Positions 1 through 64,000 of a DNA stretch of 64,000 bases are shown here, in pieces. The DNA is from an uncultured bacterium (lineage in GTDB: Bacteria > CAIWAD01): assembly GCA_903910645.1 (NCBI GenBank), contig CAIWAD010000113.1, positions 45,564 through 109,563 of the forward strand, written 5' to 3'. The notes below the pieces were generated by a model. That model ran no database searches and was not told the origin of the DNA. It saw only the letters and a program-made list of their open reading frames with translations. Made by a program: the position numbers and the translations under genes. Each line of letters opens with the position of its first letter. The stretch's first letter is position 1.

Positions 1-150
1 CTGGCCTGGGGCGTGGATTATGAAGGCTACGACCGCGCCGTGGACACGCTCATCGTCCGATTGCGTCGCAAGCTGGTGGGTGAAGGCATGCCCGGCATCC
101 GCACCGCCCGCGGCATGGGATATCGCCTTTCGCTGGAGCCCGAGGCGTGA
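1..150 (+). CDS. Response regulator, C-terminal winged-helix (OmpR/PhoB-type) fragment; the 5' part lies outside the window
   Basis: Frame-1 translation LAWGVDYEGYDRAVDTLIVRLRRKLV...GYRLSLEPEA* matches the trans_reg_C DNA-binding domain. The stop TGA at 148-150 overlaps the kinase GTG at 147 (GTGA). Confidence 0.6.
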   Translation: MAWGVDYEGYDRAVDTLIVRLRRKLVGEGMPGIRTARGMGYRLSLEPEA

Positions 151-1610
151 GGCTGTGGCCCAAGGCCCCCGGCGGTCTGGCTGCGCGCTTCGGCAGCCTG
201 GCTGCGCGCTACGGCGGCTTGCTCCTGATCCTGCTTCTGCTGCAGGCCCTGCTGGCCGGCATCCTCGTCTCCTCCTGGATCAATGCGCGTGATCTTGTCC
301 TCCATCAGCAGGAATTGAAAGAGCAGGCCCGCCTCCTGTTGCCCGCCGTGGAGGACAGTTTGGCCCTGTGGGCGGGGGCCGGACCCATGATCAGCCGCAA
401 GGCCGAGTTGCGCCACCGCATGCAACTAAGCCTGGGGCGTCCTCAGGCCATGAGCCTGGTTTGGGTGGATCGCGGTGGCAATGTGGCGGCGGCCGGCTTT
501 CTAAGCACCGACAAACGACTGGCGCGGCTGAAGGGCTTGGCTCTGGACAGCGAGCGCCCAGAGGCGCTTGAGGCCTGGGCCGCAGAGGAACATCTGGCCC
601 TGGTGGCCCGCCGCACGCCCCAGGGCTGGCTGCTGCTGGCGGGATCGCGGGCCAACTCTCTGTGGAGCGTGGAAGGCCAGGGCCTGCTGGTGCTCATCCT
701 GTTGGCCAGCGCGGCCAGCGCCGGTGGGGCCGGATGGTTGCTGGCACGCCCCTTGTTGCGCCGCTTCAACCGCTTCCATGAGGCCTTTTCCCGCCTGGGC
801 GATGGACATATGGAAAGCCGCCTGGAGGACGCCCATCCGGATGAGCTGGGCCAATTGGGCCAGGAGTTCAATCGCATGGCCTCGCGGTTGCAGCAGCTCA
901 CCTTGCAACTGGAACGCAGTGACCGGGAGCGTCGCCAGCTTGTCAGCGAGGTCAGCCACGAGTTGGGCGCACCACTTACCACGGTGATTGGGCATTTGGA
1001 CATGCTGGAAAGGCGTCTGGATGACGCGGATAGCTTGCGCAGCCTGCGTCTGTGCCGCAGCCAGGCCCGACGCCTGGACACCCTGATCATGGATCTGCTG
1101 GACTTGGCCCGTCTGGATGATGCCGGTCTACGCCTGCGCCTTCATCCCTGTGATCTGCGCGAACTGGTGGATCAGGAAGTGGCGGCGGTGGAGCTGGCCT
1201 GCCTGGATCGGGATATCGACCTGTTCTGGCAACGCCCGGCGGACGCCATTCTTGTACAAGGGGATGAAGCCCGGCTTGCCCAGATCCTGCGTAATCTGCT
1301 GCGCAATGCCGTGACTCATTTGGGCATGCTTGCCTCAGGAAGCGCAAGACTGGAGGTCACCCTTCGGCAGGTGGAATCCATGGCCTGCGTGGTGGTGAAG
1401 GACAATGGCCCTGGCATGTCCACGGAGACCCTGGAGCGCCTTTTCGAGCGCTATTTCCGCCCCCACAGCGCCTTCAGCGAGGGTAGCGGTCTGGGCCTGT
1501 GCATCAGCCGCCGTCTGGCGGAGCTGCACAACGGCAGCCTGGAAGCCTCTTCCCCAGGCGAGGGCCAGGGCGCCAGCTTCACCCTGCTCCTCCCGCTTAC
1601 ATATCGGTAG
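147..1610 (+). CDS. Sensor histidine kinase (TM + HAMP + HisKA + HATPase_c)
   Basis: H-box SHELGAPLT, an N/G-box region (LRNLLRNAVTH...GSGLGL), N-terminal hydrophobic segments, and translational coupling to the upstream response regulator. Confidence 0.85.
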   Translation: MRLWPKAPGGLAARFGSLAARYGGLLLILLLLQALLAGILVSSWINARDLVLHQQELKEQARLLLPAVEDSLALWAGAGPMISRKAELRHRMQLSLGRPQAMSLVWVDRGGNVAAAGFLSTDKRLARLKGLALDSERPEALEAWAAEEHLALVARRTPQGWLLLAGSRANSLWSVEGQGLLVLILLASAASAGGAGWLLARPLLRRFNRFHEAFSRLGDGHMESRLEDAHPDELGQLGQEFNRMASRLQQLTLQLERSDRERRQLVSEVSHELGAPLTTVIGHLDMLERRLDDADSLRSLRLCRSQARRLDTLIMDLLDLARLDDAGLRLRLHPCDLRELVDQEVAAVELACLDRDIDLFWQRPADAILVQGDEARLAQILRNLLRNAVTHLGMLASGSARLEVTLRQVESMACVVVKDNGPGMSTETLERLFERYFRPHSAFSEGSGLGLCISRRLAELHNGSLEASSPGEGQGASFTLLLPLTYR

Positions 1611-1616
1611 CAAGCA

Positions 1617-1662
1617 GGTGCCAGGACGGTGCCAGGAGCGCTCCTGGCACCGTCCTGGCACC
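1617..1662. repeat. Perfect 46-bp palindrome (23-bp arms) containing two CCTGGCACC motifs per arm; REP-like extragenic palindrome between convergent genes
   Basis: GGTGCCAGGACGGTGCCAGGAGC|GCTCCTGGCACCGTCCTGGCACC read directly. The same 23-nt module recurs at 4513-4535. Confidence 0.6.
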
Positions 1663-1682
1663 GGATTCTCCCGGTGAAGGCG

Positions 1683-1708
1683 AAAAGGGGGCACGAGTGC
1701 CCCCTTTT
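1683..1708. terminator. Bidirectional rho-independent terminator between the kinase gene and glnA
   Basis: AAAA-GGGGGCAC-GA-GTGCCCCC-TTTT: perfect 8-bp GC stem with an A-tract and a T-tract. Confidence 0.7.
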
Positions 1709-1731
1709 CCATGTTGCTGCTTCCGTTGCGC

Positions 1732-3075
1732 CTAATAGATGGCCAGGTAGCGGTCCAGCTCCCATTTGGAGACCTGAAGGCGATAAGCGTCCCACTCCTG
1801 GGTTTTGGCATTCAGGTAGGATTGGAAGAGCTCTTCGCCAAAAACCTGGCGCACCAATCGGCTCTTCTTGTACTCGCGAATGGCCTCTCCCAGCGAACCC
1901 GGCATGGACACCATGCGCTGGCGCCTGGCCTCGGAGACGTGGAAAAGATCCTCCTCCGCCGCCTTGGGCGCCTCCATCTTCCTCTTCACGCCATCCAGGC
2001 CGGCGGCCAGCATGACCGCGAAGGCCAGATAAGGATTGGAAGTGGGGTCCGGACAGCGCAGCTCGATGCGCGTGGCATTTTCGCGCCCGGGGCTGATGCG
2101 TGGCACGCGGATGAGGGCGCTGCGGTTGCTGGTGGCCCAGCTGATGTAAACCGGTGCTTCATAACCCGGCACCAGGCGCTTGTAGCTGTTCACCAGGGGA
2201 GCAATGACCGCGCTCATGCTGCGGGCGTGCGTCAGCTGTCCAGCGATGAAGTACTTGGCCAGATCGCTTAAACCGTGACTGTCCTTGCCGCCGTAGAAGG
2301 CGTTCTTGCCATCCTTCCACATGCTCTGGTTGGTGTGCATGCCGGAGCCGTTCTCACCAAAGATGGGCTTGGGCATGAAAGTGGCGTAAAGCCCGTACTT
2401 CTGGGCCACCGCCTTGATGGTAAGGCGCAGCGTGACGGCGTTGTCCGCCGTGGCCAAGGCCTTGTCGTACTTGAAGTTGATCTCATGCTGGCCAACGGCC
2501 ACTTCGTGGTGAAGGGCCTCAATCTCCAGGCCCATTTTGACCAGGTTGTCCACCATGTGGCGACGCACTGTGTGGGCCAGATCCGTGGACACATCGAAAT
2601 ACCCGGCCTGATCCTGCGGCACCAAAGGCAGCAGGCTACCGTCTGGATGGGGCTTGAACAGAAAGAACTCCAGCTCCGTGCCGGTGTAGTAGGTAAGACC
2701 CTGGGCATCCGCTTCCATAAGCTGGCGGCGCAACACGCGGCGGGGATCCCCTTCGAAGGGCGAACCGTCCGGGTGGAAGACATCGCAAATCACGCGGGCA
2801 GTGGGCACATCCTCATCCCAGGGGATTTGAATGAAAGTGGGCAGATCCGGCACCAGCAACATGTCGCTCTCGGCGATGCGGGCAAAGCCCTGGATGGAGC
2901 TGCCATCAAACCACTGGCCATGATCCAGCACATCCTGCCACATGGTAACAGGAATGCCCACGCTCTTGGCAATGCCATTGATGTCCGTGAACTGAAGGTT
3001 GATGAAACGAATGCCAGCCTTGCGGATGAGTTCGTCCACCCGCTCCACTTGGGCTTTGTCATGGGTGAGGGCCAT
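1732..3075 (-). CDS. glnA: Glutamine synthetase type I
   Basis: 448 aa with a GSGMH-like motif (NGSGMHTNQS) and full-length GS fold similarity. RBS GGGAGG 5 nt upstream of the ATG at 3075. Confidence 0.9.
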   Translation of the reverse strand: MALTHDKAQVERVDELIRKAGIRFINLQFTDINGIAKSVGIPVTMWQDVLDHGQWFDGSSIQGFARIAESDMLLVPDLPTFIQIPWDEDVPTARVICDVFHPDGSPFEGDPRRVLRRQLMEADAQGLTYYTGTELEFFLFKPHPDGSLLPLVPQDQAGYFDVSTDLAHTVRRHMVDNLVKMGLEIEALHHEVAVGQHEINFKYDKALATADNAVTLRLTIKAVAQKYGLYATFMPKPIFGENGSGMHTNQSMWKDGKNAFYGGKDSHGLSDLAKYFIAGQLTHARSMSAVIAPLVNSYKRLVPGYEAPVYISWATSNRSALIRVPRISPGRENATRIELRCPDPTSNPYLAFAVMLAAGLDGVKRKMEAPKAAEEDLFHVSEARRQRMVSMPGSLGEAIREYKKSRLVRQVFGEELFQSYLNAKTQEWDAYRLQVSKWELDRYLAIY

Positions 3076-3348
3076 TCTTCCTCCCAAAAGTGAATTATTT
3101 TTTGCGTTTCCGTTTCGAGCCGATTCAGCGCTTTTCAAATCACTTCTGACCGATTTTTCGTCATGAATATGTGTTTTTTCATCCGTTTCTGCAATTCCTT
3201 TCTCACGAACATTGCTTCAATCAAATTATCCCCACCTCATCGTCCAGCATAGGAAATTGACATTTCTTGATTTTTCTCATTTCACGGCACTCCATTCTTG
3301 ATTTTTTCAATTCCACTGTCAATCTTTACCACAGACAGAGGAGGTAGA

Positions 3349-3804
3349 ATGGAAGACTGGTTGCGTTTGGCACACTGGACCCAGGGCAAGCCTTATCGCA
3401 TTGAACGGGTGCGTCTGGTGGACGAAGAGCTTCTGTTGGAAGGTGACTTCGCGCCTTCGCCCCTGGCCCTGTTGACGCCGGAGGATCAGGTTTTCGTGGC
3501 GGCCTTTGTGCGCGCCCACGGTTCCATCAAACAAATGGAAGCCTCCTTCGGCCTTAGCTATCCCACCATCAAGAAAAGACTGGATCGGCTGGCGGAGGGG
3601 CTCACTTTCGTGGAGGCTCAAGTGCAAACCGTGGCCACGAAAGCTCCGACTCCTTCGGCACCGGGGCTATCTGCACTACTGGATGCCCTGGAAGCCGGTT
3701 CCATGGGCGTTGCGGAAGCCTTGGCGCGTTTGGAAAGCAAAACTTCCGCGGACAAAGCGACGGAGAATCAAGACGAACGGCCCGTTGGACCGTCCATCCC
3801 ATAA
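3349..3804 (+). CDS. DUF2089-like DNA-binding protein (HTH)
   Basis: RBS GGAGG before the ATG at 3349. Segment FVAAFVRAHGSIKQMEASFGLSYPTIKKRLDRLAE resembles the DUF2089 HTH region. It lacks the usual N-terminal Cys ribbon, so the family call is tentative. Confidence 0.45.
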   Translation: MEDWLRLAHWTQGKPYRIERVRLVDEELLLEGDFAPSPLALLTPEDQVFVAAFVRAHGSIKQMEASFGLSYPTIKKRLDRLAEGLTFVEAQVQTVATKAPTPSAPGLSALLDALEAGSMGVAEALARLESKTSADKATENQDERPVGPSIP

Positions 3805-3960
3805 GTCTCGCACACGGGTGGCTTGTGGAAGCCGGTGAGTTTGCCTTGGGCCAGGGGAATGGGCATTTGACAGCGACAGGGAAGTCGTTGATACAGGGCT
3901 GGCCACCAATCGGCCGGGTTCAACAGACTGTTGGGGACTAGCGTGAAGGGGGATGATCAA

Positions 3961-4395
3961 ATGAACGAGCGGTTGCGCATTCTGGAACTGTTGGCTGAAG
4001 GGAAAATCAACGCCATGGAGGCTGAACGCCTGCTGGACGCGGTGCGCCGGGAGGAACAGACTCCCCAAGAGGCATTGCCCGTGGACGGTGACGCGGAGGA
4101 AGGCAAGGGCGCCGGTCGCAAGGTGAGCACGCTGCGCGTCCTGGTGAACAAGGTGGATGGTGAACAAGTGAACATCCGCGTGCCGTTGGGCCTCCTGCGG
4201 GCAGGCTTGAAGTTGAAGGGCCTGCTGCCCGGGAAAACCAGGGCCCAGGTGGATGTGGCCATGCAGGAACGGGGCTTGAACTTCAACATCGATGATTTGG
4301 ACAGCAAATCCCTGGACGCCATCGTGGCCGCGCTTAGCGAGACACGCATTGAAATCAACAGCGACAAAGAGCGCGTTCAGGTCTACTGCGAATAG
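3961..4395 (+). CDS. Hypothetical protein with an N-terminal SHOCT-like motif
   Basis: ERLRILELLAEGKINAMEAERLLDAV motif. Co-directional with and immediately downstream of the DUF2089-like gene, a common pairing. Confidence 0.4.
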   Translation: MNERLRILELLAEGKINAMEAERLLDAVRREEQTPQEALPVDGDAEEGKGAGRKVSTLRVLVNKVDGEQVNIRVPLGLLRAGLKLKGLLPGKTRAQVDVAMQERGLNFNIDDLDSKSLDAIVAALSETRIEINSDKERVQVYCE

Positions 4396-4410
4396 AAAAG
4401 GAGGCTTCTC

Positions 4411-4512
4411 ATGCGTTGCCCCAATGTGAACGAGCTGCGGCATGAACAAGAAGAATGCCGATGGTACCTGGGCAGTGTCTCCCTGCAATGCGGGCTGGGC
4501 ATTGTGATCTGA
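4411..4512 (+). CDS. Small ORF (33 aa) with three Cys and a strong RBS
   Basis: AAAGGAGG sits 7 nt upstream of the ATG. Peptide MRCPNVNELRHEQEECRWYLGSVSLQCGLGIVI ends right before the REP-like motif and a terminator. Confidence 0.25.
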   Translation: MRCPNVNELRHEQEECRWYLGSVSLQCGLGIVI

Positions 4513-4535
4513 CCTGGCACCAACCTGGCACCGGA
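4513..4535. repeat. Second copy of the CCTGGCACC-NN-CCTGGCACCGGA module (REP-like)
   Basis: CCTGGCACCAACCTGGCACCGGA, near-identical to 1643-1665. It lies in a convergent intergenic region adjacent to a terminator hairpin. Confidence 0.5.
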
Positions 4536-4546
4536 GCCAAAAAGAA

Positions 4547-4580
4547 AGAGGGCCGGCGATTGCCGGCCCTCTTCTTGTGG
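4547..4580. terminator. Bidirectional terminator hairpin
   Basis: AGAGGGCCGGC-GATT-GCCGGCCCTCT perfect 11-bp stem followed by TCTTGT. Confidence 0.65.
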
Positions 4581-4598
4581 GCGAATGCCCGCCAGGAA

Positions 4599-6116
4599 CT
4601 ACTGGTTCAGGTAGTTCAGGGCGTTGGTCAGCAGGCTCTTGGCGTAAGCCGGGTTGTGCACACCCATGCTGCCGTCGTTCTTCACGAAGAGGTAGCAATA
4701 CACCGCTTCGCGCCAGGCCGTGTTGGTCCACTCCGGATGGAGGACGGCGCTGGTGAAAGTGGTGCTGGACAGGGAGTCCGTGGGCACCGTGAAGCCAAAC
4801 TGAGCCGTGAAGTAATCTTCAATCTGGCCCATGAGGTTCGCCACTTCCGTCTGGCCACCCACGCCGTTCACACCACCGAAGTCGATGTCGAAGCTGGTGG
4901 CACCATTATGGCAGCTCTGGCAAGCCGTCAGGCTGGCTTCGAAGCTGTGGTCATGAATGGTGTAGCCGTGCGGGGCGCTGGCTTCCATGTGACAGGTCAC
5001 ACAGGGATCCGGCACATTGTTGTGCATGGCCGTGCGGTTGTAGGTGAAGCCCGGGATTTCGTAGGAGCCGGCACCCAGGAACATGTCCATCTGGGGGGAC
5101 TCGTGCGGGCCGCGCAGCAGGCTGAACACGCCGCTGGCGTTGGAGAACACCTGGTCGTTCACATTGGTGAGCGTACGACGGGCGTGGTGGCACTGGGCGC
5201 ACAGCTGGCTGTTGGCACGACCGGTGAAGGTGGTGGCGGTGCCGCCGGCCGGAACATAGACCGTGCTGTAGTCGGCAACGGTGCGCAGCTGGGCTTCGTT
5301 GGTGCCATTGTGCGGGTCGTGGCAAGTGACGCAGCCAACCTGATTCAGGGTGGCGCCGCTCACAGGCGTGGTGCCCGTGTAGTCCGGATCGTAAGCAGCC
5401 AGGAAGCCCTGGGTACCGTGACAGGTCCAGCAGCTGCCACTGTTCCACTCAGCCGAGTAGTCTTCAATGGTCACGCCGGGATTCTTGCCCAGGTGGTCGT
5501 GGGCGCCGCCCAGCCACTCTTCCATCTGGCCTTCATGGCAGGTGGCGCAAGCCGCGTCGTCGCCTTCCGCCGGGTTGGTGGCGAAGGAGATCTCGGGGCT
5601 GTGACCGTACAGGTTCGGGCCCATGCTGCTATGGCAGGACTCGCACTGCACACCCTGCAGGGCATGCAGACGGGCGGTGTCCGCCTCGTCGGCGGCCGGC
5701 CAGAAGTCGTCATAGCCACCGTCGAACATGCCATGGTCCGTGATGGTGGTGTCGCCGTAGGCCACGGGGGCGTCCCAGCCCAGCGTATGGCACTGCAGAC
5801 AGTAGGGATTGTTGGACTGGCCAGCAGCCTCCAGGGTGGCGAAGGCATTGGGATGGCCCGTGCCCGTCCACTCCGTCACCGTCTCCGAGTGACAGGTGTA
5901 GCAGGAGCTTCCATTGTTACCAACCCAGGCCCAGGCGTAAAGATCTTCGCCGTCCTGTCCATTCTGACCGTCCTGACCGTCCTGACCGTCCGCACCAGTC
6001 GGTCCTGCAGGTCCAATGGGGCCAGCGGGACCAACAGCTCCATCCTCGCCGGCACAGCCAACCAGCATGATGCCGGTCAGAACCATTGCAGGCAGCGGTC
6101 GAAGCCACTTCTTCAT
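4599..6116 (-). CDS. Multiheme (9x CXXCH) c-type cytochrome lipoprotein with an N-terminal collagen-like Gly-X-Y stalk
   Basis: Signal peptide with lipobox-like LVGC, 10 consecutive GXY triplets (GPAGPIGPAGPTGADGQDGQDGQNGQDGED), and nine CXXCH motifs. RBS GGAGG 7 nt upstream of the ATG at 6116. Confidence 0.85.
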   Translation of the reverse strand: MKKWLRPLPAMVLTGIMLVGCAGEDGAVGPAGPIGPAGPTGADGQDGQDGQNGQDGEDLYAWAWVGNNGSSCYTCHSETVTEWTGTGHPNAFATLEAAGQSNNPYCLQCHTLGWDAPVAYGDTTITDHGMFDGGYDDFWPAADEADTARLHALQGVQCESCHSSMGPNLYGHSPEISFATNPAEGDDAACATCHEGQMEEWLGGAHDHLGKNPGVTIEDYSAEWNSGSCWTCHGTQGFLAAYDPDYTGTTPVSGATLNQVGCVTCHDPHNGTNEAQLRTVADYSTVYVPAGGTATTFTGRANSQLCAQCHHARRTLTNVNDQVFSNASGVFSLLRGPHESPQMDMFLGAGSYEIPGFTYNRTAMHNNVPDPCVTCHMEASAPHGYTIHDHSFEASLTACQSCHNGATSFDIDFGGVNGVGGQTEVANLMGQIEDYFTAQFGFTVPTDSLSSTTFTSAVLHPEWTNTAWREAVYCYLFVKNDGSMGVHNPAYAKSLLTNALNYLNQ

Positions 6117-6372
6117 GTCACACCTCCAATAAAAAATCGGGTAGCCTTTCCAGCGAACTCCCAAAATGTCGCGCCTTTGTCATCGGATGTCAACCAATCT
6201 GTCAACAATTTTACACTTTTTCACCTTTAATGATATGCTATTATCAATTAATGATCGCGTTGTAAATCAAGATGATAAGATGATTTCATACTATGAAAAT
6301 TCTCTATTCCGTTCATTCTGACTCGCTTTGATGTGCACTTCGGCACGAAACTGAAGCATTCCCATTACGAAA

Positions 6373-6395
6373 AGAGGCCGCACAGGGCGGCCTCT
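6373..6395 (-). terminator. Terminator hairpin downstream of the rubrerythrin-like gene
   Basis: AGAGGCCGC-ACAGG-GCGGCCTCT with a T-run on the minus-strand side. Confidence 0.55.
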
Positions 6396-6416
6396 GGTTT
6401 GGATGTGATGGAGATG

Positions 6417-6941
6417 TCAGAAAGGCCAGAAGTTGTTGTCGTGCCAATATTCGGAACGCAACGACTCGTGCAGCTTGACCATGGTGCCGTAGTGCTCGTC
6501 CTCAAACTGGGCCAGCCACACCAGGATCTTCCTCAATTCAGCATCGTCCACCTTTTGGGCGGCCTTGGCATAGAAGTCCCGCGCCTCCTTCTCCAACACA
6601 ATGGCAATGTCCAGCGCCGTGGTATCGAAGTGGGTGGTGCCCAAGCTCTTCTTGAATGCTTCGCTCAGGATGGGATCGTGGATGTCGAAGGCGTGCTCCC
6701 GCCCGCTGCGCAGAATCTCTTCATTCCAGGTGGCCTTGTCCCGCCAGGTGCGGTACAATTCCGTAAGGATGCGCTTGTGATCCAGCTCTTCCTGGGCGAA
6801 TTCCTGGAAGAACTGGCGCGCCGTCTCGTTGGTGGTGCGCTCGGCGGTGGCCAGGTAGAATTCGTGGCCCCGGCTCTCCACCAGAATGGCGTATTTGAAA
6901 ATGTCTTCCACGGTCTTGAATTCGGGCTCTCGTCCGCTCAT
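6417..6941 (-). CDS. Rubrerythrin/ferritin-like diiron protein (no rubredoxin domain)
   Basis: Two EX(2)H motifs (EFAQEELDH, QFEDEHY) in a four-helix-bundle-like sequence. AAGGAG is 6 nt upstream of the second ATG. Confidence 0.6.
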   Translation of the reverse strand: MSGREPEFKTVEDIFKYAILVESRGHEFYLATAERTTNETARQFFQEFAQEELDHKRILTELYRTWRDKATWNEEILRSGREHAFDIHDPILSEAFKKSLGTTHFDTTALDIAIVLEKEARDFYAKAAQKVDDAELRKILVWLAQFEDEHYGTMVKLHESLRSEYWHDNNFWPF

Positions 6942-7175
6942 GGTCATCTCCTTATGATGGATGGGCGCCATGATAGGCAAATGGCGCTTGCCGCGAAAGT
7001 GCCCCCTGCCCCGCGCTTCACCTGTCAGGAAAAAAACCAGGTACCATTTTGGAACAATGGGGCAGGCATGCGAGTATGATGGCCCTGTCCCGGATGGGTC
7101 CACGGCTGTGGAACCACCCGCGCAGGCGCACACGGTCACAACCAATTTTCTCAAAGCTGTCGGAAAGGACATTTC

Positions 7176-7646
7176 ATGAAGAAGATCCTGGCCATCCTCA
7201 CCGGTGCCCTCGTGGTGTTCGCACTGGTTCAAAGCACTCCTGCCCTGGCCGGCGCCGGCTGCTGCCCCAAGGGCGAGAAGACCGCCAAGGCCTCCTCCTG
7301 CGGCGCCCCCGGTGCCGATGCCGCCCACGCCTCCAAGACCTGCACGGTGGACGGCAAAACCACCACCTGCACCATGAACGCCGATGGCAGCTGCAGTTTC
7401 CCCGCCGGCACGGTGGACCCCGCCACGGCCAAGGATGGCCTGAAGACCTGCGTGGTGGACGGCAAGACCGTCACCTGCAAGGTGAGCGCCGACGGCTCCT
7501 GCAGCATGAAGGGCGCCGAGGCTTGCCACGGTGCCGCCGCTGCCGCCAAGGGTTCCTGCTCCATGCCCTGCACCCCCGGCGCCGGCTGCCCGAGCAAGGC
7601 CGCCAAGGCCGTGAACAAGGATCCTTTCAAGGCCAGCGGCCTCTGA
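7176..7646 (+). CDS. Secreted Cys-rich protein (15 Cys) with a duplicated ~22-aa module
   Basis: Signal peptide MKKILAILTGALVVFALVQSTPALA. Repeats KTCTVDGKTTTCTMNADGSCSF and KTCVVDGKTVTCKVSADGSCSM, plus CC and C-x-C pairs. Confidence 0.6.
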   Translation: MKKILAILTGALVVFALVQSTPALAGAGCCPKGEKTAKASSCGAPGADAAHASKTCTVDGKTTTCTMNADGSCSFPAGTVDPATAKDGLKTCVVDGKTVTCKVSADGSCSMKGAEACHGAAAAAKGSCSMPCTPGAGCPSKAAKAVNKDPFKASGL

Positions 7647-7671
7647 TCCTCCGCCTTCAGCACCAATTGGA

Positions 7672-7700
7672 AGGGCCCGGCACCATGTCGGGCCCTTTCT
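7672..7700 (+). terminator. Rho-independent terminator after the Cys-rich protein gene
   Basis: AGGGCCCG-(9 nt loop)-CGGGCCCT followed by TTCT. Confidence 0.6.
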
Positions 7701-7852
7701 GCGCTATGGCGGTGCCATTTGTTTGATGAATGTCATGGATATTTCAGGGCCTGCTCATTATCATTATCGGCTCGGCGCTTGTCCTCAAGACCTCAGTCGC
7801 CTACGGAGCAAAGCGTTTCCGGTAGGCCGAAACCGAAGGCAGACAGAAGACC

Positions 7853-8449
7853 ATGCAGGCAGTTGACCGCTTCCTTCGCGTAGGTCTGCCGCTGACCGTC
7901 GTGAGCGTGCTCATCACGGTCATCCTGGTAGGCTGGAACACCCAACCGGACCGCTACCACATTGGTTATGCGCCGGAGCAGCCCATTCCCTACTCCCACA
8001 AGGTGCACGCCGGGGACAACCACATCCCTTGCGAGTACTGCCACACGGGAGCCCGCCAGGGACGACACGCCATGGTGCCGGCGGTGGAGGCCTGCTTCAA
8101 GTGCCACAACCTTACGCGCACGGACAGCCCGCACATCCAGCGCCTGAAGGCCGCCCTGGATGCCGGCCAGGCCTTCCCCTGGAAGCGCATCCACGACCTG
8201 CCCGACCATGTGTACTTCGACCATCGGCCCCATGTGGGCCTGGGCATCGCCTGCCAGGAATGCCACGGTCCAGTGGAGACCATGGAAGTGGTGGAGCAGG
8301 TGCTGAACATGCGCATGGGCGCCTGCCTTGAGTGCCATCGCGGCCAGCGCCAGTGGTCCACGCCCGTGCCCGCTCCCCGGGCGGACATGGTGCAGGTGGC
8401 TTCCGGCCACCCCACCGGCCCCACCAGTTGCAATGCCTGCCATCGTTGA
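7853..8449 (+). CDS. actA: Alternative Complex III pentaheme cytochrome c subunit
   Basis: N-terminal TM helix plus five CXXCH motifs (CEYCH, CFKCH, CQECH, CLECH, CNACH). First gene of the actABCDEF cluster. Confidence 0.85.
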   Translation: MQAVDRFLRVGLPLTVVSVLITVILVGWNTQPDRYHIGYAPEQPIPYSHKVHAGDNHIPCEYCHTGARQGRHAMVPAVEACFKCHNLTRTDSPHIQRLKAALDAGQAFPWKRIHDLPDHVYFDHRPHVGLGIACQECHGPVETMEVVEQVLNMRMGACLECHRGQRQWSTPVPAPRADMVQVASGHPTGPTSCNACHR

Positions 8450-8476
8450 CATGAACTTCCTGGAGGTTCCGTGCAG

Positions 8477-8674
8477 ATGACGCACACCACCCGGCGACAG
8501 GCCCTGGGAACCCTGGGAGGCCTGCTGGCCGCCCTGGCGCTCTTCCTGGTGCCCGGCTCCAGTGCCCTTGCGGCGCTGCGCAAGCCGGCCGCCACGCCGC
8601 GGACATCCGCTCCGGCCAAGGGCGAAGCGCCCGTGGTCCGGCCGCCCCAACATTCGGTGAGCCGCCATGGCTGA
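8477..8674 (+). CDS. Small (65 aa) putative Tat/Sec-signal protein between actA and actB
   Basis: GGAGG 9 nt upstream of the ATG at 8477. Sequence MTHTTRRQALGTLGGLLAALALFLVPGSSALAAL... has a twin-Arg motif plus a hydrophobic helix. Confidence 0.35.
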   Translation: MTHTTRRQALGTLGGLLAALALFLVPGSSALAALRKPAATPRTSAPAKGEAPVVRPPQHSVSRHG

Positions 8675-11600
8675 TCACACCCCTTCATCGCCGCGCTTCT
8701 GGCGCAGCCGGGCCGAGCAGGCCGCCGATCCCGCCTTCCAGGAACCGCTGCAGCGCGAGTTCGAGCCGAACAGCGCCCACCAGCCGGAAGATCCCGCCGC
8801 GGGCATGTCCCGCAGGCGCTTCCTGGGCTTGCTGGGAGCCTCCGCCGCCTTGGCGGCAGGGGCCGCTGGCTGTGGCCGAAACATCGACCGCGGAGACATT
8901 GTGCCCTACACGCGCCGCCCGGAGGATGGCCTTCCCGGGCGTGCCATGTGGTATGCCACCAGCAGCGCGGAAGCCTGCTGGGTCTTCCCCTTGCTGGTGA
9001 AGACCCGGGAATCGCGACCCATCCTCATTGAAGGCAATGACAGCCATCCCGACTCCCTGGGAGCCGCCCCCATGCGGGCCCAGGCGGAATTGCTGGGCCT
9101 TTACGATCCCGAGCGCCTGCAGGCACCGGCCAAGGCGGGGGCCACGGAGTCGTGGGACAACGCCCTGGCCGCCCTGGCGTCCGGAATGGGCAAAGGCAAG
9201 AGCCTTCTGCTCACGGGCGCCGTGGTGTCGCCATCCCGCCAGGCCCTGCTGGAGCGTTTGGCCCAGAGCTATCCCGGCGTGGAAATCCACTGTTGGGAAG
9301 CCGCCGCGCCCCATGGTGCCCTGGCCGCCAGCCAGCAATTGGGCGCCGGCCAGTTGCTGCCGCGCCTGAACCTGGAAAAGGCCCGGGTGGTGCTCAGCCT
9401 GGAAGCCGAGCTTTTCGCGGGTGAGGGAGATCTTCCCCGACAGATCCGCGCCTTTGCTGCCGCGCGTCGGCCGTTGACCCACGGGGAGGCCACGCCTGAA
9501 GGCATGAACCGCCTGTGGGCGGCGGAATCCCGCATGACTTTGACCGGCGGCAAGAGTGATCATCGCCTGGCCCTGCGCTCCAGCGCGCTGCCCGCCCTGG
9601 CTTTCGCCCTGGCCCGCCGACTGAACGAACTGGGGTTGGCCTGGCCCGGCGCGCCGTTGTCCGCGCCCTCCCTGGCGGAATTCGCCAAGGCGGAAGGCCT
9701 GGATGGCAAGCTGTTGGAGTTATTGGCCCAGGATCTGAAGCAGGCTGGCCCCGCCGCCGTGGTGGTGGCCGGCAACCAGGGCAGCGCCGCCCTTCATGGC
9801 GCGGCCTTGGTGCTGAACCGCATGCTGGGTGCCGAGGGCAATACCTTCAGCTGGCGTCCTGCCGCCTTGCGCCCCCTGGCCTCCCACGCGGAAATGTCCC
9901 AGCTGGGCAAGCGGCTCCAGGCGGGGGAATTCGCCACCGTGGTGCTGGCCGGCGTGAATCCTGTCTACGATGGCCCGGCGGGGCTGGATTGGGCCAAGGC
10001 CCTGTCCGGCGCGGGCGAGCGCTTCCACCTTGGCCTTTTGCCCGACGAGAGCGCCGCCGCCTGCACATGGTCCCTGCCCCTGAACCATTGGCTGGAATGC
10101 TGGGGCGACCACATGGGCGGCCTCCTGCAACAGCCTGTGGTGGCTCCCCTTTACGACACCCGCGCCCTGGACGAAATTCTGCTGAACCTGCTGGCCAAGG
10201 GTGGCCAAAGCGTTCCCGCGGATGGCTTGTCCTGGCTGAAGGGGCTCTGGCAGGCTGAGTACGCCCGCCAGGGCAGCCCGCTGGCTTTTGACGCCTTCTG
10301 GCATGCCTCGCTACAGCAGGGCTTCAGCGCCACGGCCTTCCCCGCTGCCCCCGCGCCTGTTCTTTCCGCTGGCGCCCTCACGGCCTGGTCCGCGCCCATG
10401 GCCGCCTCCAAGCTGGAATTGACGCTTCATGCGGACCGCCGCCTCTTCGATGGACGCGGCGCCAACATCGGCTGGCTGCAGGAGCTCCCGGATCCCGTGA
10501 CCAAGTGCACCTGGGGCAATCCTTTGTCAATTGCCCCGGCGGACGCCAAGGCCCAAAGTTTGAAGGACGGCGACCGCGTCATGTTGTCAAGCGGCGCCCA
10601 GTCGCTGGAGTGCACCGTGCTGGTGCAGCCCGGCCAGAAGGTTGGCACTTGCGCCCTGGCCCTGGGCCATGGACGCACGGCCTTGTCGGTGGCGGAAGGC
10701 ATCGGCGTGAACGCCTTCACCCTGATGCAGGGCGGCGCCACCTTGCTGCCCAATGTGAGCCTGGCCAAGGCCACCACCACCGCCATGACCCACACCACCC
10801 AGGAACACCAGCTGATGGAAGGCCGCGACATTGTGCGCAGCCTGCCGCTGGCCTCCTTTGCCGCCGGCGAGACCGGCGCACCTTCCCATGGCGCCCACGC
10901 GGGTGGCCAAAGTGAAGGGAAGGGTGCTGAGCATGGTGCCGCCGCCGCAGCCGCCCTGGCCACGGGTCGGGACCATGGATTGAAACAGAAGGAAGAGGCT
11001 CCCCTGACCCTGTACCCGGACCACGAGTACCTGGGCCACAAATGGGGCATGGCCATTGACCTTAGCGCCTGTGTGGGCTGCGCCGGTTGCGTTATTGCCT
11101 GCCAGGCGGAGAACAACATTCCCACTGTGGGCCCAGAGCGCGTGGACGAAGGCCGCGAAATGCACTGGATCCGCATCGACCGCTATTACGAGGGCGATGA
11201 GGAGAATCCGGACATGGTCTTCCAGCCCATGTTGTGCCAGCACTGCGACCACGCCCCCTGCGAGAATGTCTGCCCGGTGGCCGCCACCACGCACAACGAG
11301 GAAGGTCTGAACCAGATGACCTACAACCGTTGTGTGGGCACGCGCTACTGCGCCAACAACTGCCCCTACAAGGTGCGCCGCTTCAACTACTTCAGCTACA
11401 CGGGTGAACTGGCCGCCGTGCTGCAGCTGGCCGCCAATCCGGAAGTGAGTGTGCGTCCTCGTGGTGTCATGGAGAAGTGCACGTTCTGCGTGCAGCGCAT
11501 CAACGAGGCCAAGAATCAGGCCAAGGCCGAGGCGCGCCCGCTGGTGGATGGGGAAATCAAGCCCGCCTGCGCGGTGGCCTGCGCCGCCGGCGCCATCACT

Positions 11601-11753
11601 TTCGGCGATTTGAACGCCGACAGCGAGGTGGCGCGCCTGTCCCAGGCCGACCGTCGTTACAAAGTGCTGGAAGAACTGGGAGTGAGGCCCGCCGTGACCT
11701 ACCTGGCCGAACTGCGCAACCCCCTTGCCGCCGGAGGCGCCCATGAGTCATGA
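8667..11753 (+). CDS. actB: Alternative Complex III subunit B (molybdopterin-oxidoreductase-like domain + 4Fe-4S ferredoxin domain)
   Basis: Tat motif [22 protein letters not shown], a large MopB-like region, and a C-terminal Cys-cluster region ([42 protein letters not shown]). The start could alternatively be the ATG at 8805. Confidence 0.9.
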
Positions 11754-13125
11754 GGCCGTGCTGGCCGAGATCCGGCCCAAGCCCCTGGTGGTGGGGGAAG
11801 TCAGCCTGGGAGCCGTGGACGATGCCGTCTACGCCCCCATGGAATCCAAACCGCCCATGGTGTGGTGGGTGGCCCTGGCCTTCACCAGCGCCCTCATGCT
11901 CCTGGGCTTCGCCCTGATTGGCTACACGTTCTACGAAGGCATTGGCGTGTGGGGCAACAACGACCCGGTCTTTTGGGGCTGGGACATCACCAACTTCGTC
12001 TTCTGGGTGGGCATCGGCCACGCCGGAACCCTCATCAGCGCCGTGCTCTTCCTGTTCCGGCAGCGCTGGCGCAACGCCATTGCCCGCCTGGCGGAGGCCA
12101 TGACCATCTTCGCCGTGATGTGCGCGGCCATTTACCCCGCCATCCATGTGGGCAGGCCCTGGTTCGCCTTCTGGCTCTTCCCCTATCCCAACCAGCGCGG
12201 CATGTGGATCAATTTCAACAGCCCACTGGCCTGGGATGTCTTCGCGGTGAGCACCTACTTCACCGTCAGCCTCTTCTTCTGGTATGTGGGTCTTATCCCG
12301 GACCTGGCCAGCGCCCGGGACCGCGCCACGGGCAAGGTGCAGAAGGCCGTGTTCGGCGCCTTGAGCCTGGGCTGGCGCGGTGCCGCCCGGCACTGGACCC
12401 ACTATGAAAAGGCCTACATGATCCTGGCCGGCCTGGCCACGCCGCTGGTGCTCAGCGTGCACAGCATCGTGTCCTTCGACTTCGCCACCAGCGTCATCCC
12501 CGGCTGGCACACCACCATTTTCCCGCCTTACTTCGTGGCGGGCGCCGTGTTCAGCGGCTTCGCCATGGTGGTCACCGTGCTGGTCTTCGTGCGCAAGATC
12601 ATGCGCCTGGACCACCTCATCACCCTGGACCACATGGAAGTGATGAACAAGGTGATCCTTACCACGGGCTCCATTGTGGGTTACGCCTACGGCATGGAGT
12701 TCTTCATTGCCTGGTACGGCGGCGTGCCCGCCGAGCACTATGTCTTCATGAACCGCGCCACGGGCCCCTACGCCTGGGCCTACTGGACCATGGTCAGCTG
12801 CAACGTGATCTTCCCCCAGCTCTTCTGGTTCCGCAAGATCCGCCGCAGCATCGTGGCCATGTTCATCATTTCCATTTTTGTGAACATCGGCATGTGGTTC
12901 GAACGCTTCGTGATCATTGCCACCAGCCTGCACCGGGATTACCTGCCCAGCGCCTGGGGCTACTTCCGCCCCACACTGGTGGACATGGGCATCTTCGCCG
13001 GAACCTTCGGCCTTTTCTTCACCATGATCCTGCTCTTCAGCCGCACCCTGCCGGTGATTGCCACGGCGGAGCTGAAAGCGGTGCTTCCCGGCGCGCAGCC
13101 CGGCCATGGAGGTCATCATGAGTGA
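11743..13125 (+). CDS. actC: Alternative Complex III NrfD/PsrC-like membrane subunit
   Basis: Polytopic membrane protein of the NrfD family. GGAGG RBS, and it overlaps the actB stop. Confidence 0.9.
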
Positions 13126-14299
13126 TCGTCCCTTCCTGGTGCTGGGCCTGTTCCAGGACGCCGACAAGCTGGTCCACGGCATTCGTGCCCTGAAATCGAC
13201 CTACGGCGACAAGCTGGAAGCCTACACGCCCTATCCCATCCACGGGATCGAGAAGGAACTGGGCATTCCAAAATCCCATGTGGGGAAAATCGTCCTCGCC
13301 CTGGGATTGTCGGGCCTGACCCTGGCCCTGGGTTTCCAGAGCTGGGTGTTCACCACGGACTACCAGATCCAGTTCGGCGGCAAGCCCTACTTCAGTTGGG
13401 CCAGCTTCGTGCCCATTGTGTTTGAAGTGACCGTGCTGCTGGCCTGCATTGTGGGCGCCGTGTTCGGCATGCTGGTGTTGGTGAACAAGCTGCCGCACTA
13501 CTCGCACCCCATCCTGTCCAGCCGCAGCATGCCCAAGATCACGCGGGACCGCTTCGCCCTGGCGGTGAGCGTGGACACGGCGGAGGACGCCGCCCGCGCC
13601 GAGGCCGCCCTGCGCCAGGCCGGCGCGCCGGAAACAGAAGTGGTGCACGGCACGGACGAAATTGGATCCGGCCCCTTGCTGCCGCTGAAGCCCGTGCTGG
13701 CCACGGTGATCATCTGCGTGCTGGCGGGTCTGGGCACCTGGCACCTGCAGCGGTTATGGAACAAGCTGCCGCTCATCTCCATCATGGATGAGCAAACCAA
13801 GGTGCTGCCCTTCCGCGCCAACGCCTTCTACCCCGACGGCCAGTCCATGCGCCCGCTGGTGCCGGGCACCGTGTCGCGCAGCGCCGAGTACGCCGCCTGG
13901 ACCACGCCGGAGGAAGCCGGTCAAATGCTGGTCAACCCCCTGTCGGCGGACAGCCTGACTCTTGCCAAGGGTCGCCGGGGCTATGAAACCCATTGCCTGG
14001 TATGCCACGGCCAGTTGGGCGATGGCACGAAACTGCTGAGCGACAAATACACGGGCGCTCCCGCCAACCTGCACCAGGCACGCTTGAAGGAAGCCCCGGA
14101 CGGTCACCTGTTCGCGGTGGTCACCGCCGGCAAGAACACCATGGCCGGTTACGGCAAGGACATTCCCGCCGCCGACCGCTGGGCCATTGTGCACTATGTG
14201 CGCGTGCTGCAGCGGGCCCTGGACGCCAGCGACGCCGATGTCCAGGCGGCCCAGGCCGTGGCTGCGGCCGCGCCTGTTGCCCAGGGAGGAAGCCACTGA
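13118..14299 (+). CDS. actDE: Fused ActD (DUF3341 membrane subunit) and ActE (monoheme cytochrome c)
   Basis: N-terminal half is ActD-like ([25 protein letters not shown]...). C-terminal half carries the single CLVCHG heme motif typical of ActE. It is one continuous ORF. Confidence 0.8.
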
Positions 14300-15450
14300 T
14301 GGGCAAGACCATGCTACCCAAGTTGATGGCCGGTCTGGGCCTGCTGGGCGTGATTGGCGCCTGGTTTGCCGGGGATTCCGCCCGTTTCAGCGCCAACTGG
14401 TTCGTGTGGAGCATCCTGCTCCTGGCCGTGGCCCTGGGTTCCCTGTTCATCGTTGCGCTGGAGCACCTGACCCGCGCCCAGTGGAGCATTGTGTTGCGCC
14501 GCGTGCCGGAACGCCTGTCGGGCCTCCTGCCCGCTCTGGCCGTTGTATTTGCCATTGGCGCGGCCCTGGGCCTTGCCGGGAATTTCGGTTGGTCCACCCC
14601 GGCCTTCCGTGAAGCCCTGGCCACAGAGCCCCACCTGCATGGCAAGGCCATCTGGTACAGCTCGCCCTTCTTCATTGGCCGTCTGGTCTTCATTTTTGCC
14701 GTGTGGCTCATGAGCTGGAAGCTCCTGGCCGGTGGCAGCATGAAGCAGGATGAGACGAAAGATCCGCGCTTCAGTCTTTTCGCCAAGCGCTTCAGTGCGC
14801 CTTTCATGTGGCTCTTCGCCATTAGCGTCACGGTGTTGACGGTGGACTGGCTCATGGGCATGAGCCCGCGCTGGTTCAGCACCATCTTCGGCGTCTACGG
14901 CTTCTCGGGCATCTTTCTGAGCGGTCTGGCGGCCACGGTGCTGGGCATCCTGCACCTGAAGAAGCAAGGCCGCCTCCAGGAAGTGCGTCCGGACCACTTG
15001 TACAGCCTGGGCGGGTTCCTGTTCGCCTTTACGGTGTTCTGGGCTTACATCGCTTTCAGCCAGTTCATGCTCATCTGGTACGCCAACCTGCCGGAAGAGA
15101 CCTTCTGGTTCCACACCCGCCTGACGGGTGGCTGGTACCCGGTCACCTTCATCCTGCCCATCCTGCGCTTCATCGTGCCCTTCTTCGCCCTGCTTTCGCG
15201 GGAAGTGAAGATGGATGCCCGTCGCCTGTCCCTCGTGGCGGTGCTGGTGCTGGTGGGCCAGGCCCTGGACCTGTACTGGCTGATTGTCCCGGAACTGGGT
15301 CGTGGCGTGCTCTTCGGCTGGCAGGAAGTGGCCTTCGGCCTCTTCTTCACGGGCCTGGGACTTAGCCTGGCGGAAGCCCGCATGAATGTGGGCAAGGACC
15401 TGCCGGAAGGCGACCCCAATCTGGACGCCAGTCTTCATTATCACCTGTAG
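14299..15450 (+). CDS. actF: Alternative Complex III second NrfD-like membrane subunit
   Basis: Polytopic membrane protein paralogous to ActC. GGAGGA RBS, and TGATG overlap with actDE. Confidence 0.85.
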   Translation: MGKTMLPKLMAGLGLLGVIGAWFAGDSARFSANWFVWSILLLAVALGSLFIVALEHLTRAQWSIVLRRVPERLSGLLPALAVVFAIGAALGLAGNFGWSTPAFREALATEPHLHGKAIWYSSPFFIGRLVFIFAVWLMSWKLLAGGSMKQDETKDPRFSLFAKRFSAPFMWLFAISVTVLTVDWLMGMSPRWFSTIFGVYGFSGIFLSGLAATVLGILHLKKQGRLQEVRPDHLYSLGGFLFAFTVFWAYIAFSQFMLIWYANLPEETFWFHTRLTGGWYPVTFILPILRFIVPFFALLSREVKMDARRLSLVAVLVLVGQALDLYWLIVPELGRGVLFGWQEVAFGLFFTGLGLSLAEARMNVGKDLPEGDPNLDASLHYHL

Positions 15451-15459
15451 GAAGCAGTC

Positions 15460-16335
15460 ATGGCGCAACCTGAACGCAACAGCATTCTCCCCACCCTGGC
15501 CTGGAGCCTGGCCATCCTCTTGGCCATGGGCATCTTCTTCGGCCTGCTGGTGGGTCCGGCCCTGACAAAGGGCGGCGCGGGCACGGCCCACGGCTATCTG
15601 CCTCCCCAGGCGCCCACGGACCTGACGGAGTTCGATGCGGTGAAGGGCCGTCAGGCGCCGGGCATCAACCTGGGTCAGGCCGTGGCGGGTGATCCTGCAC
15701 TGAAGACCTGGGCCAAGGATGAATACGGCAAGATCTGCGTGGCCTGCCATGGACCCGCGGGCAAGGGCGATGGCCCCGCCGGTCTGGCCCTGCAGGCGCG
15801 CAACTTCACGCTGAACGAGGCCTGGAAGAACGGGCCCAAGCTCACGCAGATCTTCCAGACGCTGAGCAAGGGTTTGCCGCCCAAGATGCCCGCCTACGAC
15901 ACCTACACCCCGGCCCAGCGGCTGGCGCTGGCCCATGTGGTGCAGGGCTTCATGGCCTTCCCCAAGCCGGCGGCCAGCGCGGCGGAGGTGGCGGCCATGG
16001 ACGCGGAATTCAGTCTCAGCGCAGGCGTGCGGGATCCCGGACGCGTAAGCGTAAGTGTGGCCGCCCAGCGCGTGGCCCAGGAAAGTCAGGCCACAAGCTT
16101 GAATGTGGAGGCCCTGCCAGCCGATCTGCGCCATCTGGTGCGTCATGCGGCCAAGGCCGGCCAGACCCTGGTGGGCCTGAAGGGCTTGAGCGGCGCCAAT
16201 TGGACGGCGGCCCTGCATGCGGGAGCACCGGCCAACGGCTTCTCTCCGGCGGTGGGGGCTCTGGGCGGCGCCGATTGGCAGCGTTTGAACGCGGCCCTGG
16301 CGGTGGCCACCCAGGCCGGCACCAGCACCAACTAG
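15460..16335 (+). CDS. Membrane-anchored class I monoheme cytochrome c
   Basis: N-terminal TM helix and one CVACHG motif. Sits between the ACIII and oxidase modules, so it is the likely electron carrier. Confidence 0.7.
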   Translation: MAQPERNSILPTLAWSLAILLAMGIFFGLLVGPALTKGGAGTAHGYLPPQAPTDLTEFDAVKGRQAPGINLGQAVAGDPALKTWAKDEYGKICVACHGPAGKGDGPAGLALQARNFTLNEAWKNGPKLTQIFQTLSKGLPPKMPAYDTYTPAQRLALAHVVQGFMAFPKPAASAAEVAAMDAEFSLSAGVRDPGRVSVSVAAQRVAQESQATSLNVEALPADLRHLVRHAAKAGQTLVGLKGLSGANWTAALHAGAPANGFSPAVGALGGADWQRLNAALAVATQAGTSTN

Positions 16336-16342
16336 GCAGCTC

Positions 16343-16376
16343 AGGCGGCTGCGGTCCTGGACCCGGCCGCCTTTTT
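16343..16376 (+). terminator. Hairpin with a T-run between the cytochrome c gene and sco1 (possible partial terminator/attenuator)
   Basis: AGGCGGC...GCCGCCT followed by TTTT. The loop is long (16 nt), so confidence is low. Confidence 0.3.
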
Positions 16377-16436
16377 CCTGCCTCGCAAGTTCGTCTGGAC
16401 TAAGTTTGTTGATTGAATAACAAGTCAGGAGAACCC

Positions 16437-17306
16437 ATGGCCCCTTCCCCCCCTTTCCGACGATGGGTGCCCATCGTCCTGTTGGTGGCCAGCCTTGCCG
16501 CCTTCCCAGCCCGGGCCGCGCAGCCCGCGGCGGAGGAGGACAAGGCCGGCGTGTTTTTCGATGAGCATCTGGGACAGGTCCTGCCCGGCGATGTGTTGCT
16601 GCGCGACGAAGCGGGCAATCCCGTGCGGCTGGACTCCCTGGTGGACAAGCCCACCATCTTGAACTTCGTCTACTTCGATTGCCCCGGCGTGTGCACGCCC
16701 CTGCTGAACGAAGTGGCGGACATCCTGGGCAAGACGGACCTGGATCCGCGCAAGGAGCCCTTCCAGATCCTGACGGTGAGTTTCGAGCCCCGGGACACGC
16801 CGGAGGTGGCGTCCGAGAAGCGCGCCAATTATCTGGCCATGCTCAGCCGCCCCCTGCCCCAGGAGAGCTGGCGCTTCCTGACCGGCGACGCGGAACCGCT
16901 GGCGCGCCTCACCAAGGCCGCGGGCTTTTCCTACAAGAAGGCCGGCTTTGAATATGTGCATCCCGGCGGGCTCATCCTGCTGGCGCCAGACCGCACCATT
17001 GTGCGCTATCTCTACGGCACCAAGTTCCTGCCCTTCGATTTCAAGATGGGCATCGCCGAAGCCGCAAAGGGACATGTGCTTCCCACCACGGCACGCCTGC
17101 TCACCATCTGCTTCAGCTACGACCCCGAGGGCCGCACCTATGTCTTCAACACCATGCGCGTGGTGGGCAGCAGCATGCTGCTGACGGTGGGCCTCTTCGC
17201 CGGCTTCCTGGCGGTCACCCAGAAGCGCGGCAGCCGTGGCCTGGGCCGCAAAGCCCGCCAGGACAACACAGCAACCACCAGCACCCAGAATCGGGAGGAC
17301 GCATGA
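16437..17306 (+). CDS. SCO1/SenC copper chaperone (thioredoxin-like)
   Basis: CPGVC motif (FDCPGVCTPLLNEV), an N-terminal signal/anchor, and AGGAGA RBS. Confidence 0.85.
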   Translation: MAPSPPFRRWVPIVLLVASLAAFPARAAQPAAEEDKAGVFFDEHLGQVLPGDVLLRDEAGNPVRLDSLVDKPTILNFVYFDCPGVCTPLLNEVADILGKTDLDPRKEPFQILTVSFEPRDTPEVASEKRANYLAMLSRPLPQESWRFLTGDAEPLARLTKAAGFSYKKAGFEYVHPGGLILLAPDRTIVRYLYGTKFLPFDFKMGIAEAAKGHVLPTTARLLTICFSYDPEGRTYVFNTMRVVGSSMLLTVGLFAGFLAVTQKRGSRGLGRKARQDNTATTSTQNREDA

Positions 17307-18931
17307 CGGACAAGGCCAGCGGAGCCACCCCTCCGCGCGGATTTTACGGGCCGGAAGGCGGCGGGGGAGGTCTCCTCTCCTGGGTCTTCTCCACGGACCA
17401 CAAGCGCGTGGGTCTGCTCTACCTCTACTCGCTCCTGAGCTTCTTCGCCATCGGGGCCATCCTGGGCCTTACCATGCGCGCGGAGCTCCTGATGCCCGGC
17501 CAGCAATTGGTCAGTCCCCGGGTTTACAACAGTCTCTTCACCCTGCACGGCGTGATCATGATCTTCCTGTTCATTGTGCCGGGCATTCCCGCCATCATGG
17601 GCAACTTCATGCTGCCCTTGCAGATTGGCGCGGAGGATGTGGCCTTTCCCCGCCTGAATCTGGCCAGCTGGTGGGTGTACATGGTGGGCGCCTTCCTGGC
17701 CGTCACCAGCCTGTTCAGCGGCGGCGGCGCTCCGGACACGGGCTGGACCTTTTACGCGCCTTATTCCATCCGCACCAACTCCAATGTGAGCCTGGCCGTG
17801 CTGGCGGCCTTCATCCTGGGCTTCAGCAGCGTGCTCACGGGCATCAACTTCATCACCACCATCCACCGCATGCGGGCCAAGGGCATGGGATTCTTCCGCA
17901 TGCCGCTCTTCGTGTGGAGCCTTTACGCCACCAGCTGGATCCAGGTCATCGCCACACCGGTGGTGGGCATCACTCTGGTCCTGGTGGTGCTGGAGCGATT
18001 GCTGGGCATTGGCTTCTTTGATCCGGCGGCAGGCGGTGATCCCATCCTCTACCAGCACCTTTTCTGGATTTACAGCCATCCCGCCGTGTACATCATGATC
18101 CTCCCCGCCATGGGTGTCATCAGCGAAATCCTGCCCACTTTTTCCCGGCGCACCATTTTCGGCTACAAGGCCATCGCCATGAGCAGCATGGCCATTGCTG
18201 GCGTGGGCTACCTGGTGTGGGGGCATCACATGTTCACCACGGGCATGAGCGACACCAGCCGCGTGGTGTTCAGCCTCATGACCTTCCTTGTGGCCATCCC
18301 CACAGGCATCAAGATTTTCAACTGGGTGGCCACGCTCTACAGGGGCAGCATCAGTCTTGAAAGCCCCATGCTTTACGCCATGGCCTTCATCTTCCTGTTC
18401 AGCATCGGCGGCCTGACGGGTCTGGTGAACGGCGCCCTGTCCACGGACATCCATGTGCACGACACCTACTTCGTGGTGGGCCACTTCCACTATGTGATGT
18501 TCGGCGGCACGGGCATTGCCCTGTTCGCCGCCCTCCACTATTGGCTGCCCAAGATCAGCGGCCGCATGGTGAATGAGAAGAAAGCCAAGCGCGCCTTCTG
18601 GCTGGTGGTCATTGGCTTCAACCTGCTCTACTTCCCCATGCTGGTGCTGGGCATCATGGGCATGCCGCGCCGTTACCACGATTACCTGCCCATTTTCCAA
18701 ACGCCGCATGTGATCAGCACCATCGGCTCCTGGGTCATTGCCACGGGTCTTGTGCTCATGTTCTGGAATCTGTGGAGCAGCGCCCGCCGGGGCGCCCTGG
18801 CGGGGAACAACCCCTGGGGAGGCACAACGCTGGAATGGCAGACCACCAGCCCGCCGCCCACGCTGAACTTCGACGCCCCCGTCACGGTGACGGCCGGCCC
18901 CTACGAGCGCGGTGAAGGGAGAACGGCATGA
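17303..18931 (+). CDS. ctaD: Cytochrome c oxidase subunit I
   Basis: 12-TM heme-copper oxidase subunit I with conserved His ligands (e.g. GHFHYV, HHMF). ATGA overlap with sco1. Confidence 0.95.
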   Translation: MTDKASGATPPRGFYGPEGGGGGLLSWVFSTDHKRVGLLYLYSLLSFFAIGAILGLTMRAELLMPGQQLVSPRVYNSLFTLHGVIMIFLFIVPGIPAIMGNFMLPLQIGAEDVAFPRLNLASWWVYMVGAFLAVTSLFSGGGAPDTGWTFYAPYSIRTNSNVSLAVLAAFILGFSSVLTGINFITTIHRMRAKGMGFFRMPLFVWSLYATSWIQVIATPVVGITLVLVVLERLLGIGFFDPAAGGDPILYQHLFWIYSHPAVYIMILPAMGVISEILPTFSRRTIFGYKAIAMSSMAIAGVGYLVWGHHMFTTGMSDTSRVVFSLMTFLVAIPTGIKIFNWVATLYRGSISLESPMLYAMAFIFLFSIGGLTGLVNGALSTDIHVHDTYFVVGHFHYVMFGGTGIALFAALHYWLPKISGRMVNEKKAKRAFWLVVIGFNLLYFPMLVLGIMGMPRRYHDYLPIFQTPHVISTIGSWVIATGLVLMFWNLWSSARRGALAGNNPWGGTTLEWQTTSPPPTLNFDAPVTVTAGPYERGEGRTA

Positions 18932-19554
18932 GCGACACCACCCTGGCCCATGGTGCACATGCTCCGCACAAGGACTACGAAGGCGCAAAGACGGGCATGT
19001 GGATCTTCCTGTTCACGGAACTCCTGCTCTTCGGCGGCCTGTTCCTGGTGTACTCGGTCTATCGCACCCTGTACACCCATGACTTCCACCTGGCCGCCGG
19101 GCACCTGAATGTGCCACTGGGCGTCACCAACACCTTCGTGCTCCTCACCAGCAGCCTGACCATGGTGCTCTCCGTGACGGCCCTGCAAAAGGGTGACCGC
19201 CAGAGCGCCCTGAACACACTGGGCTGGACGCTCTTCCTGGCCGGGCTCTTCCTGGTGATCAAATTCTTCGAATGGAGCGCCAAGATCGAGCACGGCCTCT
19301 ACCCCGGCTCACCCGTGCTGAAGTCCCTGCCCGCCGGCGAGGGCCTCTTCTACGGCCTCTATTTCGTCATGACCGGTCTGCACGGCTTCCATGTCATTGT
19401 GGGAATGATCCTCCTGAGCGTCATCGCCTTCCAGGTGAAGAGCGGGCGCGTCCACCAGGGAGACTTCGTGAAGCTGGAGAACGCGGGCCTCTACTGGCAC
19501 CTGGTGGATCTGGTGTGGATCTTCCTTCTGCCTCTTTTCTACCTCACCAACTGA
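18928..19554 (+). CDS. ctaE: Cytochrome c oxidase subunit III
   Basis: Subunit III-like membrane protein. ATGA overlap with ctaD. Confidence 0.9.
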   Translation: MSDTTLAHGAHAPHKDYEGAKTGMWIFLFTELLLFGGLFLVYSVYRTLYTHDFHLAAGHLNVPLGVTNTFVLLTSSLTMVLSVTALQKGDRQSALNTLGWTLFLAGLFLVIKFFEWSAKIEHGLYPGSPVLKSLPAGEGLFYGLYFVMTGLHGFHVIVGMILLSVIAFQVKSGRVHQGDFVKLENAGLYWHLVDLVWIFLLPLFYLTN

Positions 19555-19880
19555 TGGACGGCACCATGCACGACAATACCCATGCACATGGGGACGGCCG
19601 CACCGCGGAGCACGCTCCCCAGCCTTACGGGCTCTTCATCAAGGTGTGGGCGGCGCTCATGCTGCTCACCTGCATCACCGTGGGCGCATCGGTGAACTGG
19701 CCGGGCGCCGTGGGCACCGCGGTGGCCATGGCCGTTACGCCGGTGAAGGCCAGCCTGGTCCTGCTCTTCTTCATGCATTTGAAGTGGGAGCCCCCGGTGT
19801 TCAAAATCATGTTCCTCACCGCCGTGGGGCTGATGGCCGTGTTCTTCGGCCTCAGCTTCTTCGACTATCTCTACCGTTAG
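19554..19880 (+). CDS. Cytochrome c oxidase subunit IV (prokaryotic small subunit)
   Basis: 108-aa three-TM protein with FFMHLKWE-type motif, translationally coupled (TGATG). Confidence 0.7.
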   Translation: MDGTMHDNTHAHGDGRTAEHAPQPYGLFIKVWAALMLLTCITVGASVNWPGAVGTAVAMAVTPVKASLVLLFFMHLKWEPPVFKIMFLTAVGLMAVFFGLSFFDYLYR

Positions 19881-19889
19881 GAGCTCGCC

Positions 19890-20783
19890 ATGCAAGGAGT
19901 TTCAAGCTATTCCGGCATTGTCGATGGCGCCTTCTGGTATATCCTGGGCATCTCGGCCGTGCTGCTTGTTGGCATCACCATCGTGATGATCTGGTTCGCC
20001 TTCCGTTACAGCGTGAAGCGCAATCCCAACCCGGCCCAGATCCACGGCAGCGTGGCGCTGGAGACCCTGTGGACGGTCATTCCCACGCTGCTCGTGCTCA
20101 GCATGTTCTGGTACGGCTGGACGGGCTTCAAGCGCATGCGGGATGTGCCCCAGGAAGCCATGCTGGTGAAGGTGACGGCCCGCATGTGGAGCTGGAGTTT
20201 CGAGTATCCGGATGGCCGCCGCAGCCAGGAGCTGGTGGTGCCCGTGGGCCGTCCCGTACGCCTGGAGCTGCTAAGCAAGGATGTGCTGCACAGCTTCTTC
20301 GTGCCTGCCTTCCGCCTGAAGGAGGACGCGGTGCCCGGGCGCACCAACCACGCCTGGTTCCAGGCGGACAAGGCCGGCTCCTACGATCTGCTGTGCGCCG
20401 AGTACTGCGGTGACCAGCACAGCAAAATGCTGGGCACGGTGCGCGTGCTGCCGGATGCGGACTACGCCACCTGGCAGGCCAATCCTCCCGCCATGGTGAC
20501 CGGTCCGGAGCTGCTGGCCGCCAAGGGTTGCACCACCTGCCACAGCCAGGACGGCAGCCGCATGGTGGGTCCCTCCTTCAAGGGCCTGATGGGGCGCAAG
20601 GAGATGGTGGTGCAGACGGATGGGGAGAGCGAAGTCACCGTGGATGAGGCCTATCTGCGCCGCAGCATCCTGGAGCCCAAGGCCCAGGTGGTGAAGGGCT
20701 TCGACCCGGTCATGCCCGAGCAGCGTGACCTGTTGAGCGACGAGGAGCTGGACGAGATCATCAAGGTCCTGCAGGGCCTCTAA
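19890..20783 (+). CDS. ctaC: Cytochrome c oxidase subunit II with a fused C-terminal cytochrome c domain (caa3-type)
   Basis: CuA site H-x34-CAEYCG-x2-H, plus a C-terminal CTTCH heme motif. Confidence 0.9.
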   Translation: MQGVSSYSGIVDGAFWYILGISAVLLVGITIVMIWFAFRYSVKRNPNPAQIHGSVALETLWTVIPTLLVLSMFWYGWTGFKRMRDVPQEAMLVKVTARMWSWSFEYPDGRRSQELVVPVGRPVRLELLSKDVLHSFFVPAFRLKEDAVPGRTNHAWFQADKAGSYDLLCAEYCGDQHSKMLGTVRVLPDADYATWQANPPAMVTGPELLAAKGCTTCHSQDGSRMVGPSFKGLMGRKEMVVQTDGESEVTVDEAYLRRSILEPKAQVVKGFDPVMPEQRDLLSDEELDEIIKVLQGL

Positions 20784-20931
20784 ATGTGGACAGGGCCCCT
20801 TCCGGCCCGCGCCGGGAGGGGCCCGCACTTCACAAGATCTGCCGGGTGGCATTTGCAGATCATGACAGGGGTCGGACGATTCGTGGACAGGCAAACCCAT
20901 GGGGAAGCGTCCACCAGCTTGAGGGAGCACC

Positions 20932-21819
20932 ATGAAGACGCTGCTTGAACTGATGAAGGTGAAAATCACCGCCGCCGTGACCTTCACCACCGCCGTGGGT
21001 TATGTGCTGGCCCGTGGCACTTTCGACGCTGATGTGGCGGCGCCTCTCCTGGGACTCTTCCTGCAGGCGGCGGGGGCGGCGGCCTTGAACCACGCCCAGG
21101 AGGCGGATGTGGACGCCCTGGTGCCGCGCACGGCCCAGCGCCCCATTCCCAGTGGCCGCATCAGCCGTGGGGGCGTGGTGCTGTGGGCCACCACGCTGCT
21201 CACCCTGGGAAGCGTGGTGTTGTGGATGGGCGCGGGTTGGCTGCCCATGGCCATTGGCCTGGTCACAGCCGTGCTTTACAACGGCATCTATACTCCGTTG
21301 AAACGGCGCACCCCCTTCGCCGTGCTGCCGGGCAGCTTCATTGGCGCCCTGCCGCCACTGGCAGGCTGGGTGGCCGGCGGCGGCTGGCTGCAGGATTTGA
21401 CCATCCATCAGGTGGCTTTCTTCTTCTTCATCTGGCAGGTGCCTCATTTCTGGCTCCTGTTGCTCTTCCACGAACGCGCTTATCGGGAAAACGGCCTGCC
21501 CAGTCTTTTTGACCGATTCGAGAAGCGCCAGATCCTGCGCCTGACCTTCGCCTGGACCAGCGCCACGGCCATTGCCGGCCTGATGATGCCCCTGTTTCGC
21601 GCCGTGCGCCACGATGTCACCGGTTGGCTGATTGCGCTGTCGGCCCTGCTGCTCATGGGAGCGGCGGCCCGCTGGCTGGGCGCCGGCTTCATGGCAAGCA
21701 CCACCGAGGCCGTGGCGGACGAACGGGGGCGCAAGGTGTTCATCCGCTGTTTTGCCGCGGTGAACAGCTATGCCTTGTTCGTGATGATCGCGCTGATTGT
21801 GGATCGCCTGTCGTCCTGA
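20932..21819 (+). CDS. ctaB: Protoheme IX farnesyltransferase (heme O synthase)
   Basis: UbiA-family polyprenyltransferase with an RPIPSGRIS-type motif. Confidence 0.9.
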   Translation: MKTLLELMKVKITAAVTFTTAVGYVLARGTFDADVAAPLLGLFLQAAGAAALNHAQEADVDALVPRTAQRPIPSGRISRGGVVLWATTLLTLGSVVLWMGAGWLPMAIGLVTAVLYNGIYTPLKRRTPFAVLPGSFIGALPPLAGWVAGGGWLQDLTIHQVAFFFFIWQVPHFWLLLLFHERAYRENGLPSLFDRFEKRQILRLTFAWTSATAIAGLMMPLFRAVRHDVTGWLIALSALLLMGAAARWLGAGFMASTTEAVADERGRKVFIRCFAAVNSYALFVMIALIVDRLSS

Positions 21820-22044
21820 TTCACCCATAGGCAAAACAGCTCTCGTCTCGAGTCTCGAACTCCATCTCAGCGCAGCGCTTCTCCTGCCCTGCACCCTGTC
21901 CTTCCAGCGAAAGCTGGGATCTGGAGTCAGCCTGGATTCCCGTTTTCGCGGGAATGACAGGTCCGTGTTCCGCTACTATGTGCAGCAACGCTCCTGCACC
22001 GAGCCGAACATCAAAACCCTGCCGGGCCGATCCTGCCACCAAGA

Positions 22045-22071
22045 GCAAGGGCCCCACGCGGGGGCCCTTGC
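22045..22071. other. GC-rich stem-loop in the convergent intergenic region (no U-tract)
   Basis: GCAAGGGCCCC-ACGCG-GGGGCCCTTGC. Confidence 0.4.
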
Positions 22072-22094
22072 AGCAATGCCTGGTTTGAGGGGGA

Positions 22095-23333
22095 TCAGTT
22101 GGTGATCCGGCAAGTACGGAAGCCAAAGTCCGACATCTGATTTGTTTGGCCATTTGGAGCACGCCACACACTGGGCAACCAGGTATTGTCGCGCTGCCAA
22201 CTGCCATTCTTGGCTACGCGGCTGGTGCTCACCGTGGTGGGCCCAACGGGGTTGGTGCGTGGCTGGTTTGGCAGGGAACTTGCGTAGTAGTCGTTGGTGA
22301 ATTCCCCCACATTTCCGCCCATGTCCTGCAGGCCCTGAGCCGTGTTGCCAAACGGATGGCTACCCACAGCGCTGGTCCAACCCACGCAATAGCCTCCGCG
22401 GTTGTAGTTGGCTTCCGTGCATGTGGGCGAGCTGTTACCCCATGGATAGGTGGTGTCACCATTCATGCAAGCCGCATATTCCCATTCCGCTTCCGTTGGC
22501 AAGCGATAGCCAGTGGCCAAATAGGGGTTGTTGACAGACGGATCCATGGCCCAGTTGCCATTGTAAAAGGGAACCAAGCCTTCCATCATGCTGCGCCAAT
22601 CGCAATAGCACGCGGCACCATACCAGCTTACCATCTTGGCCGGATGGACATTGGCGTCGTAGCCACCAGGATAGGCGAAGCCTGGACCAAATGTACCACC
22701 ATTGTAGGTTGAACTCTGCACATAGAATAGCCCTGTGGTGGAGTTGTATCTGATTTCCAGATAATTTATTCCAGATACATAGACCAGTTTGACACCGTAA
22801 GCATACACATTGCTAGTTCCATAAACCGCATCATAGACAACAGTAATCAGGCCTTCAGCTTTTGCCCAGTTCAGGGCTTCCACATACTCGGCATTGGTTA
22901 CTTCGTGTTGACCCAAACAATAGTTGTGCGTTAAAGTGACTTGATTCATAACACCATTGCCCATGTAGAAGGAACCGGCTTGCAGGCCCACCATGCCCAC
23001 GGGTGTGGTTGAATACTCCAGATTCACGCGGAACATGGCGCTGTCCACGCTGATGGGCGAGCTTGTGCCCATGGCGTACACCACGCTGTGCGCGCCCGCG
23101 GCAACACTTCCCACATCGCCGCTCAGCTGCGCCGTGGGGACACTGGTCCAGTTGGTGCCGCCGTCCAGGCTGCGCTCCACCGTCACCGTGCCCGCCGTGT
23201 CCGTGCTGTAGCTGATATCCACCAGGCCCGTGCCATCCGTGCGCTGGGCGAAGCTGACACCCGACACTGTTGCGGCAAGGGCGCTGCCAGCCACCAGGGC
23301 GCCCATCAGGCTGGTCATCAAAGTCTTGTTCAT
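22095..23333 (-). CDS. Secreted protein with a C-terminal FGE-sulfatase (SUMF1/formylglycine-generating-enzyme family) domain
   Basis: Signal peptide MNKTLMTSLMGALVAGSALAA. C-terminal motifs RLPTEAEWEYAA, GNVGEF, KNGSW typical of the FGE-sulfatase fold. AAGGAG RBS. Confidence 0.8.
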   Translation of the reverse strand: MNKTLMTSLMGALVAGSALAATVSGVSFAQRTDGTGLVDISYSTDTAGTVTVERSLDGGTNWTSVPTAQLSGDVGSVAAGAHSVVYAMGTSSPISVDSAMFRVNLEYSTTPVGMVGLQAGSFYMGNGVMNQVTLTHNYCLGQHEVTNAEYVEALNWAKAEGLITVVYDAVYGTSNVYAYGVKLVYVSGINYLEIRYNSTTGLFYVQSSTYNGGTFGPGFAYPGGYDANVHPAKMVSWYGAACYCDWRSMMEGLVPFYNGNWAMDPSVNNPYLATGYRLPTEAEWEYAACMNGDTTYPWGNSSPTCTEANYNRGGYCVGWTSAVGSHPFGNTAQGLQDMGGNVGEFTNDYYASSLPNQPRTNPVGPTTVSTSRVAKNGSWQRDNTWLPSVWRAPNGQTNQMSDFGFRTCRITN

Positions 23334-23344
23334 CAGGATGCTCC

Positions 23345-24313
23345 TTACTTGCTCAACATGAGCTTCTGCGCCTGCTGGCGCCCCGCCGCCTCCAGCACCG
23401 CGATGTACACGCCGCTGGACCACTGGCTGCCATCCACCTGCACCTCGTGGGTGCCGGCTTCCACCAAACCCGTCACCAGGGTGGCCTGCAAGGCGCCCTT
23501 CAGGTCGTAGACCTTCAGGCTGGCCTCGCCCAGCTCATCCATGCTGTAGCGCAGCGTGCAGGAGGGGTTGAAGGGATTCGGGTAGGGATTGGACAGGGCG
23601 AAGGTGGTGGCCAGCTCGCCAGCGTCCACCATGTCGTTCACCTGGCAGATCACCGTGCCGTGGGAGCTGACGATGGAGCACTGGGTCTGGCCGCTGTGAT
23701 CGCCTTCAAAGGTCACCGTCACCGTGACGCTCTCGCCCTGGGCCAGTTCATAGCTCGCGGGGCTGACGCTGAAGGTGCCGCACTCTTCGCTGATGGTGCC
23801 GGCAAGGCTCGTGGGGCAGGTGCCGGTGGAGGTGTTGTGGATGGTGAAGCTGCGCGTCACGGGCCCCATCAGGTTCACCGTGCCGAAGTCCAGCAGCTCC
23901 GCATCCAGGGCCGTGCTTTCCACACAGGCGGGAGGCAGCACAACGACGGGTCCAAGCACGGTGGCGGCGTTGCCGTAGGCATCCAGGGCCGCCACGCGCA
24001 AGGTGTAAAGACCGGTCTCCCCTTCCGTCCAGCTCACCGCGTCCGAGAAAGCGAAGGCCGTGCCCAACACAATCTCATCCACGCTATCGTCCAGCGCCCA
24101 CACGGCACGCACGGCGCCGGGATGTGCATCCGCCGCCACCCAAGAGGCGGACAACAGGGCCGGGGTGTGTCCCAGGGTGGGGAAATCCACGCTGGTGAAT
24201 GTGGGCGGGGTTGTGTCCAGGACGCCCAGGGCACTGGTGCCGGACACCACTGCGGCGAACACCGCGGGGCCTACAGCCAGGCCTGCGCACAGAGCAAGCA
24301 GTCGACGCTTCAT
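23345..24313 (-). CDS. Secreted protein with a T9SS (Por) C-terminal sorting domain
   Basis: Signal peptide, and a C-terminal ~80 aa ending ...SNPYPNPFNPSCTLRYSM...KVYDLKGALQATL...GVYIAVLEA... typical of the T9SS CTD. It sits just upstream of the FGE-family gene in the same orientation. Confidence 0.7.
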   Translation of the reverse strand: MKRRLLALCAGLAVGPAVFAAVVSGTSALGVLDTTPPTFTSVDFPTLGHTPALLSASWVAADAHPGAVRAVWALDDSVDEIVLGTAFAFSDAVSWTEGETGLYTLRVAALDAYGNAATVLGPVVVLPPACVESTALDAELLDFGTVNLMGPVTRSFTIHNTSTGTCPTSLAGTISEECGTFSVSPASYELAQGESVTVTVTFEGDHSGQTQCSIVSSHGTVICQVNDMVDAGELATTFALSNPYPNPFNPSCTLRYSMDELGEASLKVYDLKGALQATLVTGLVEAGTHEVQVDGSQWSSGVYIAVLEAAGRQQAQKLMLSK

Positions 24314-24460
24314 GCCGATTCTCCTTCAAACGATGTTGTGCTTCACGGCCAAGGGCACCCGGCCGTTGGGGGGTCAACAGAGGCCTGGCCGATGACGACA
24401 CTCATCGTCACTTCACAAGTTCAGATTGAGGGGTTCTCGGCTTCAGGGCGCGAAAAGGAG

Positions 24461-24477
24461 TTGCAAGAGTTGTGCCA
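24461..24477 (-). promoter_or_regulatory. Sigma54 (-24/-12) promoter, exact consensus, oriented toward the T9SS-cargo/FGE operon
   Basis: Minus-strand reading TGGCAC-AACTC-TTGCA. It lies ~150 nt upstream of the ATG at 24313. Confidence 0.5.
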
Positions 24478-24757
24478 TTCCTGGCATGGCCACATCAACC
24501 GTTGTGCATCAACAGCTTTCTCTCGAAGTTCTATTCACTTTTAGTTCAAATTCAATGTGCTGATGTTCGTTTTCCGGCACACCTGTCGGATTTGAAACAC
24601 TTTGGGTGGCCGCACTCCATGGTGTCGGCAGCTTTCCCGTCCCAAGCCCTGTCATCCCAGTGAAAGCAGGGATCTCCATTTCAAGCTGTCCTCTTGTTAT
24701 GACAATACAATGGCTTGGGCCGCTGATTGTCAGTGGAGCAGCTTTGAGCTGATGACA

Positions 24758-25060
24758 CACCGCACCGGCACCACACCGGCACCGCACCGGCACCACACCG
24801 GCACCACACCGGCACCACACCGGCACCGCACCGGCACCACACCGGCACCACACCGGCACCGCACCGGCACCGCACCGGCACCACACCGGCACCGCACCGG
24901 CACCGCACCGGCACCGCACCGGCACCACACCGGCACCGCACCGGCACCACACTGGCACCACACCGGCACCGCACCGGCACCACACCGGCACCGCACCGGC
25001 ACCACACTGGCACCACACCGGCACCGCACCGGCACCACACCGGCACCACACCGGCACCAC
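24758..25060. repeat. Tandem repeat of a 12-bp unit CACCGGCACC(A/G)C, ~25 copies (two CACTGGCACCAC variants)
   Basis: Read directly from the sequence. It lies in the divergent intergenic region between the 24313(-) and 25147(+) genes. The ORFs spanning it on both strands are periodic artefacts. Confidence 0.85.
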
Positions 25061-25146
25061 GCTTCCATGAGAGGTCCTTTGTGGGAGGGAGTATCCATCC
25101 GCTGCAGGCTTGGTATCTTGCAACCTGTCAAGCCGGAGATTCCCCC

Positions 25147-25689
25147 ATGTTTGAAAGCTACACCGCTTGGGTTCGCGAGCTTCCTTTCACCAGTGCCTTT
25201 GTTCAATTCGCGGTGTTGGGAACCCTGGGCGAGCTGCTGCCCTGGTGGTTGAAGCATCGCCGCACCCTGCCCTGCACACGCACGCAGTTCATGGGAAAAG
25301 TACTGGGATGGGGGCTGTTGGGCCTGCTCATCAAGCTGGGCTTCCTGATGATGAAGGGCGCCACCACAGCGACCATTGACCATGGTCTCCTGCCGGAGAG
25401 CTTCCGCCAGGGTTTGGGCTGGGCATTCTCCGTAAGCGTGCTCACCAATCTGTTCTTTGGGCCGCAAATGATGTTCGGCCATCGTCTATGGGACAATGTG
25501 ATCCTGCGTCAGCGCAATTGGATTGGCCTGGAAAAGGCATGGTGGACCCTCATCTGGTTCTGGATCCCCGCCCACACCCTCACCTTTTCCCTGCCACCGG
25601 ACTATCAGATTGGTCTGGCCGCCTTGTGGAGCATTGTGCTGGGCGTCATCCTGGGATTCACCACGCGCAAGGGCAAGGCCGCAGCCTGA
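25147..25689 (+). CDS. Hypothetical integral membrane protein
   Basis: About 180 aa with 4-5 hydrophobic segments. The family is not recognised. Confidence 0.45.
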   Translation: MFESYTAWVRELPFTSAFVQFAVLGTLGELLPWWLKHRRTLPCTRTQFMGKVLGWGLLGLLIKLGFLMMKGATTATIDHGLLPESFRQGLGWAFSVSVLTNLFFGPQMMFGHRLWDNVILRQRNWIGLEKAWWTLIWFWIPAHTLTFSLPPDYQIGLAALWSIVLGVILGFTTRKGKAAA

Positions 25690-25731
25690 TTCCTGAACCC
25701 CTTGCTGCTTCCCTGCCCCGGAAGCCGACCC

Positions 25732-25766
25732 AAAAAAGGAAGGCCCGCCAAAAGCGGGCCTTTGTC
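25732..25766. terminator. Bidirectional rho-independent terminator
   Basis: AAAAAA-AGGCCCGC-CAAAA-GCGGGCCT-TTT. Confidence 0.65.
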
Positions 25767-25915
25767 GCCATTGAAATCAGAAGCTGCCAGTGACGATCCC
25801 CGCCGCCGCCCGGAAATCCACCACCACGGGGACTCCCGGGCTTGGGCTGGAACGCAATCACTTTCAGTTTGCGTCCCCTGAAGTCCTTGCCAAGGGTCGT
25901 TCAATGGCCACGCGA

Positions 25916-26518
25916 TTACACAACGGGGGCTGGCGGCGCAGCGCCCCGACCGCCAGCGGCTCCGCCATTGCAGCTGTTCATGGCCTCACGCAGGCCCTTG
26001 CGCAGCCACAGGCGCACGCCACCTTCCGCACGCTCCAGCATGTCACCCACATCCGGGCGCAGCGCCTCTGGCATGGGGGCCAGCACAAAACTCTTCAATT
26101 GGGCGCCGGGCACGGGATGCAGGGGGCGAAAGCCCAGGCGCAGGCGGGGGACCTGCGTTCCCAGGTGCTGCACCACATGGCTCATGCCATTGTGATTGCC
26201 GCCGCTGCCGGATTCGCGGAATCGGATTTCACCCAGGGGCAGGTCTATGTCATCGAAAGCCACAAGCACTTCTTGGACGTCAACCTTGTAGAAGCGGCTC
26301 ACCTCCGCCACGGCCTGGCCGGAGAGATTCATGAAAGTGGTGGGCTTCACCAGCACGGTGTCCTCACCCTCCAGCCGCAGGCGGGCTTCCAGGTAGGAAC
26401 CCCGGCCGCTGCGGAAGGGTGAATTGCCGGCGAGCCGGTCCACAAGGAGAAATCCCAGGTTGTGCCACGTGTTACGGTAGCGCTCCCCGGGATTCCCCAA
26501 GCCACATATGATGCGCAT
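25916..26518 (-). CDS. pth: Peptidyl-tRNA hydrolase
   Basis: MRIICGLGNPG...HNLGF...NHNG motifs. Confidence 0.9.
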   Translation of the reverse strand: MRIICGLGNPGERYRNTWHNLGFLLVDRLAGNSPFRSGRGSYLEARLRLEGEDTVLVKPTTFMNLSGQAVAEVSRFYKVDVQEVLVAFDDIDLPLGEIRFRESGSGGNHNGMSHVVQHLGTQVPRLRLGFRPLHPVPGAQLKSFVLAPMPEALRPDVGDMLERAEGGVRLWLRKGLREAMNSCNGGAAGGRGAAPPAPVV

Positions 26519-26527
26519 CAGACGGGC

Positions 26528-27076
26528 TTACTTGAGGCGGGCCTTGGTGATCTGGACAACGGCCACGTGGTCCGGATTCAACAGGCGGATGGCATCGGTG
26601 TGGAGGTCCTTCACCAGCAGGTTGCGACCCGCCTCCAGCTCCGTCACATCAATGTCAAAGAAGTCCGGCAGCGTACCGGCCGTGCAGCTCACCTTCACCT
26701 TGCCCATGAGACGGCGCAGCTGGCCACCCTGCTTCACGCCCACGGGATTGCCCAGGAGGCGCACGGGCAGATCGGTGTTAATCTTCTGGTCCGGGCTGAC
26801 CACCAGGAAGTCCACATGCAGCACTTCCTCGCTCACCGGGTGGCGCTGGATGTCGCGGATCAGGCAGGTCAGGGCCTTGCCATCCGCATGAAGGTCCACC
26901 ATGCGGGCATGCTTGGCAAGGGCCATTTCCAGGTCGTGAGCTTTCACGGACAAGTGCAGGGTCTCCTGCTTCTGTCCATAGACCACCACCGGCACCATGT
27001 TGCCGCGACGGGTTGTACGGGCGCCGCCCTTGCCAAGGCGTTCGCGGGGTTGGGCGTCAAGGGTGAATGCACCCAT
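26528..27076 (-). CDS. rplY: Ribosomal protein L25/general stress protein Ctc
   Basis: L25/Ctc family similarity, in the conserved position between prs and pth. Confidence 0.9.
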   Translation of the reverse strand: MGAFTLDAQPRERLGKGGARTTRRGNMVPVVVYGQKQETLHLSVKAHDLEMALAKHARMVDLHADGKALTCLIRDIQRHPVSEEVLHVDFLVVSPDQKINTDLPVRLLGNPVGVKQGGQLRRLMGKVKVSCTAGTLPDFFDIDVTELEAGRNLLVKDLHTDAIRLLNPDHVAVVQITKARLK

Positions 27077-27104
27077 GGTTCAATCTCCTGATTTGTTGGT
27101 CTTC

Positions 27105-28037
27105 TCAGCCGAACAGTGTCGCTATGGACTGTTCGTCGTGGATCATACGCACGGCCTCGGCGAAGATGGGCGCCACGCTCAGCACGCGCAAACGCTCCAC
27201 GCCAAGATCCTCCCGGTATGGGATGGTGTCCGTGACGATCAATTCCTTCAAGGGAGCCGCGTTGATGCGCTCCACAGCCTGCCCCGAGAGCAGGGCGTGG
27301 GTGCACACGCAGGTGACGCTAAGCGCGCCCAGGTCCATGGCCACTTTCACGCTCTGGGTCATGGTGCCCGCCGTGTCCGCCATGTCATCCACAATGATCA
27401 CATTGCGGTCCCGCACCTCGCCAATAAGATTCATCACCTCAGCCACATTGGCGCGGGGGCGACGCTTGTCCACAATGGCCAGATCCGCACCCAGACGCTT
27501 GGCGTAACTGCGCGCCATTTTCACGGAACCAATGTCCGGTGCCAGCACCGTGGGGACATCCAGGCCAAGGGTTTCCAGATAAGGCAAGAGCACGGCACGA
27601 CCATAAAGATGGTCGAAAGGGATGTTGAAGAAGCCCTGAATCTGGTCCGCGTGCAGATCCATGGTCAGCACGCGATCCGCTCCGGCGGTGGTGAGCAGGT
27701 CCGCCACCAGCTTGGCGGCGATGCTCACACGGGGCTGGTCCTTGCGGTCCTGCCGGGCGTAGCCGAAGTAGGGAATGACGCAGGTGATGCGCCGGGCACT
27801 GGCGCGCTTGGCGGCATCCATCATGAGCAGGAGCTGCATGAGGTTGTCCGCTGGAGCCACCGTGGACTGCACCAGGAAGACATCCTTTCCCCGGATGTTC
27901 TCCTGGTACTTCACATACAACTCACCATCTGAGAAACGACGAAGATCGACCTCGCCCAGGGGAATACCCAGGCTTTCGGCGATGTTTGTCGCCAGGCGGC
28001 GGGAGATGTCGCCGGCGAAGATGCGAAGCTCCGTCAC
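27105..28037 (-). CDS. prs: Ribose-phosphate pyrophosphokinase
   Basis: PRPP synthetase motifs (DLHADQIQGFF, VDDMADTAGT). GTG start. Confidence 0.95.
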   Translation of the reverse strand: MTELRIFAGDISRRLATNIAESLGIPLGEVDLRRFSDGELYVKYQENIRGKDVFLVQSTVAPADNLMQLLLMMDAAKRASARRITCVIPYFGYARQDRKDQPRVSIAAKLVADLLTTAGADRVLTMDLHADQIQGFFNIPFDHLYGRAVLLPYLETLGLDVPTVLAPDIGSVKMARSYAKRLGADLAIVDKRRPRANVAEVMNLIGEVRDRNVIIVDDMADTAGTMTQSVKVAMDLGALSVTCVCTHALLSGQAVERINAAPLKELIVTDTIPYREDLGVERLRVLSVAPIFAEAVRMIHDEQSIATLFG

Positions 28038-28088
28038 GGCTGTTGGCCCTCGTCTTCATGGGGGTCCGACCTGCGGTTCCCCAAGCCC

Positions 28089-28406
28089 TTATTCCATGCC
28101 GGCCATGGGGCCAGCACCATCCTGCTCGGTATGATCTGCGGCTTCTGGCCCAAGAACGCATTGATTGGCATAAGCTTCCAACACGCGATCCTCCACCTCC
28201 TGACGAAAGTCGTTGGAGATGGGATGGGCAATATCCCGATGGCTGCCGTCCTCCATGCGCCTGCTGGGCATGCACACAAAAAGGCCGCGCTGGCCCTCGA
28301 TCACTTTCAATCCGCGGACGACGAAGACATCATCCAGGGTGATGTTCACGAAGGCGCGCAAACGCTCTTCATGACGCAGGTTGACATGGACCTCGGTAAT
28401 GCGCAT
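28089..28406 (-). CDS. spoVG: SpoVG-family protein
   Basis: MRITEVHVNLRHEERLRAFVNITLDDVFVVRGLKVIEG. GGGAGG RBS. Confidence 0.85.
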   Translation of the reverse strand: MRITEVHVNLRHEERLRAFVNITLDDVFVVRGLKVIEGQRGLFVCMPSRRMEDGSHRDIAHPISNDFRQEVEDRVLEAYANQCVLGPEAADHTEQDGAGPMAGME

Positions 28407-29310
28407 CCGCCTCCCCCTTTTCAGCCTTCCCGCTTGGCGAGGTGTCCAGGGGGAGGGTGGACACCACCACAGGATAGCGGGACTGCAGTTCCTGCGCCAC
28501 AAGCCGGGCCGTCTGCAGATCTTCAAACAATGCGAACAAGGCCGACCCGCTTCCACTCATGGCCGCGAAGCGCGCTCCCATGCGTTTCAACAGGGCTTTT
28601 GCCTCCCGAAGCTGTGGATGAGCGGCAAAGACCACAGTCTCGAAATCATTCTCCGGCCATGTGGACGGATCCGCATGTCCATTCACGAAATCATGGGAAC
28701 CGTGAAAGCTAGCGTAGGCTCCCTGCTTTGTCAACCAACGGGATAGCTCGGCATAGGCCCAGCCGGTGGAGACATGCAATCCAGGCCAGAGCACCACCAC
28801 GGCATCCTGGAACAGCGGTTCGATGGGCGTCAGGATCTCGCCACGCCCCGTGACATGGCACCAGTCCGACTGCAGAAAGAAAGGGACATCGCTGCCCAGC
28901 TTCAAGGCCAATTCCGCCAGTGGAAAACCTGGATCTCCATCACCCAGGTGCTCCTCCAGCAGGAGCAGACAGGCGGCGGCGTCGCTGGAACCACCACCCA
29001 GCCCGGCCCCGGCAGGGATGTTCTTGTGCAAGTGAAGCTGCACGGCCTGGTGGCACAGGGGCCGCCCCCGCCCATGGGATTCCTCCCGCCAAAGCCGCAA
29101 AGCCTTGACTACCAAATTGTTTTCATCCATGGGGAGGGCAGGATCGGAACAGGAGAAATTGTCACGATCCGCCACCTCCATGCACAGGCGGTCGGCCAGT
29201 TGCAGGGGGACGAAAATGGATTCCAGCTCGTGGAAACCATCCGGGCGGCGACCCAAAATCTTCAAGCCCAGATTCAGCTTGGCGGGAGCCTGTCTCTCCA
29301 TGGAATGCAT
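28369..29310 (-). CDS. ispE: 4-diphosphocytidyl-2-C-methyl-D-erythritol kinase
   Basis: GHMP kinase motif PAGAGLGGGSSDAAA and N-terminal AKLNLGLKI. Confidence 0.9.
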   Translation of the reverse strand: MHSMERQAPAKLNLGLKILGRRPDGFHELESIFVPLQLADRLCMEVADRDNFSCSDPALPMDENNLVVKALRLWREESHGRGRPLCHQAVQLHLHKNIPAGAGLGGGSSDAAACLLLLEEHLGDGDPGFPLAELALKLGSDVPFFLQSDWCHVTGRGEILTPIEPLFQDAVVVLWPGLHVSTGWAYAELSRWLTKQGAYASFHGSHDFVNGHADPSTWPENDFETVVFAAHPQLREAKALLKRMGARFAAMSGSGSALFALFEDLQTARLVAQELQSRYPVVVSTLPLDTSPSGKAEKGEADAHYRGPCQPAS

Positions 29311-29415
29311 CAGGTGTTGAAGATTTGGGTTTGAGCGGCGACGAGCTTCCGGTCCATGGTCGGAGAATTGGCCTCCAATCCTGCACCCGGATTCAGGAAC
29401 GCAGCACTCGACAAG

Positions 29416-31776
29416 TCATGAGACATGTTCTGCACGCTCGGGCTGCCCTCGCCGCCGCGTGGAGCGCCGACGGGGGCTTTTGGCTGTTTCACCGTAATAA
29501 TAATAGCGATTATAGTAGTGGTAGTAATAGTAATAACTGCCGTAAACACGCTTAATGTCATAATCATTCAACACCGCACCCACCACTTGGCTGCCGGACT
29601 GCTCCAACTTGGAGAGGGCTTCGGACACTTCCCGATGATGGCTGGAGTTGCTGCGCACCACAATCACCACCGCATCCACCAGCCTGGCCAGAATGGTGGG
29701 ATCCGTCACGGGCACCACCGGCGGAGTGTCCACAATGACGAAGTCGTATTCCCGGCGCGCCCATTCCACCAGTTCGACCATGGCCGAACTGGCCAGCAGT
29801 TCCGCCGGATTGGGCGGAATGGGCCCGGCGCTGAGCACATGGAGATTTTCAATGTCCGTGTCGGAAATGGTGGTGGACGCATTTTGGCTGCCCGCCAGGA
29901 TTCCCGACAGCCCCACATTGCGCTCCAGACCAAAGTTCTTGTGGGCCGTTGGTCGGCGCATGTCGGCGTCAATGATCAAGGTGCGTCGTCCGGTTTGGGC
30001 CAGCGTGACGGCCAGGTTTGCGCTGGTCAGGCTCTTGCCTTCCTGGGTGGTGGACGATGTCACAATGATGGCTGGTGCGCGATTGACATCCTGGCCGTCG
30101 GCAACCGAACGCTCCAGCTTCATGAGAAGGGTGGTGCGCAGACTGCGATAGGCCTCGCTGATGGGCGATTTGGGGCTGAAATGGGTGATGAGCTTGCGCC
30201 GTACTTTCCAGGCGTCCTCTTCACGCAGGGTTTTGCCGGCGTTTTGTTTCAGCGCCCGTTCCAGACGGCGCACATTGATGGTAGGGACGGCCCCCAGCAT
30301 GGGAAGTCCGGCCTTGCGCAGATCCTCCGGCGTGACAATGCGTGTGTCGAAGAGGTGGTAGACGAAGGCCGCGCCCACTCCCAGGAAAAAGCCCAACAGG
30401 ATCCCCAGCAGCAGATTGAGGCGCTTGTTGGGACGCACGGGATGCTGGGGAACTTCCGCCTTGTCCAGCAGGCGCACATTGCCAATCATCCCCGCCGCCA
30501 CCGCCTGGTTCTCCTGGTGCTTCTCCATCAGCAGGCGGTAGAGCTTCTCGTTGATCTCCACATCCCGCGTGAACCGCGCATATTCGCGGCCCGCCTCCGG
30601 CAGCAGGCGCAAACGGCCCTCAAAGTCCGCCACCACCTTGCCCTGGGCATCCTGTGCGGCGCGCAGGGCCCGTCCTTCCACTTCCAGATCAATGATGCGC
30701 TCGAAGATCTGCTGCATGGTGCCAAGTGGGTCGGAACTTTTCATCTCCGTGATGGAAAGCTTGTTGGTCTCCTCCTTCAAGGAACTCTTCACCTTGCGCA
30801 GCTCGTCCTCCAGACGCCGCACATAGTCCTCCCACCCCGGTTCAGCCTTTGCCCGCACATTGGCGATCTGCGTCTGCTTGTCCGCGATTTCCCTGGACAG
30901 ACGCTCGATGGTTCCCGTGGACAAATTGCCCACATCGTCCACCAGGCTGCTCTGGCCCTGGCTGTACTGGCGTCGCAGATTCTCCAGGCTTACCTCGTTG
31001 GAACGCAACTCCAGATTGATGCGACTCAGCTCGGTCTGGGCGTTGGCGCTCTGCTGCACAATGGTGGCGGTTTCCACATCCAGGGCCGCCAGCTTCGAAC
31101 CCTCCTTGAACTGGGTCAAGTTGGTCTCCGCACCCTGCAGGCGCGTGGTCACTTGATCCAGTTGGTCCTTCAGGAAGCTGGTGAGCTCCGTGTACTCGGC
31201 ACGGCTGAACTCCTGGTTCTGCCGATGGAAGTGCTCGGCCAGCGTGTTGGCCAAATAGGCCGCCTCGAAGCCCGATGTGGCTTCAATACTGATGGAGAGC
31301 ACATTGGAATTCAGCACCTGCTTCACGGTCAAATGGGCCAGGAACCATTCGATGGCCTGGTCTTCCGATGCACTGCCCGGAGTGTCGGACTCTCCCAGCA
31401 TGACCAATCGGTCGGCATAGGGACTGGCGGCGGCACTAAGCACCACCTCCCGCGCCAGGCGCCGACTCTCCAGGATGCGCAGTTGGTCGGACACGCTGAA
31501 ATTTCCTGCAGACAGTGCGCCGTCCAAGGCCAGACCCGCTTCCCAGGGGCTGTTGGTGAGCACCATGGCGGTGGCTTCCGCGCGATAGACATAGGTCATG
31601 CGCGAATTGACCACCAAGGCCGCCAGCACGGCCAGCAACAGGGAGGCCAGCACGAACCAGCGCCCGGCGTAGAGGATGCGGTAGAGTTCGCCCAAGTCAA
31701 TGCGTCCGCCCTCGTCCTCGTCCGGGCGGGGTGTCCGGCTTTCTCGCGACGCTTTCACGGGCCGCTCTCCTTCCAT
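29416..31776 (-). CDS. Polysaccharide chain-length determinant/BY-kinase (Wzc/GumC-like) with a C-terminal Tyr cluster
   Basis: N-terminal TM, coiled-coil Wzz region, Walker A (TSSTTQEGKS) and DxD motifs, and a C-terminal SYYYYYHYYNRYYYYGE tail. Confidence 0.85.
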   Translation of the reverse strand: MEGERPVKASRESRTPRPDEDEGGRIDLGELYRILYAGRWFVLASLLLAVLAALVVNSRMTYVYRAEATAMVLTNSPWEAGLALDGALSAGNFSVSDQLRILESRRLAREVVLSAAASPYADRLVMLGESDTPGSASEDQAIEWFLAHLTVKQVLNSNVLSISIEATSGFEAAYLANTLAEHFHRQNQEFSRAEYTELTSFLKDQLDQVTTRLQGAETNLTQFKEGSKLAALDVETATIVQQSANAQTELSRINLELRSNEVSLENLRRQYSQGQSSLVDDVGNLSTGTIERLSREIADKQTQIANVRAKAEPGWEDYVRRLEDELRKVKSSLKEETNKLSITEMKSSDPLGTMQQIFERIIDLEVEGRALRAAQDAQGKVVADFEGRLRLLPEAGREYARFTRDVEINEKLYRLLMEKHQENQAVAAGMIGNVRLLDKAEVPQHPVRPNKRLNLLLGILLGFFLGVGAAFVYHLFDTRIVTPEDLRKAGLPMLGAVPTINVRRLERALKQNAGKTLREEDAWKVRRKLITHFSPKSPISEAYRSLRTTLLMKLERSVADGQDVNRAPAIIVTSSTTQEGKSLTSANLAVTLAQTGRRTLIIDADMRRPTAHKNFGLERNVGLSGILAGSQNASTTISDTDIENLHVLSAGPIPPNPAELLASSAMVELVEWARREYDFVIVDTPPVVPVTDPTILARLVDAVVIVVRSNSSHHREVSEALSKLEQSGSQVVGAVLNDYDIKRVYGSYYYYYHYYNRYYYYGETAKSPRRRSTRRRGQPERAEHVS

Positions 31777-32870
31777 TGCATCACATCCGAAAAACGCAGC
31801 CTGAGGAAAGGCAGGGCCACCAGTCCCAACACGGTCAGCACCAGCCAGGTGATGAGGTGGTTGCCCAAGGCGAAGCTGGTGGCTTCCTCGGCACCCGCCC
31901 CAATGAGACCCATGGCCAGGGCCGTGAAGTACTGCACCGTGCCGAAAGCTCCCGGCGCGGCGGGGATCATGTAGCCCAGGCTGACGAAAACCAGCAGCAT
32001 CAACAGGGAGGCGAAGGGCGCCTGGCCAAAGAGGGCCATCTCCTGATGAAGGCCATAGGCGTGCACCATGCAGGCAAGTGACGCCAGGTAGCAGCCCATC
32101 AGCAAGGAGGTCTGGGCAAGCAGAAGCAAGGCTTCCCATGGGGACCGCAGAATCTCCAGCCCTGATGAGAAGGTGGCGAAGAGGCGATGCAGGCGCGCCG
32201 CCGGACGGGCGGGAAGGAAGCGCGTGAGCAGGGCTTCCGACAACACTAGGCTGCGCTCACGGAAGAGCACCAAAAGGAGCAGAAAGGCCAAGCCCAATCC
32301 TGCGCCGGTGGCCAGCAGCGGTGCCAGCGAACGGAAGCGGTCCAGGGCCCCAAGCGCCTCCGGGCTTGCCGCCCCGGCGGCCTCCAGCAAATCCCCCTGC
32401 ATCAGCACCATCAACACCAACACAGAGAGGGCGCCGATCATGTCCATCATGCGTTCAAGCACAATGGTGGCCAGGGCGCCCGCCACGGGCACCTGACTGC
32501 GCAGGCCCAGCGCGCCGGCGCGCAAGACCTCACCCAGTCGCATGGGCAGCAGGTTGTTGGCCATGTAGCCCAGGTTGGTCAAATGGAACATGCGATCCAA
32601 TGGCACGCGGTCCAGGGGACGGGCAATGAGTTGCCAGCGCCATGCCCGCACCACCAGGGACAGGATGAGGAAGCCCAGGGCTCCGGCAAAGGGCAGCCAC
32701 TTGAGATGCAGCAGAAGCCTGCCCACGGTGGGCCAATCCACGCGGGTGGCCAGAAAGGCCTGTGCCATGGTGGCTTCACCACGGTACCAGGCTCCCGGCG
32801 CGGGATTGAAGACAAAGAGATAGATGAAGAAGAGCGAGATGAGCAGGGCCACCAGGCTGCTGCGCTTCAT
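31755..32870 (-). CDS. Flippase-like membrane protein (UPF0104/lysylphosphatidylglycerol-synthase TM-domain family)
   Basis: Polytopic, ~370 aa, with family-like sequence through the TM region. The start was chosen at MKRSSLVALLISLFF. Confidence 0.55.
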   Translation of the reverse strand: MKRSSLVALLISLFFIYLFVFNPAPGAWYRGEATMAQAFLATRVDWPTVGRLLLHLKWLPFAGALGFLILSLVVRAWRWQLIARPLDRVPLDRMFHLTNLGYMANNLLPMRLGEVLRAGALGLRSQVPVAGALATIVLERMMDMIGALSVLVLMVLMQGDLLEAAGAASPEALGALDRFRSLAPLLATGAGLGLAFLLLLVLFRERSLVLSEALLTRFLPARPAARLHRLFATFSSGLEILRSPWEALLLLAQTSLLMGCYLASLACMVHAYGLHQEMALFGQAPFASLLMLLVFVSLGYMIPAAPGAFGTVQYFTALAMGLIGAGAEEATSFALGNHLITWLVLTVLGLVALPFLRLRFSDVMQWKESGP

Positions 32871-33526
32871 GGGCGGCCCCCGCCGCCGGCACCCGGGCGC
32901 AGATCCACCAGCTCCATGCCGGCAGGCAGGCGGAACGCCAGCTCCTTGGCCTTCACTCCGCGATTCGGCCAGGACTGCCGCTTCAGCACCACAAAGCGCA
33001 TGCGCGTGTCCGTGAAATCCGTGAAGGCCACATCCCGCGGCCACCACTGGTCCTTTTCCTTCTGCAGGGTCAGTTGAACTTCGCGCATGAACTCCGAACC
33101 ACTGCGCGGCGACAAGCGCATCAGTTTGCGCCGTGGACCCGCGCTCTTCAAGGACTGGGGCTTGAAGCGCTCCTCCACCAGGATGAGCAGCTGATGGGGC
33201 AGGAGCACGTCCTCGCTTTGACCAGGCTTCTCCAGCAGAACCTGTGCGCCTCCATCCTCCCAGCGCCACAGGCTTTTGCCATCGCTGAGCAGGTGCATGC
33301 CTTCCATGTCCACGCGGAAACTGCCGTCGGGACAAGCCAGCAGGCGGCCCCGTGTGCGCAGCGTGTCCGTGCCGTGCTGGGGCAGTTGCTGCTGTTCAAA
33401 GGAAAGCTCCCAAAGGTCCCGGGACTGGAAGGCGTTGCGAACCTGGCGCAGAAGCTTCTCCGCCTCGCCAGCCTGGCACACCAAGGCGGCCAGCAGGATC
33501 CCCACACATGCAAGCAGCGCTTTCAC
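32867..33526 (-). CDS. lolA: LolA-like outer-membrane lipoprotein carrier protein
   Basis: Signal peptide plus LolA-like beta-barrel sequence. GTGA overlap with the ftsK stop (ftsK-lolA synteny as in E. coli). Confidence 0.7.
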   Translation of the reverse strand: MKALLACVGILLAALVCQAGEAEKLLRQVRNAFQSRDLWELSFEQQQLPQHGTDTLRTRGRLLACPDGSFRVDMEGMHLLSDGKSLWRWEDGGAQVLLEKPGQSEDVLLPHQLLILVEERFKPQSLKSAGPRRKLMRLSPRSGSEFMREVQLTLQKEKDQWWPRDVAFTDFTDTRMRFVVLKRQSWPNRGVKAKELAFRLPAGMELVDLRPGAGGGGRP

Positions 33527-35952
33527 AGGCTGCGGTGCTCCTCTATCCAGTCCATGTCCACCAGCACTTGCCTTGCCTTGGAGCCATCAAAGGGGCCCAC
33601 CACGCCGGCGATCTCCAGCTCATCAATGAGACGGCTGGCGCGGCTGTGGCCAATGCGCAGGCGCCGTTGCAGCACGGAGACCGATCCTTGTTGGGAAAGA
33701 ATGACTTGTTCCGCCGCATCCCAGAACAGCTCGTCCCGCGCACCGCCTTCCGCCGGCGAGGAGGAGGATCGGCTTCCATCCACTTCCCCCGACACGGGCA
33801 GGCGGAACTTGGGGAAGTCCCGGCTCTGCTTGCGGATGTGGTCCAGCAAGGCGCGGATTTCCTTGCCGGTGATCAGGCTGTTGTGCATGCGCACAGGCTC
33901 GGGGCTGCCCGATGCCAGGTACAACATGTCGCCACGGCCCAGCAGCTGGTCGGCGCCCATGCAATCGATGATGGTCTTGGAGTCCACCTTCTGGCGCACG
34001 GCGAAGGCGATGCGCGCCGGGAAGTTGGCCTTGATGAGGCCGGTGAGCACATCCACGCTGGGGCGCTGGGTGGCCACCACCAAATGGATGCCCACGGCGC
34101 GCGCTTTCTGCGCCAGCCGGGCGATGGAGGTTTCAATCTCCTTGCCCGCCGTCATCATCAAATCCGCCAGCTCGTCGATGATCACCACCAGGTAGACCAT
34201 CTTCTCCGGAGCGCGATCCTGGCGGCCTGGCAGTTCCAAATCCCCTGCTTCCAGGCGGCGTTGCACTTCGCCGGAGAGCAGGGCCTCGTTGAACTCCTGG
34301 ATGGAGCGATAGCCGGTCTGGCTCAGGTAGCGGTAGCGGTTGTCCATTTCCACTTCCAGGGCGGCCAGCACGCGCACGGCATCCTGGGGATCCGTGATCA
34401 CATCCCCTTCCACGCCATCCATGCCGGCAATGAAGTGGTCGGCTATGCGCCGGTAATCGGAGAGCTCGATCATCTTGGGATCCACCATCACGAACTGCAC
34501 CTCGGTGGGCAGCGCGCGCAGCAGGATGCTGCAGATGATGCCGTTCACGCACACGCTCTTGCCGGATCCCGTCTGGCCAGCCACCAGCACATGGGGCATG
34601 GCGCGCAAATCCGCCACCGCCGCCTCGCCGCTGGAGGTTTTCCCAAGAACCACGGCCAGCGGGCTGTCGGCCCGGGTGAACTTCTCCGTGTTCACAATGC
34701 TCTTCATGAACACCGTGTTGCGCACTCGGTTGGGCAGCTCGATGCCCACGGCCCCCTTGCCGGGCACGGGAGCGATGATACGGATGCGTTCCGCCTTGAG
34801 CTTCATGGCCAGATCATCCGCCAGGGCGACAATGCGGCTCACTTTCACGCCAGGGGCGGGCTCCAGGTCGTAGCGCGTGATGACAGGTCCGGGATGCACA
34901 TGCACAACCCTTGCCTCCACGCTGAAGTCCCCCAGGCAGGCCACCAGGGCCTCGGAGTTGGCGCGCAGATCCTCTTCCGTCACGTGGTACTCATCGGCGG
35001 GCGGATCCGCCAGCAGATCCACGGGTGGCGGTTTGTAGCGGAACTCCGAAGTGCGTTCCGCCCGGAACAGGGCTTCGTCTTCAACCACCGGCTGGGTGAT
35101 CTCGAACTCGTCGCCATTGCGCGGCACGGGACGGGGGCGCGGCGCATCCGGCGCGGTGTCTGGCACAAGCGGCGAATCCTGCTCCGGTACGGCGCCCCCA
35201 AGCCCGGTTGCGGGCTCCTCCACCTGGGGAAAGTCCTCCCGCACAGGCAGTGGGCGACGACGCCCTCCGCGCGGCGGACTCGCCTCCGGGCGCTCCAGAG
35301 TCTCCTCCAGATCCTTGGCCTCCGCCTGGCGGCGGGCCAGATCCCGCTCGGCCCTGCGCTGGGCGCGGGCTTCACGCCAATCGTCCAGCCTTTCCAGCAG
35401 GCGTGGGCCAAGGCTGCCCATGCGGGCCAGCAGGCCTTCCAGGAATGGCCCCGGATTCCATTTGAACACAATGGCCAAGGTGAGCAGATCCAGGGTGGCC
35501 AGCAGGATGAACAGGCCCACTGAACCGGTCCAGTCCTCCACCAGACGACGGGTGAGCACGGCCAGCCAGGTTCCAGAGATCCAGGCTCCACCGCTGTCGA
35601 TGCCATGCAGGCTGTAAATGCGGGCGATGGCGCCGTGAGTCAGGGCGCCGGCCAGGCCCAGCAGCAGCAAACGCAGATTGGCCGCCCACACGGGTGCAGG
35701 CTGGGAACGCAACAGATTCCATCCATAGCGGGCCAACATGACGGGAAAAACCAGTGACCAGATCTGGCCCAGGCCCCAGGTGATGAGCGTGCGGGAGAAG
35801 AAATCCCCCATGGCGCCCAGGAGATGCAGACCCTCCTCCTGATGCGCGGCAACCAGGGCCACAGTCAGGAAAAGGCTGAAGCCCATCAGGCCGATTCCCA
35901 ACAGGATCCGCCCCTGCACGCCCTGTTGCTCCATGCCCCTGCTCCTGGCCAT
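33523..35952 (-). CDS. ftsK: DNA translocase FtsK/SpoIIIE
   Basis: N-terminal TMs, Pro-rich linker, Walker A GQTGSGKS, and a C-terminal gamma (winged-helix) domain. Confidence 0.95.
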   Translation of the reverse strand: MARSRGMEQQGVQGRILLGIGLMGFSLFLTVALVAAHQEEGLHLLGAMGDFFSRTLITWGLGQIWSLVFPVMLARYGWNLLRSQPAPVWAANLRLLLLGLAGALTHGAIARIYSLHGIDSGGAWISGTWLAVLTRRLVEDWTGSVGLFILLATLDLLTLAIVFKWNPGPFLEGLLARMGSLGPRLLERLDDWREARAQRRAERDLARRQAEAKDLEETLERPEASPPRGGRRRPLPVREDFPQVEEPATGLGGAVPEQDSPLVPDTAPDAPRPRPVPRNGDEFEITQPVVEDEALFRAERTSEFRYKPPPVDLLADPPADEYHVTEEDLRANSEALVACLGDFSVEARVVHVHPGPVITRYDLEPAPGVKVSRIVALADDLAMKLKAERIRIIAPVPGKGAVGIELPNRVRNTVFMKSIVNTEKFTRADSPLAVVLGKTSSGEAAVADLRAMPHVLVAGQTGSGKSVCVNGIICSILLRALPTEVQFVMVDPKMIELSDYRRIADHFIAGMDGVEGDVITDPQDAVRVLAALEVEMDNRYRYLSQTGYRSIQEFNEALLSGEVQRRLEAGDLELPGRQDRAPEKMVYLVVIIDELADLMMTAGKEIETSIARLAQKARAVGIHLVVATQRPSVDVLTGLIKANFPARIAFAVRQKVDSKTIIDCMGADQLLGRGDMLYLASGSPEPVRMHNSLITGKEIRALLDHIRKQSRDFPKFRLPVSGEVDGSRSSSSPAEGGARDELFWDAAEQVILSQQGSVSVLQRRLRIGHSRASRLIDELEIAGVVGPFDGSKARQVLVDMDWIEEHRSL

Positions 35953-36770
35953 CAGCGCTCCCTGCTCTCCTCTTGGCCTCCACTGGTCGCATCAACTGGG
36001 GAGAGTTCCTCCGGATCCTCCACTTGTGGTGGAGTCAGAGTGATCTCCTCTCCCCATTGGAAAGGCAGGACATCCAGCGCGTCCACGCTGGCACAGGCGT
36101 CCAGGTCCTCGCCAAGTCCCATGGCCTTCAGGCGCTGCCCGTGGGCGCTTTGATCCAGGCAATCGCGCGGATCCCCACCCCAACGCTCCGCCAGCACCAA
36201 ACCCACCCGGGCGGCATCATTCAGCTCCACATCCTGCTCCGGGAGCAATTCCAGCACGCGCGCGATGAGCATGCCGCCACACACGGCATCCTCCAGACAG
36301 AAGCGGCCGGCCTGCCCCGAACACACCACCAGCACATGGCGCTCAGCGCCGGCCAGCCAGCGGGCGGCCGCGCCCAGATTCACCAGGGATGCCACCGCCA
36401 CCGAACGCACATGACGCAGGGCGGCCAGTGCAGGCGTGCCGTTCCCCGTCAACATGATGAGGTTCGTCCCCTTCAGGCGTGGTGAGGTGAACTCCCGTGG
36501 ACTGTTGCCCAAATCGAAGCCGGGAATGGGCCTGGACTCCCGCTCGCCGCCCAACAACACGCGGCTGCGACCCAGGCTTTCCACCAGTTCCGTGACCTCA
36601 CCCAGATCCCCCGCCGCCATGATGCGACGGCATCCCGCCGCCATGGCGTGGCACATGCTGGTGGTGGAGCGCAACACATCAATGACCGCCACGCGGGCAT
36701 CGCGCAGGCCATCCTCCTCGCCGGAAGGGAGGGGTTGGCGGGGAGGGGTCAGTAAAAGGTCAAGCTTCAC
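35952..36770 (-). CDS. comB: 2-phosphosulfolactate phosphatase family protein
   Basis: VIDVLRSTTS and GFDLGNSP motifs. The GTG start overlaps the gcvT stop (GTGA). Confidence 0.7.
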   Translation of the reverse strand: MKLDLLLTPPRQPLPSGEEDGLRDARVAVIDVLRSTTSMCHAMAAGCRRIMAAGDLGEVTELVESLGRSRVLLGGERESRPIPGFDLGNSPREFTSPRLKGTNLIMLTGNGTPALAALRHVRSVAVASLVNLGAAARWLAGAERHVLVVCSGQAGRFCLEDAVCGGMLIARVLELLPEQDVELNDAARVGLVLAERWGGDPRDCLDQSAHGQRLKAMGLGEDLDACASVDALDVLPFQWGEEITLTPPQVEDPEELSPVDATSGGQEESRER

Positions 36771-37870
36771 CGGCACGGCACTTCCAGCTGCACGAAGGGC
36801 GTGGGCACCACCCGCGCGGCACAGCGCCGGCCACCCAGATCCACTTCGAACTCGACGCCGTTGACCGCATGGGGAAGCGCCAGGTAGGCCATGCCAATGG
36901 CCTTTCCCAGCACGGGGCTGTGGCCCCCGCTGGTGACCTGGCCAATGGACAAGCCGTCCATCAGGCAATCCTGGCCATGCCGGGCAATGCCCCGGCCCAG
37001 CACCTCAAAGCCCACAAGCTTGCGCTGCAGGCCCTGGGCCTTCTGGCGCTGCAGGACTTCCAGCCCAAGGAAGGGGCGGCCCTTCTTCATCTTGGTGATC
37101 CAACCCAGGTCCGCCTCCAGCGTGCTGGTGCCCCCGTCGATGTCGTTCCCATAAAGGGCGTACTTCATTTCCAGGCGCAGACTGTCCCGGGCCCCCAGGC
37201 CAATGGGCCCCATGCCGCCTTCACGCAGGGCGGGCATGAGCAGGTCCCACAGCTCCCCGGCGCGCTCGTTTTTCACATAAAGCTCGAAACCGCGCTCCCC
37301 GGTGTAGCCGGTGCGGGCCAGGATAAGGGGAATACCCCCCAGGCTCCCTTCGCGGAACCAGTAATAGGGCAGGTCTTTGAGATCCTGATCGGCCATGCGC
37401 AGCACAAGCTGATAGGCTTCGCGCCCCTGCAAGGCCAGGAGGCTGAATTCGTCGCTGCGATCCTTCAGGGTAACGCCCTCACCCACATGGGCTTGCAGCC
37501 AGGCCCAGTCCTTGTCCCGGTTGGAGGCGTTCACCACCAGCATGAAATGCGTGTCGTCCATGCGGTGCACCAATAGGTCGTCCACAATGCCGCCTTCGGG
37601 GGTCATGAAGGCCGAGTACTGCACCTGTCCGTGGGCCAGGGAGGCCACGTGATTCACGGTGACCGAGTCCAGGAAGGCTTCCGCCCCGGGGCCCTCCACG
37701 AAGAATTCGCCCATGTGGGACACATCGAAAACTCCACCCAGGCGGCGCACCAGGAGATGCTCCTCGATGATGGATCCATATTGGATGGGCATGCGGTAGC
37801 CGGCGAAGTCCACCATTTTGGCCCCGCAGGCCAAGTGGCGGTCGTGCAGCGCGGTGGCTTGTGCGCTCAT
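36767..37870 (-). CDS. gcvT: Glycine cleavage system T protein (aminomethyltransferase)
   Basis: Full-length GcvT similarity (FDVSHMG, ARTGYTGE motifs). Confidence 0.9.
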   Translation of the reverse strand: MSAQATALHDRHLACGAKMVDFAGYRMPIQYGSIIEEHLLVRRLGGVFDVSHMGEFFVEGPGAEAFLDSVTVNHVASLAHGQVQYSAFMTPEGGIVDDLLVHRMDDTHFMLVVNASNRDKDWAWLQAHVGEGVTLKDRSDEFSLLALQGREAYQLVLRMADQDLKDLPYYWFREGSLGGIPLILARTGYTGERGFELYVKNERAGELWDLLMPALREGGMGPIGLGARDSLRLEMKYALYGNDIDGGTSTLEADLGWITKMKKGRPFLGLEVLQRQKAQGLQRKLVGFEVLGRGIARHGQDCLMDGLSIGQVTSGGHSPVLGKAIGMAYLALPHAVNGVEFEVDLGGRRCAARVVPTPFVQLEVPCR

Positions 37871-37920
37871 CTATAGCCTCTCGGTATTGATGGTGTGTGG
37901 CCTCCAATGTAACCAACGGC

Positions 37921-39342
37921 ATGCGATATTCGGCCATGGAAAGGCCCCACACCCAGCGTCCAATCCGCTTGAGCAGCGCCGCCAAGGCCATTCTGGCCCT
38001 TGTCCTGCTCCTCTGCGCCCCGCCCGGAGAGGGGCAGGCCTCCACCCGGCTGGAGGATACGCGCCGCCAATTGGACAGTCTGGCCCGCGCCCAGGAAACC
38101 CAGCGGGGACGCCTGGCGGATCTGTCCGGCCGCGAGGCGGGTGGACTGGATCGCCTGGATCGTCTGGAGGAGCAGGGTGCGGCGCGGCGGCGCCTGTGTC
38201 GCCAACTGGAACAGGAGATTGTCCTGTTGCAGGAGGGTGAGGCGCAGCAAGGTCAGGAGTTGGAACGAAGCCTTTTACGCCTGGACAGCCTTGCCCGGGG
38301 CAGCGATCACGCCAAAACACAGGATGTGGCCCTGCGTCGGGAAAGCGCCCAACTGGCCCGCAAGCTCTTTCCCTTGCGCAGGGTGGACGGTCTGGCCCTG
38401 TGGTTCTCCTCCGCCTGGCAGGCGCGAGAGGGCCGCAGTCTGCGTCTGCTCCCTTATCTGCTGGATGGTCTCCGATCCCGATTGCTGGAGCTGGCGGGGG
38501 TGCAACGGCTGCTGCGCGGAATGCAGGATGGCACGCGGCAGGAGGGAGAACTGCATCGCCAACTGCTCCAGCAGAAGACCCGGGACAAAACACGCGCTGG
38601 CGATGCCCGCCAGGAGGCCGCGCGGGAACTGGATCAGCTGAAAGTGGAGGAGGCGGAACAGGGCCGTCTGCTGACCCAAGTGCGGCGGGACAAGGCCCTG
38701 GCGGCGGAGCAGGCGGAACGCATGCGCCGGGCAGGCGATGAAGTGGCCCGGCAGGTGGCGGATTTGCAGCGTCGCTGGACGGAGCGCGAGAGTCGCCTGG
38801 GCGAGGAGAAACGCCGCCAGGATGCCGTGGCCGGCCGACTGGCCAAAGAAGAGAGTGCGCCATCCGCGGTTCGTCCTGCGCCAGGTCCACTTCCAGCGCC
38901 CGCCACACCACGCACACAGGACAATGCCCCCACCGGCGGACTGTCCGACTTGCGCGGCCGCTTGCCGGCTCCGGTGGGTGGCAAGGTGATCCGACCCTAT
39001 GGCTCCCGTCAGGACACCGCACTTGGGACCGTGCTGGACAATCCCGGAGTGGACTATCGCTGTGCGCCGGGCAGCCCCGTCAAGGCCGTGCACACAGGTC
39101 GCGTTGAGAAAATCACCTGGGTGGCCGGCTTCGGCAACACCATCCTCCTGTCCCATGGTCAGGATTGCTGGACTGTTTACGCCAAGCTGGAGGATGTGGA
39201 TGTGCGCGAAGGTCAAAGCGTGGCGGGCGGCCAGCTGCTGGGACGCGCCGGACGCTTCGACAGCGCCGATCAGGGCGCCCTTCATTTCGAGTTGTGGCAG
39301 GATCGCCAGGCCCGCAACCCCGGCCAGTGGCTGAAGCCCTGA
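37921..39342 (+). CDS. EnvC-like M23 peptidase with an N-terminal coiled coil
   Basis: Signal peptide and a long Q/E/R/L-rich coiled-coil region. C-terminal M23 (LytM) domain with HxxxD/HxH-like residues (GFGNTILLSHG...HFELW). Start is ambiguous (37897 GTG, 37921 or 37936). Confidence 0.75.
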   Translation: MRYSAMERPHTQRPIRLSSAAKAILALVLLLCAPPGEGQASTRLEDTRRQLDSLARAQETQRGRLADLSGREAGGLDRLDRLEEQGAARRRLCRQLEQEIVLLQEGEAQQGQELERSLLRLDSLARGSDHAKTQDVALRRESAQLARKLFPLRRVDGLALWFSSAWQAREGRSLRLLPYLLDGLRSRLLELAGVQRLLRGMQDGTRQEGELHRQLLQQKTRDKTRAGDARQEAARELDQLKVEEAEQGRLLTQVRRDKALAAEQAERMRRAGDEVARQVADLQRRWTERESRLGEEKRRQDAVAGRLAKEESAPSAVRPAPGPLPAPATPRTQDNAPTGGLSDLRGRLPAPVGGKVIRPYGSRQDTALGTVLDNPGVDYRCAPGSPVKAVHTGRVEKITWVAGFGNTILLSHGQDCWTVYAKLEDVDVREGQSVAGGQLLGRAGRFDSADQGALHFELWQDRQARNPGQWLKP

Positions 39343-39425
39343 TCCAGGGCGGGCGGGTTCCCACCGGAAGGCCCCCCGGCGCCCGCCGTTCCTTACCTTC
39401 AAAGCAGTCACGATGGAAGGGGCAC

Positions 39426-40592
39426 ATGTCCACTTATCAGCAGCTGGCAGGTCAGGATGTCCTGGTGCGCATCCTGCGGCGTGCAATGCGCCGTGGGCAA
39501 ATGGCGCATGCCCTGCTGTTCCATGGCGAAAATGGCCAGGGCATGGAGTTGGCGGCCTGGGCCCTGGCCCGCGCCTTGTTGTGCCAGGAAGGTGGCGAGG
39601 AGGCGTGCGAGCGCTGTCCTTCCTGCGCGAAAACCGCCCGTCTGGATCATCCGGATCTGGAGCTGGTGCTTCCCTTGCCCACCCTGGGCGCGGCGGCTGA
39701 CAGCGGGGAAGGCACCGACCAGGCGCTGGGAGACTTCGCCACCCAGGTGCGCCAGGCCTTGGGCAGCTGGATGGAGAAGCCCCACTTCTCTCCGCATGTG
39801 GACAAGGCCCGCCAGATCCAGGTGGCCCAGGTGCGCGCCCTGAAGAAGTGGGCCCTCATGCGCAGTTTTGAGGGCGGGCGGCGTGTGGCCATCCTCTTCG
39901 ATGCCGGGCGGATGGGCATTCAGGCCCAGAATGCCCTGCTGAAGTTGCTGGAGGAGCCCCCCGACGGTCTGGTTCTGCTCCTGTGCACGCATCAGCCGGA
40001 AGCCCTGCTGCCCACCATCCTCAGCCGTTGCCAGCAACTGCACCTGCGGCCGGTGCAATTGGAGCTTCTTGCCGCCTGGGTGGCTGGCCAGGGCCTGGAC
40101 GAAAGCTGCGGCATGGACGCCCATGAGCTGGCCCAACTGTCCAGCGGCAATCCGGGGCGCGCCGTGGAGCTGGCGGATGAGCTGAAATCCGGCGAGCAGG
40201 ACACGCTGTGGCGACCGGAAGCCTTCATTCGAGACATCCTGGCTCGGGAAAGCGATGCGCTCTATCAGCGCATTGTGTCCATGGAGGAATCCCGGGACCG
40301 GGAGCGGGTGAAGCGCTTCCTGGAAGATTTGCAGATCTGGCTGATGGACGCCGAACTGGTGCGCCTGCTGGGCGCGGAAGCAGCGCCCCGGGTGGTGAAC
40401 CGCCAGCAACTGACCAAGCTGGAGACCTTCAGCTCACGCTGGCACTATCCCCGCCTTGACCTGTTGCTGGAAAGCCTGGGAACGGCATCCCGGCGCCTGG
40501 ACCGCAACGTCAACACCTTTTTGCTGCTCACCACTCTGGCGCAAGCCATGCGCCGGGCGGCTGAGCCCATTGCACGAAAGCAACCTGCATGA
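39426..40592 (+). CDS. holB: DNA polymerase III delta' subunit
   Basis: AAA+ clamp-loader fold with HALLFHGENG P-loop-like region and a Zn module CxxC...CxxC (CERCPSC). Confidence 0.85.
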   Translation: MSTYQQLAGQDVLVRILRRAMRRGQMAHALLFHGENGQGMELAAWALARALLCQEGGEEACERCPSCAKTARLDHPDLELVLPLPTLGAAADSGEGTDQALGDFATQVRQALGSWMEKPHFSPHVDKARQIQVAQVRALKKWALMRSFEGGRRVAILFDAGRMGIQAQNALLKLLEEPPDGLVLLLCTHQPEALLPTILSRCQQLHLRPVQLELLAAWVAGQGLDESCGMDAHELAQLSSGNPGRAVELADELKSGEQDTLWRPEAFIRDILARESDALYQRIVSMEESRDRERVKRFLEDLQIWLMDAELVRLLGAEAAPRVVNRQQLTKLETFSSRWHYPRLDLLLESLGTASRRLDRNVNTFLLLTTLAQAMRRAAEPIARKQPA

Positions 40593-41674
40593 ACTTTTTC
40601 GAGATCCAGTTCAAAGGAAACCGCCGCGCCGCCTTCACCAATCCCATGGGCTTCCCTGTGAAACTTGGGGACCATGTCATTGTGAACGCGGAAAAGGGCG
40701 AAGATCTGGGCCGCGTGGTGCAGATCAGCGAGGTGGACCGCATTTCGCAGGAGGAGGAGCGCCATGAAGTGCGCACCATTGTGCGCAAGGCGGGTCCCCA
40801 TGATTTCCAGCGGCGCCGCCGCAACCTGCAGAAGGAGAACCGTGCCGAGGAGGTGTGCCGCCGTCTGGTGCTGGATCATCGTCTGGCCATGAAAGTGGTG
40901 AACGTGGAGTTCCAGCTGGATGGCAAGAAGGTCACCTTCTTCTTCACCGCCGAAGGCCGCGTGGACTTCCGCAACCTGGTGCGGGACCTGGCGGGGGAAC
41001 TGCGCACACGCATCGAGCTGCGTCAGATCGGCGCCAGGGACGAGGCGCGCAAGTTCGGCGGCTTCGGGCCCTGTGGCCAGCGCCAGTGCTGCAGTGGCTG
41101 GTTGTCGCGTTTCGACCCCGTGACCACCTCCATGGCCAAGGAGCAGAACCTGCCCTTGAACCCGGTGAAGCTCTCCGGCAACTGTGGGCGTTTGAAGTGC
41201 TGCCTGCGCTATGAGTTGGACTTCTATCGCAGCGAATTGAAGCGCTACCCGCCCCTGGAGCGGGCGGTGGAGACCCTGCGCGGGGCCGTCTTCATTGAGA
41301 AGATCGACATCTTCAATGAAGACGTGCTCATCCGCTACGCCACGGGCGAGCTGGAGTCCGTCTCTCGGGCGGATTTGGAGCGCCTGATGAATTTCGACCC
41401 CGCCGAGAACCACTGCGAGGGAGCCTGTGGCCGCGAGGGTCTGGGTCCTGAGGACGCGCCTCCACCGGCGGAGCCCGGCATCCTGGTGGCCGCCGCCCTT
41501 CCCCCTGCGGACCTTCCTCCACTGGAGGAAGACGAGGAGGGTGAGGATGGGGCCGAAGGTCCTCCCGGCGAGGAAACTTCCGAGGCCCGTGGAGACGCCC
41601 AGCGTCGCCGCCGGGGTCGGCGGGGTGGGCGCCGCAACCGCCGTCCGGGAGAGGGTGGGGGCCAGGAGTCCTAA
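40589..41674 (+). CDS. PSP1 C-terminal domain protein (RicT/YaaT-like)
   Basis: PSP1 domain similarity, ATGA overlap with holB (holB-yaaT synteny as in Bacillus), and an acidic/Arg-rich tail. Confidence 0.85.
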   Translation: MNFFEIQFKGNRRAAFTNPMGFPVKLGDHVIVNAEKGEDLGRVVQISEVDRISQEEERHEVRTIVRKAGPHDFQRRRRNLQKENRAEEVCRRLVLDHRLAMKVVNVEFQLDGKKVTFFFTAEGRVDFRNLVRDLAGELRTRIELRQIGARDEARKFGGFGPCGQRQCCSGWLSRFDPVTTSMAKEQNLPLNPVKLSGNCGRLKCCLRYELDFYRSELKRYPPLERAVETLRGAVFIEKIDIFNEDVLIRYATGELESVSRADLERLMNFDPAENHCEGACGREGLGPEDAPPPAEPGILVAAALPPADLPPLEEDEEGEDGAEGPPGEETSEARGDAQRRRRGRRGGRRNRRPGEGGGQES

Positions 41675-41886
41675 GCGACCGCCAGGGCCGCTTCACGCTC
41701 TTCACGCCCCAGGCGGGATTGGTTTCTTGGAGGTTCTTGCGGGCAGATCCATTCGCCCGCGAGCACTTCACAGCAGCCGCCGCCACTTGGGCACGAAGCT
41801 TGGCGATGAAGTGGGTCCGGCGGACATGCGGCCCTCCACATGGCGGGTCTTTTCAATGGATCAAGGATTGTGCCACAGGAGGGAAG

Positions 41887-43824
41887 GTGAAGCCGTACTA
41901 CATCACCACGCCGATCTACTATGTGAACTCTGATCTGCATCTGGGCCACGCCTACACCACGGTGCTGGCTGATGTCTTCACGCGCTTCCACCGTCTGCTG
42001 GGGCGCGAGGCTTTCTTCCTGACCGGTGACGACGAGCATGGCCAGAAGGTGCTGGAGGCCGCCCAGCGCGCAGGCATCTCCCCAAAAGAGCTGTGCGACC
42101 GCATGAGCGTGCGCTTCCGTGATCTGTGGACGCGCCTGAACATTGACTACAGCCATTACATCCGCACCACGGATCCCGGGCATGTGACTGTGGTGCAGGC
42201 CATGCTGCAGCGCCTGCACGATGGCGGCCATCTTTACGCCGCGGATTATGAAGGCCAATACTGCGTGCCCTGCGAGCGCTTCTACACGGAGAAGGACCTG
42301 GTGGATGGCGGCTGTCCGGAGTGCCATCGCCCAGTGGAGCTGCTGAAGGAGCGCAACTGGTACTTCCGCATGAGCGCCTTCCAGGACTGGCTGGTGGCGC
42401 ACATCGAGGCCAATCCGGACTTCATCCTTCCCCACACCCGGCGCAACGAGGTGCTGGGTTTCCTGCGCCAACCCTTGCGGGATTTGTGCATAAGCCGCAA
42501 CAAGGAGCGCATGAGCTGGGGCATTGAACTGCCCTTCGACACGGACTATGTGTGCTATGTGTGGGTGGACGCCCTGTTGAACTATGTCTCCGGCGCGGGT
42601 CTGGGGCAGGATGGCGAGCGCTTCCAGAGCCTGTGGCCCGCGGACGCCCACCTGATTGGCAAGGACATTCTCACCACCCATTGCGTCTACTGGCCCACCC
42701 TGCTGAAGGCGCTGGACATCGAAGCTCCCAAGAGCTTCCTCATCCACGGCTGGTGGCTGGCGGGCGAGCAGAAAATGTCCAAGAGCCTGGGGAATGTGGT
42801 GCAACCACTGGACCTCATCGACCGCGTGGGCGTGGATGCCTTCCGCTTCTTCCTGATCCGCGAGATGGTGCCCTGGAACGACAGTTCCTTCAGCGCCGAA
42901 CTGCTGGTGAAGCGGGTGAACACGGATCTGGCCAACGATTTGGGCAACCTGCTCAGCCGCGTGACCAACCTGGCGGCGCGGCACTTTGATGGCAATCTGC
43001 CCGCCGCCACGGGCGCCACGGGAGGCGGTGCGCTGCGCCAGGCGGCGGAGCTGCTGGTGGAGGGCATGGAGCAGCGTCTGGAGCGCATGGATCTTTACGG
43101 GCTGCTGGAGCAGGTCTTTGGCCTGTTGCGCCTGGGGAACCAGTGGATGGAGCAGTGCGCACCATGGAAGCTGGTGAAGACGGAAGCCGAGGCCGCGGGC
43201 CATGTGCTGGCCGACATGGCCGAACTGCTGCGCCTGTGCGCCAGCCTCCTACACCCGGTGATGCCGGTCCTGTGCACGCGCATGCTTGAGCGGCTGGGCG
43301 CCGAGGCTCCGGCGCGGGATGGCCTGTGCTGGAAGGAGCGGGGCGTGGGTCGCATTGTTCATGGGGATCCGCTGGTGCCTCGCATGGACGAGGAGGCCTT
43401 CCTGGCATCCCTGGCGCCTCCCGCGGAGTCCACAACAGCTGACGCCCCTGTCCCGGCAGCCCCAGGGAAGACCGGTGATTCATCCTCACCTGTGGGCGAG
43501 GGCCTCATCGCCTTTGGGGATTTCGGCAAGGTCAAGCTGGTGGCGGCCCGCATCTTGGCGGCCCAGCCCGTCAAGGGCGCCGACCGGGTGCTGCAGTTAA
43601 GCGTGGACTGCGGCGAAGTCCAGGCGCGCACCATTGTGGCGGGCATTGCCGCGGACCATGCGCCGGAAAGCCTGCCCGGGCGCATGATTTGTGTGGTCGC
43701 AAACCTGGAACCCGCCAAGATCCGGGGCATCCTCAGCCAGGGCATGCTGCTGGCGGCCAAGGGTCCCCAGGGGCTGGCCCTGCTGGATCCAGGCCCCGTG
43801 CCGCCGGGGACGCCAATTGGTTGA
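41887..43824 (+). CDS. metG: Methionyl-tRNA synthetase with a C-terminal EMAP/tRNA-binding domain
   Basis: HLGH (HLGHAYT) and KMSKS motifs, and a Zn knuckle CPECH. GTG start with a GGAGGGAAG RBS. Confidence 0.95.
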   Translation: MKPYYITTPIYYVNSDLHLGHAYTTVLADVFTRFHRLLGREAFFLTGDDEHGQKVLEAAQRAGISPKELCDRMSVRFRDLWTRLNIDYSHYIRTTDPGHVTVVQAMLQRLHDGGHLYAADYEGQYCVPCERFYTEKDLVDGGCPECHRPVELLKERNWYFRMSAFQDWLVAHIEANPDFILPHTRRNEVLGFLRQPLRDLCISRNKERMSWGIELPFDTDYVCYVWVDALLNYVSGAGLGQDGERFQSLWPADAHLIGKDILTTHCVYWPTLLKALDIEAPKSFLIHGWWLAGEQKMSKSLGNVVQPLDLIDRVGVDAFRFFLIREMVPWNDSSFSAELLVKRVNTDLANDLGNLLSRVTNLAARHFDGNLPAATGATGGGALRQAAELLVEGMEQRLERMDLYGLLEQVFGLLRLGNQWMEQCAPWKLVKTEAEAAGHVLADMAELLRLCASLLHPVMPVLCTRMLERLGAEAPARDGLCWKERGVGRIVHGDPLVPRMDEEAFLASLAPPAESTTADAPVPAAPGKTGDSSSPVGEGLIAFGDFGKVKLVAARILAAQPVKGADRVLQLSVDCGEVQARTIVAGIAADHAPESLPGRMICVVANLEPAKIRGILSQGMLLAAKGPQGLALLDPGPVPPGTPIG

Positions 43825-43858
43825 TTGATTGGGGATCCTTCGTTGTCGGGGGGACAGA

Positions 43859-46501
43859 ATGAGCCATCGCTTGCTGATCCCGCTGATGGAGAGCAGCCAC
43901 AAGGGCTGTCTGCTCACGGGTCCACAGGGCATTGTGGCGGTGAACGCGGCACTGGAAGCCATGTGCGGCCTGGGCGCCGCCGTGTTGCTGGGCAGGGATC
44001 CCGCAACCCTCATCAGTCCGGCACCTCGCCCGGGCTTCCGCGGCATGGCGCTGCTGGACGCTCAGGACGGCGGACGGCTGCTGGAATGCCAGTGCCACGG
44101 CGGGGAGGACGAGTGGCTGGTGATCCTGGGCGATCCCGCCAGTTTGGACGCCGAGCAACTCTCGGGACGCCTGCAGACCATTCTTGAGATCTCCCGCAAA
44201 ATGGCCGGCGCCGCGGACACGGGCGAACTGCTGCGGGAAATCACGCGGGCCTGCCGCCATCTGGTGGACTCCCATGACACCACCATCTACGGGCTGGCTC
44301 CCGAGGGAGACCGGCTCATCCCCCTCTTCACCGACGCCCCGGATTGGGGCGATCTCACCATGAGTTTCGAAATCCCGCTGGGCACGGGCCTTACCGGCCA
44401 TGTGGCGCGCACGGGACAGGCGACCATCGTCAACGATCCTGCCTCCAGCCCATTGGTGGTGCAGGTTCCGGGCACTCCCGACGAGGCGGACGAAGTCTTG
44501 ATGAGCGTGCCCCTGGTGGCGGGGGAGCGCGTGCTGGGCGCCATTACACTGGCGCGTCCGGTGGACAAGCCCTTCGCCGTAAGTGATCTGGAGATCATCA
44601 GCATCCTGGCCGGACAGGCCGCCGTGCTTTTGGCCCAGACCGAGCTCATCCATCTCATCGCCGAATCCGAGCACCAGTTCCGCAGCCTGGTGGAGAATGC
44701 GCACATCGGCCTGTTCCGTCTGAACCCAGACGGAAGCGTGGTGGGCGTGAATCCCTATGTCTGCCGCGTGCTGGCGCTGCCATCGGCGCTAGATGTGGAA
44801 CCCCGCCGCATCTGGGGCAGTGAGCGCGCCCACCAGGATTTCATGGCCCGCCTGGCGCAGGATGGCGTCGTCACCGATGAACCGGTCACCACCATGAGTG
44901 GCGACGGCCGGGTGGTGGAGTTGCTGGTGTCGGCACGCCGGGTGGAGGGGCAACAGGAGTTCGAAGGCAGTCTGCGGGACGACACGGAGCGCCACCACCT
45001 AGAGCTGGAGAGCCGGGCCCGCCTGGCGTTCCTGGACAACCTGCTCTCCCAATTGCCATTGGGTCTGGTGGTGCTGGATCCGGGTGGCAATGTGCGGCAA
45101 CACAACGCCTTCTTCGTCCGTCTGCTTGGCTTGTCTTCCACAGATGAGGCCGCGGCGGCCTTCGAGAGCCTGCGCCAGCGTCTTCCGGAGATTGCCCGGC
45201 TGTGGCAGCGCGCCCTGCGCAGGGAGGCCGGCCGGGCCGAGGAGCTGGCCCTGCCTGCTGATTGCTGCGGCGATGGCGGCCTGCGCCACATTTCCGCCAC
45301 CACGGTGCCCATGAGCAACCAGGCTGCCGTGCTCACGGATGTGGTCTTCCTCTTCGAGGATGTCAGCGAGCGCCGCCAACTGCGCAACCAGCTGATCCAG
45401 CGGCAGAAGATGGACAGTGTAGGCAGTCTGGCGGGAGGCCTGGCCCATGACTTCAACACCATCCTTTCCGGCATCCTGGGCAACACGGGACAGCTCCGTC
45501 GCCTGGCGGATGGCCAAGAGGAGCTGACTCCGCCCCTGGACACCATTGAACGCAGTGTGGCCCAGGCCGCCCAGCTTACTCGGCAGCTCCTGGGATTTGC
45601 CCGCAAAGGATCGGAAAGCATGGGCGCGGTAAGCTTGAACACCGCCGCCGTGCACAGCCTGGATCTGTTCCGTCGCACCATGAAGGCGGGAATCCGTCTG
45701 GACGAGGATCTGGCCCAGCAGCTTCCCCCCTTGCGTGGCGACGCCATGCAGGTGGAGCAAGCCATCCTGAATCTGCTTATCAACGCCGCCGACGCCATGG
45801 ATCAGGGCGGCGTGATCAGTGTGCGCACGCGGCTGAGGCTGGGGGATCCCAATGCCCATGCCGAGGGGCGGACGCCGGTGGAGCGTTGGCTGGAGGTGGA
45901 GATTCAGGACACGGGCACGGGCATTCCCGATGAGCATCTGGGCAAGGTCTTCGACCCCTTTTTCACCACCAAGGAAAAGGGCCAGGGCAGCGGGCTGGGC
46001 CTGGCCATGGTCTTCACCATCATGCAACGGCACGGTGGACGGGCTGAAATCCAGAGCCGTGTGGGTTACGGCACGCGGCTCAGGCTGCTCTTTCCCGCCC
46101 AGGAAGCCGCCGAGAGTTCCACCGCGGAAGTGGATGCCAGTGCCATGGTGTGGGTGGCCGACGACGACGAGGTCCTGCGCACCATGCTGCGGCGCGTGCT
46201 GGAGAGCCTGCGTTACCGCGTAAAGGTGTTCGACGGCGGCGCCTCGCTGCTGGAGGCCCTCCGCCAAAGTCCCGGCGACCCGGACATCTTCCTGCTGGAT
46301 GTGCTCATGCCCGGCATGAGCGGCATCGAGCTGCGCCATGAGATCGCCGGCCTGCGGCCGGATCTCCGTGTGGTCTTCTGCAGCGGCTACACGCAGGACC
46401 AGCAAGAAGAGCTGATGGGCCTGCCCGGCGTGAAGGGCTTCGTGGGAAAACCCTTCACCATTTCCACCATGGCGACACTTATGCAGCGCGCCCTCAGTTG
46501 A
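43859..46501 (+). CDS. Hybrid sensor histidine kinase (GAF + PAS + HisKA + HATPase_c + C-terminal REC)
   Basis: H-box HDFNTILSGI, G-boxes GSGLGL, and receiver WVADDDEVLRTML...DVLMPGMSG. Confidence 0.85.
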   Translation: MSHRLLIPLMESSHKGCLLTGPQGIVAVNAALEAMCGLGAAVLLGRDPATLISPAPRPGFRGMALLDAQDGGRLLECQCHGGEDEWLVILGDPASLDAEQLSGRLQTILEISRKMAGAADTGELLREITRACRHLVDSHDTTIYGLAPEGDRLIPLFTDAPDWGDLTMSFEIPLGTGLTGHVARTGQATIVNDPASSPLVVQVPGTPDEADEVLMSVPLVAGERVLGAITLARPVDKPFAVSDLEIISILAGQAAVLLAQTELIHLIAESEHQFRSLVENAHIGLFRLNPDGSVVGVNPYVCRVLALPSALDVEPRRIWGSERAHQDFMARLAQDGVVTDEPVTTMSGDGRVVELLVSARRVEGQQEFEGSLRDDTERHHLELESRARLAFLDNLLSQLPLGLVVLDPGGNVRQHNAFFVRLLGLSSTDEAAAAFESLRQRLPEIARLWQRALRREAGRAEELALPADCCGDGGLRHISATTVPMSNQAAVLTDVVFLFEDVSERRQLRNQLIQRQKMDSVGSLAGGLAHDFNTILSGILGNTGQLRRLADGQEELTPPLDTIERSVAQAAQLTRQLLGFARKGSESMGAVSLNTAAVHSLDLFRRTMKAGIRLDEDLAQQLPPLRGDAMQVEQAILNLLINAADAMDQGGVISVRTRLRLGDPNAHAEGRTPVERWLEVEIQDTGTGIPDEHLGKVFDPFFTTKEKGQGSGLGLAMVFTIMQRHGGRAEIQSRVGYGTRLRLLFPAQEAAESSTAEVDASAMVWVADDDEVLRTMLRRVLESLRYRVKVFDGGASLLEALRQSPGDPDIFLLDVLMPGMSGIELRHEIAGLRPDLRVVFCSGYTQDQQEELMGLPGVKGFVGKPFTISTMATLMQRALS

Positions 46502-48833
46502 GGACGCGGGCCAGCACTTCCTCCAGACGGGACACGCCCACGATCTCCAGGTCGGCGCGGATTTCCGCCGGAATCTCCTCCACATCCTTCAGGTTGTCCG
46601 CCGGGGCAAGAATGGTGCGGATGCCCGCCCGGTGGGCGGCCATCACTTTCTCCCTCAATCCGCCGATGGGCAGCACCTTGCCCCGCAGGCTGAGTTCGCC
46701 CGTCATGGCCACATCGTGGCGCAGGGGCCGGTGGCTGAGCAGCGAGACCAGGCAGCTGGCAATGGCAATGCCCGCCGAGGGGCCGTCCTTTGGCGTGGAA
46801 CCCTCGGGGAAGTGCAAGTGCAGATCCGTGGTGCGGTGGAAGTCGGGATCAATGCCCAGCTCCGCCGCGTGGCTGCGGATGTAGCTAAGGGCAATCTCGC
46901 CGGATTCACGCATCACTTCGCCCAGACTGCCCGTCAGGCGCAAATGGCCGCCGCCCGGCATGGATCCCGCCTCAATGAACATCAGGGCGCCACCATAGGG
47001 CGTCCAGGCCATGCCCGTGGCCACGCCCACCTCAGGCTGGCGATTGGCCGTCTCGGGCGTGATGCGGCGGTTGCCCAGCAGGTCCCGCACCACGGTGCGG
47101 CCAGCCTTCACATGAAGGTCCTCGCCTTCCGCCACGCGCCGCGCCACCTTGCGCGCCACGCTGCCAATGCGCTGCTCCAGTTGGCGAACCCCCGCTTCGC
47201 GCGTGTACTCTTCAATGACTGTGCGCAGACCCTCCGGCTGGAAGGCCAGCTGGGCACGCTTCAGGCCACAGGCCTCCAGCTGCCTCGGCACCAGGTATTG
47301 CCGGGCGATCTCCAGCTTTTCCGTGGGCAGGTAACCCGCCAACTGGATGACCTCCATGCGGTCACGCAGCGGCGCCGGAATGCGCTCCAGCTGGTTGGCC
47401 GTGGCAATGAACATCACCTGGCTAAGATCCACCGGCACTTCCATGTAGTGGTCGGCGAAAGTGTGGTTCTGGGCGGGATCCAGCACCTCCAGCAGGGCGG
47501 CGGCGGGATCGCCCTTCACATCGGCGCCCAGCTTGTCGATTTCGTCCAGCATGAAGACCGGGTTGGTGCAGCCCACCTCGCGCAGCTTCTGCACAATGCG
47601 GCCGGGCATGGCGCCCACATAGGTGCGGCGATGGCCGCGGATCTCGCTTTCATCATGCACGCCGCCCAGGGCCAGGCGCACGAAGCGGCGCCCCAGTGAC
47701 TCGGCAATGCTCTTCCCCAGGCTGGTCTTGCCCACGCCGGGAGGTCCGGCGAAGCAGAGGATGGGGCTCTTGCGTCCGCCGCCGGTGAGCTTGCGCACGG
47801 CGATGAACTCCAGGATGCGCTCCTTCACGGTCTCCAGGCCGTAGTGGTCGCGGTCCAGGATGCGCCGGGCGCGGCCCACATCATGCCGGTCGCGGTCCTG
47901 CTTGGACCAGGGGAATTGCACCAGCCAGTCCACATAGGTGCGGGCCACGCTGAACTCCCCGGACGAGGGGCTCATGCGCCCCAGACGACGCAGCTCGCGC
48001 AGGCCGCACTCACGCACACCCTCCGGCATGCCCTGTGCCTCGAAACGCTTGCGCAGCTCTTCCAACTCCGCCTGGGCATCCTCATCCTCACCCAGCTCGT
48101 GACGGATGACTTTGATCTGCTCGCGGAGGTAGTACTCCTTCTGGTTGCGGTCCATGGCGCTGGCCAGGTCGTCCTGGATTTTGCGCGACAGCTCCGCCAG
48201 CTCCACTTCCCGACGAAGCAGCTTCAGCACGGCCTTGGCCCGCTCCACCACGCCCAGTTCCCCCAGCACGCGCTGGCGATCCACCACACTGAAGCTGAGG
48301 TTGGCGCAGATAAGGTCCGCCATGCGACCCAGCTCCGGCACACTGCGCAGGGATTGGCGCAGCTCATCCCCCACCCAGCTGTTGTGCTGGCAGAAATCCT
48401 CAAAGGACTTCTGCAGGGCCTGACGGTAGCTCTCCGTGCGCACCGAGGTGCGCATGTCGTCGCTGTGGCGCTCCACCTTCACCATCAGGTGCGGCGAGCG
48501 GGCGGCCACCTCCTGGAAGCGCAGACGGCCCACACCCTGCAGCAACAAACCCAGGCTGCCGTCGGGCACGCTGAACATTTTCAGGACCTGGGCGGCGGCG
48601 CCCACCGGGGCCAGGCGGCCATTCTCCTCGTTCTCCTGCTTCAGGAAAACGGCCAGCATGCGGCTGCCGCGCAAGGCGTCCTGCACGGCGCGGATGAGGC
48701 GGGGATCGCTGACCACATAGGGCAGCACCAGTCCGGGAAACACCACCGCGTCGGTGACAGGCAACAGGTGCAGGACTTCGGGGAATGTGGTGGCGGGAAC
48801 CAGTTCCTGGCCCTCGGGCACATCGGTTCTCAT
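46494..48833 (-). CDS. lon: ATP-dependent Lon protease
   Basis: LON N-domain, AAA+ (GPPGVGKTS), and a protease domain with the catalytic S in PKDGPSAG. Confidence 0.95.
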   Translation of the reverse strand: MRTDVPEGQELVPATTFPEVLHLLPVTDAVVFPGLVLPYVVSDPRLIRAVQDALRGSRMLAVFLKQENEENGRLAPVGAAAQVLKMFSVPDGSLGLLLQGVGRLRFQEVAARSPHLMVKVERHSDDMRTSVRTESYRQALQKSFEDFCQHNSWVGDELRQSLRSVPELGRMADLICANLSFSVVDRQRVLGELGVVERAKAVLKLLRREVELAELSRKIQDDLASAMDRNQKEYYLREQIKVIRHELGEDEDAQAELEELRKRFEAQGMPEGVRECGLRELRRLGRMSPSSGEFSVARTYVDWLVQFPWSKQDRDRHDVGRARRILDRDHYGLETVKERILEFIAVRKLTGGGRKSPILCFAGPPGVGKTSLGKSIAESLGRRFVRLALGGVHDESEIRGHRRTYVGAMPGRIVQKLREVGCTNPVFMLDEIDKLGADVKGDPAAALLEVLDPAQNHTFADHYMEVPVDLSQVMFIATANQLERIPAPLRDRMEVIQLAGYLPTEKLEIARQYLVPRQLEACGLKRAQLAFQPEGLRTVIEEYTREAGVRQLEQRIGSVARKVARRVAEGEDLHVKAGRTVVRDLLGNRRITPETANRQPEVGVATGMAWTPYGGALMFIEAGSMPGGGHLRLTGSLGEVMRESGEIALSYIRSHAAELGIDPDFHRTTDLHLHFPEGSTPKDGPSAGIAIASCLVSLLSHRPLRHDVAMTGELSLRGKVLPIGGLREKVMAAHRAGIRTILAPADNLKDVEEIPAEIRADLEIVGVSRLEEVLARVLN

Positions 48834-49291
48834 GCCTGCTCCTCCCCGTGCCAGGTGACTTCAGATCCTTCCTGCCGAGGAATGCGGATGAGCAGCAAGC
48901 CATCACGGTAGCTGGCCGCCACTTCCTCCATGAGCAGGCCCGCCGGAAGGGGAATCCGCCGCTCGAAGCCGCCCGTGGAGATCTCCATGGCCAGCCAGCG
49001 TTCCTTGTCCGCCTCCACCACCTCGCGGCGCCGCCCCTGCACCACCAGCTCGTCCAGGCCGGTGGATAGGCGCACATCCTCGCGGCGAATGCCGGCCAGC
49101 TCCATCACCACCACCAGCTCCTTGTCGGTCATGACCAGGTCGGTGGGCGGGGTGAAGGCTCCCGCGGCGTCCAGCTCGTCGGTGCGGTTCTCCAGCAAGG
49201 TGCGGAAGCGACGCTCCAGCTCGGGGTCGGCGCTGCGGATCTGTTCCAACTGTCGGCGATCAAGCATGGATTTCTCTCCTGTGAGGGGCAT
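48830..49291 (-). CDS. Hsp20/alpha-crystallin small heat-shock protein
   Basis: ACD domain sequence. AAGGGGAG RBS. ATGA coupling with lon. Confidence 0.85.
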   Translation of the reverse strand: MPLTGEKSMLDRRQLEQIRSADPELERRFRTLLENRTDELDAAGAFTPPTDLVMTDKELVVVMELAGIRREDVRLSTGLDELVVQGRRREVVEADKERWLAMEISTGGFERRIPLPAGLLMEEVAASYRDGLLLIRIPRQEGSEVTWHGEEQA

Positions 49292-49378
49292 GTCTCAAGC
49301 TCCCCTTCTCATCGGCTCCAAAGCAGGGTGAATTGACCCTCTGTTGGCCAAGGGCGCCACCCAGCTGAGGGGGCGCGC

Positions 49379-50338
49379 TCAGCGCAGGAAGGGATTCTCA
49401 TCCAGGGCGGGAAGCGCATCCAGGTCCAGGCGCTCGCGCAGAATGGCTTCCCATTCCCCCATGCGGCGCCGGTCCGCCAGGCGCAGCTGGATGTCCGCCA
49501 TGGGTGGAATTCCCAGCAGTGTGGCCAGGCCCGGCAGGATGCGCTTTCCCTCCTCCAGGTCCAGATCGCAGGCCATGGCGCGCAGCATGCGGGACAAGAG
49601 CCGGGCACGGGCAGCCGCATCCAGGTCCGGACGCCTCAGACAAGCGCCAAAAATCCACGGCGAGGAAATGGCCGCCCTTCCCAGCACCACCGCTTCCAGG
49701 CGCGGTTGTCCGGCCAGTGCCGCCCGGGCCTCCGCCGCGCTGCGCAGATCCCCACCCGCCCACAGGCGCGGACCACCCGCGGGAAGCAGCTCCACCAGGC
49801 TCCAATCCACCGCCTCGCGGTAGGCCCCTTCCAGGCTGCGCGGATGCAGGCTGAACCAATCCAGGCCCGCTTCCCCGGCCAGTTCGTGCAGCAGCACGAA
49901 ATCCCTGTCCCCTGTCCGCCTCCCGCAGCGGCACTTCACGCCCGCGGGCATGCCACAACCAGCAAGAGCGCTGAGCATGGGTTTCAGGATCTGCCATTGT
50001 CCCAGCAGGGCACTGCCACAGCCGCGCTCCACAATGGGGCCGGCGGGGCAACCCAGATTCAGTTCCACTCCCTGGAATCCCAATTCATCCGCCATGGCCA
50101 GGGCCGGCACAAGTGTGTCCACATCCGGGGCGAAGAGCTGCAGGATCTGGGGACCCTGGCCTTCGCCACGATGGGCGCGGCGCAGACTTCCCGGCGAGCG
50201 TCGCGCCAGCCCTTGTGCGTCCACCAGCCCGGTGCTGGCGCATCCCGCCCCCTGCTCCAGGCAGATGGCACGCATGCCCGCCGTGCTGATACCGGCCATG
50301 GGAGCAAGCAGGAAGGGAGAGGCAAGAGTCAGTGACAT
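49379..50338 (-). CDS. tRNA-dihydrouridine synthase
   Basis: FLLAPMAGIS...ELNLGCP TIM-barrel Dus motifs. Confidence 0.8.
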   Translation of the reverse strand: MSLTLASPFLLAPMAGISTAGMRAICLEQGAGCASTGLVDAQGLARRSPGSLRRAHRGEGQGPQILQLFAPDVDTLVPALAMADELGFQGVELNLGCPAGPIVERGCGSALLGQWQILKPMLSALAGCGMPAGVKCRCGRRTGDRDFVLLHELAGEAGLDWFSLHPRSLEGAYREAVDWSLVELLPAGGPRLWAGGDLRSAAEARAALAGQPRLEAVVLGRAAISSPWIFGACLRRPDLDAAARARLLSRMLRAMACDLDLEEGKRILPGLATLLGIPPMADIQLRLADRRRMGEWEAILRERLDLDALPALDENPFLR

Positions 50339-50429
50339 GGGTTGAAGGTAGCAGGCTTGCAGCGGGCTTGCCTGGAAATGAAAAGGTCCGGCCGAAGCCG
50401 GACCTGATGCTTGCAGAATGGAAAAGGAA

Positions 50430-51350
50430 TCAGCCTGTGAGTTCACTCACCATGCCGCGCACACGCTCCCGCGATCCCTTGATGTCCCGCCGCATGGCGG
50501 CCAGCAGTTCACGCGTGCCTTCCTCGTCCAGCGCGGGCTTCATGCTGCACAGCACATGCCAGGCGGGATCCAGCTCCAGCTCCCACAGGCTGTCCTCGCC
50601 CAGGCAGCTCAGATCCTCATCCTTCACCAGGTGGTTGGCCATGCGCACGCAGGCCACCAGGTTGGCGCTGGGATGGGCTGGATCGAAGGCGTGATGTTGG
50701 CTGATGGCCGCGCTCAGGCTGTCCGGCAGTCCCCACTTGGCGGCCAGCTTCTCCCCCACATCGGCATGGTCCAGCCCAAGCAGGCGGGTCTCCGCCTCGA
50801 ACTGGGGCAGGCCGCGCCGGTGGGACAAATCCAGACAGTCGCGGAATTCAGCGTGGAAATGCTGGTCCAGGACCACCTTGCCCACATCGTGCAGAAGGCC
50901 TGCGGTGAAATCCACGCCACGGAAGTCCAGCCCGAAATGGGCCGCCACGCGCACGGCGATCTCCCCCGTGCCCACGCTGTGGGCCCAAAACTGCTCCTTG
51001 TCCAGGATGCGTCCACGAGTGAAGGCGTCGTCGAAGGAGCGCATGACCGAGATGGTGGTCACCAGGCGATGGATCTCCTTCGCCCCCAGCAGCACCATGG
51101 CCTCGTGCAGGCTGTCAATCTGCCGTGGGCGCCCGTAGATGGCGCTGTTGGCCAGCTTCAGCAGCCGCGCGGTCAGGGCGGGATCCTGCTGCACCAGTCC
51201 CATCAGCTCATCGATGTTGTAGTTGGCGTCGGACAACAGGCGCAACATGTCGGACACCACACGCGGCAGCGAGGGCAGGGTGTCCAGAGTGGCGATGCGC
51301 TCCAGAATGCGCTGGCGGCGCTCGTGCTCCATCCGCCGGGCTTCAGTCAT
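50430..51350 (-). CDS. HDOD domain signalling protein
   Basis: HDOD family similarity (LPSLPRVVSDMLRLLSD...HDVGK). Confidence 0.75.
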   Translation of the reverse strand: MTEARRMEHERRQRILERIATLDTLPSLPRVVSDMLRLLSDANYNIDELMGLVQQDPALTARLLKLANSAIYGRPRQIDSLHEAMVLLGAKEIHRLVTTISVMRSFDDAFTRGRILDKEQFWAHSVGTGEIAVRVAAHFGLDFRGVDFTAGLLHDVGKVVLDQHFHAEFRDCLDLSHRRGLPQFEAETRLLGLDHADVGEKLAAKWGLPDSLSAAISQHHAFDPAHPSANLVACVRMANHLVKDEDLSCLGEDSLWELELDPAWHVLCSMKPALDEEGTRELLAAMRRDIKGSRERVRGMVSELTG

Positions 51351-52023
51351 TGACCACTCCCAAGAAGCTTTGCACGCGTAACCCAAGTTCGCCAAGCCGG
51401 AAGGGCTTGGTCATGAAGCCCACATTGTTGTAATGGAAGGTCTCGAAGACCTGGCTCACGGAGGTGCTTCCCGTCATGAGCAGGACCGGCAGATCCGGCG
51501 AGCAGCTCTTGATCTCCATGAGGATCTTGAAGCCGTTCATGCGTGGCATGTAGACATCGCACAGCACCAGATCCGGGTGGCACTTGTGGAAGAGCTGCAT
51601 GGCCTCCAGCCCATTGTGGGCCTGGATCACCTCATAGCCCCGTTGTTGCAGATACCACGACACCGTGGCGTTGCTGTCCACATCATCCTCCGCCACCAGA
51701 ACGGTCTGCTTGCGCTGCGCAACGGATTCATTCGCCCGCGCGGCGGCGCCCTCCTGGCGGGCATTCTCGATCTCTCGCCGTTCGTCGATGCTGCGCGCCA
51801 GCAAGCGGGCCACCAGCTCGGGCCGTTTCATGGCCAGCTTGAGCAGCTCGTCACCGGAAGTGCACTTCTCCATCACAAGCTTCAGCATGGCGTCCTCATC
51901 GGTGAGCGAGGACAGGGCCAGCTCCAGGCCGCCCCCACCTTCCTCAGACAAGGTTGCCAGCAACTCGTCCTCATCCGTCCGCTGGGCGCCATGGACGGGA
52001 ACCACCTGCTCCGCGCCCTTCAC
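51343..52023 (-). CDS. Response regulator (N-terminal unknown region + C-terminal REC)
   Basis: REC motifs VLVAEDD...DVYMPRMNGFK. GTG start. Confidence 0.75.
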   Translation of the reverse strand: MKGAEQVVPVHGAQRTDEDELLATLSEEGGGGLELALSSLTDEDAMLKLVMEKCTSGDELLKLAMKRPELVARLLARSIDERREIENARQEGAAARANESVAQRKQTVLVAEDDVDSNATVSWYLQQRGYEVIQAHNGLEAMQLFHKCHPDLVLCDVYMPRMNGFKILMEIKSCSPDLPVLLMTGSTSVSQVFETFHYNNVGFMTKPFRLGELGLRVQSFLGVVND

Positions 52024-53312
52024 GATGCGGACCCCAGCATGCTGCGGATGCGCTCACCCAGCTCGCTAAGCCGGAAGGGCTTGGCCAGGAAGCTGACATT
52101 GCGGTACTTGGATGAGTTCAAGACCTCGGCGGCGGAGCTGTAGCCCGTCATCATGAGCATGGGCAGTTCCGGCACGCGGTTCTTCACCTCAAGCAAAAGC
52201 TTGAACCCATTCATGCGCGGCATGTAGACATCGCTGAGGATAAGGGCCGGACGGCGGGCCTTGAACAAGCTCATGGCCTCCACGCCATCCTCCGCCTGAT
52301 GGACTTCGTAGCCCTGCAATAGCAGGTAGTGGGCCGTGAGTTCGCGGATGTTCTGCTCGTCCTCCACCAGCAGCAGGACGGGCACCACATTGTCCTGGCT
52401 TACCCGGGCGCGGATCTGGCTGGCCAGTTCCGCCGGGCCGGAGGCCGTGGCGGCCAACAACGCGCTGATGTCCCTGGACAGGCGGCGCATGCCGCGATCC
52501 CCTTCGTCGGGGATTTGGATGATGCGCAGGCAAGGGTTGGAACGGCGCATCTGCGTTAGCAGGCTGGCATGCCGCTCGGCGCACACGCTGTCCACAATCA
52601 GGAAGTCCACTTCGTCGCTTTCCGCCAGGGTGCCGTTCTCACCCACGCGAAGCGGGCTGGCGCCCACATCCACCAGGGCCTCAAGCAGATCGCTCTGCTG
52701 GTCGGCCAGGCTTAGCAGCACGCGGATGCGGCTGTTCACCACGGGAAGCGCGGAGTCACCATCCGGAACGGGCAGAGTGGGCAAGCCCGCAGGCGGCGCG
52801 CTCTCACGCGGGGCCTTGGCCGGTTCCGGGGCGCGGGGCGTGGCGGCGGGCGTCCCCAGGGTGGAATTGAGCCCCTGGGAGCCTGCGGGCAATTCCGCCT
52901 GCTGGCGGAACTCCAAGGCACGCTGTTGCAAAGCGTGGAGGCGTTCCAGGTAGAAGCTGTCCGGTGTGTTGCGCGGCAGGTACTCGGCCAATTGGATCAG
53001 CGCCAGCTGCTCGCGCTCTTCGCGCAGCGCCACCCGGTCCGCGGGATCGGCCGAACCAATCACAATCACGCCGCCGGCGGCCATGCGCGGGAAAATCTCC
53101 CGGATCATGGTCATGGCCACCGTCACATCCCGGCGCTCCTCGCGCAGATCGAAAATGACCACATCCGGCAAGGCCGTGCGGTAGGCGGACAGGGCACCGC
53201 GTCCCACGGGAAAGAACTGCACGCGGCCCAGGCGCTCATCCCGGACGCTCTCGTCCAGGTGCTCGGCCCAGGTGGCGTCGCTGCTGATCAGATAGACGAT
53301 GGTGGACTTCAC
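52020..53312 (-). CDS. Multi-REC response regulator (two degenerate REC-like domains + canonical C-terminal REC), paralogous to the downstream regulator
   Basis: C-terminal REC shares the DVYMPRMNGFKLL motif with 51343-52023. GTG start overlapping the stop of the sigma54 activator. Confidence 0.7.
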   Translation of the reverse strand: MKSTIVYLISSDATWAEHLDESVRDERLGRVQFFPVGRGALSAYRTALPDVVIFDLREERRDVTVAMTMIREIFPRMAAGGVIVIGSADPADRVALREEREQLALIQLAEYLPRNTPDSFYLERLHALQQRALEFRQQAELPAGSQGLNSTLGTPAATPRAPEPAKAPRESAPPAGLPTLPVPDGDSALPVVNSRIRVLLSLADQQSDLLEALVDVGASPLRVGENGTLAESDEVDFLIVDSVCAERHASLLTQMRRSNPCLRIIQIPDEGDRGMRRLSRDISALLAATASGPAELASQIRARVSQDNVVPVLLLVEDEQNIRELTAHYLLLQGYEVHQAEDGVEAMSLFKARRPALILSDVYMPRMNGFKLLLEVKNRVPELPMLMMTGYSSAAEVLNSSKYRNVSFLAKPFRLSELGERIRSMLGSAS

Positions 53313-54832
53313 AAATGGCCTGAATGCTTGCTCTGTGCGTTGTGCGCGTGACTCTCCTTTGCCCTATCGGCAGGCGGGACGGGCAACTTGCGTGCCGACG
53401 GATCGGAACCGTGCCCTTTCGCCGGACTTTTCCGGCGGAACTGCGAAGGCTCAAGACCCAGGCGCTTCAGCTTGGCTTGCAGGTTCTTGCGCGCGATGCC
53501 CAGGCGCCGGGAACAGGCGGAGACATTGCCGTCCTCCTCTTCCAGCACGCGGGCCAGCAAGTCCTGCTCAAAGCGCTCCCGGGCCTCTTCAAGGGTAAGA
53601 CCTGCCAGATCGGCACCCCAAGGCGGATGCGGGGCCTCGGCGCCGGTGCGGCGATACTCCGGCGGCAACTGCGCCAGGCCCAAACTGTCGCCAACATGCA
53701 GGAGGCAGCGCTCTAGCAGGTTTTCCAGTTCACGAATGTTGCCCGGCCAATCCAGGTTGGCCAGGTGCTCCAGCAGCTCATCATCCACGCGGGGCAGCTC
53801 CCGCCGCAAGCGTTGGCAGTGACGGGCCAGGATGAAGTCCACCAGCTCCGGCAGGTCCTCGCGCCGTTCGCGCAAGGGAGGCAAATGCAGTTCCAGCACA
53901 TTCAGCCGGTAGTAGAGATCCTGGCGGAACTCGCCATCCGCCATGGCTTTGGACAGGTTGCGATTGGTGGCGCTGATGAGGCGGATGTTCACCTTGCGGG
54001 TGCGCGAACTCCCCACCGGCTCGAATTCCCGTTCCTGCAGCACGCGCAGCAGTTTGGCCTGCAGTTCGGGCCGCAGTTCGCCAATCTCGTCCAGGAACAG
54101 CGTGCCGCCCTCGGCTTCCGCCACGCGGCCCTTGCGATCCCTGTCCGCGCCGGTGAAGGCTCCGCGCACATGGCCGAAAAGTTCACTCTCCAACAGGGTG
54201 GCGGGAATGGCCGCCGCACTGACGCGTATGAATGGACCGACGCGGCGAGGGGAGAAATGGTGGATCAGGCTGGCCATCAATTCCTTGCCCGTACCGGATT
54301 CCCCAGTCACCAGCACGCTGGCATCGCTGTCCGCAATGCGGTTGATGGTAAGCTGCAAGAGGTTGTTCATGCGACGGTTGCGGCTGGCGGGAAGGCCCTG
54401 CTGCAGGCGTCGCAGCATTTCCGTCATCAGTTGACCGCCCCGGGAGGACAAGTGCAGATCCTGGGCAAGGACCTGGATGTCCGCCAACAAGCGGGGAAAG
54501 TCCACTGGTTTGGTGATGTAGCCCAGGGCGCCCTTGCGCATGGCGGCCACGGCATCGGGAATACTGCCATAGCCGGTGAACAGCATGACGCGTGTGCCCG
54601 GATGCTGGGCAAGCACCGCATCCAACAATTGCAGCCCGTCCATGCGCGGCATGCGGATATCAGACAGCACCAGCTGGGCGGGGGCCTCTTCCAACAGCTG
54701 CAGGGCTTCCCGGCCATCCATGGCTTGGCGCACGCGGTGTCCGGCCTCGACAAGAAGCTCGGAAACCACTTCGCGGACAACGCGCTCGTCGTCCACCACC
54801 AGAATGCTCAGCGGCGTATCAGTGCTGTCCAT
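53309..54832 (-). CDS. Sigma54-dependent transcriptional activator (REC + AAA+ sigma54-interaction + Fis-type HTH), NtrC family
   Basis: GESGTGKE Walker A, GAFTGA motif, and a C-terminal HTH. Confidence 0.9.
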   Translation of the reverse strand: MDSTDTPLSILVVDDERVVREVVSELLVEAGHRVRQAMDGREALQLLEEAPAQLVLSDIRMPRMDGLQLLDAVLAQHPGTRVMLFTGYGSIPDAVAAMRKGALGYITKPVDFPRLLADIQVLAQDLHLSSRGGQLMTEMLRRLQQGLPASRNRRMNNLLQLTINRIADSDASVLVTGESGTGKELMASLIHHFSPRRVGPFIRVSAAAIPATLLESELFGHVRGAFTGADRDRKGRVAEAEGGTLFLDEIGELRPELQAKLLRVLQEREFEPVGSSRTRKVNIRLISATNRNLSKAMADGEFRQDLYYRLNVLELHLPPLRERREDLPELVDFILARHCQRLRRELPRVDDELLEHLANLDWPGNIRELENLLERCLLHVGDSLGLAQLPPEYRRTGAEAPHPPWGADLAGLTLEEARERFEQDLLARVLEEEDGNVSACSRRLGIARKNLQAKLKRLGLEPSQFRRKSPAKGHGSDPSARKLPVPPADRAKESHAHNAQSKHSGHL

Positions 54833-55014
54833 GGGTGAAGGCCCAATCGATGCAAGGATTGGTCAACCGGTTCCAACTGCGTGACCAATGTACCCAGCGC
54901 CTGCTCCCAGCGCAATGCGGAAGGCTGGGCTCCTTTCAAAGCAAGGGAATGGCGCCTGGCTTGATCCTTGATGGAGACAGTGATTTTTCTCGCCCCGCCT
55001 GCCGACATTGGAGC

Positions 55015-55320
55015 ATGGTCGTCAAGCTTTTCGCCTGGAATCCCTATCGCTTCCACTGCTACGGCGTGCCCGGCTCCGGCATGCCCGGACTGGCGCCGGG
55101 GCCCGAGGACGATGCGGACGAAATCTGGATTGCCGACCTCTTCCCTGCGTGGATGATTCCCGGCCTGGCTCTGCATGAATGGGTGGAATTGAAGTGGGGA
55201 AGCCATCGGCTGGCGGTGGCGGCGGAACTTGTGTGTTACAACCTGCTCTGGCCCGCCTACCACCTTAGCTACTTGTGGATCGTGTGGCGCCATCCCTTGT
55301 CCAACAAACTCTTCGAATAG
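55015..55320 (+). CDS. Hypothetical small protein (101 aa)
   Basis: ORF with a GGAG upstream. Trp/aromatic rich, no family recognised. Confidence 0.3.
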   Translation: MVVKLFAWNPYRFHCYGVPGSGMPGLAPGPEDDADEIWIADLFPAWMIPGLALHEWVELKWGSHRLAVAAELVCYNLLWPAYHLSYLWIVWRHPLSNKLFE

Positions 55321-55331
55321 GCCCGCCGGGC

Positions 55332-56210
55332 TCAGTCGCTGTCTCCCTCCTCCAGCAGTCTGCGCAGCTTCTCCGCCAAACGGCGTGCGCGGAATCCCGT
55401 GACCGGTCGAATGCGCGCCCCCAGCTCCAATACCAGATCCCCCATGCCCTGGGCGGCGGGCAGGCCCTGTCCCTTCAAGCGGATGCGCTGCCCCTGCTGG
55501 CTTCCGGCGGGTAGATTCAAGTCCAGATTGCGGCCCTTGGGCGTGCGCAGGCTGTAGCTTCCGCCCGTCATGAGCAGGAGAGCGTCCACCTCCACAGTCA
55601 GGTGCAGATCCGACCCCTCCAGGCGAAGTCCAGCAGGCAACTGGGCGTGCAGCACCAGGATCAGGCGCCCTGCCGGCCCGCCATGGCGGCCGGGCAAGCC
55701 CATGCCGGGCAGGACCAATTCATCACCTGGAATGATGCGCAGAGGAAGTTTGAGATCCAGTGGAGGCTGGCTGCCCAGCTCCACGCGGAAGGATCCGCCG
55801 CCTTCAAACCGCTCCAGGGGCAGGGGGAGATGGCGCCGCAGATCCTGTCCCGCCTGGGGTCGAGGGGCCTCCGGACGCGGCCCTTCCGTGCTGTCCCGTT
55901 GCGGCCTGGGGCCCCCTTCCCGGGCGGCTGGTCGGGGCCGTGAAGGTCCAGGACGCGGAGCACCGCCGGCACGGGGTCGGTCGGCAGGGCCGGCCAAGCG
56001 CGCGTCATACGCGGCGCGCTGGGCGGGATCACCCAACACACGATATGCCTCATGCAGTGCTTTGAAGCGATCTTCCGCTTGAGGATCATTGGGATTGCGG
56101 TCCGGATGCCACTCCTTGGCCAGGCGCTTCCACGCCCGGCGAATGTCTTCATCCGAAGCCCCCGGCAGCAGACCAAGGCGCTGGTAAAAGTCCCCTGCGG
56201 CTTCCGCCAT
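55332..56210 (-). CDS. J-domain protein (CbpA/DnaJ-like, J domain + DnaJ C-terminal-like domain, no Zn finger)
   Basis: J domain DFYQRLGL...HPDRNP (HPD motif), a Pro/Arg-rich linker, and a C-terminal substrate-binding-like region. Confidence 0.8.
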   Translation of the reverse strand: MAEAAGDFYQRLGLLPGASDEDIRRAWKRLAKEWHPDRNPNDPQAEDRFKALHEAYRVLGDPAQRAAYDARLAGPADRPRAGGAPRPGPSRPRPAAREGGPRPQRDSTEGPRPEAPRPQAGQDLRRHLPLPLERFEGGGSFRVELGSQPPLDLKLPLRIIPGDELVLPGMGLPGRHGGPAGRLILVLHAQLPAGLRLEGSDLHLTVEVDALLLMTGGSYSLRTPKGRNLDLNLPAGSQQGQRIRLKGQGLPAAQGMGDLVLELGARIRPVTGFRARRLAEKLRRLLEEGDSD

Positions 56211-56592
56211 GGCAATCCCCCGTCCTGACATCCACTTCCAACATAATACCACGAAAGGCCGTGGGGCTTTGATCCATCCCTGAACTTCAGGCACAAGAAG
56301 AAGCCGGCATACCCGCCACCGACCTTCAGGATCCTGGGAAAGTCCCTTCAGCGGCTACGATGAAGCCCGCCAGGCGGCCATTTCAAGGGGATTCGCTGAC
56401 AGGGCAGCCTTGTCCCCCCCTTGCCCGCCACTCTGAGACCCCAGGGTTCCACTCCAGTGCCACGCGCTTTCAAAAAGGTGAATAGCCCAACCTGGAGCTG
56501 GTTCGATTCACCCATTTTGGTTCAGGCAACCTGTTGCGATTCAATCACTTCCACACTTGAGCGACTGACCAAGTTCCGAAGTTCGCAAGAGC

Positions 56593-56608
56593 TGGCACGG
56601 CCTTTGCG
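56593..56608 (+). promoter_or_regulatory. Sigma54 (-24/-12) promoter, exact match
   Basis: TGGCAC-GGCCT-TTGCG with correct GG-N10-GC spacing, 36 nt upstream of the ATG at 56644. Confidence 0.5.
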
Positions 56609-56643
56609 CTATGGGATTATCGACAAAGCAGCAGGAGGAAAAA

Positions 56644-56952
56644 ATGGCCTTTGCATCCCCTTCCCTTCCCGAGAGCGCCCATTTGGCCGACACGCTTCGC
56701 CGCTTCAAGATGCACAAGCGCACCTTGGAAGCACGCTTGCAGGCTGTGCGTGAGGAGAGGGACGACTTGCGCCACATGGTGAGCATCCCGGTGAATCCCC
56801 GCAGCCGTCAGCAGCCGCTGATGGATGTGGAAAAGGACAGCCGCCTGGTGGAGATCTTCGCAAAGGTGGACAAGGGCCGTTATTTCCAGCGTGATCTGGC
56901 GGAGGACATCAGTGAGAAGCTGATGGATCGCCTCTGGAGCATCACCTTTTAA
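56644..56952 (+). CDS. Hypothetical small protein (102 aa), candidate sigma54-dependent gene
   Basis: AGGAGGAAAAA-ATG RBS. Coiled-coil-like sequence with no Cys. Confidence 0.4.
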   Translation: MAFASPSLPESAHLADTLRRFKMHKRTLEARLQAVREERDDLRHMVSIPVNPRSRQQPLMDVEKDSRLVEIFAKVDKGRYFQRDLAEDISEKLMDRLWSITF

Positions 56953-57280
56953 CTCGACCTACCTTCTTGATCTGGCTGAGGTGACAGGCGTGGCCTGTCG
57001 CGGATCGGACGCCCGCCAGGGTTTCCGCTTCGCGGCGGGCCACCGCTTTATCAGCCAATTGCAATCCCCGCTATCGCTTTCATTTGCCCGCCGGGGCTGC
57101 CATCGCTGCGTAGGCCGGGATCTCTCTTCACCACAGATTCCCGCTGGCGCTTAACTGACGGACGGCGGGCCATGTTTCCCTTTCCCCACAACAGCAACGG
57201 GAACGGGAAGGAGTCGATAACTTGGTGGAGCAAGACCATGACGGCTTGACCACTTTGGCACTTCCAATCGCGAGGCAAAC

Positions 57281-58735
57281 ATGAACCGTGCACTGTGTTT
57301 GGCAACTCCCCTGCTGCTCCTGGGCGCGCTGCCCTTGATGGCCCAGGAGGAGGGAGCGGTCCCGGAGCAAGCTGCGGAAGGGATGAAGGCAGCCATGGGA
57401 ATCGGCGCCGTCACCATGGATGGCCAGACCTGGACCCAGATCGCCCTGCGGCCGGAGATTCCCATTGGCAAACTGGGCATAGCCCTGGACCTTACCCTGT
57501 ATTTCGACTCGGATGGCAACATCCGCAAGCAGGATTGGGATGAGGGCAAGGACCTGATCGAGAAGATCTACTACATCCGCTGGGGCCACAAAGGGGATAA
57601 CCTATACCTGAAGGCCGGCGCCCTGGATGATGTGACCCTGGGCTACGGCATGCTGGTGCGCCACTACGCCAACACGGTCGAGTACCCCGCCGTGCGCCGG
57701 GTGGGTGGCGAGTTCGACGTGAAACTGGGCGGCCCCCAGGTGGAAGGCTTCGTGGGCAATGTGCGCGAGCTGGACGGTCCCGGTCTCGTCGGCCTGCGCG
57801 CCAGCTACCCGGTCATTGGCAACCTGCGGGTGGGCGCCTCCTTCGTGATGGACGGCAACCTCTACGCCGGCATGGCCGACCAGGACGACGACCATGTTCC
57901 GGATCAGCTGGACCGTTTTCCCGACCACAACGACAGCGACGAATATGTGCTGTGGGATGATCTGCACACCGCGCTGGGGGATGGCGAGTTGTGGGAACGC
58001 ATGAAAGAGAGCGCCAGCTATCCCGGCGACGACTGGCTGGACAATCCGCTGGCGGACTATTCAAAAGCTGAAGAGAGCCTGCAGGCCATGGGGGCGGATC
58101 TGGGCTACGAGTTGCTGCCCAATCTGGATCTCTATTTCCAGGCGGCCAGCTTCACGGGTTATGGCACTGGCTGGGCGCCGGGTGTGCGCTGGCGGCCCTT
58201 CAACTGGCTGCAGGCCGGCGCCGAGTACCGCAACTGGGGCGAGCAGTTCATTGGGGATTTCTTCAACCGCACCTATGATGTGGAGCGCACCATTTTCCGC
58301 GGCGACAGCTTGTACACGCGGGAAGAGCTGCTGAAGGACGCCCCCGCCATGAGCGGCCTCTACGCCGACGCCAGCGCCAGCCTCTTCAACCTCATCACCT
58401 TCAGCGCGGCATGGAACACCATGAAGCCCAAGGACGCGGCGAATGCCGTGGACTGGAACAGTTTGTGGGGCGATGCCCGCTTGAATCTGGCCAAGGTGCC
58501 CAAGATCAAGGAGCTGAGCGCCTACTACAACCAGGTGGGCGCGGAGGATCTGCTGGACATCAAGAACGAGCACGCCGTGCACGGCCTGCGCGTTGGTTAC
58601 GAGGTGGCCCCGGGCGCCCTCATGCGCCTGGACTGGCGCACCACCTACACGGATCGCAATGGCGACGGTGAGATCAAGGGCGACGCCGAGGAGAACCGCA
58701 CCTTCCTGGTGGAGACCGTTTTCCAGCTGAAATAG
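57281..58735 (+). CDS. Secreted, probable outer-membrane protein of unknown family
   Basis: Signal peptide MNRALCLATPLLLLGALPLMAQE, beta-strand-rich alternating pattern, and a C-terminal aromatic (F-Q-L-K). Confidence 0.55.
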   Translation: MNRALCLATPLLLLGALPLMAQEEGAVPEQAAEGMKAAMGIGAVTMDGQTWTQIALRPEIPIGKLGIALDLTLYFDSDGNIRKQDWDEGKDLIEKIYYIRWGHKGDNLYLKAGALDDVTLGYGMLVRHYANTVEYPAVRRVGGEFDVKLGGPQVEGFVGNVRELDGPGLVGLRASYPVIGNLRVGASFVMDGNLYAGMADQDDDHVPDQLDRFPDHNDSDEYVLWDDLHTALGDGELWERMKESASYPGDDWLDNPLADYSKAEESLQAMGADLGYELLPNLDLYFQAASFTGYGTGWAPGVRWRPFNWLQAGAEYRNWGEQFIGDFFNRTYDVERTIFRGDSLYTREELLKDAPAMSGLYADASASLFNLITFSAAWNTMKPKDAANAVDWNSLWGDARLNLAKVPKIKELSAYYNQVGAEDLLDIKNEHAVHGLRVGYEVAPGALMRLDWRTTYTDRNGDGEIKGDAEENRTFLVETVFQLK

Positions 58736-58759
58736 TCGCCTGGCGGCTTGAACATGCAT

Positions 58760-58791
58760 GGGCCTCGTCCACCGGGACGGGGCCCTTTTTT
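58760..58791 (+). terminator. Rho-independent terminator
   Basis: GGGCCTCGTCC-ACCG-GGACGGGGCCC followed by TTTTTT. Confidence 0.7.
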
Positions 58792-59076
58792 ATGCTGGCC
58801 AAGACCACCCACTTTGGCTCAATTCCACCAATCCCGCCATGGGAAGTGCTTGACTCCAAAGCTGATTCCATTGGCACAGCACTTGCAATATGCAGGTCTG
58901 AGAAGGGCGGCCGTGTGGGGACGGCCCTGGCTGGCGGATCCGACCGGAGATGTTCCGTGGGGACGGTGAAGGCGTCCTGGTCCCGGTCCGCAGCTTTCCT
59001 TCCGGGAAAGTGGCCACGACAAAGCAGAAGGGCGGCGGCGATTGTAGGCAGAGTTCGCCCCCGACCGTTGAAGGAG

Positions 59077-59114
59077 GACCCGGATTCCAGGGGTGGGATC
59101 CGGGTCGTTTTTTT
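59077..59114 (+). terminator. Second plus-oriented terminator hairpin about 300 nt downstream of the first
   Basis: GACCCGGAT-(12 nt)-ATCCGGGTC followed by GTTTTTTT. Confidence 0.55.
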
Positions 59115-59132
59115 GATGGACTGGGACTTCGC

Positions 59133-59903
59133 CTACTTGCTGAGGCCCTTCAGCTTGGTGACCACCCAGGTGCCGCCACGGGTTTTATCCCGGGTGACTT
59201 CCAGGATGTCGTTGCGCGCGGCGTCCTCCAGGAACTCGCCGAAGTTGTTGTAGCCCAGGCTGCTTTCACTGAAGCTGGGGTTCTTGCGCTTGATCGTGTC
59301 CTTGATGAGGCTGGCCAGCAGAAGTTCCGTGCCTTCGCGCAGCAGGGCGTTCACGGCGCTGACCAGCTGCTTCATGGCGGAGAGCTTGTCCTTGGGAATG
59401 GTCTTGGTCAGGGAGCTCTCCTGGGCCTTCTCCTCCGCGCCCAGATTCTCATAGAACAGGAATTCGTCGCAATTCTCCACCAGCAGGTTGGAGCTGCTCT
59501 CGCGCATGCCAATGCCGATGATGGTCTTGTTGTTCTCCCGCAACTTGCTCACCAGGGGACTGAAGTCGCTGTCACCGGAAAAAATGACGAAGGTGTCGAT
59601 GTGCGAATTGGTGTGGCACAGGTCCATGGCGTCCACCACCAGACGGATGTCCGCACTGTTCTTCCCGGTCATGCTGCGCTTGGGGATTTCAATGAGTTCA
59701 ATGCCGTGGGCGTGAAGTTCGTCCTTGTACTTGGTGTAGAAATGCCAGTCGGCATAGGCGCGCTTGGTGATAATGCGCCCCTTTTCGAGCAAGCGATTGA
59801 GCACCATGCGGATGTCCAGCTTGGTGCCATTCTTGGATTTGAAGCCGATGGCGATGTTGTCGAAGTCGATGTACAAGGCCAGGTTGCGTTGGGTCGTTGT
59901 CAT
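59133..59903 (-). CDS. NYN-domain protein with a C-terminal OST-HTH/LOTUS domain
   Basis: LALYIDFDNI...DTFVIFSGDSDFSPLV NYN (PIN-like) motifs, plus a C-terminal LOTUS-like region. Confidence 0.8.
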   Translation of the reverse strand: MTTTQRNLALYIDFDNIAIGFKSKNGTKLDIRMVLNRLLEKGRIITKRAYADWHFYTKYKDELHAHGIELIEIPKRSMTGKNSADIRLVVDAMDLCHTNSHIDTFVIFSGDSDFSPLVSKLRENNKTIIGIGMRESSSNLLVENCDEFLFYENLGAEEKAQESSLTKTIPKDKLSAMKQLVSAVNALLREGTELLLASLIKDTIKRKNPSFSESSLGYNNFGEFLEDAARNDILEVTRDKTRGGTWVVTKLKGLSK

Positions 59904-59984
59904 GTCTCGTTCCTTGCTCCACCCTTCCGCGCTGCAGAAGGGAGGGTGGTCTGTGCTGTGGGACCGGCGCCCGCCGGCCCTTGA

Positions 59985-61151
59985 TCAATCCTCGGAGTCG
60001 CGGTCCTGCCGCAGGCTCCGACCCTTGCGCGGCGTCGCCATGCCGCGATGCTTGTCCGCCCAGCTCCACACGCTGCTGGTGGAGGCGGGCAGGGGACCGT
60101 CCCGCAGGGTCTCCCTGGCCAGTACTTCGGCCATATCCGGCGGCATGGGAGCCTCGAAATCCAGCTCTTGCCCCAGCACCGGATGGCGGAAGCCCATGCG
60201 CCAGCTGTGCAGGGCCTGGCGGCGGATGCAGTCCAGGTAGTGGTGGGCGCGGCTCTGGCGGTCCCCCGTGAAACCCGCCCGTCGCAGGTCCCGCCCGTCG
60301 TAGTCCGCATCCCCGAACACGGGGTGGCCCAGATGTTTCATATGCACGCGAATCTGGTGCGTGCGCCCGGTTTCCAGTTTCAATTCCATCAAAGAGAGGA
60401 AGTCGAAGCGCGCCGTGGTCTTGTAGTGGGTCACCGCGTGGCGGCCAATGGGTTCCGGCACCACGGCCATCTTCAGGCGATCCCGGGGATCCCGCCCGAT
60501 GCCCGCGTCCACGCTGCCCTGCAACTGGCGCGGACTTCCCCACACCAGGGCGCGGTAAATGCGATGGATCTCCCGGTCGTGGAACATGCGGCTAAGCTCT
60601 CGCACGGCCTCCGGTGTTTTGCCAATCACCATCAGTCCCGTGGTGTCCCGGTCCAGACGATGCACGATGCCCGGGCGGAAGTCCTCCCCCGCCGACTCCG
60701 GCATTTCGTCCAGGTAATTCATCAACGCGTTCACCAGGGTGCCGTTGAAGTTGCCCCGGGCCGGATGCACCACCATGCCCGCCGCCTTGTTGATGACCAT
60801 GAGGTGCGCGTCCTCGTGCAAAACCTCCAGGGGGATGTCCTCGGCGGTGATGAGGGGACGGGGCTTGCGCGGCACCCGCACCAACAGCCGCTCGCCAGGG
60901 GAGACGCGCTGGCTGGGTTTCAGCACGGGACGGCCCTCCACCAGCACCATGCCCTCTTCGATGATGTGCTGGATGAAGGTGCGGCTCACGAAGCGGATCT
61001 GGCGGGAGAGCCACAGGTCCACACGCTCGGGGGACTGGTTTGCGCCAATTTCCAGCTGGATCTCCTCCACCTGGATGTGCTCCGGATCCGGGGGCGTGGC
61101 GGGAGGCGCCGACGCGTAGCGCACATAGCTCTGGCGGCCCCGCGGGCTCAC
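59985..61151 (-). CDS. rluD: 23S rRNA pseudouridine synthase, RluA family (RluD-like) with S4 domain
   Basis: S4 motif RVDLWLS and catalytic HRLDRDTTG. Start chosen as the GTG overlapping the lspA stop (GTGA). The long 602-aa ORF in the track is an artefact of read-through into the lspA region. Confidence 0.8.
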   Translation of the reverse strand: MSPRGRQSYVRYASAPPATPPDPEHIQVEEIQLEIGANQSPERVDLWLSRQIRFVSRTFIQHIIEEGMVLVEGRPVLKPSQRVSPGERLLVRVPRKPRPLITAEDIPLEVLHEDAHLMVINKAAGMVVHPARGNFNGTLVNALMNYLDEMPESAGEDFRPGIVHRLDRDTTGLMVIGKTPEAVRELSRMFHDREIHRIYRALVWGSPRQLQGSVDAGIGRDPRDRLKMAVVPEPIGRHAVTHYKTTARFDFLSLMELKLETGRTHQIRVHMKHLGHPVFGDADYDGRDLRRAGFTGDRQSRAHHYLDCIRRQALHSWRMGFRHPVLGQELDFEAPMPPDMAEVLARETLRDGPLPASTSSVWSWADKHRGMATPRKGRSLRQDRDSED

Positions 61152-61663
61152 GGCGCGGCGTCCAGGGGAGGCGGGTCGCCGGATCCGGCCGGAATGGGGG
61201 CGGGCTCCTCCTCCAGCTTGCCCGTGAAGCTGAAGACAATGAGCAGGATCATGCCGGTGAAGATGTAGCAGTCCGCCAGGTTGAAGACCCACCAGCGCTC
61301 CAGCTGGAAGACCCCCAGCGCGATGTTGGGGATGTCCACATCCAGCATGTCCGTCACCTGACCGAAGATCAGTCGGTCGAAGAGATTGCCCGCCGCGCCC
61401 CCCACCACCCAGGGCAGGATGCGCGCCAGCCAGCTGCGGCTGGGAAGGCGACGCCACATCCACCAGGCCATGATGGCCATGGCGGGCAGGCTGGCCAGGG
61501 TGACTACCCACAAGGGCAACAGGGAGATGCCCATCACGGCGGCGCGGTTTTCCACATAGGTGAAGCGGAACACATCCCCCAGCACTTGCACGCTCTGGGA
61601 TTCCACCATGGAGGAACGCACCGCCACTTTGAGCAGCTGGTCCGAGGCGAAGCAGAAGGCCAT
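61148..61663 (-). CDS. lspA: Lipoprotein signal peptidase II
   Basis: FNLADxxI motif (FNLADCYIFTG). Confidence 0.9.
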   Translation of the reverse strand: MAFCFASDQLLKVAVRSSMVESQSVQVLGDVFRFTYVENRAAVMGISLLPLWVVTLASLPAMAIMAWWMWRRLPSRSWLARILPWVVGGAAGNLFDRLIFGQVTDMLDVDIPNIALGVFQLERWWVFNLADCYIFTGMILLIVFSFTGKLEEEPAPIPAGSGDPPPLDAAP

Positions 61664-61699
61664 GATCAAAAAGGCACGCTGGCGTGTGATGGCGGGCTC

Positions 61700-62080
61700 C
61701 TATTCCTCGGGGGTCTTGCAGTTCACGCAAAGCTTGGCCGTGGGCACAATGCGCAGGCGCTGCTCGGCAATCTGGCAGCCGCACTTCACGCACACGCCGT
61801 AACGGCCCTCTTCAATGCGCTCCAGGGCCATGTCCACGGTCTGCACGAATTTGCCCTGGCGGGAGGCGAACATGAAGGTCTTCTCCTGCTCCTGGGCGTC
61901 CGTGCCCTGGTCCGCCATGTGGAACGAGTAGGTGCTGCTGTCTCCAGCTGCCTGGGAAAGGCCCTCCTCCAGCTCCTTCTTCAGGTAGTCCAGCTCCTCA
62001 AGCGCCTCCTTGCGCTTGTCCAGGAGGATCTGGCGGAACTCCTCAAGCTTCTCGGGCGAGTAGAATGGGTTGCTGATCAT
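61700..62080 (-). CDS. dksA: DksA/TraR-family C4 zinc-finger transcription factor
   Basis: CVKCGCQI...AKLCVNCK C4 finger and a coiled-coil N-terminus. GGAGGA RBS. Confidence 0.85.
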   Translation of the reverse strand: MISNPFYSPEKLEEFRQILLDKRKEALEELDYLKKELEEGLSQAAGDSSTYSFHMADQGTDAQEQEKTFMFASRQGKFVQTVDMALERIEEGRYGVCVKCGCQIAEQRLRIVPTAKLCVNCKTPEE

Positions 62081-62113
62081 GCGTCCTCCATGCCGGGACC
62101 GATGGGTCCGGCG

Positions 62114-64000
62114 TCAAGCTTCATGCCCGGCCCGCGCCAGTCCGATGGCGGTGGGCACCTCGTTCAAAATACACTCGCGAAGGGGGGCGGAGTCAAGCAC
62201 CAGGTGCAGCTCCACCGCCAGGGTCTCCCGGGCGATGCGCTCGCCGTGGGCTTCCACCACGCGGCGCAGCTCCGGCCCGTCCAGGATGGACAGCGCGATG
62301 CGGTCGCTCACCTGCAGGCCACTGTCCTTGCGCAGGTTCTGCACGCGATTGATGAGTTCCCGGGCCAGGCCTTCCAGCACCAGATCCTCATCCAGCTCCG
62401 TGTCCAGCGCTATGGTGAAGCCGCGCTCGGTGACCACCTTCAAACCCTCGCGCTCCTTGCGCTGGATCACCAGATCCTCCAGCAGCACCTGTTCGCCCAG
62501 GACCTCCAGCATCTCGCCGTGCTCCAGCATGGCGATCTCCGCCGTGCCCCAGGCGCCAATGATCTCCGAGGCCTCCTTCATGCGCGGACCCAGGCGCTTG
62601 CCCAGGGTGCGGAAGTTGGGCTTCACCGAGATCTCCACCAGCTCGTGCTCGTCGCGGCTGATTTCGATGTGGCGCACATTCAATTCCTCGCGGATGAGGC
62701 CGGCCATGCGCCGGATGCAGCTGTCATCCTCGCCGGCGCCCACCACCACCAACATTTTGCGCAAGGGCTGGCGCGTCTTCAACTGGTGCTGCGCCCGCAG
62801 TGCGCGCCCCAGCTTCACCGCGTGGTAGACCAGATCCATTTCGCGCTCCAGCACAACATCGCGGTAGCCCTGATCCGCCTGGGGCCAGTCGCAGAGGTGC
62901 ACGGATAGGGGCAGGCCGGGCTCCGCAGGCCGCAGCAGGCGCTGGTGCACCACTTCCGTCACAAAGGGCAGGAAGGGGGCCAGGATCTGCGTCAGTTCGC
63001 GGATGCAACGGTAGAGCGTGCTGTAGGCGCGGTGCTTGTCGGCATCGTCCTCGCTCTTCCAGAAGCGGGCGCGGCTGCGTCGGATGTACCAATTGGACAG
63101 CTCGTCCAGGTGATCGGTGATGGCCTCGCTGGCGCTGAACACATCGAAGGCGTCCAGGGCGGCGCACACACGCTCGTTCAACCGCTCCGTGGCGCTGAGG
63201 ATCCAGCGATCCAGTTCCGTCTCCGGGGCCGCCAGGCCCTTGTCCGGCGACCAGCCGTCAATCTCAGCGTAAGTGGCGAAGAAGGCGTAGATGTTCCAGT
63301 AGGGCAGCACCACCTGCTTCACAGCCTCGCGGATCAGGTCCTCGCTGAAGCGCTTGGCGTTCCAGGGATGGCTGTTGAAGAAGGTCCAGCGCACGGCGTC
63401 GGCGCCAAAGTCCTCGAAGACATCCATGGGGTCAATGACATTCCCCAGGGTCTTGGACATTTTGCGGCCGTCCTTGTCCGCCACCAGGCCGGTGCAGATC
63501 ACATTGCGGAAGGAGCTCTCGCCAGTGAGGATGGTGGACAGAGCCAACAGCGTGTAGAACCAGCCCCGTGTCTGGTCCAGGCCTTCACAGATGAAGTCCG
63601 CCGGATACTGCCCCTGGAAGATCTCCCGCGAGCCCTTCCTGGCAGGATAGCCGAACTGCCCCCAGGGCATAAGGCCGGCGTTGAACCAGCAGTCCAGCAC
63701 ATAGGGTTCGCGGCGCATGGCCTTGCCACAGGCGGGGCAGGACACAGGCAGCTGGTCGATCCACGGCATGTGCGGGTCGAAGTCCGGGCCGATCTCCGCC
63801 GATGTGAGGCCACGCAACTCGTCCAGGCTTTCCACGCAGAGGCGATGACCGCAGCCGTCATCCCCCTCGCAGCACCACACGGGCAAGGGACTGCCCCAGT
63901 AGCGCTCACGTGAAACAGCCCAGTCCACATTGTTTTCCAGCCAGCTGCCGAAGCGGCCTTCGCCGATGCTGGCGGGCACCCAGTTGATGCGGCTGTTGGC
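62114..64000 (-). CDS. ileS: Isoleucyl-tRNA synthetase, C-terminal ~630 codons (the N-terminus lies beyond the window end)
   Basis: KMSKS motif (KMSKTLGN), CP1/anticodon-binding similarity, and a Zn-binding CxxC...CxxC. The ORF is open to the window edge. Confidence 0.9.
   Translation of the reverse strand, partial: ANSRINWVPASIGEGRFGSWLENNVDWAVSRERYWGSPLPVWCCEGDDGCGHRLCVESLDELRGLTSAEIGPDFDPHMPWIDQLPVSCPACGKAMRREPYVLDCWFNAGLMPWGQFGYPARKGSREIFQGQYPADFICEGLDQTRGWFYTLLALSTILTGESSFRNVICTGLVADKDGRKMSKTLGNVIDPMDVFEDFGADAVRWTFFNSHPWNAKRFSEDLIREAVKQVVLPYWNIYAFFATYAEIDGWSPDKGLAAPETELDRWILSATERLNERVCAALDAFDVFSASEAITDHLDELSNWYIRRSRARFWKSEDDADKHRAYSTLYRCIRELTQILAPFLPFVTEVVHQRLLRPAEPGLPLSVHLCDWPQADQGYRDVVLEREMDLVYHAVKLGRALRAQHQLKTRQPLRKMLVVVGAGEDDSCIRRMAGLIREELNVRHIEISRDEHELVEISVKPNFRTLGKRLGPRMKEASEIIGAWGTAEIAMLEHGEMLEVLGEQVLLEDLVIQRKEREGLKVVTERGFTIALDTELDEDLVLEGLARELINRVQNLRKDSGLQVSDRIALSILDGPELRRVVEAHGERIARETLAVELHLVLDSAPLRECILNEVPTAIGLARAGHEA

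Follow-up and report, generated by a model that had tools for sequence, protein, structure and literature searches.

An orphan protein of 102 amino acids is encoded behind a sigma-54-type promoter element in a 64-kb stretch of DNA from an uncultured bacterium (64,000 nucleotides, the whole of which was analysed and is called the window below). The gene is read here as a monocistronic, sigma-54-dependent unit, with a distal palindrome as its enhancer and a neighbouring NtrC-family response regulator as its activator, and the probability of this overall reading is put at roughly 0.6. The unit is a new case of a well-known type of regulation, standard enhancer-dependent sigma-54 control, attached to an orphan protein.

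The intergenic regions upstream of the small open reading frame (ORF) were compared among 12-13 distinct loci. These regions are mostly unalignable, and five conserved blocks emerge from them: the -24/-12 core, the leader, a palindrome close to the promoter, a TTG-N5-CAA..TT block, and an 18-bp palindrome farther upstream. The positions of these blocks and of the surrounding genes are collected in Table 1.

Table 1. Features of the locus, with positions in the window and the basis of each assignment
Feature	Position	Strand	Basis or remark
lon	46494-48833	-	downstream of activator cluster
hsp20	48830-49291	-	downstream of activator cluster
Two REC proteins and an HDOD protein	50430-53312	-	Pfam
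NtrC-family enhancer-binding response regulator, REC + AAA+ (Sigma54_activat) + HTH_8	53309-54832	-	Pfam, NCBIfam
Conserved 101-aa gene	55015-55320	+	between activator and J-protein gene
CbpA-type (class B) J-protein gene, J domain + DnaJ_C, no zinc finger	55332-56210	-	Pfam, NCBIfam
Distal palindrome TGAGACCCCAGGGTTCCA, candidate upstream activator sequence	56434-56451	.	once per locus, promoter-locked
First copy of direct repeat CTGGTTCGATTCACCCATTT	56498-56517	+	window-specific
Second copy of direct repeat	56531-56550	+	contains partly conserved TTG-N5-CAA..TT
TTG-N5-CAA..TT block	56534-56550		TTG/CAA and trailing T in most of 12 aligned loci
Proximal palindrome AAGTTCCGAAGTT	56571-56583	.	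conserved; centre about -42
Sigma-54 promoter TGGCACGGCCTTTGCG, -24 TGGCAC / -12 TTGC	56593-56608	+	core match, kept in orthologous loci
Leader CGACAAAGCAGCAGGAGGAAAAA	56620-56643	+	near-invariant across 13 loci, other intergenic DNA diverged
Small ORF, orphan helical protein, 102 aa	56644-56952	+	conserved length and frame, codon bias
Long stem-loop then TTTAT, probable terminator or attenuator	56986-57051 (hairpin to 57046)	+	fold energy
484-aa protein, signal peptide, uncharacterised family	57281-58735	+	no Pfam match
DksA/TraR protein of the window	61700-62080		used as hhalign comparison

The sigma-54 promoter and its transcript

When the window sequence is read directly, CTGGCACGGCCTTTGCG spans 56592-56608. 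The element has GG at -24, GC at -12 and the canonical TGGCAC-N5-TTGC spacing, and with its flanks TGGCACGGCCTTTGCG agrees with YTGGCACGrNNNTTGCW at every position except the final W. Three exact TGGCAC-N5-TTGC cores occur in the 64-kb window, at 24463 on the minus strand and at 56593 and 58872 on the plus strand, against an expectation of 0.40, and none of 100 shuffled sequences contained three or more.

In each of the 13 orthologous loci, 50-51 nt separate the core from the ATG of the small ORF. The core is exact in 10 of them, and reads TGGCCC in loci L003 and L008 and TGGCCT in L016. Two distant homologues (31-34% identity), the only ones whose DNA could be fetched, likewise carry a core upstream, TGGCAT-N5-TTGC in L018 and TGGCAC-N5-TTGC in L019, at spacings that differ from that of the orthologues. 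The pattern TGGC(A/C)(C/T)-N5-TTGC is thus found 5' of the homologous ORF in 15/15 loci with upstream sequence, and the link between this protein family and sigma-54 holds in all of them. The conservation of the core at a fixed distance in the orthologous loci strongly supports the view that it is a genuine sigma-54 promoter driving the 102-aa ORF, and expression in vivo presumably depends on sigma-54. No match to a sigma-70-type promoter was found in 56100-57400. A six-frame motif search detected no RpoN-box protein, and no rpoN gene, encoded in the 64-kb window.

Transcription is predicted to start near 56619. The leader block CAAAGCAGCAGGAGGAAAAA is nearly unchanged among the footprinted loci, and the Shine-Dalgarno sequence AGGAGG occupies 56633-56638. 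No ribosome-binding site accompanies the in-frame ATG at 56611, which moreover precedes the predicted transcription start; the start codon is therefore taken to be the ATG at 56644, and the stop codon is at 56950-56952. The earlier note on this DNA had described the -24/-12 element, placed 36 nt upstream of a helical, cysteine-free 102-aa ORF with a strong ribosome-binding site. Element, ORF and ribosome-binding site are indeed where it put them, and the element proves to be conserved across orthologous loci. Compared with four orthologues, the ORF shows an excess of changes at third codon positions (first/second/third counts of, for instance, 12/2/24 and 17/12/32), which shows that it is translated.

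A stable stem-loop follows the ORF (fold energy -59.3 kcal/mol, z = -4.4). The T-run behind it is weak in the window (TTTAT), so that read-through into the gene for the 484-aa protein is possible; in the same gap, loci L011, L003, L008 and L010 have hairpins followed by T-runs that are clearer than the one in the window. A GGTAnnTTG-type motif is conserved between the terminator and the 484-aa gene, 35-60 nt before the ATG, and a similar sequence, GGTACATTG, precedes the activator operon. GGTAnnTTG has only two exact matches in the window and is not enriched, so it is the position of the motif ahead of the 484-aa gene that suggests a housekeeping, -10-like role. That gene probably has its own promoter, judging from the motif. 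Taken together, the hairpin with its T-run and the GGTAnnTTG motif lead to the reading of the small ORF as probably monocistronic, with possible read-through.

An alternative for the extent of the transcript is a two-gene operon, in which the sigma-54 promoter would drive both the small ORF and the gene for the secreted 484-aa protein, and the small protein would be an accessory of that envelope protein rather than of the J-protein encoded on its other side. The orientation and order of the two genes are constant in 13/13 loci, as an operon would predict, and the weak T-run in the window also fits. However, the gap of 97-328 nt between the genes holds stable hairpins with T-runs and then the promoter-like GGTAnnTTG, a motif that is found 5' of the activator operon as well, and the small protein has no signal peptide. 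In addition, locus L017 encodes a homologue of the 484-aa protein with neither a dnaJ-like gene nor the small ORF, a pattern which argues that the small ORF tracks the J-protein gene and not the secreted protein. The operon is therefore considered unlikely, if still worth keeping in mind. Every homologue of the 484-aa protein is a hypothetical protein, and in some of them a FecR domain (PF04773) is fused to it.

Candidate enhancer and other upstream elements

The distal palindrome has the pattern TGnnAC-N6-GTnnCA, with the consensus TGyTAC-N6-GTArCA, and its centre is about -176 from the predicted start. It is present in a single copy in each of 13 loci and is locked in position to the promoter: nine loci have 157-160 nt between it and the T of the -24 element, and the other four have 145, 147, 148 and 148 nt, two spacing classes that differ by about one helical turn. 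The distance to the start codon of the dnaJ-like gene, in contrast, is variable (84-321 nt). The arms are perfectly symmetric in several loci (TGATAC/GTATCA in L011, TGCTAC/GTAGCA in L003 and L008, and TGTTAC/GTAACA in L016), and the central CA is flipped to TG in L001 and L013. Spacing on a fixed face of the helix, symmetric arms and the CA/TG inversion are all as expected of a dimer-binding enhancer. As a dyad of about 17-18 bp that lies within 80-200 bp upstream and in helical phase, 56434-56451 has, by its sequence, the properties of an upstream activator sequence. There is no second, adjacent site, since a weight-matrix scan returns one site per locus (14-26 bits) with the next best at 8.5 bits or below, and no further copy was found in the window, whether beside its other sigma-54 promoters or at any other place.

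Between this palindrome and the promoter lies the TTG-N5-CAA block, centred at about -80. It is possibly the site of a bending protein, perhaps an IHF-like one, or of a second factor.

The proximal palindrome takes the form AA(C/G)TTCCGAAGTT and ends 9-10 nt 5' of TGGCAC in 11 loci; in the window it is unique at up to two mismatches. The standard model makes no provision for a palindrome centred at about -42, which could be the real activator site or a repressor site. One can accordingly imagine that the proximal palindrome, and not the distal one, binds the controlling regulator, as a close-range activator or as a repressor, with the distal palindrome serving something else. Of the upstream elements, it is the proximal palindrome that is retained in the loci of the more distant homologues (L016, L018 and L019), with a copy of ACTTCnnAAcTT near the L018 and L019 promoters, and relatives of the form GAAGCT(G) precede the window's other two sigma-54 promoters as well as the P2 promoters of other loci. 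On the other hand, its offset drifts in the distant loci, with 4, 9-10 or 20 nt between its end and the promoter, and it is degenerate in L003 and L008. Its centre is also unusually near the start for a looping activator, and the helical-phase-locked spacing of the distal palindrome would otherwise be hard to explain. Control through the proximal palindrome is thus judged improbable, about as much so as the two-gene operon, and the distal palindrome is retained as the candidate enhancer.

The earlier note had looked for the enhancer elsewhere, in a pair of direct repeats and a GTGAAT/ATTCAC inverted pair 60-100 bp upstream of the promoter. The direct repeats exist but had been placed 7-12 nt away from their true positions: GGTTCGATTCACC sits at 56500-56512, not 56488, and GTTGCGATTCAATCAC at 56533-56548, not 56526, with CGATTCA cores at 56503 and 56536, and GTGAAT and ATTCAC are at 56478-83 and 56506-11. 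Repeat detection recovers a direct repeat of 20 nt (15/20 matches, 33-nt spacing), together with a 12-nt inverted repeat. The spacing (about three helical turns) and the distance from the promoter would suit an activator, and the TTG-N5-CAA block, itself partly conserved, falls within the second copy. The repeat is nevertheless not above chance: when the 430-nt intergenic region is shuffled with its dinucleotides preserved, 8% of the shuffles reach a 15/20 direct repeat within 60 nt. Furthermore, the first copy and the inverted pair are missing from every orthologous locus, including L011, where the protein is 91% identical and the other elements persist. It is very doubtful that these repeats are the activator's sites, and the conserved distal palindrome is the better candidate.

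The small protein and its gene neighbourhood

The small protein has no cysteine. In an AF2 model it consists of three helices (residues 9-36, 61-77 and 83-100), of which the N-terminal one is the best-conserved part of the family. That family is a tiny orphan one. The 16 close homologues all lack a name and come from metagenome-assembled genomes that are labelled Candidatus Delongbacteria or are mislabelled; a profile search run without filters against 1.84 billion cluster representatives returned only 8 clusters, and scans of GTDB genomes and JGI metagenomes added only 7 further loci. None of the 17 family members has a Pfam match at E <= 10, and the window protein has no match in NCBIfam and none in the PDB, where its model has no fold match either.

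A resemblance to a DksA-like coiled coil, suggested when the DNA was first read, is rejected. Comparison by hhalign with the window's true DksA/TraR protein gives a probability of 0.1%. DksA/TraR proteins combine a coiled-coil domain with a C4 zinc finger (PF01258), but the small protein has no cysteine, and neither Pfam nor NCBIfam nor the PDB gives a match.

The flgM genes of several polar flagellates are sigma-54-dependent, and the small protein, similar in length (about 100 aa), has a C-terminal stretch, SRLVEIFAKVDKGRYF..DISEKLM, that can be aligned with the FlgM signature KVxxLKxxIxxGxYxVDxxxIAxKL and that hhalign also selects, the common motif being GxY...I(A/S)xK(L/M). That it is a diverged FlgM-type anti-sigma factor is the least probable of the alternatives: hhalign, run against three FlgM sequences and then against an alignment of 15 database proteins annotated FlgM/PF04316, gave for the latter a probability of only 0.4% (P = 0.14), no family member (17 members) matches Pfam FlgM (PF04316) at E <= 10, NCBIfam has no match for the window protein, the best-conserved N-terminal helix is missing from FlgM, and there are no flagellar genes in 13 neighbourhoods (+/-4 to 8 kb, from called genes or ORF inspection). 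The similarity of RLVEIFAKVDKGRYF..DISEKLM to the FlgM signature is not significant, and it is a lead, not a relationship.

The gene neighbourhood is more informative about the possible role of the protein. A J-protein gene, divergent from the small ORF and with its probable start at the ATG at 56210, adjoins it in 13/13 loci, including L006 and L007; this count covers the 13 orthologous loci, the contigs of the distant homologues being too short to show a neighbourhood. Gene tables for 8 homologues define a core of a leftward dnaJ-like gene, the rightward small ORF and a rightward gene for a protein of about 485 aa, with the activator cluster usually just past the dnaJ-like gene. The same synteny is seen in L016, whose 97-aa homologue had been overlooked by a word-indexed search. 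The strict adjacency to a CbpA-type J-protein gene, near hsp20 and lon, suggests, through analogy with CbpM rather than homology, an inducible chaperone accessory, and the best guess from this analysis is that the small protein acts as a signal-induced accessory or modulator of a chaperone and proteostasis module. No family member has a Pfam match to MerR_2 (PF13591), and the three-helix AF2 model has no fold match in the PDB that would place it there. An Rfam search of 54000-60000 gave nothing relevant.

The most likely candidate for the activator of the small-ORF promoter is the neighbouring response regulator. The claim that an NtrC-family activator with a REC/HDOD module is encoded at 50430-54832, about 2 kb away, agrees with Pfam. 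The activator carries ESELFGH...GAFTGA with the loop intact, and is the sole GAFTGA protein in the window. Of the 12 loci with enough flank, 9 have it within 2 kb of the small ORF, and in the window it is 1.8 kb away. In L006 and L007 the fetched flanks do not include the activator gene, and so proximity is the one ground on which it is assigned to this promoter. Its helix-turn-helix (GNVSAC.RRLGIARKNLQ.KLK) is invariant in 7 orthologues, and the TG..AC/GT..CA arms of the distal palindrome are invariant too; the two are consistent with one another, with no direct link between them.

As had also been noted before, hsp20 and lon follow the activator cluster; the minus-strand order after the REC/HDOD genes is dus, hsp20, lon, three identities that Pfam confirms. 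No sigma-54 promoter was found in the window ahead of hsp20-lon or of the dnaJ-like gene. Just two sigma-54 targets lie nearby: the small ORF and a non-coding unit, with an RNA of about 215 nt.

Proposed mechanism and relation to known systems

In the mechanism proposed for the unit, sigma-54 RNA polymerase would bind the -24/-12 element (56593-56608) and form a closed complex. An enhancer protein that binds as a dimer, most likely the phosphorylated form of the NtrC-family regulator encoded 1.8 kb away, would occupy the single palindrome at 56434-56451, some 176 bp upstream. The intervening DNA would loop, possibly aided by the conserved block near -80, and ATP hydrolysis by the activator would open the promoter. 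With a start near 56619, the transcript would have a 25-nt leader with a strong Shine-Dalgarno sequence, allowing efficient translation of a cytoplasmic three-helix protein of 102 aa. The hairpin at 56986-57051 would stop most transcripts, and the next gene would be read from a promoter of its own.

The nearest relatives of this arrangement are NtrC-type promoters, of which E. coli glnAp2 with NtrC and psp with PspF and IHF are classical examples. Shared with them are the -24/-12 element, a 17-18 bp dyad farther than 100 bp upstream, a further element between the two at a place that would suit a bending protein, and a nearby activator of REC-AAA+(GAFTGA)-HTH_8 structure. Classical NtrC enhancers consist of two or more sites, whereas here there is one upstream site per locus, along with an extra palindrome at about -42 and an orphan target. 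The lineage, the Candidatus Delongbacteria, is uncultured, and we know of no account of gene regulation in this group.

A second parallel is found in Myxococcus xanthus, where the HsfA/HsfB two-component system serves as sigma-54 activator for lonD, a heat-shock gene. There, as here, an NtrC-type regulator is tied to proteostasis genes, with hsp20-lon downstream and a J-protein gene adjacent in the present case. The window differs in that no sigma-54 promoter was found for its hsp20-lon genes, the nearby targets being limited to the small ORF and the non-coding unit. A literature search on sigma-54 heat-shock regulation found nothing usable.

With respect to the protein, the closest analogy is E. 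coli CbpA/CbpM, a class B J-protein with a 101-aa modulator. Both have a gene for a protein of about 100 aa beside that of a CbpA-type J-protein without a zinc finger, an arrangement that is invariable here. However, the small protein has no sequence kinship to CbpM/MerR_2, and its gene is divergent from the J-protein gene rather than co-operonic and has a sigma-54 promoter of its own.

The architecture of the unit is conventional. Its target comes from a family that comprises 8 clusters in 1.84 billion and is strictly coupled to a CbpA-type J-protein gene. A bolder and decidedly speculative idea, which fares somewhat better than the direct repeats but less well than either the operon or the proximal palindrome, is that the small protein is the founding member of a regulator family not recognised before and dedicated to a sigma-54 regulon, given that the promoter accompanies it in 15/15 loci, down to 31% identity. 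It might then exert feedback, whether by acting on the neighbouring NtrC-type ATPase as an anti-activator, in the way that PspA does, or as a FlgM-like anti-sigma factor. The same module might control the sigma-54-dependent RNA of about 215 nt, within a new stress circuit that would run from the REC/HDOD phosphorelay to the J-protein, Hsp20 and Lon.

The palindrome motifs that would define regulons are TGyTAC-N6-GTArCA and AACTTCCGAAGTT. The locus offers a phylogenetically footprinted sigma-54 promoter whose target and candidate enhancer are defined, along with a second palindrome that resembles an operator, and is thereby a test case for reporter or in vitro work. If the small protein modulates the chaperone or the activator, it would be a new small regulator in the control of bacterial proteostasis.

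A second sigma-54 promoter and a candidate small RNA

The stop codon of the 484-aa gene (57281-58735, +), which lies downstream of the small ORF, is followed after 137 nt by a second exact sigma-54 promoter. The stretch of about 215 nt 3' of this promoter contains no conserved ORF and is closed by a strong intrinsic terminator (GACCCGGATTCCAGGGGTGGGATCCGGGTC followed by T7) that ends near 59113. Judged from its sequence, the segment 58872-59113 (+) is a candidate sigma-54-dependent small RNA, with a fold energy of -107 kcal/mol (z = -2.5) and no match in Rfam. A sigma-54-like promoter occupies the equivalent position in five of the related loci (L001, L006, L007, L010 and L011); conservation extends to the transcribed sequence and the terminator in L011 and, in part, in L001, whereas the gene downstream of the promoter in L007 is a Por_Secre_tail gene.

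Two post-hoc observations concern the candidate RNA. A hairpin rich in C and U, GCUUUCCUUCCGGGAAAG, at about 58989-59010, could base-pair with Shine-Dalgarno sequences. The 11-mer CGACAAAGCAG in the small ORF's invariant leader (56621-56631) occurs again within the candidate RNA (59017-59027). This recurrence may reflect a common site for an RNA-binding protein, or regulatory pairing.

The window holds a third exact sigma-54 core, on the minus strand, with an ATG about 150 nt downstream on that strand, at about 24312. Upstream of this core is AACTTCGAGAGAAAGCTG, which is similar to the proximal element of the other two sigma-54 promoters in the window.

Location of the features described in this part
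Feature	Position	Strand	Remark
Exact sigma-54 core no. 3, TGGCACAACTCTTGC	24463-24477	-	from sequence
430-aa protein with C-terminal REC domain	52020-53312	-	member of activator operon
GGTAnnTTG-like motif	54886-54894	-	upstream of activator operon
Conserved 101-aa ORF (MVVKLFAWNPYRFHCYGVP...YPLSNKLF)	55015-55320	+	between activator and dnaJ-like gene
GGTAnnTTG-type motif	about 57215-57225	+	conserved position upstream of 484-aa gene
Exact sigma-54 promoter no. 2, TGGCACAGCACTTGCA	58872-58887	+	from sequence
112-aa ORF containing DTIEISSQGQRELQ	L018 458-796	+	downstream of P0074, on a contig of only 1 kb

Activator operon and small ORFs

The roughly 310 N-terminal residues of the 430-aa protein have no Pfam match, and no histidine kinase is visible in the cluster as a candidate phosphodonor for the activator. 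The 101-aa ORF is also found in L001, L003, L004, L005, L008 and L016, and its product has no match in Pfam. The transcript of this ORF may be leaderless, since no more than about 5 nt separate a conserved upstream TGCCGACATTG from the ATG.

At L018, the locus of the distant small-protein homologue P0074, the motif within the 112-aa ORF is reminiscent of the FlgM central motif D.V.LS..A..L; the ORF has no Pfam match.

The 484-aa gene and its family

In the corresponding gaps of all loci (L001-L016), the GGTAnnTTG-type motif is kept 35-60 nt 5' of the 484-aa gene. Given its similarity to TAnnTTTG, the -7 element of Bacteroidota, it could be the phylum's housekeeping promoter motif; as an exact pattern, GGTAnnTTG is not enriched within the window.

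The 484-aa protein has a signal peptide and belongs to an uncharacterised family whose members come from Delongbacteria and from MAGs with the labels Calditrichaeota, Caldithrix or Cloacimonadaceae. A FecR domain (PF04773) is present in several longer homologues (700-760 aa), a hint of a function in envelope signalling.
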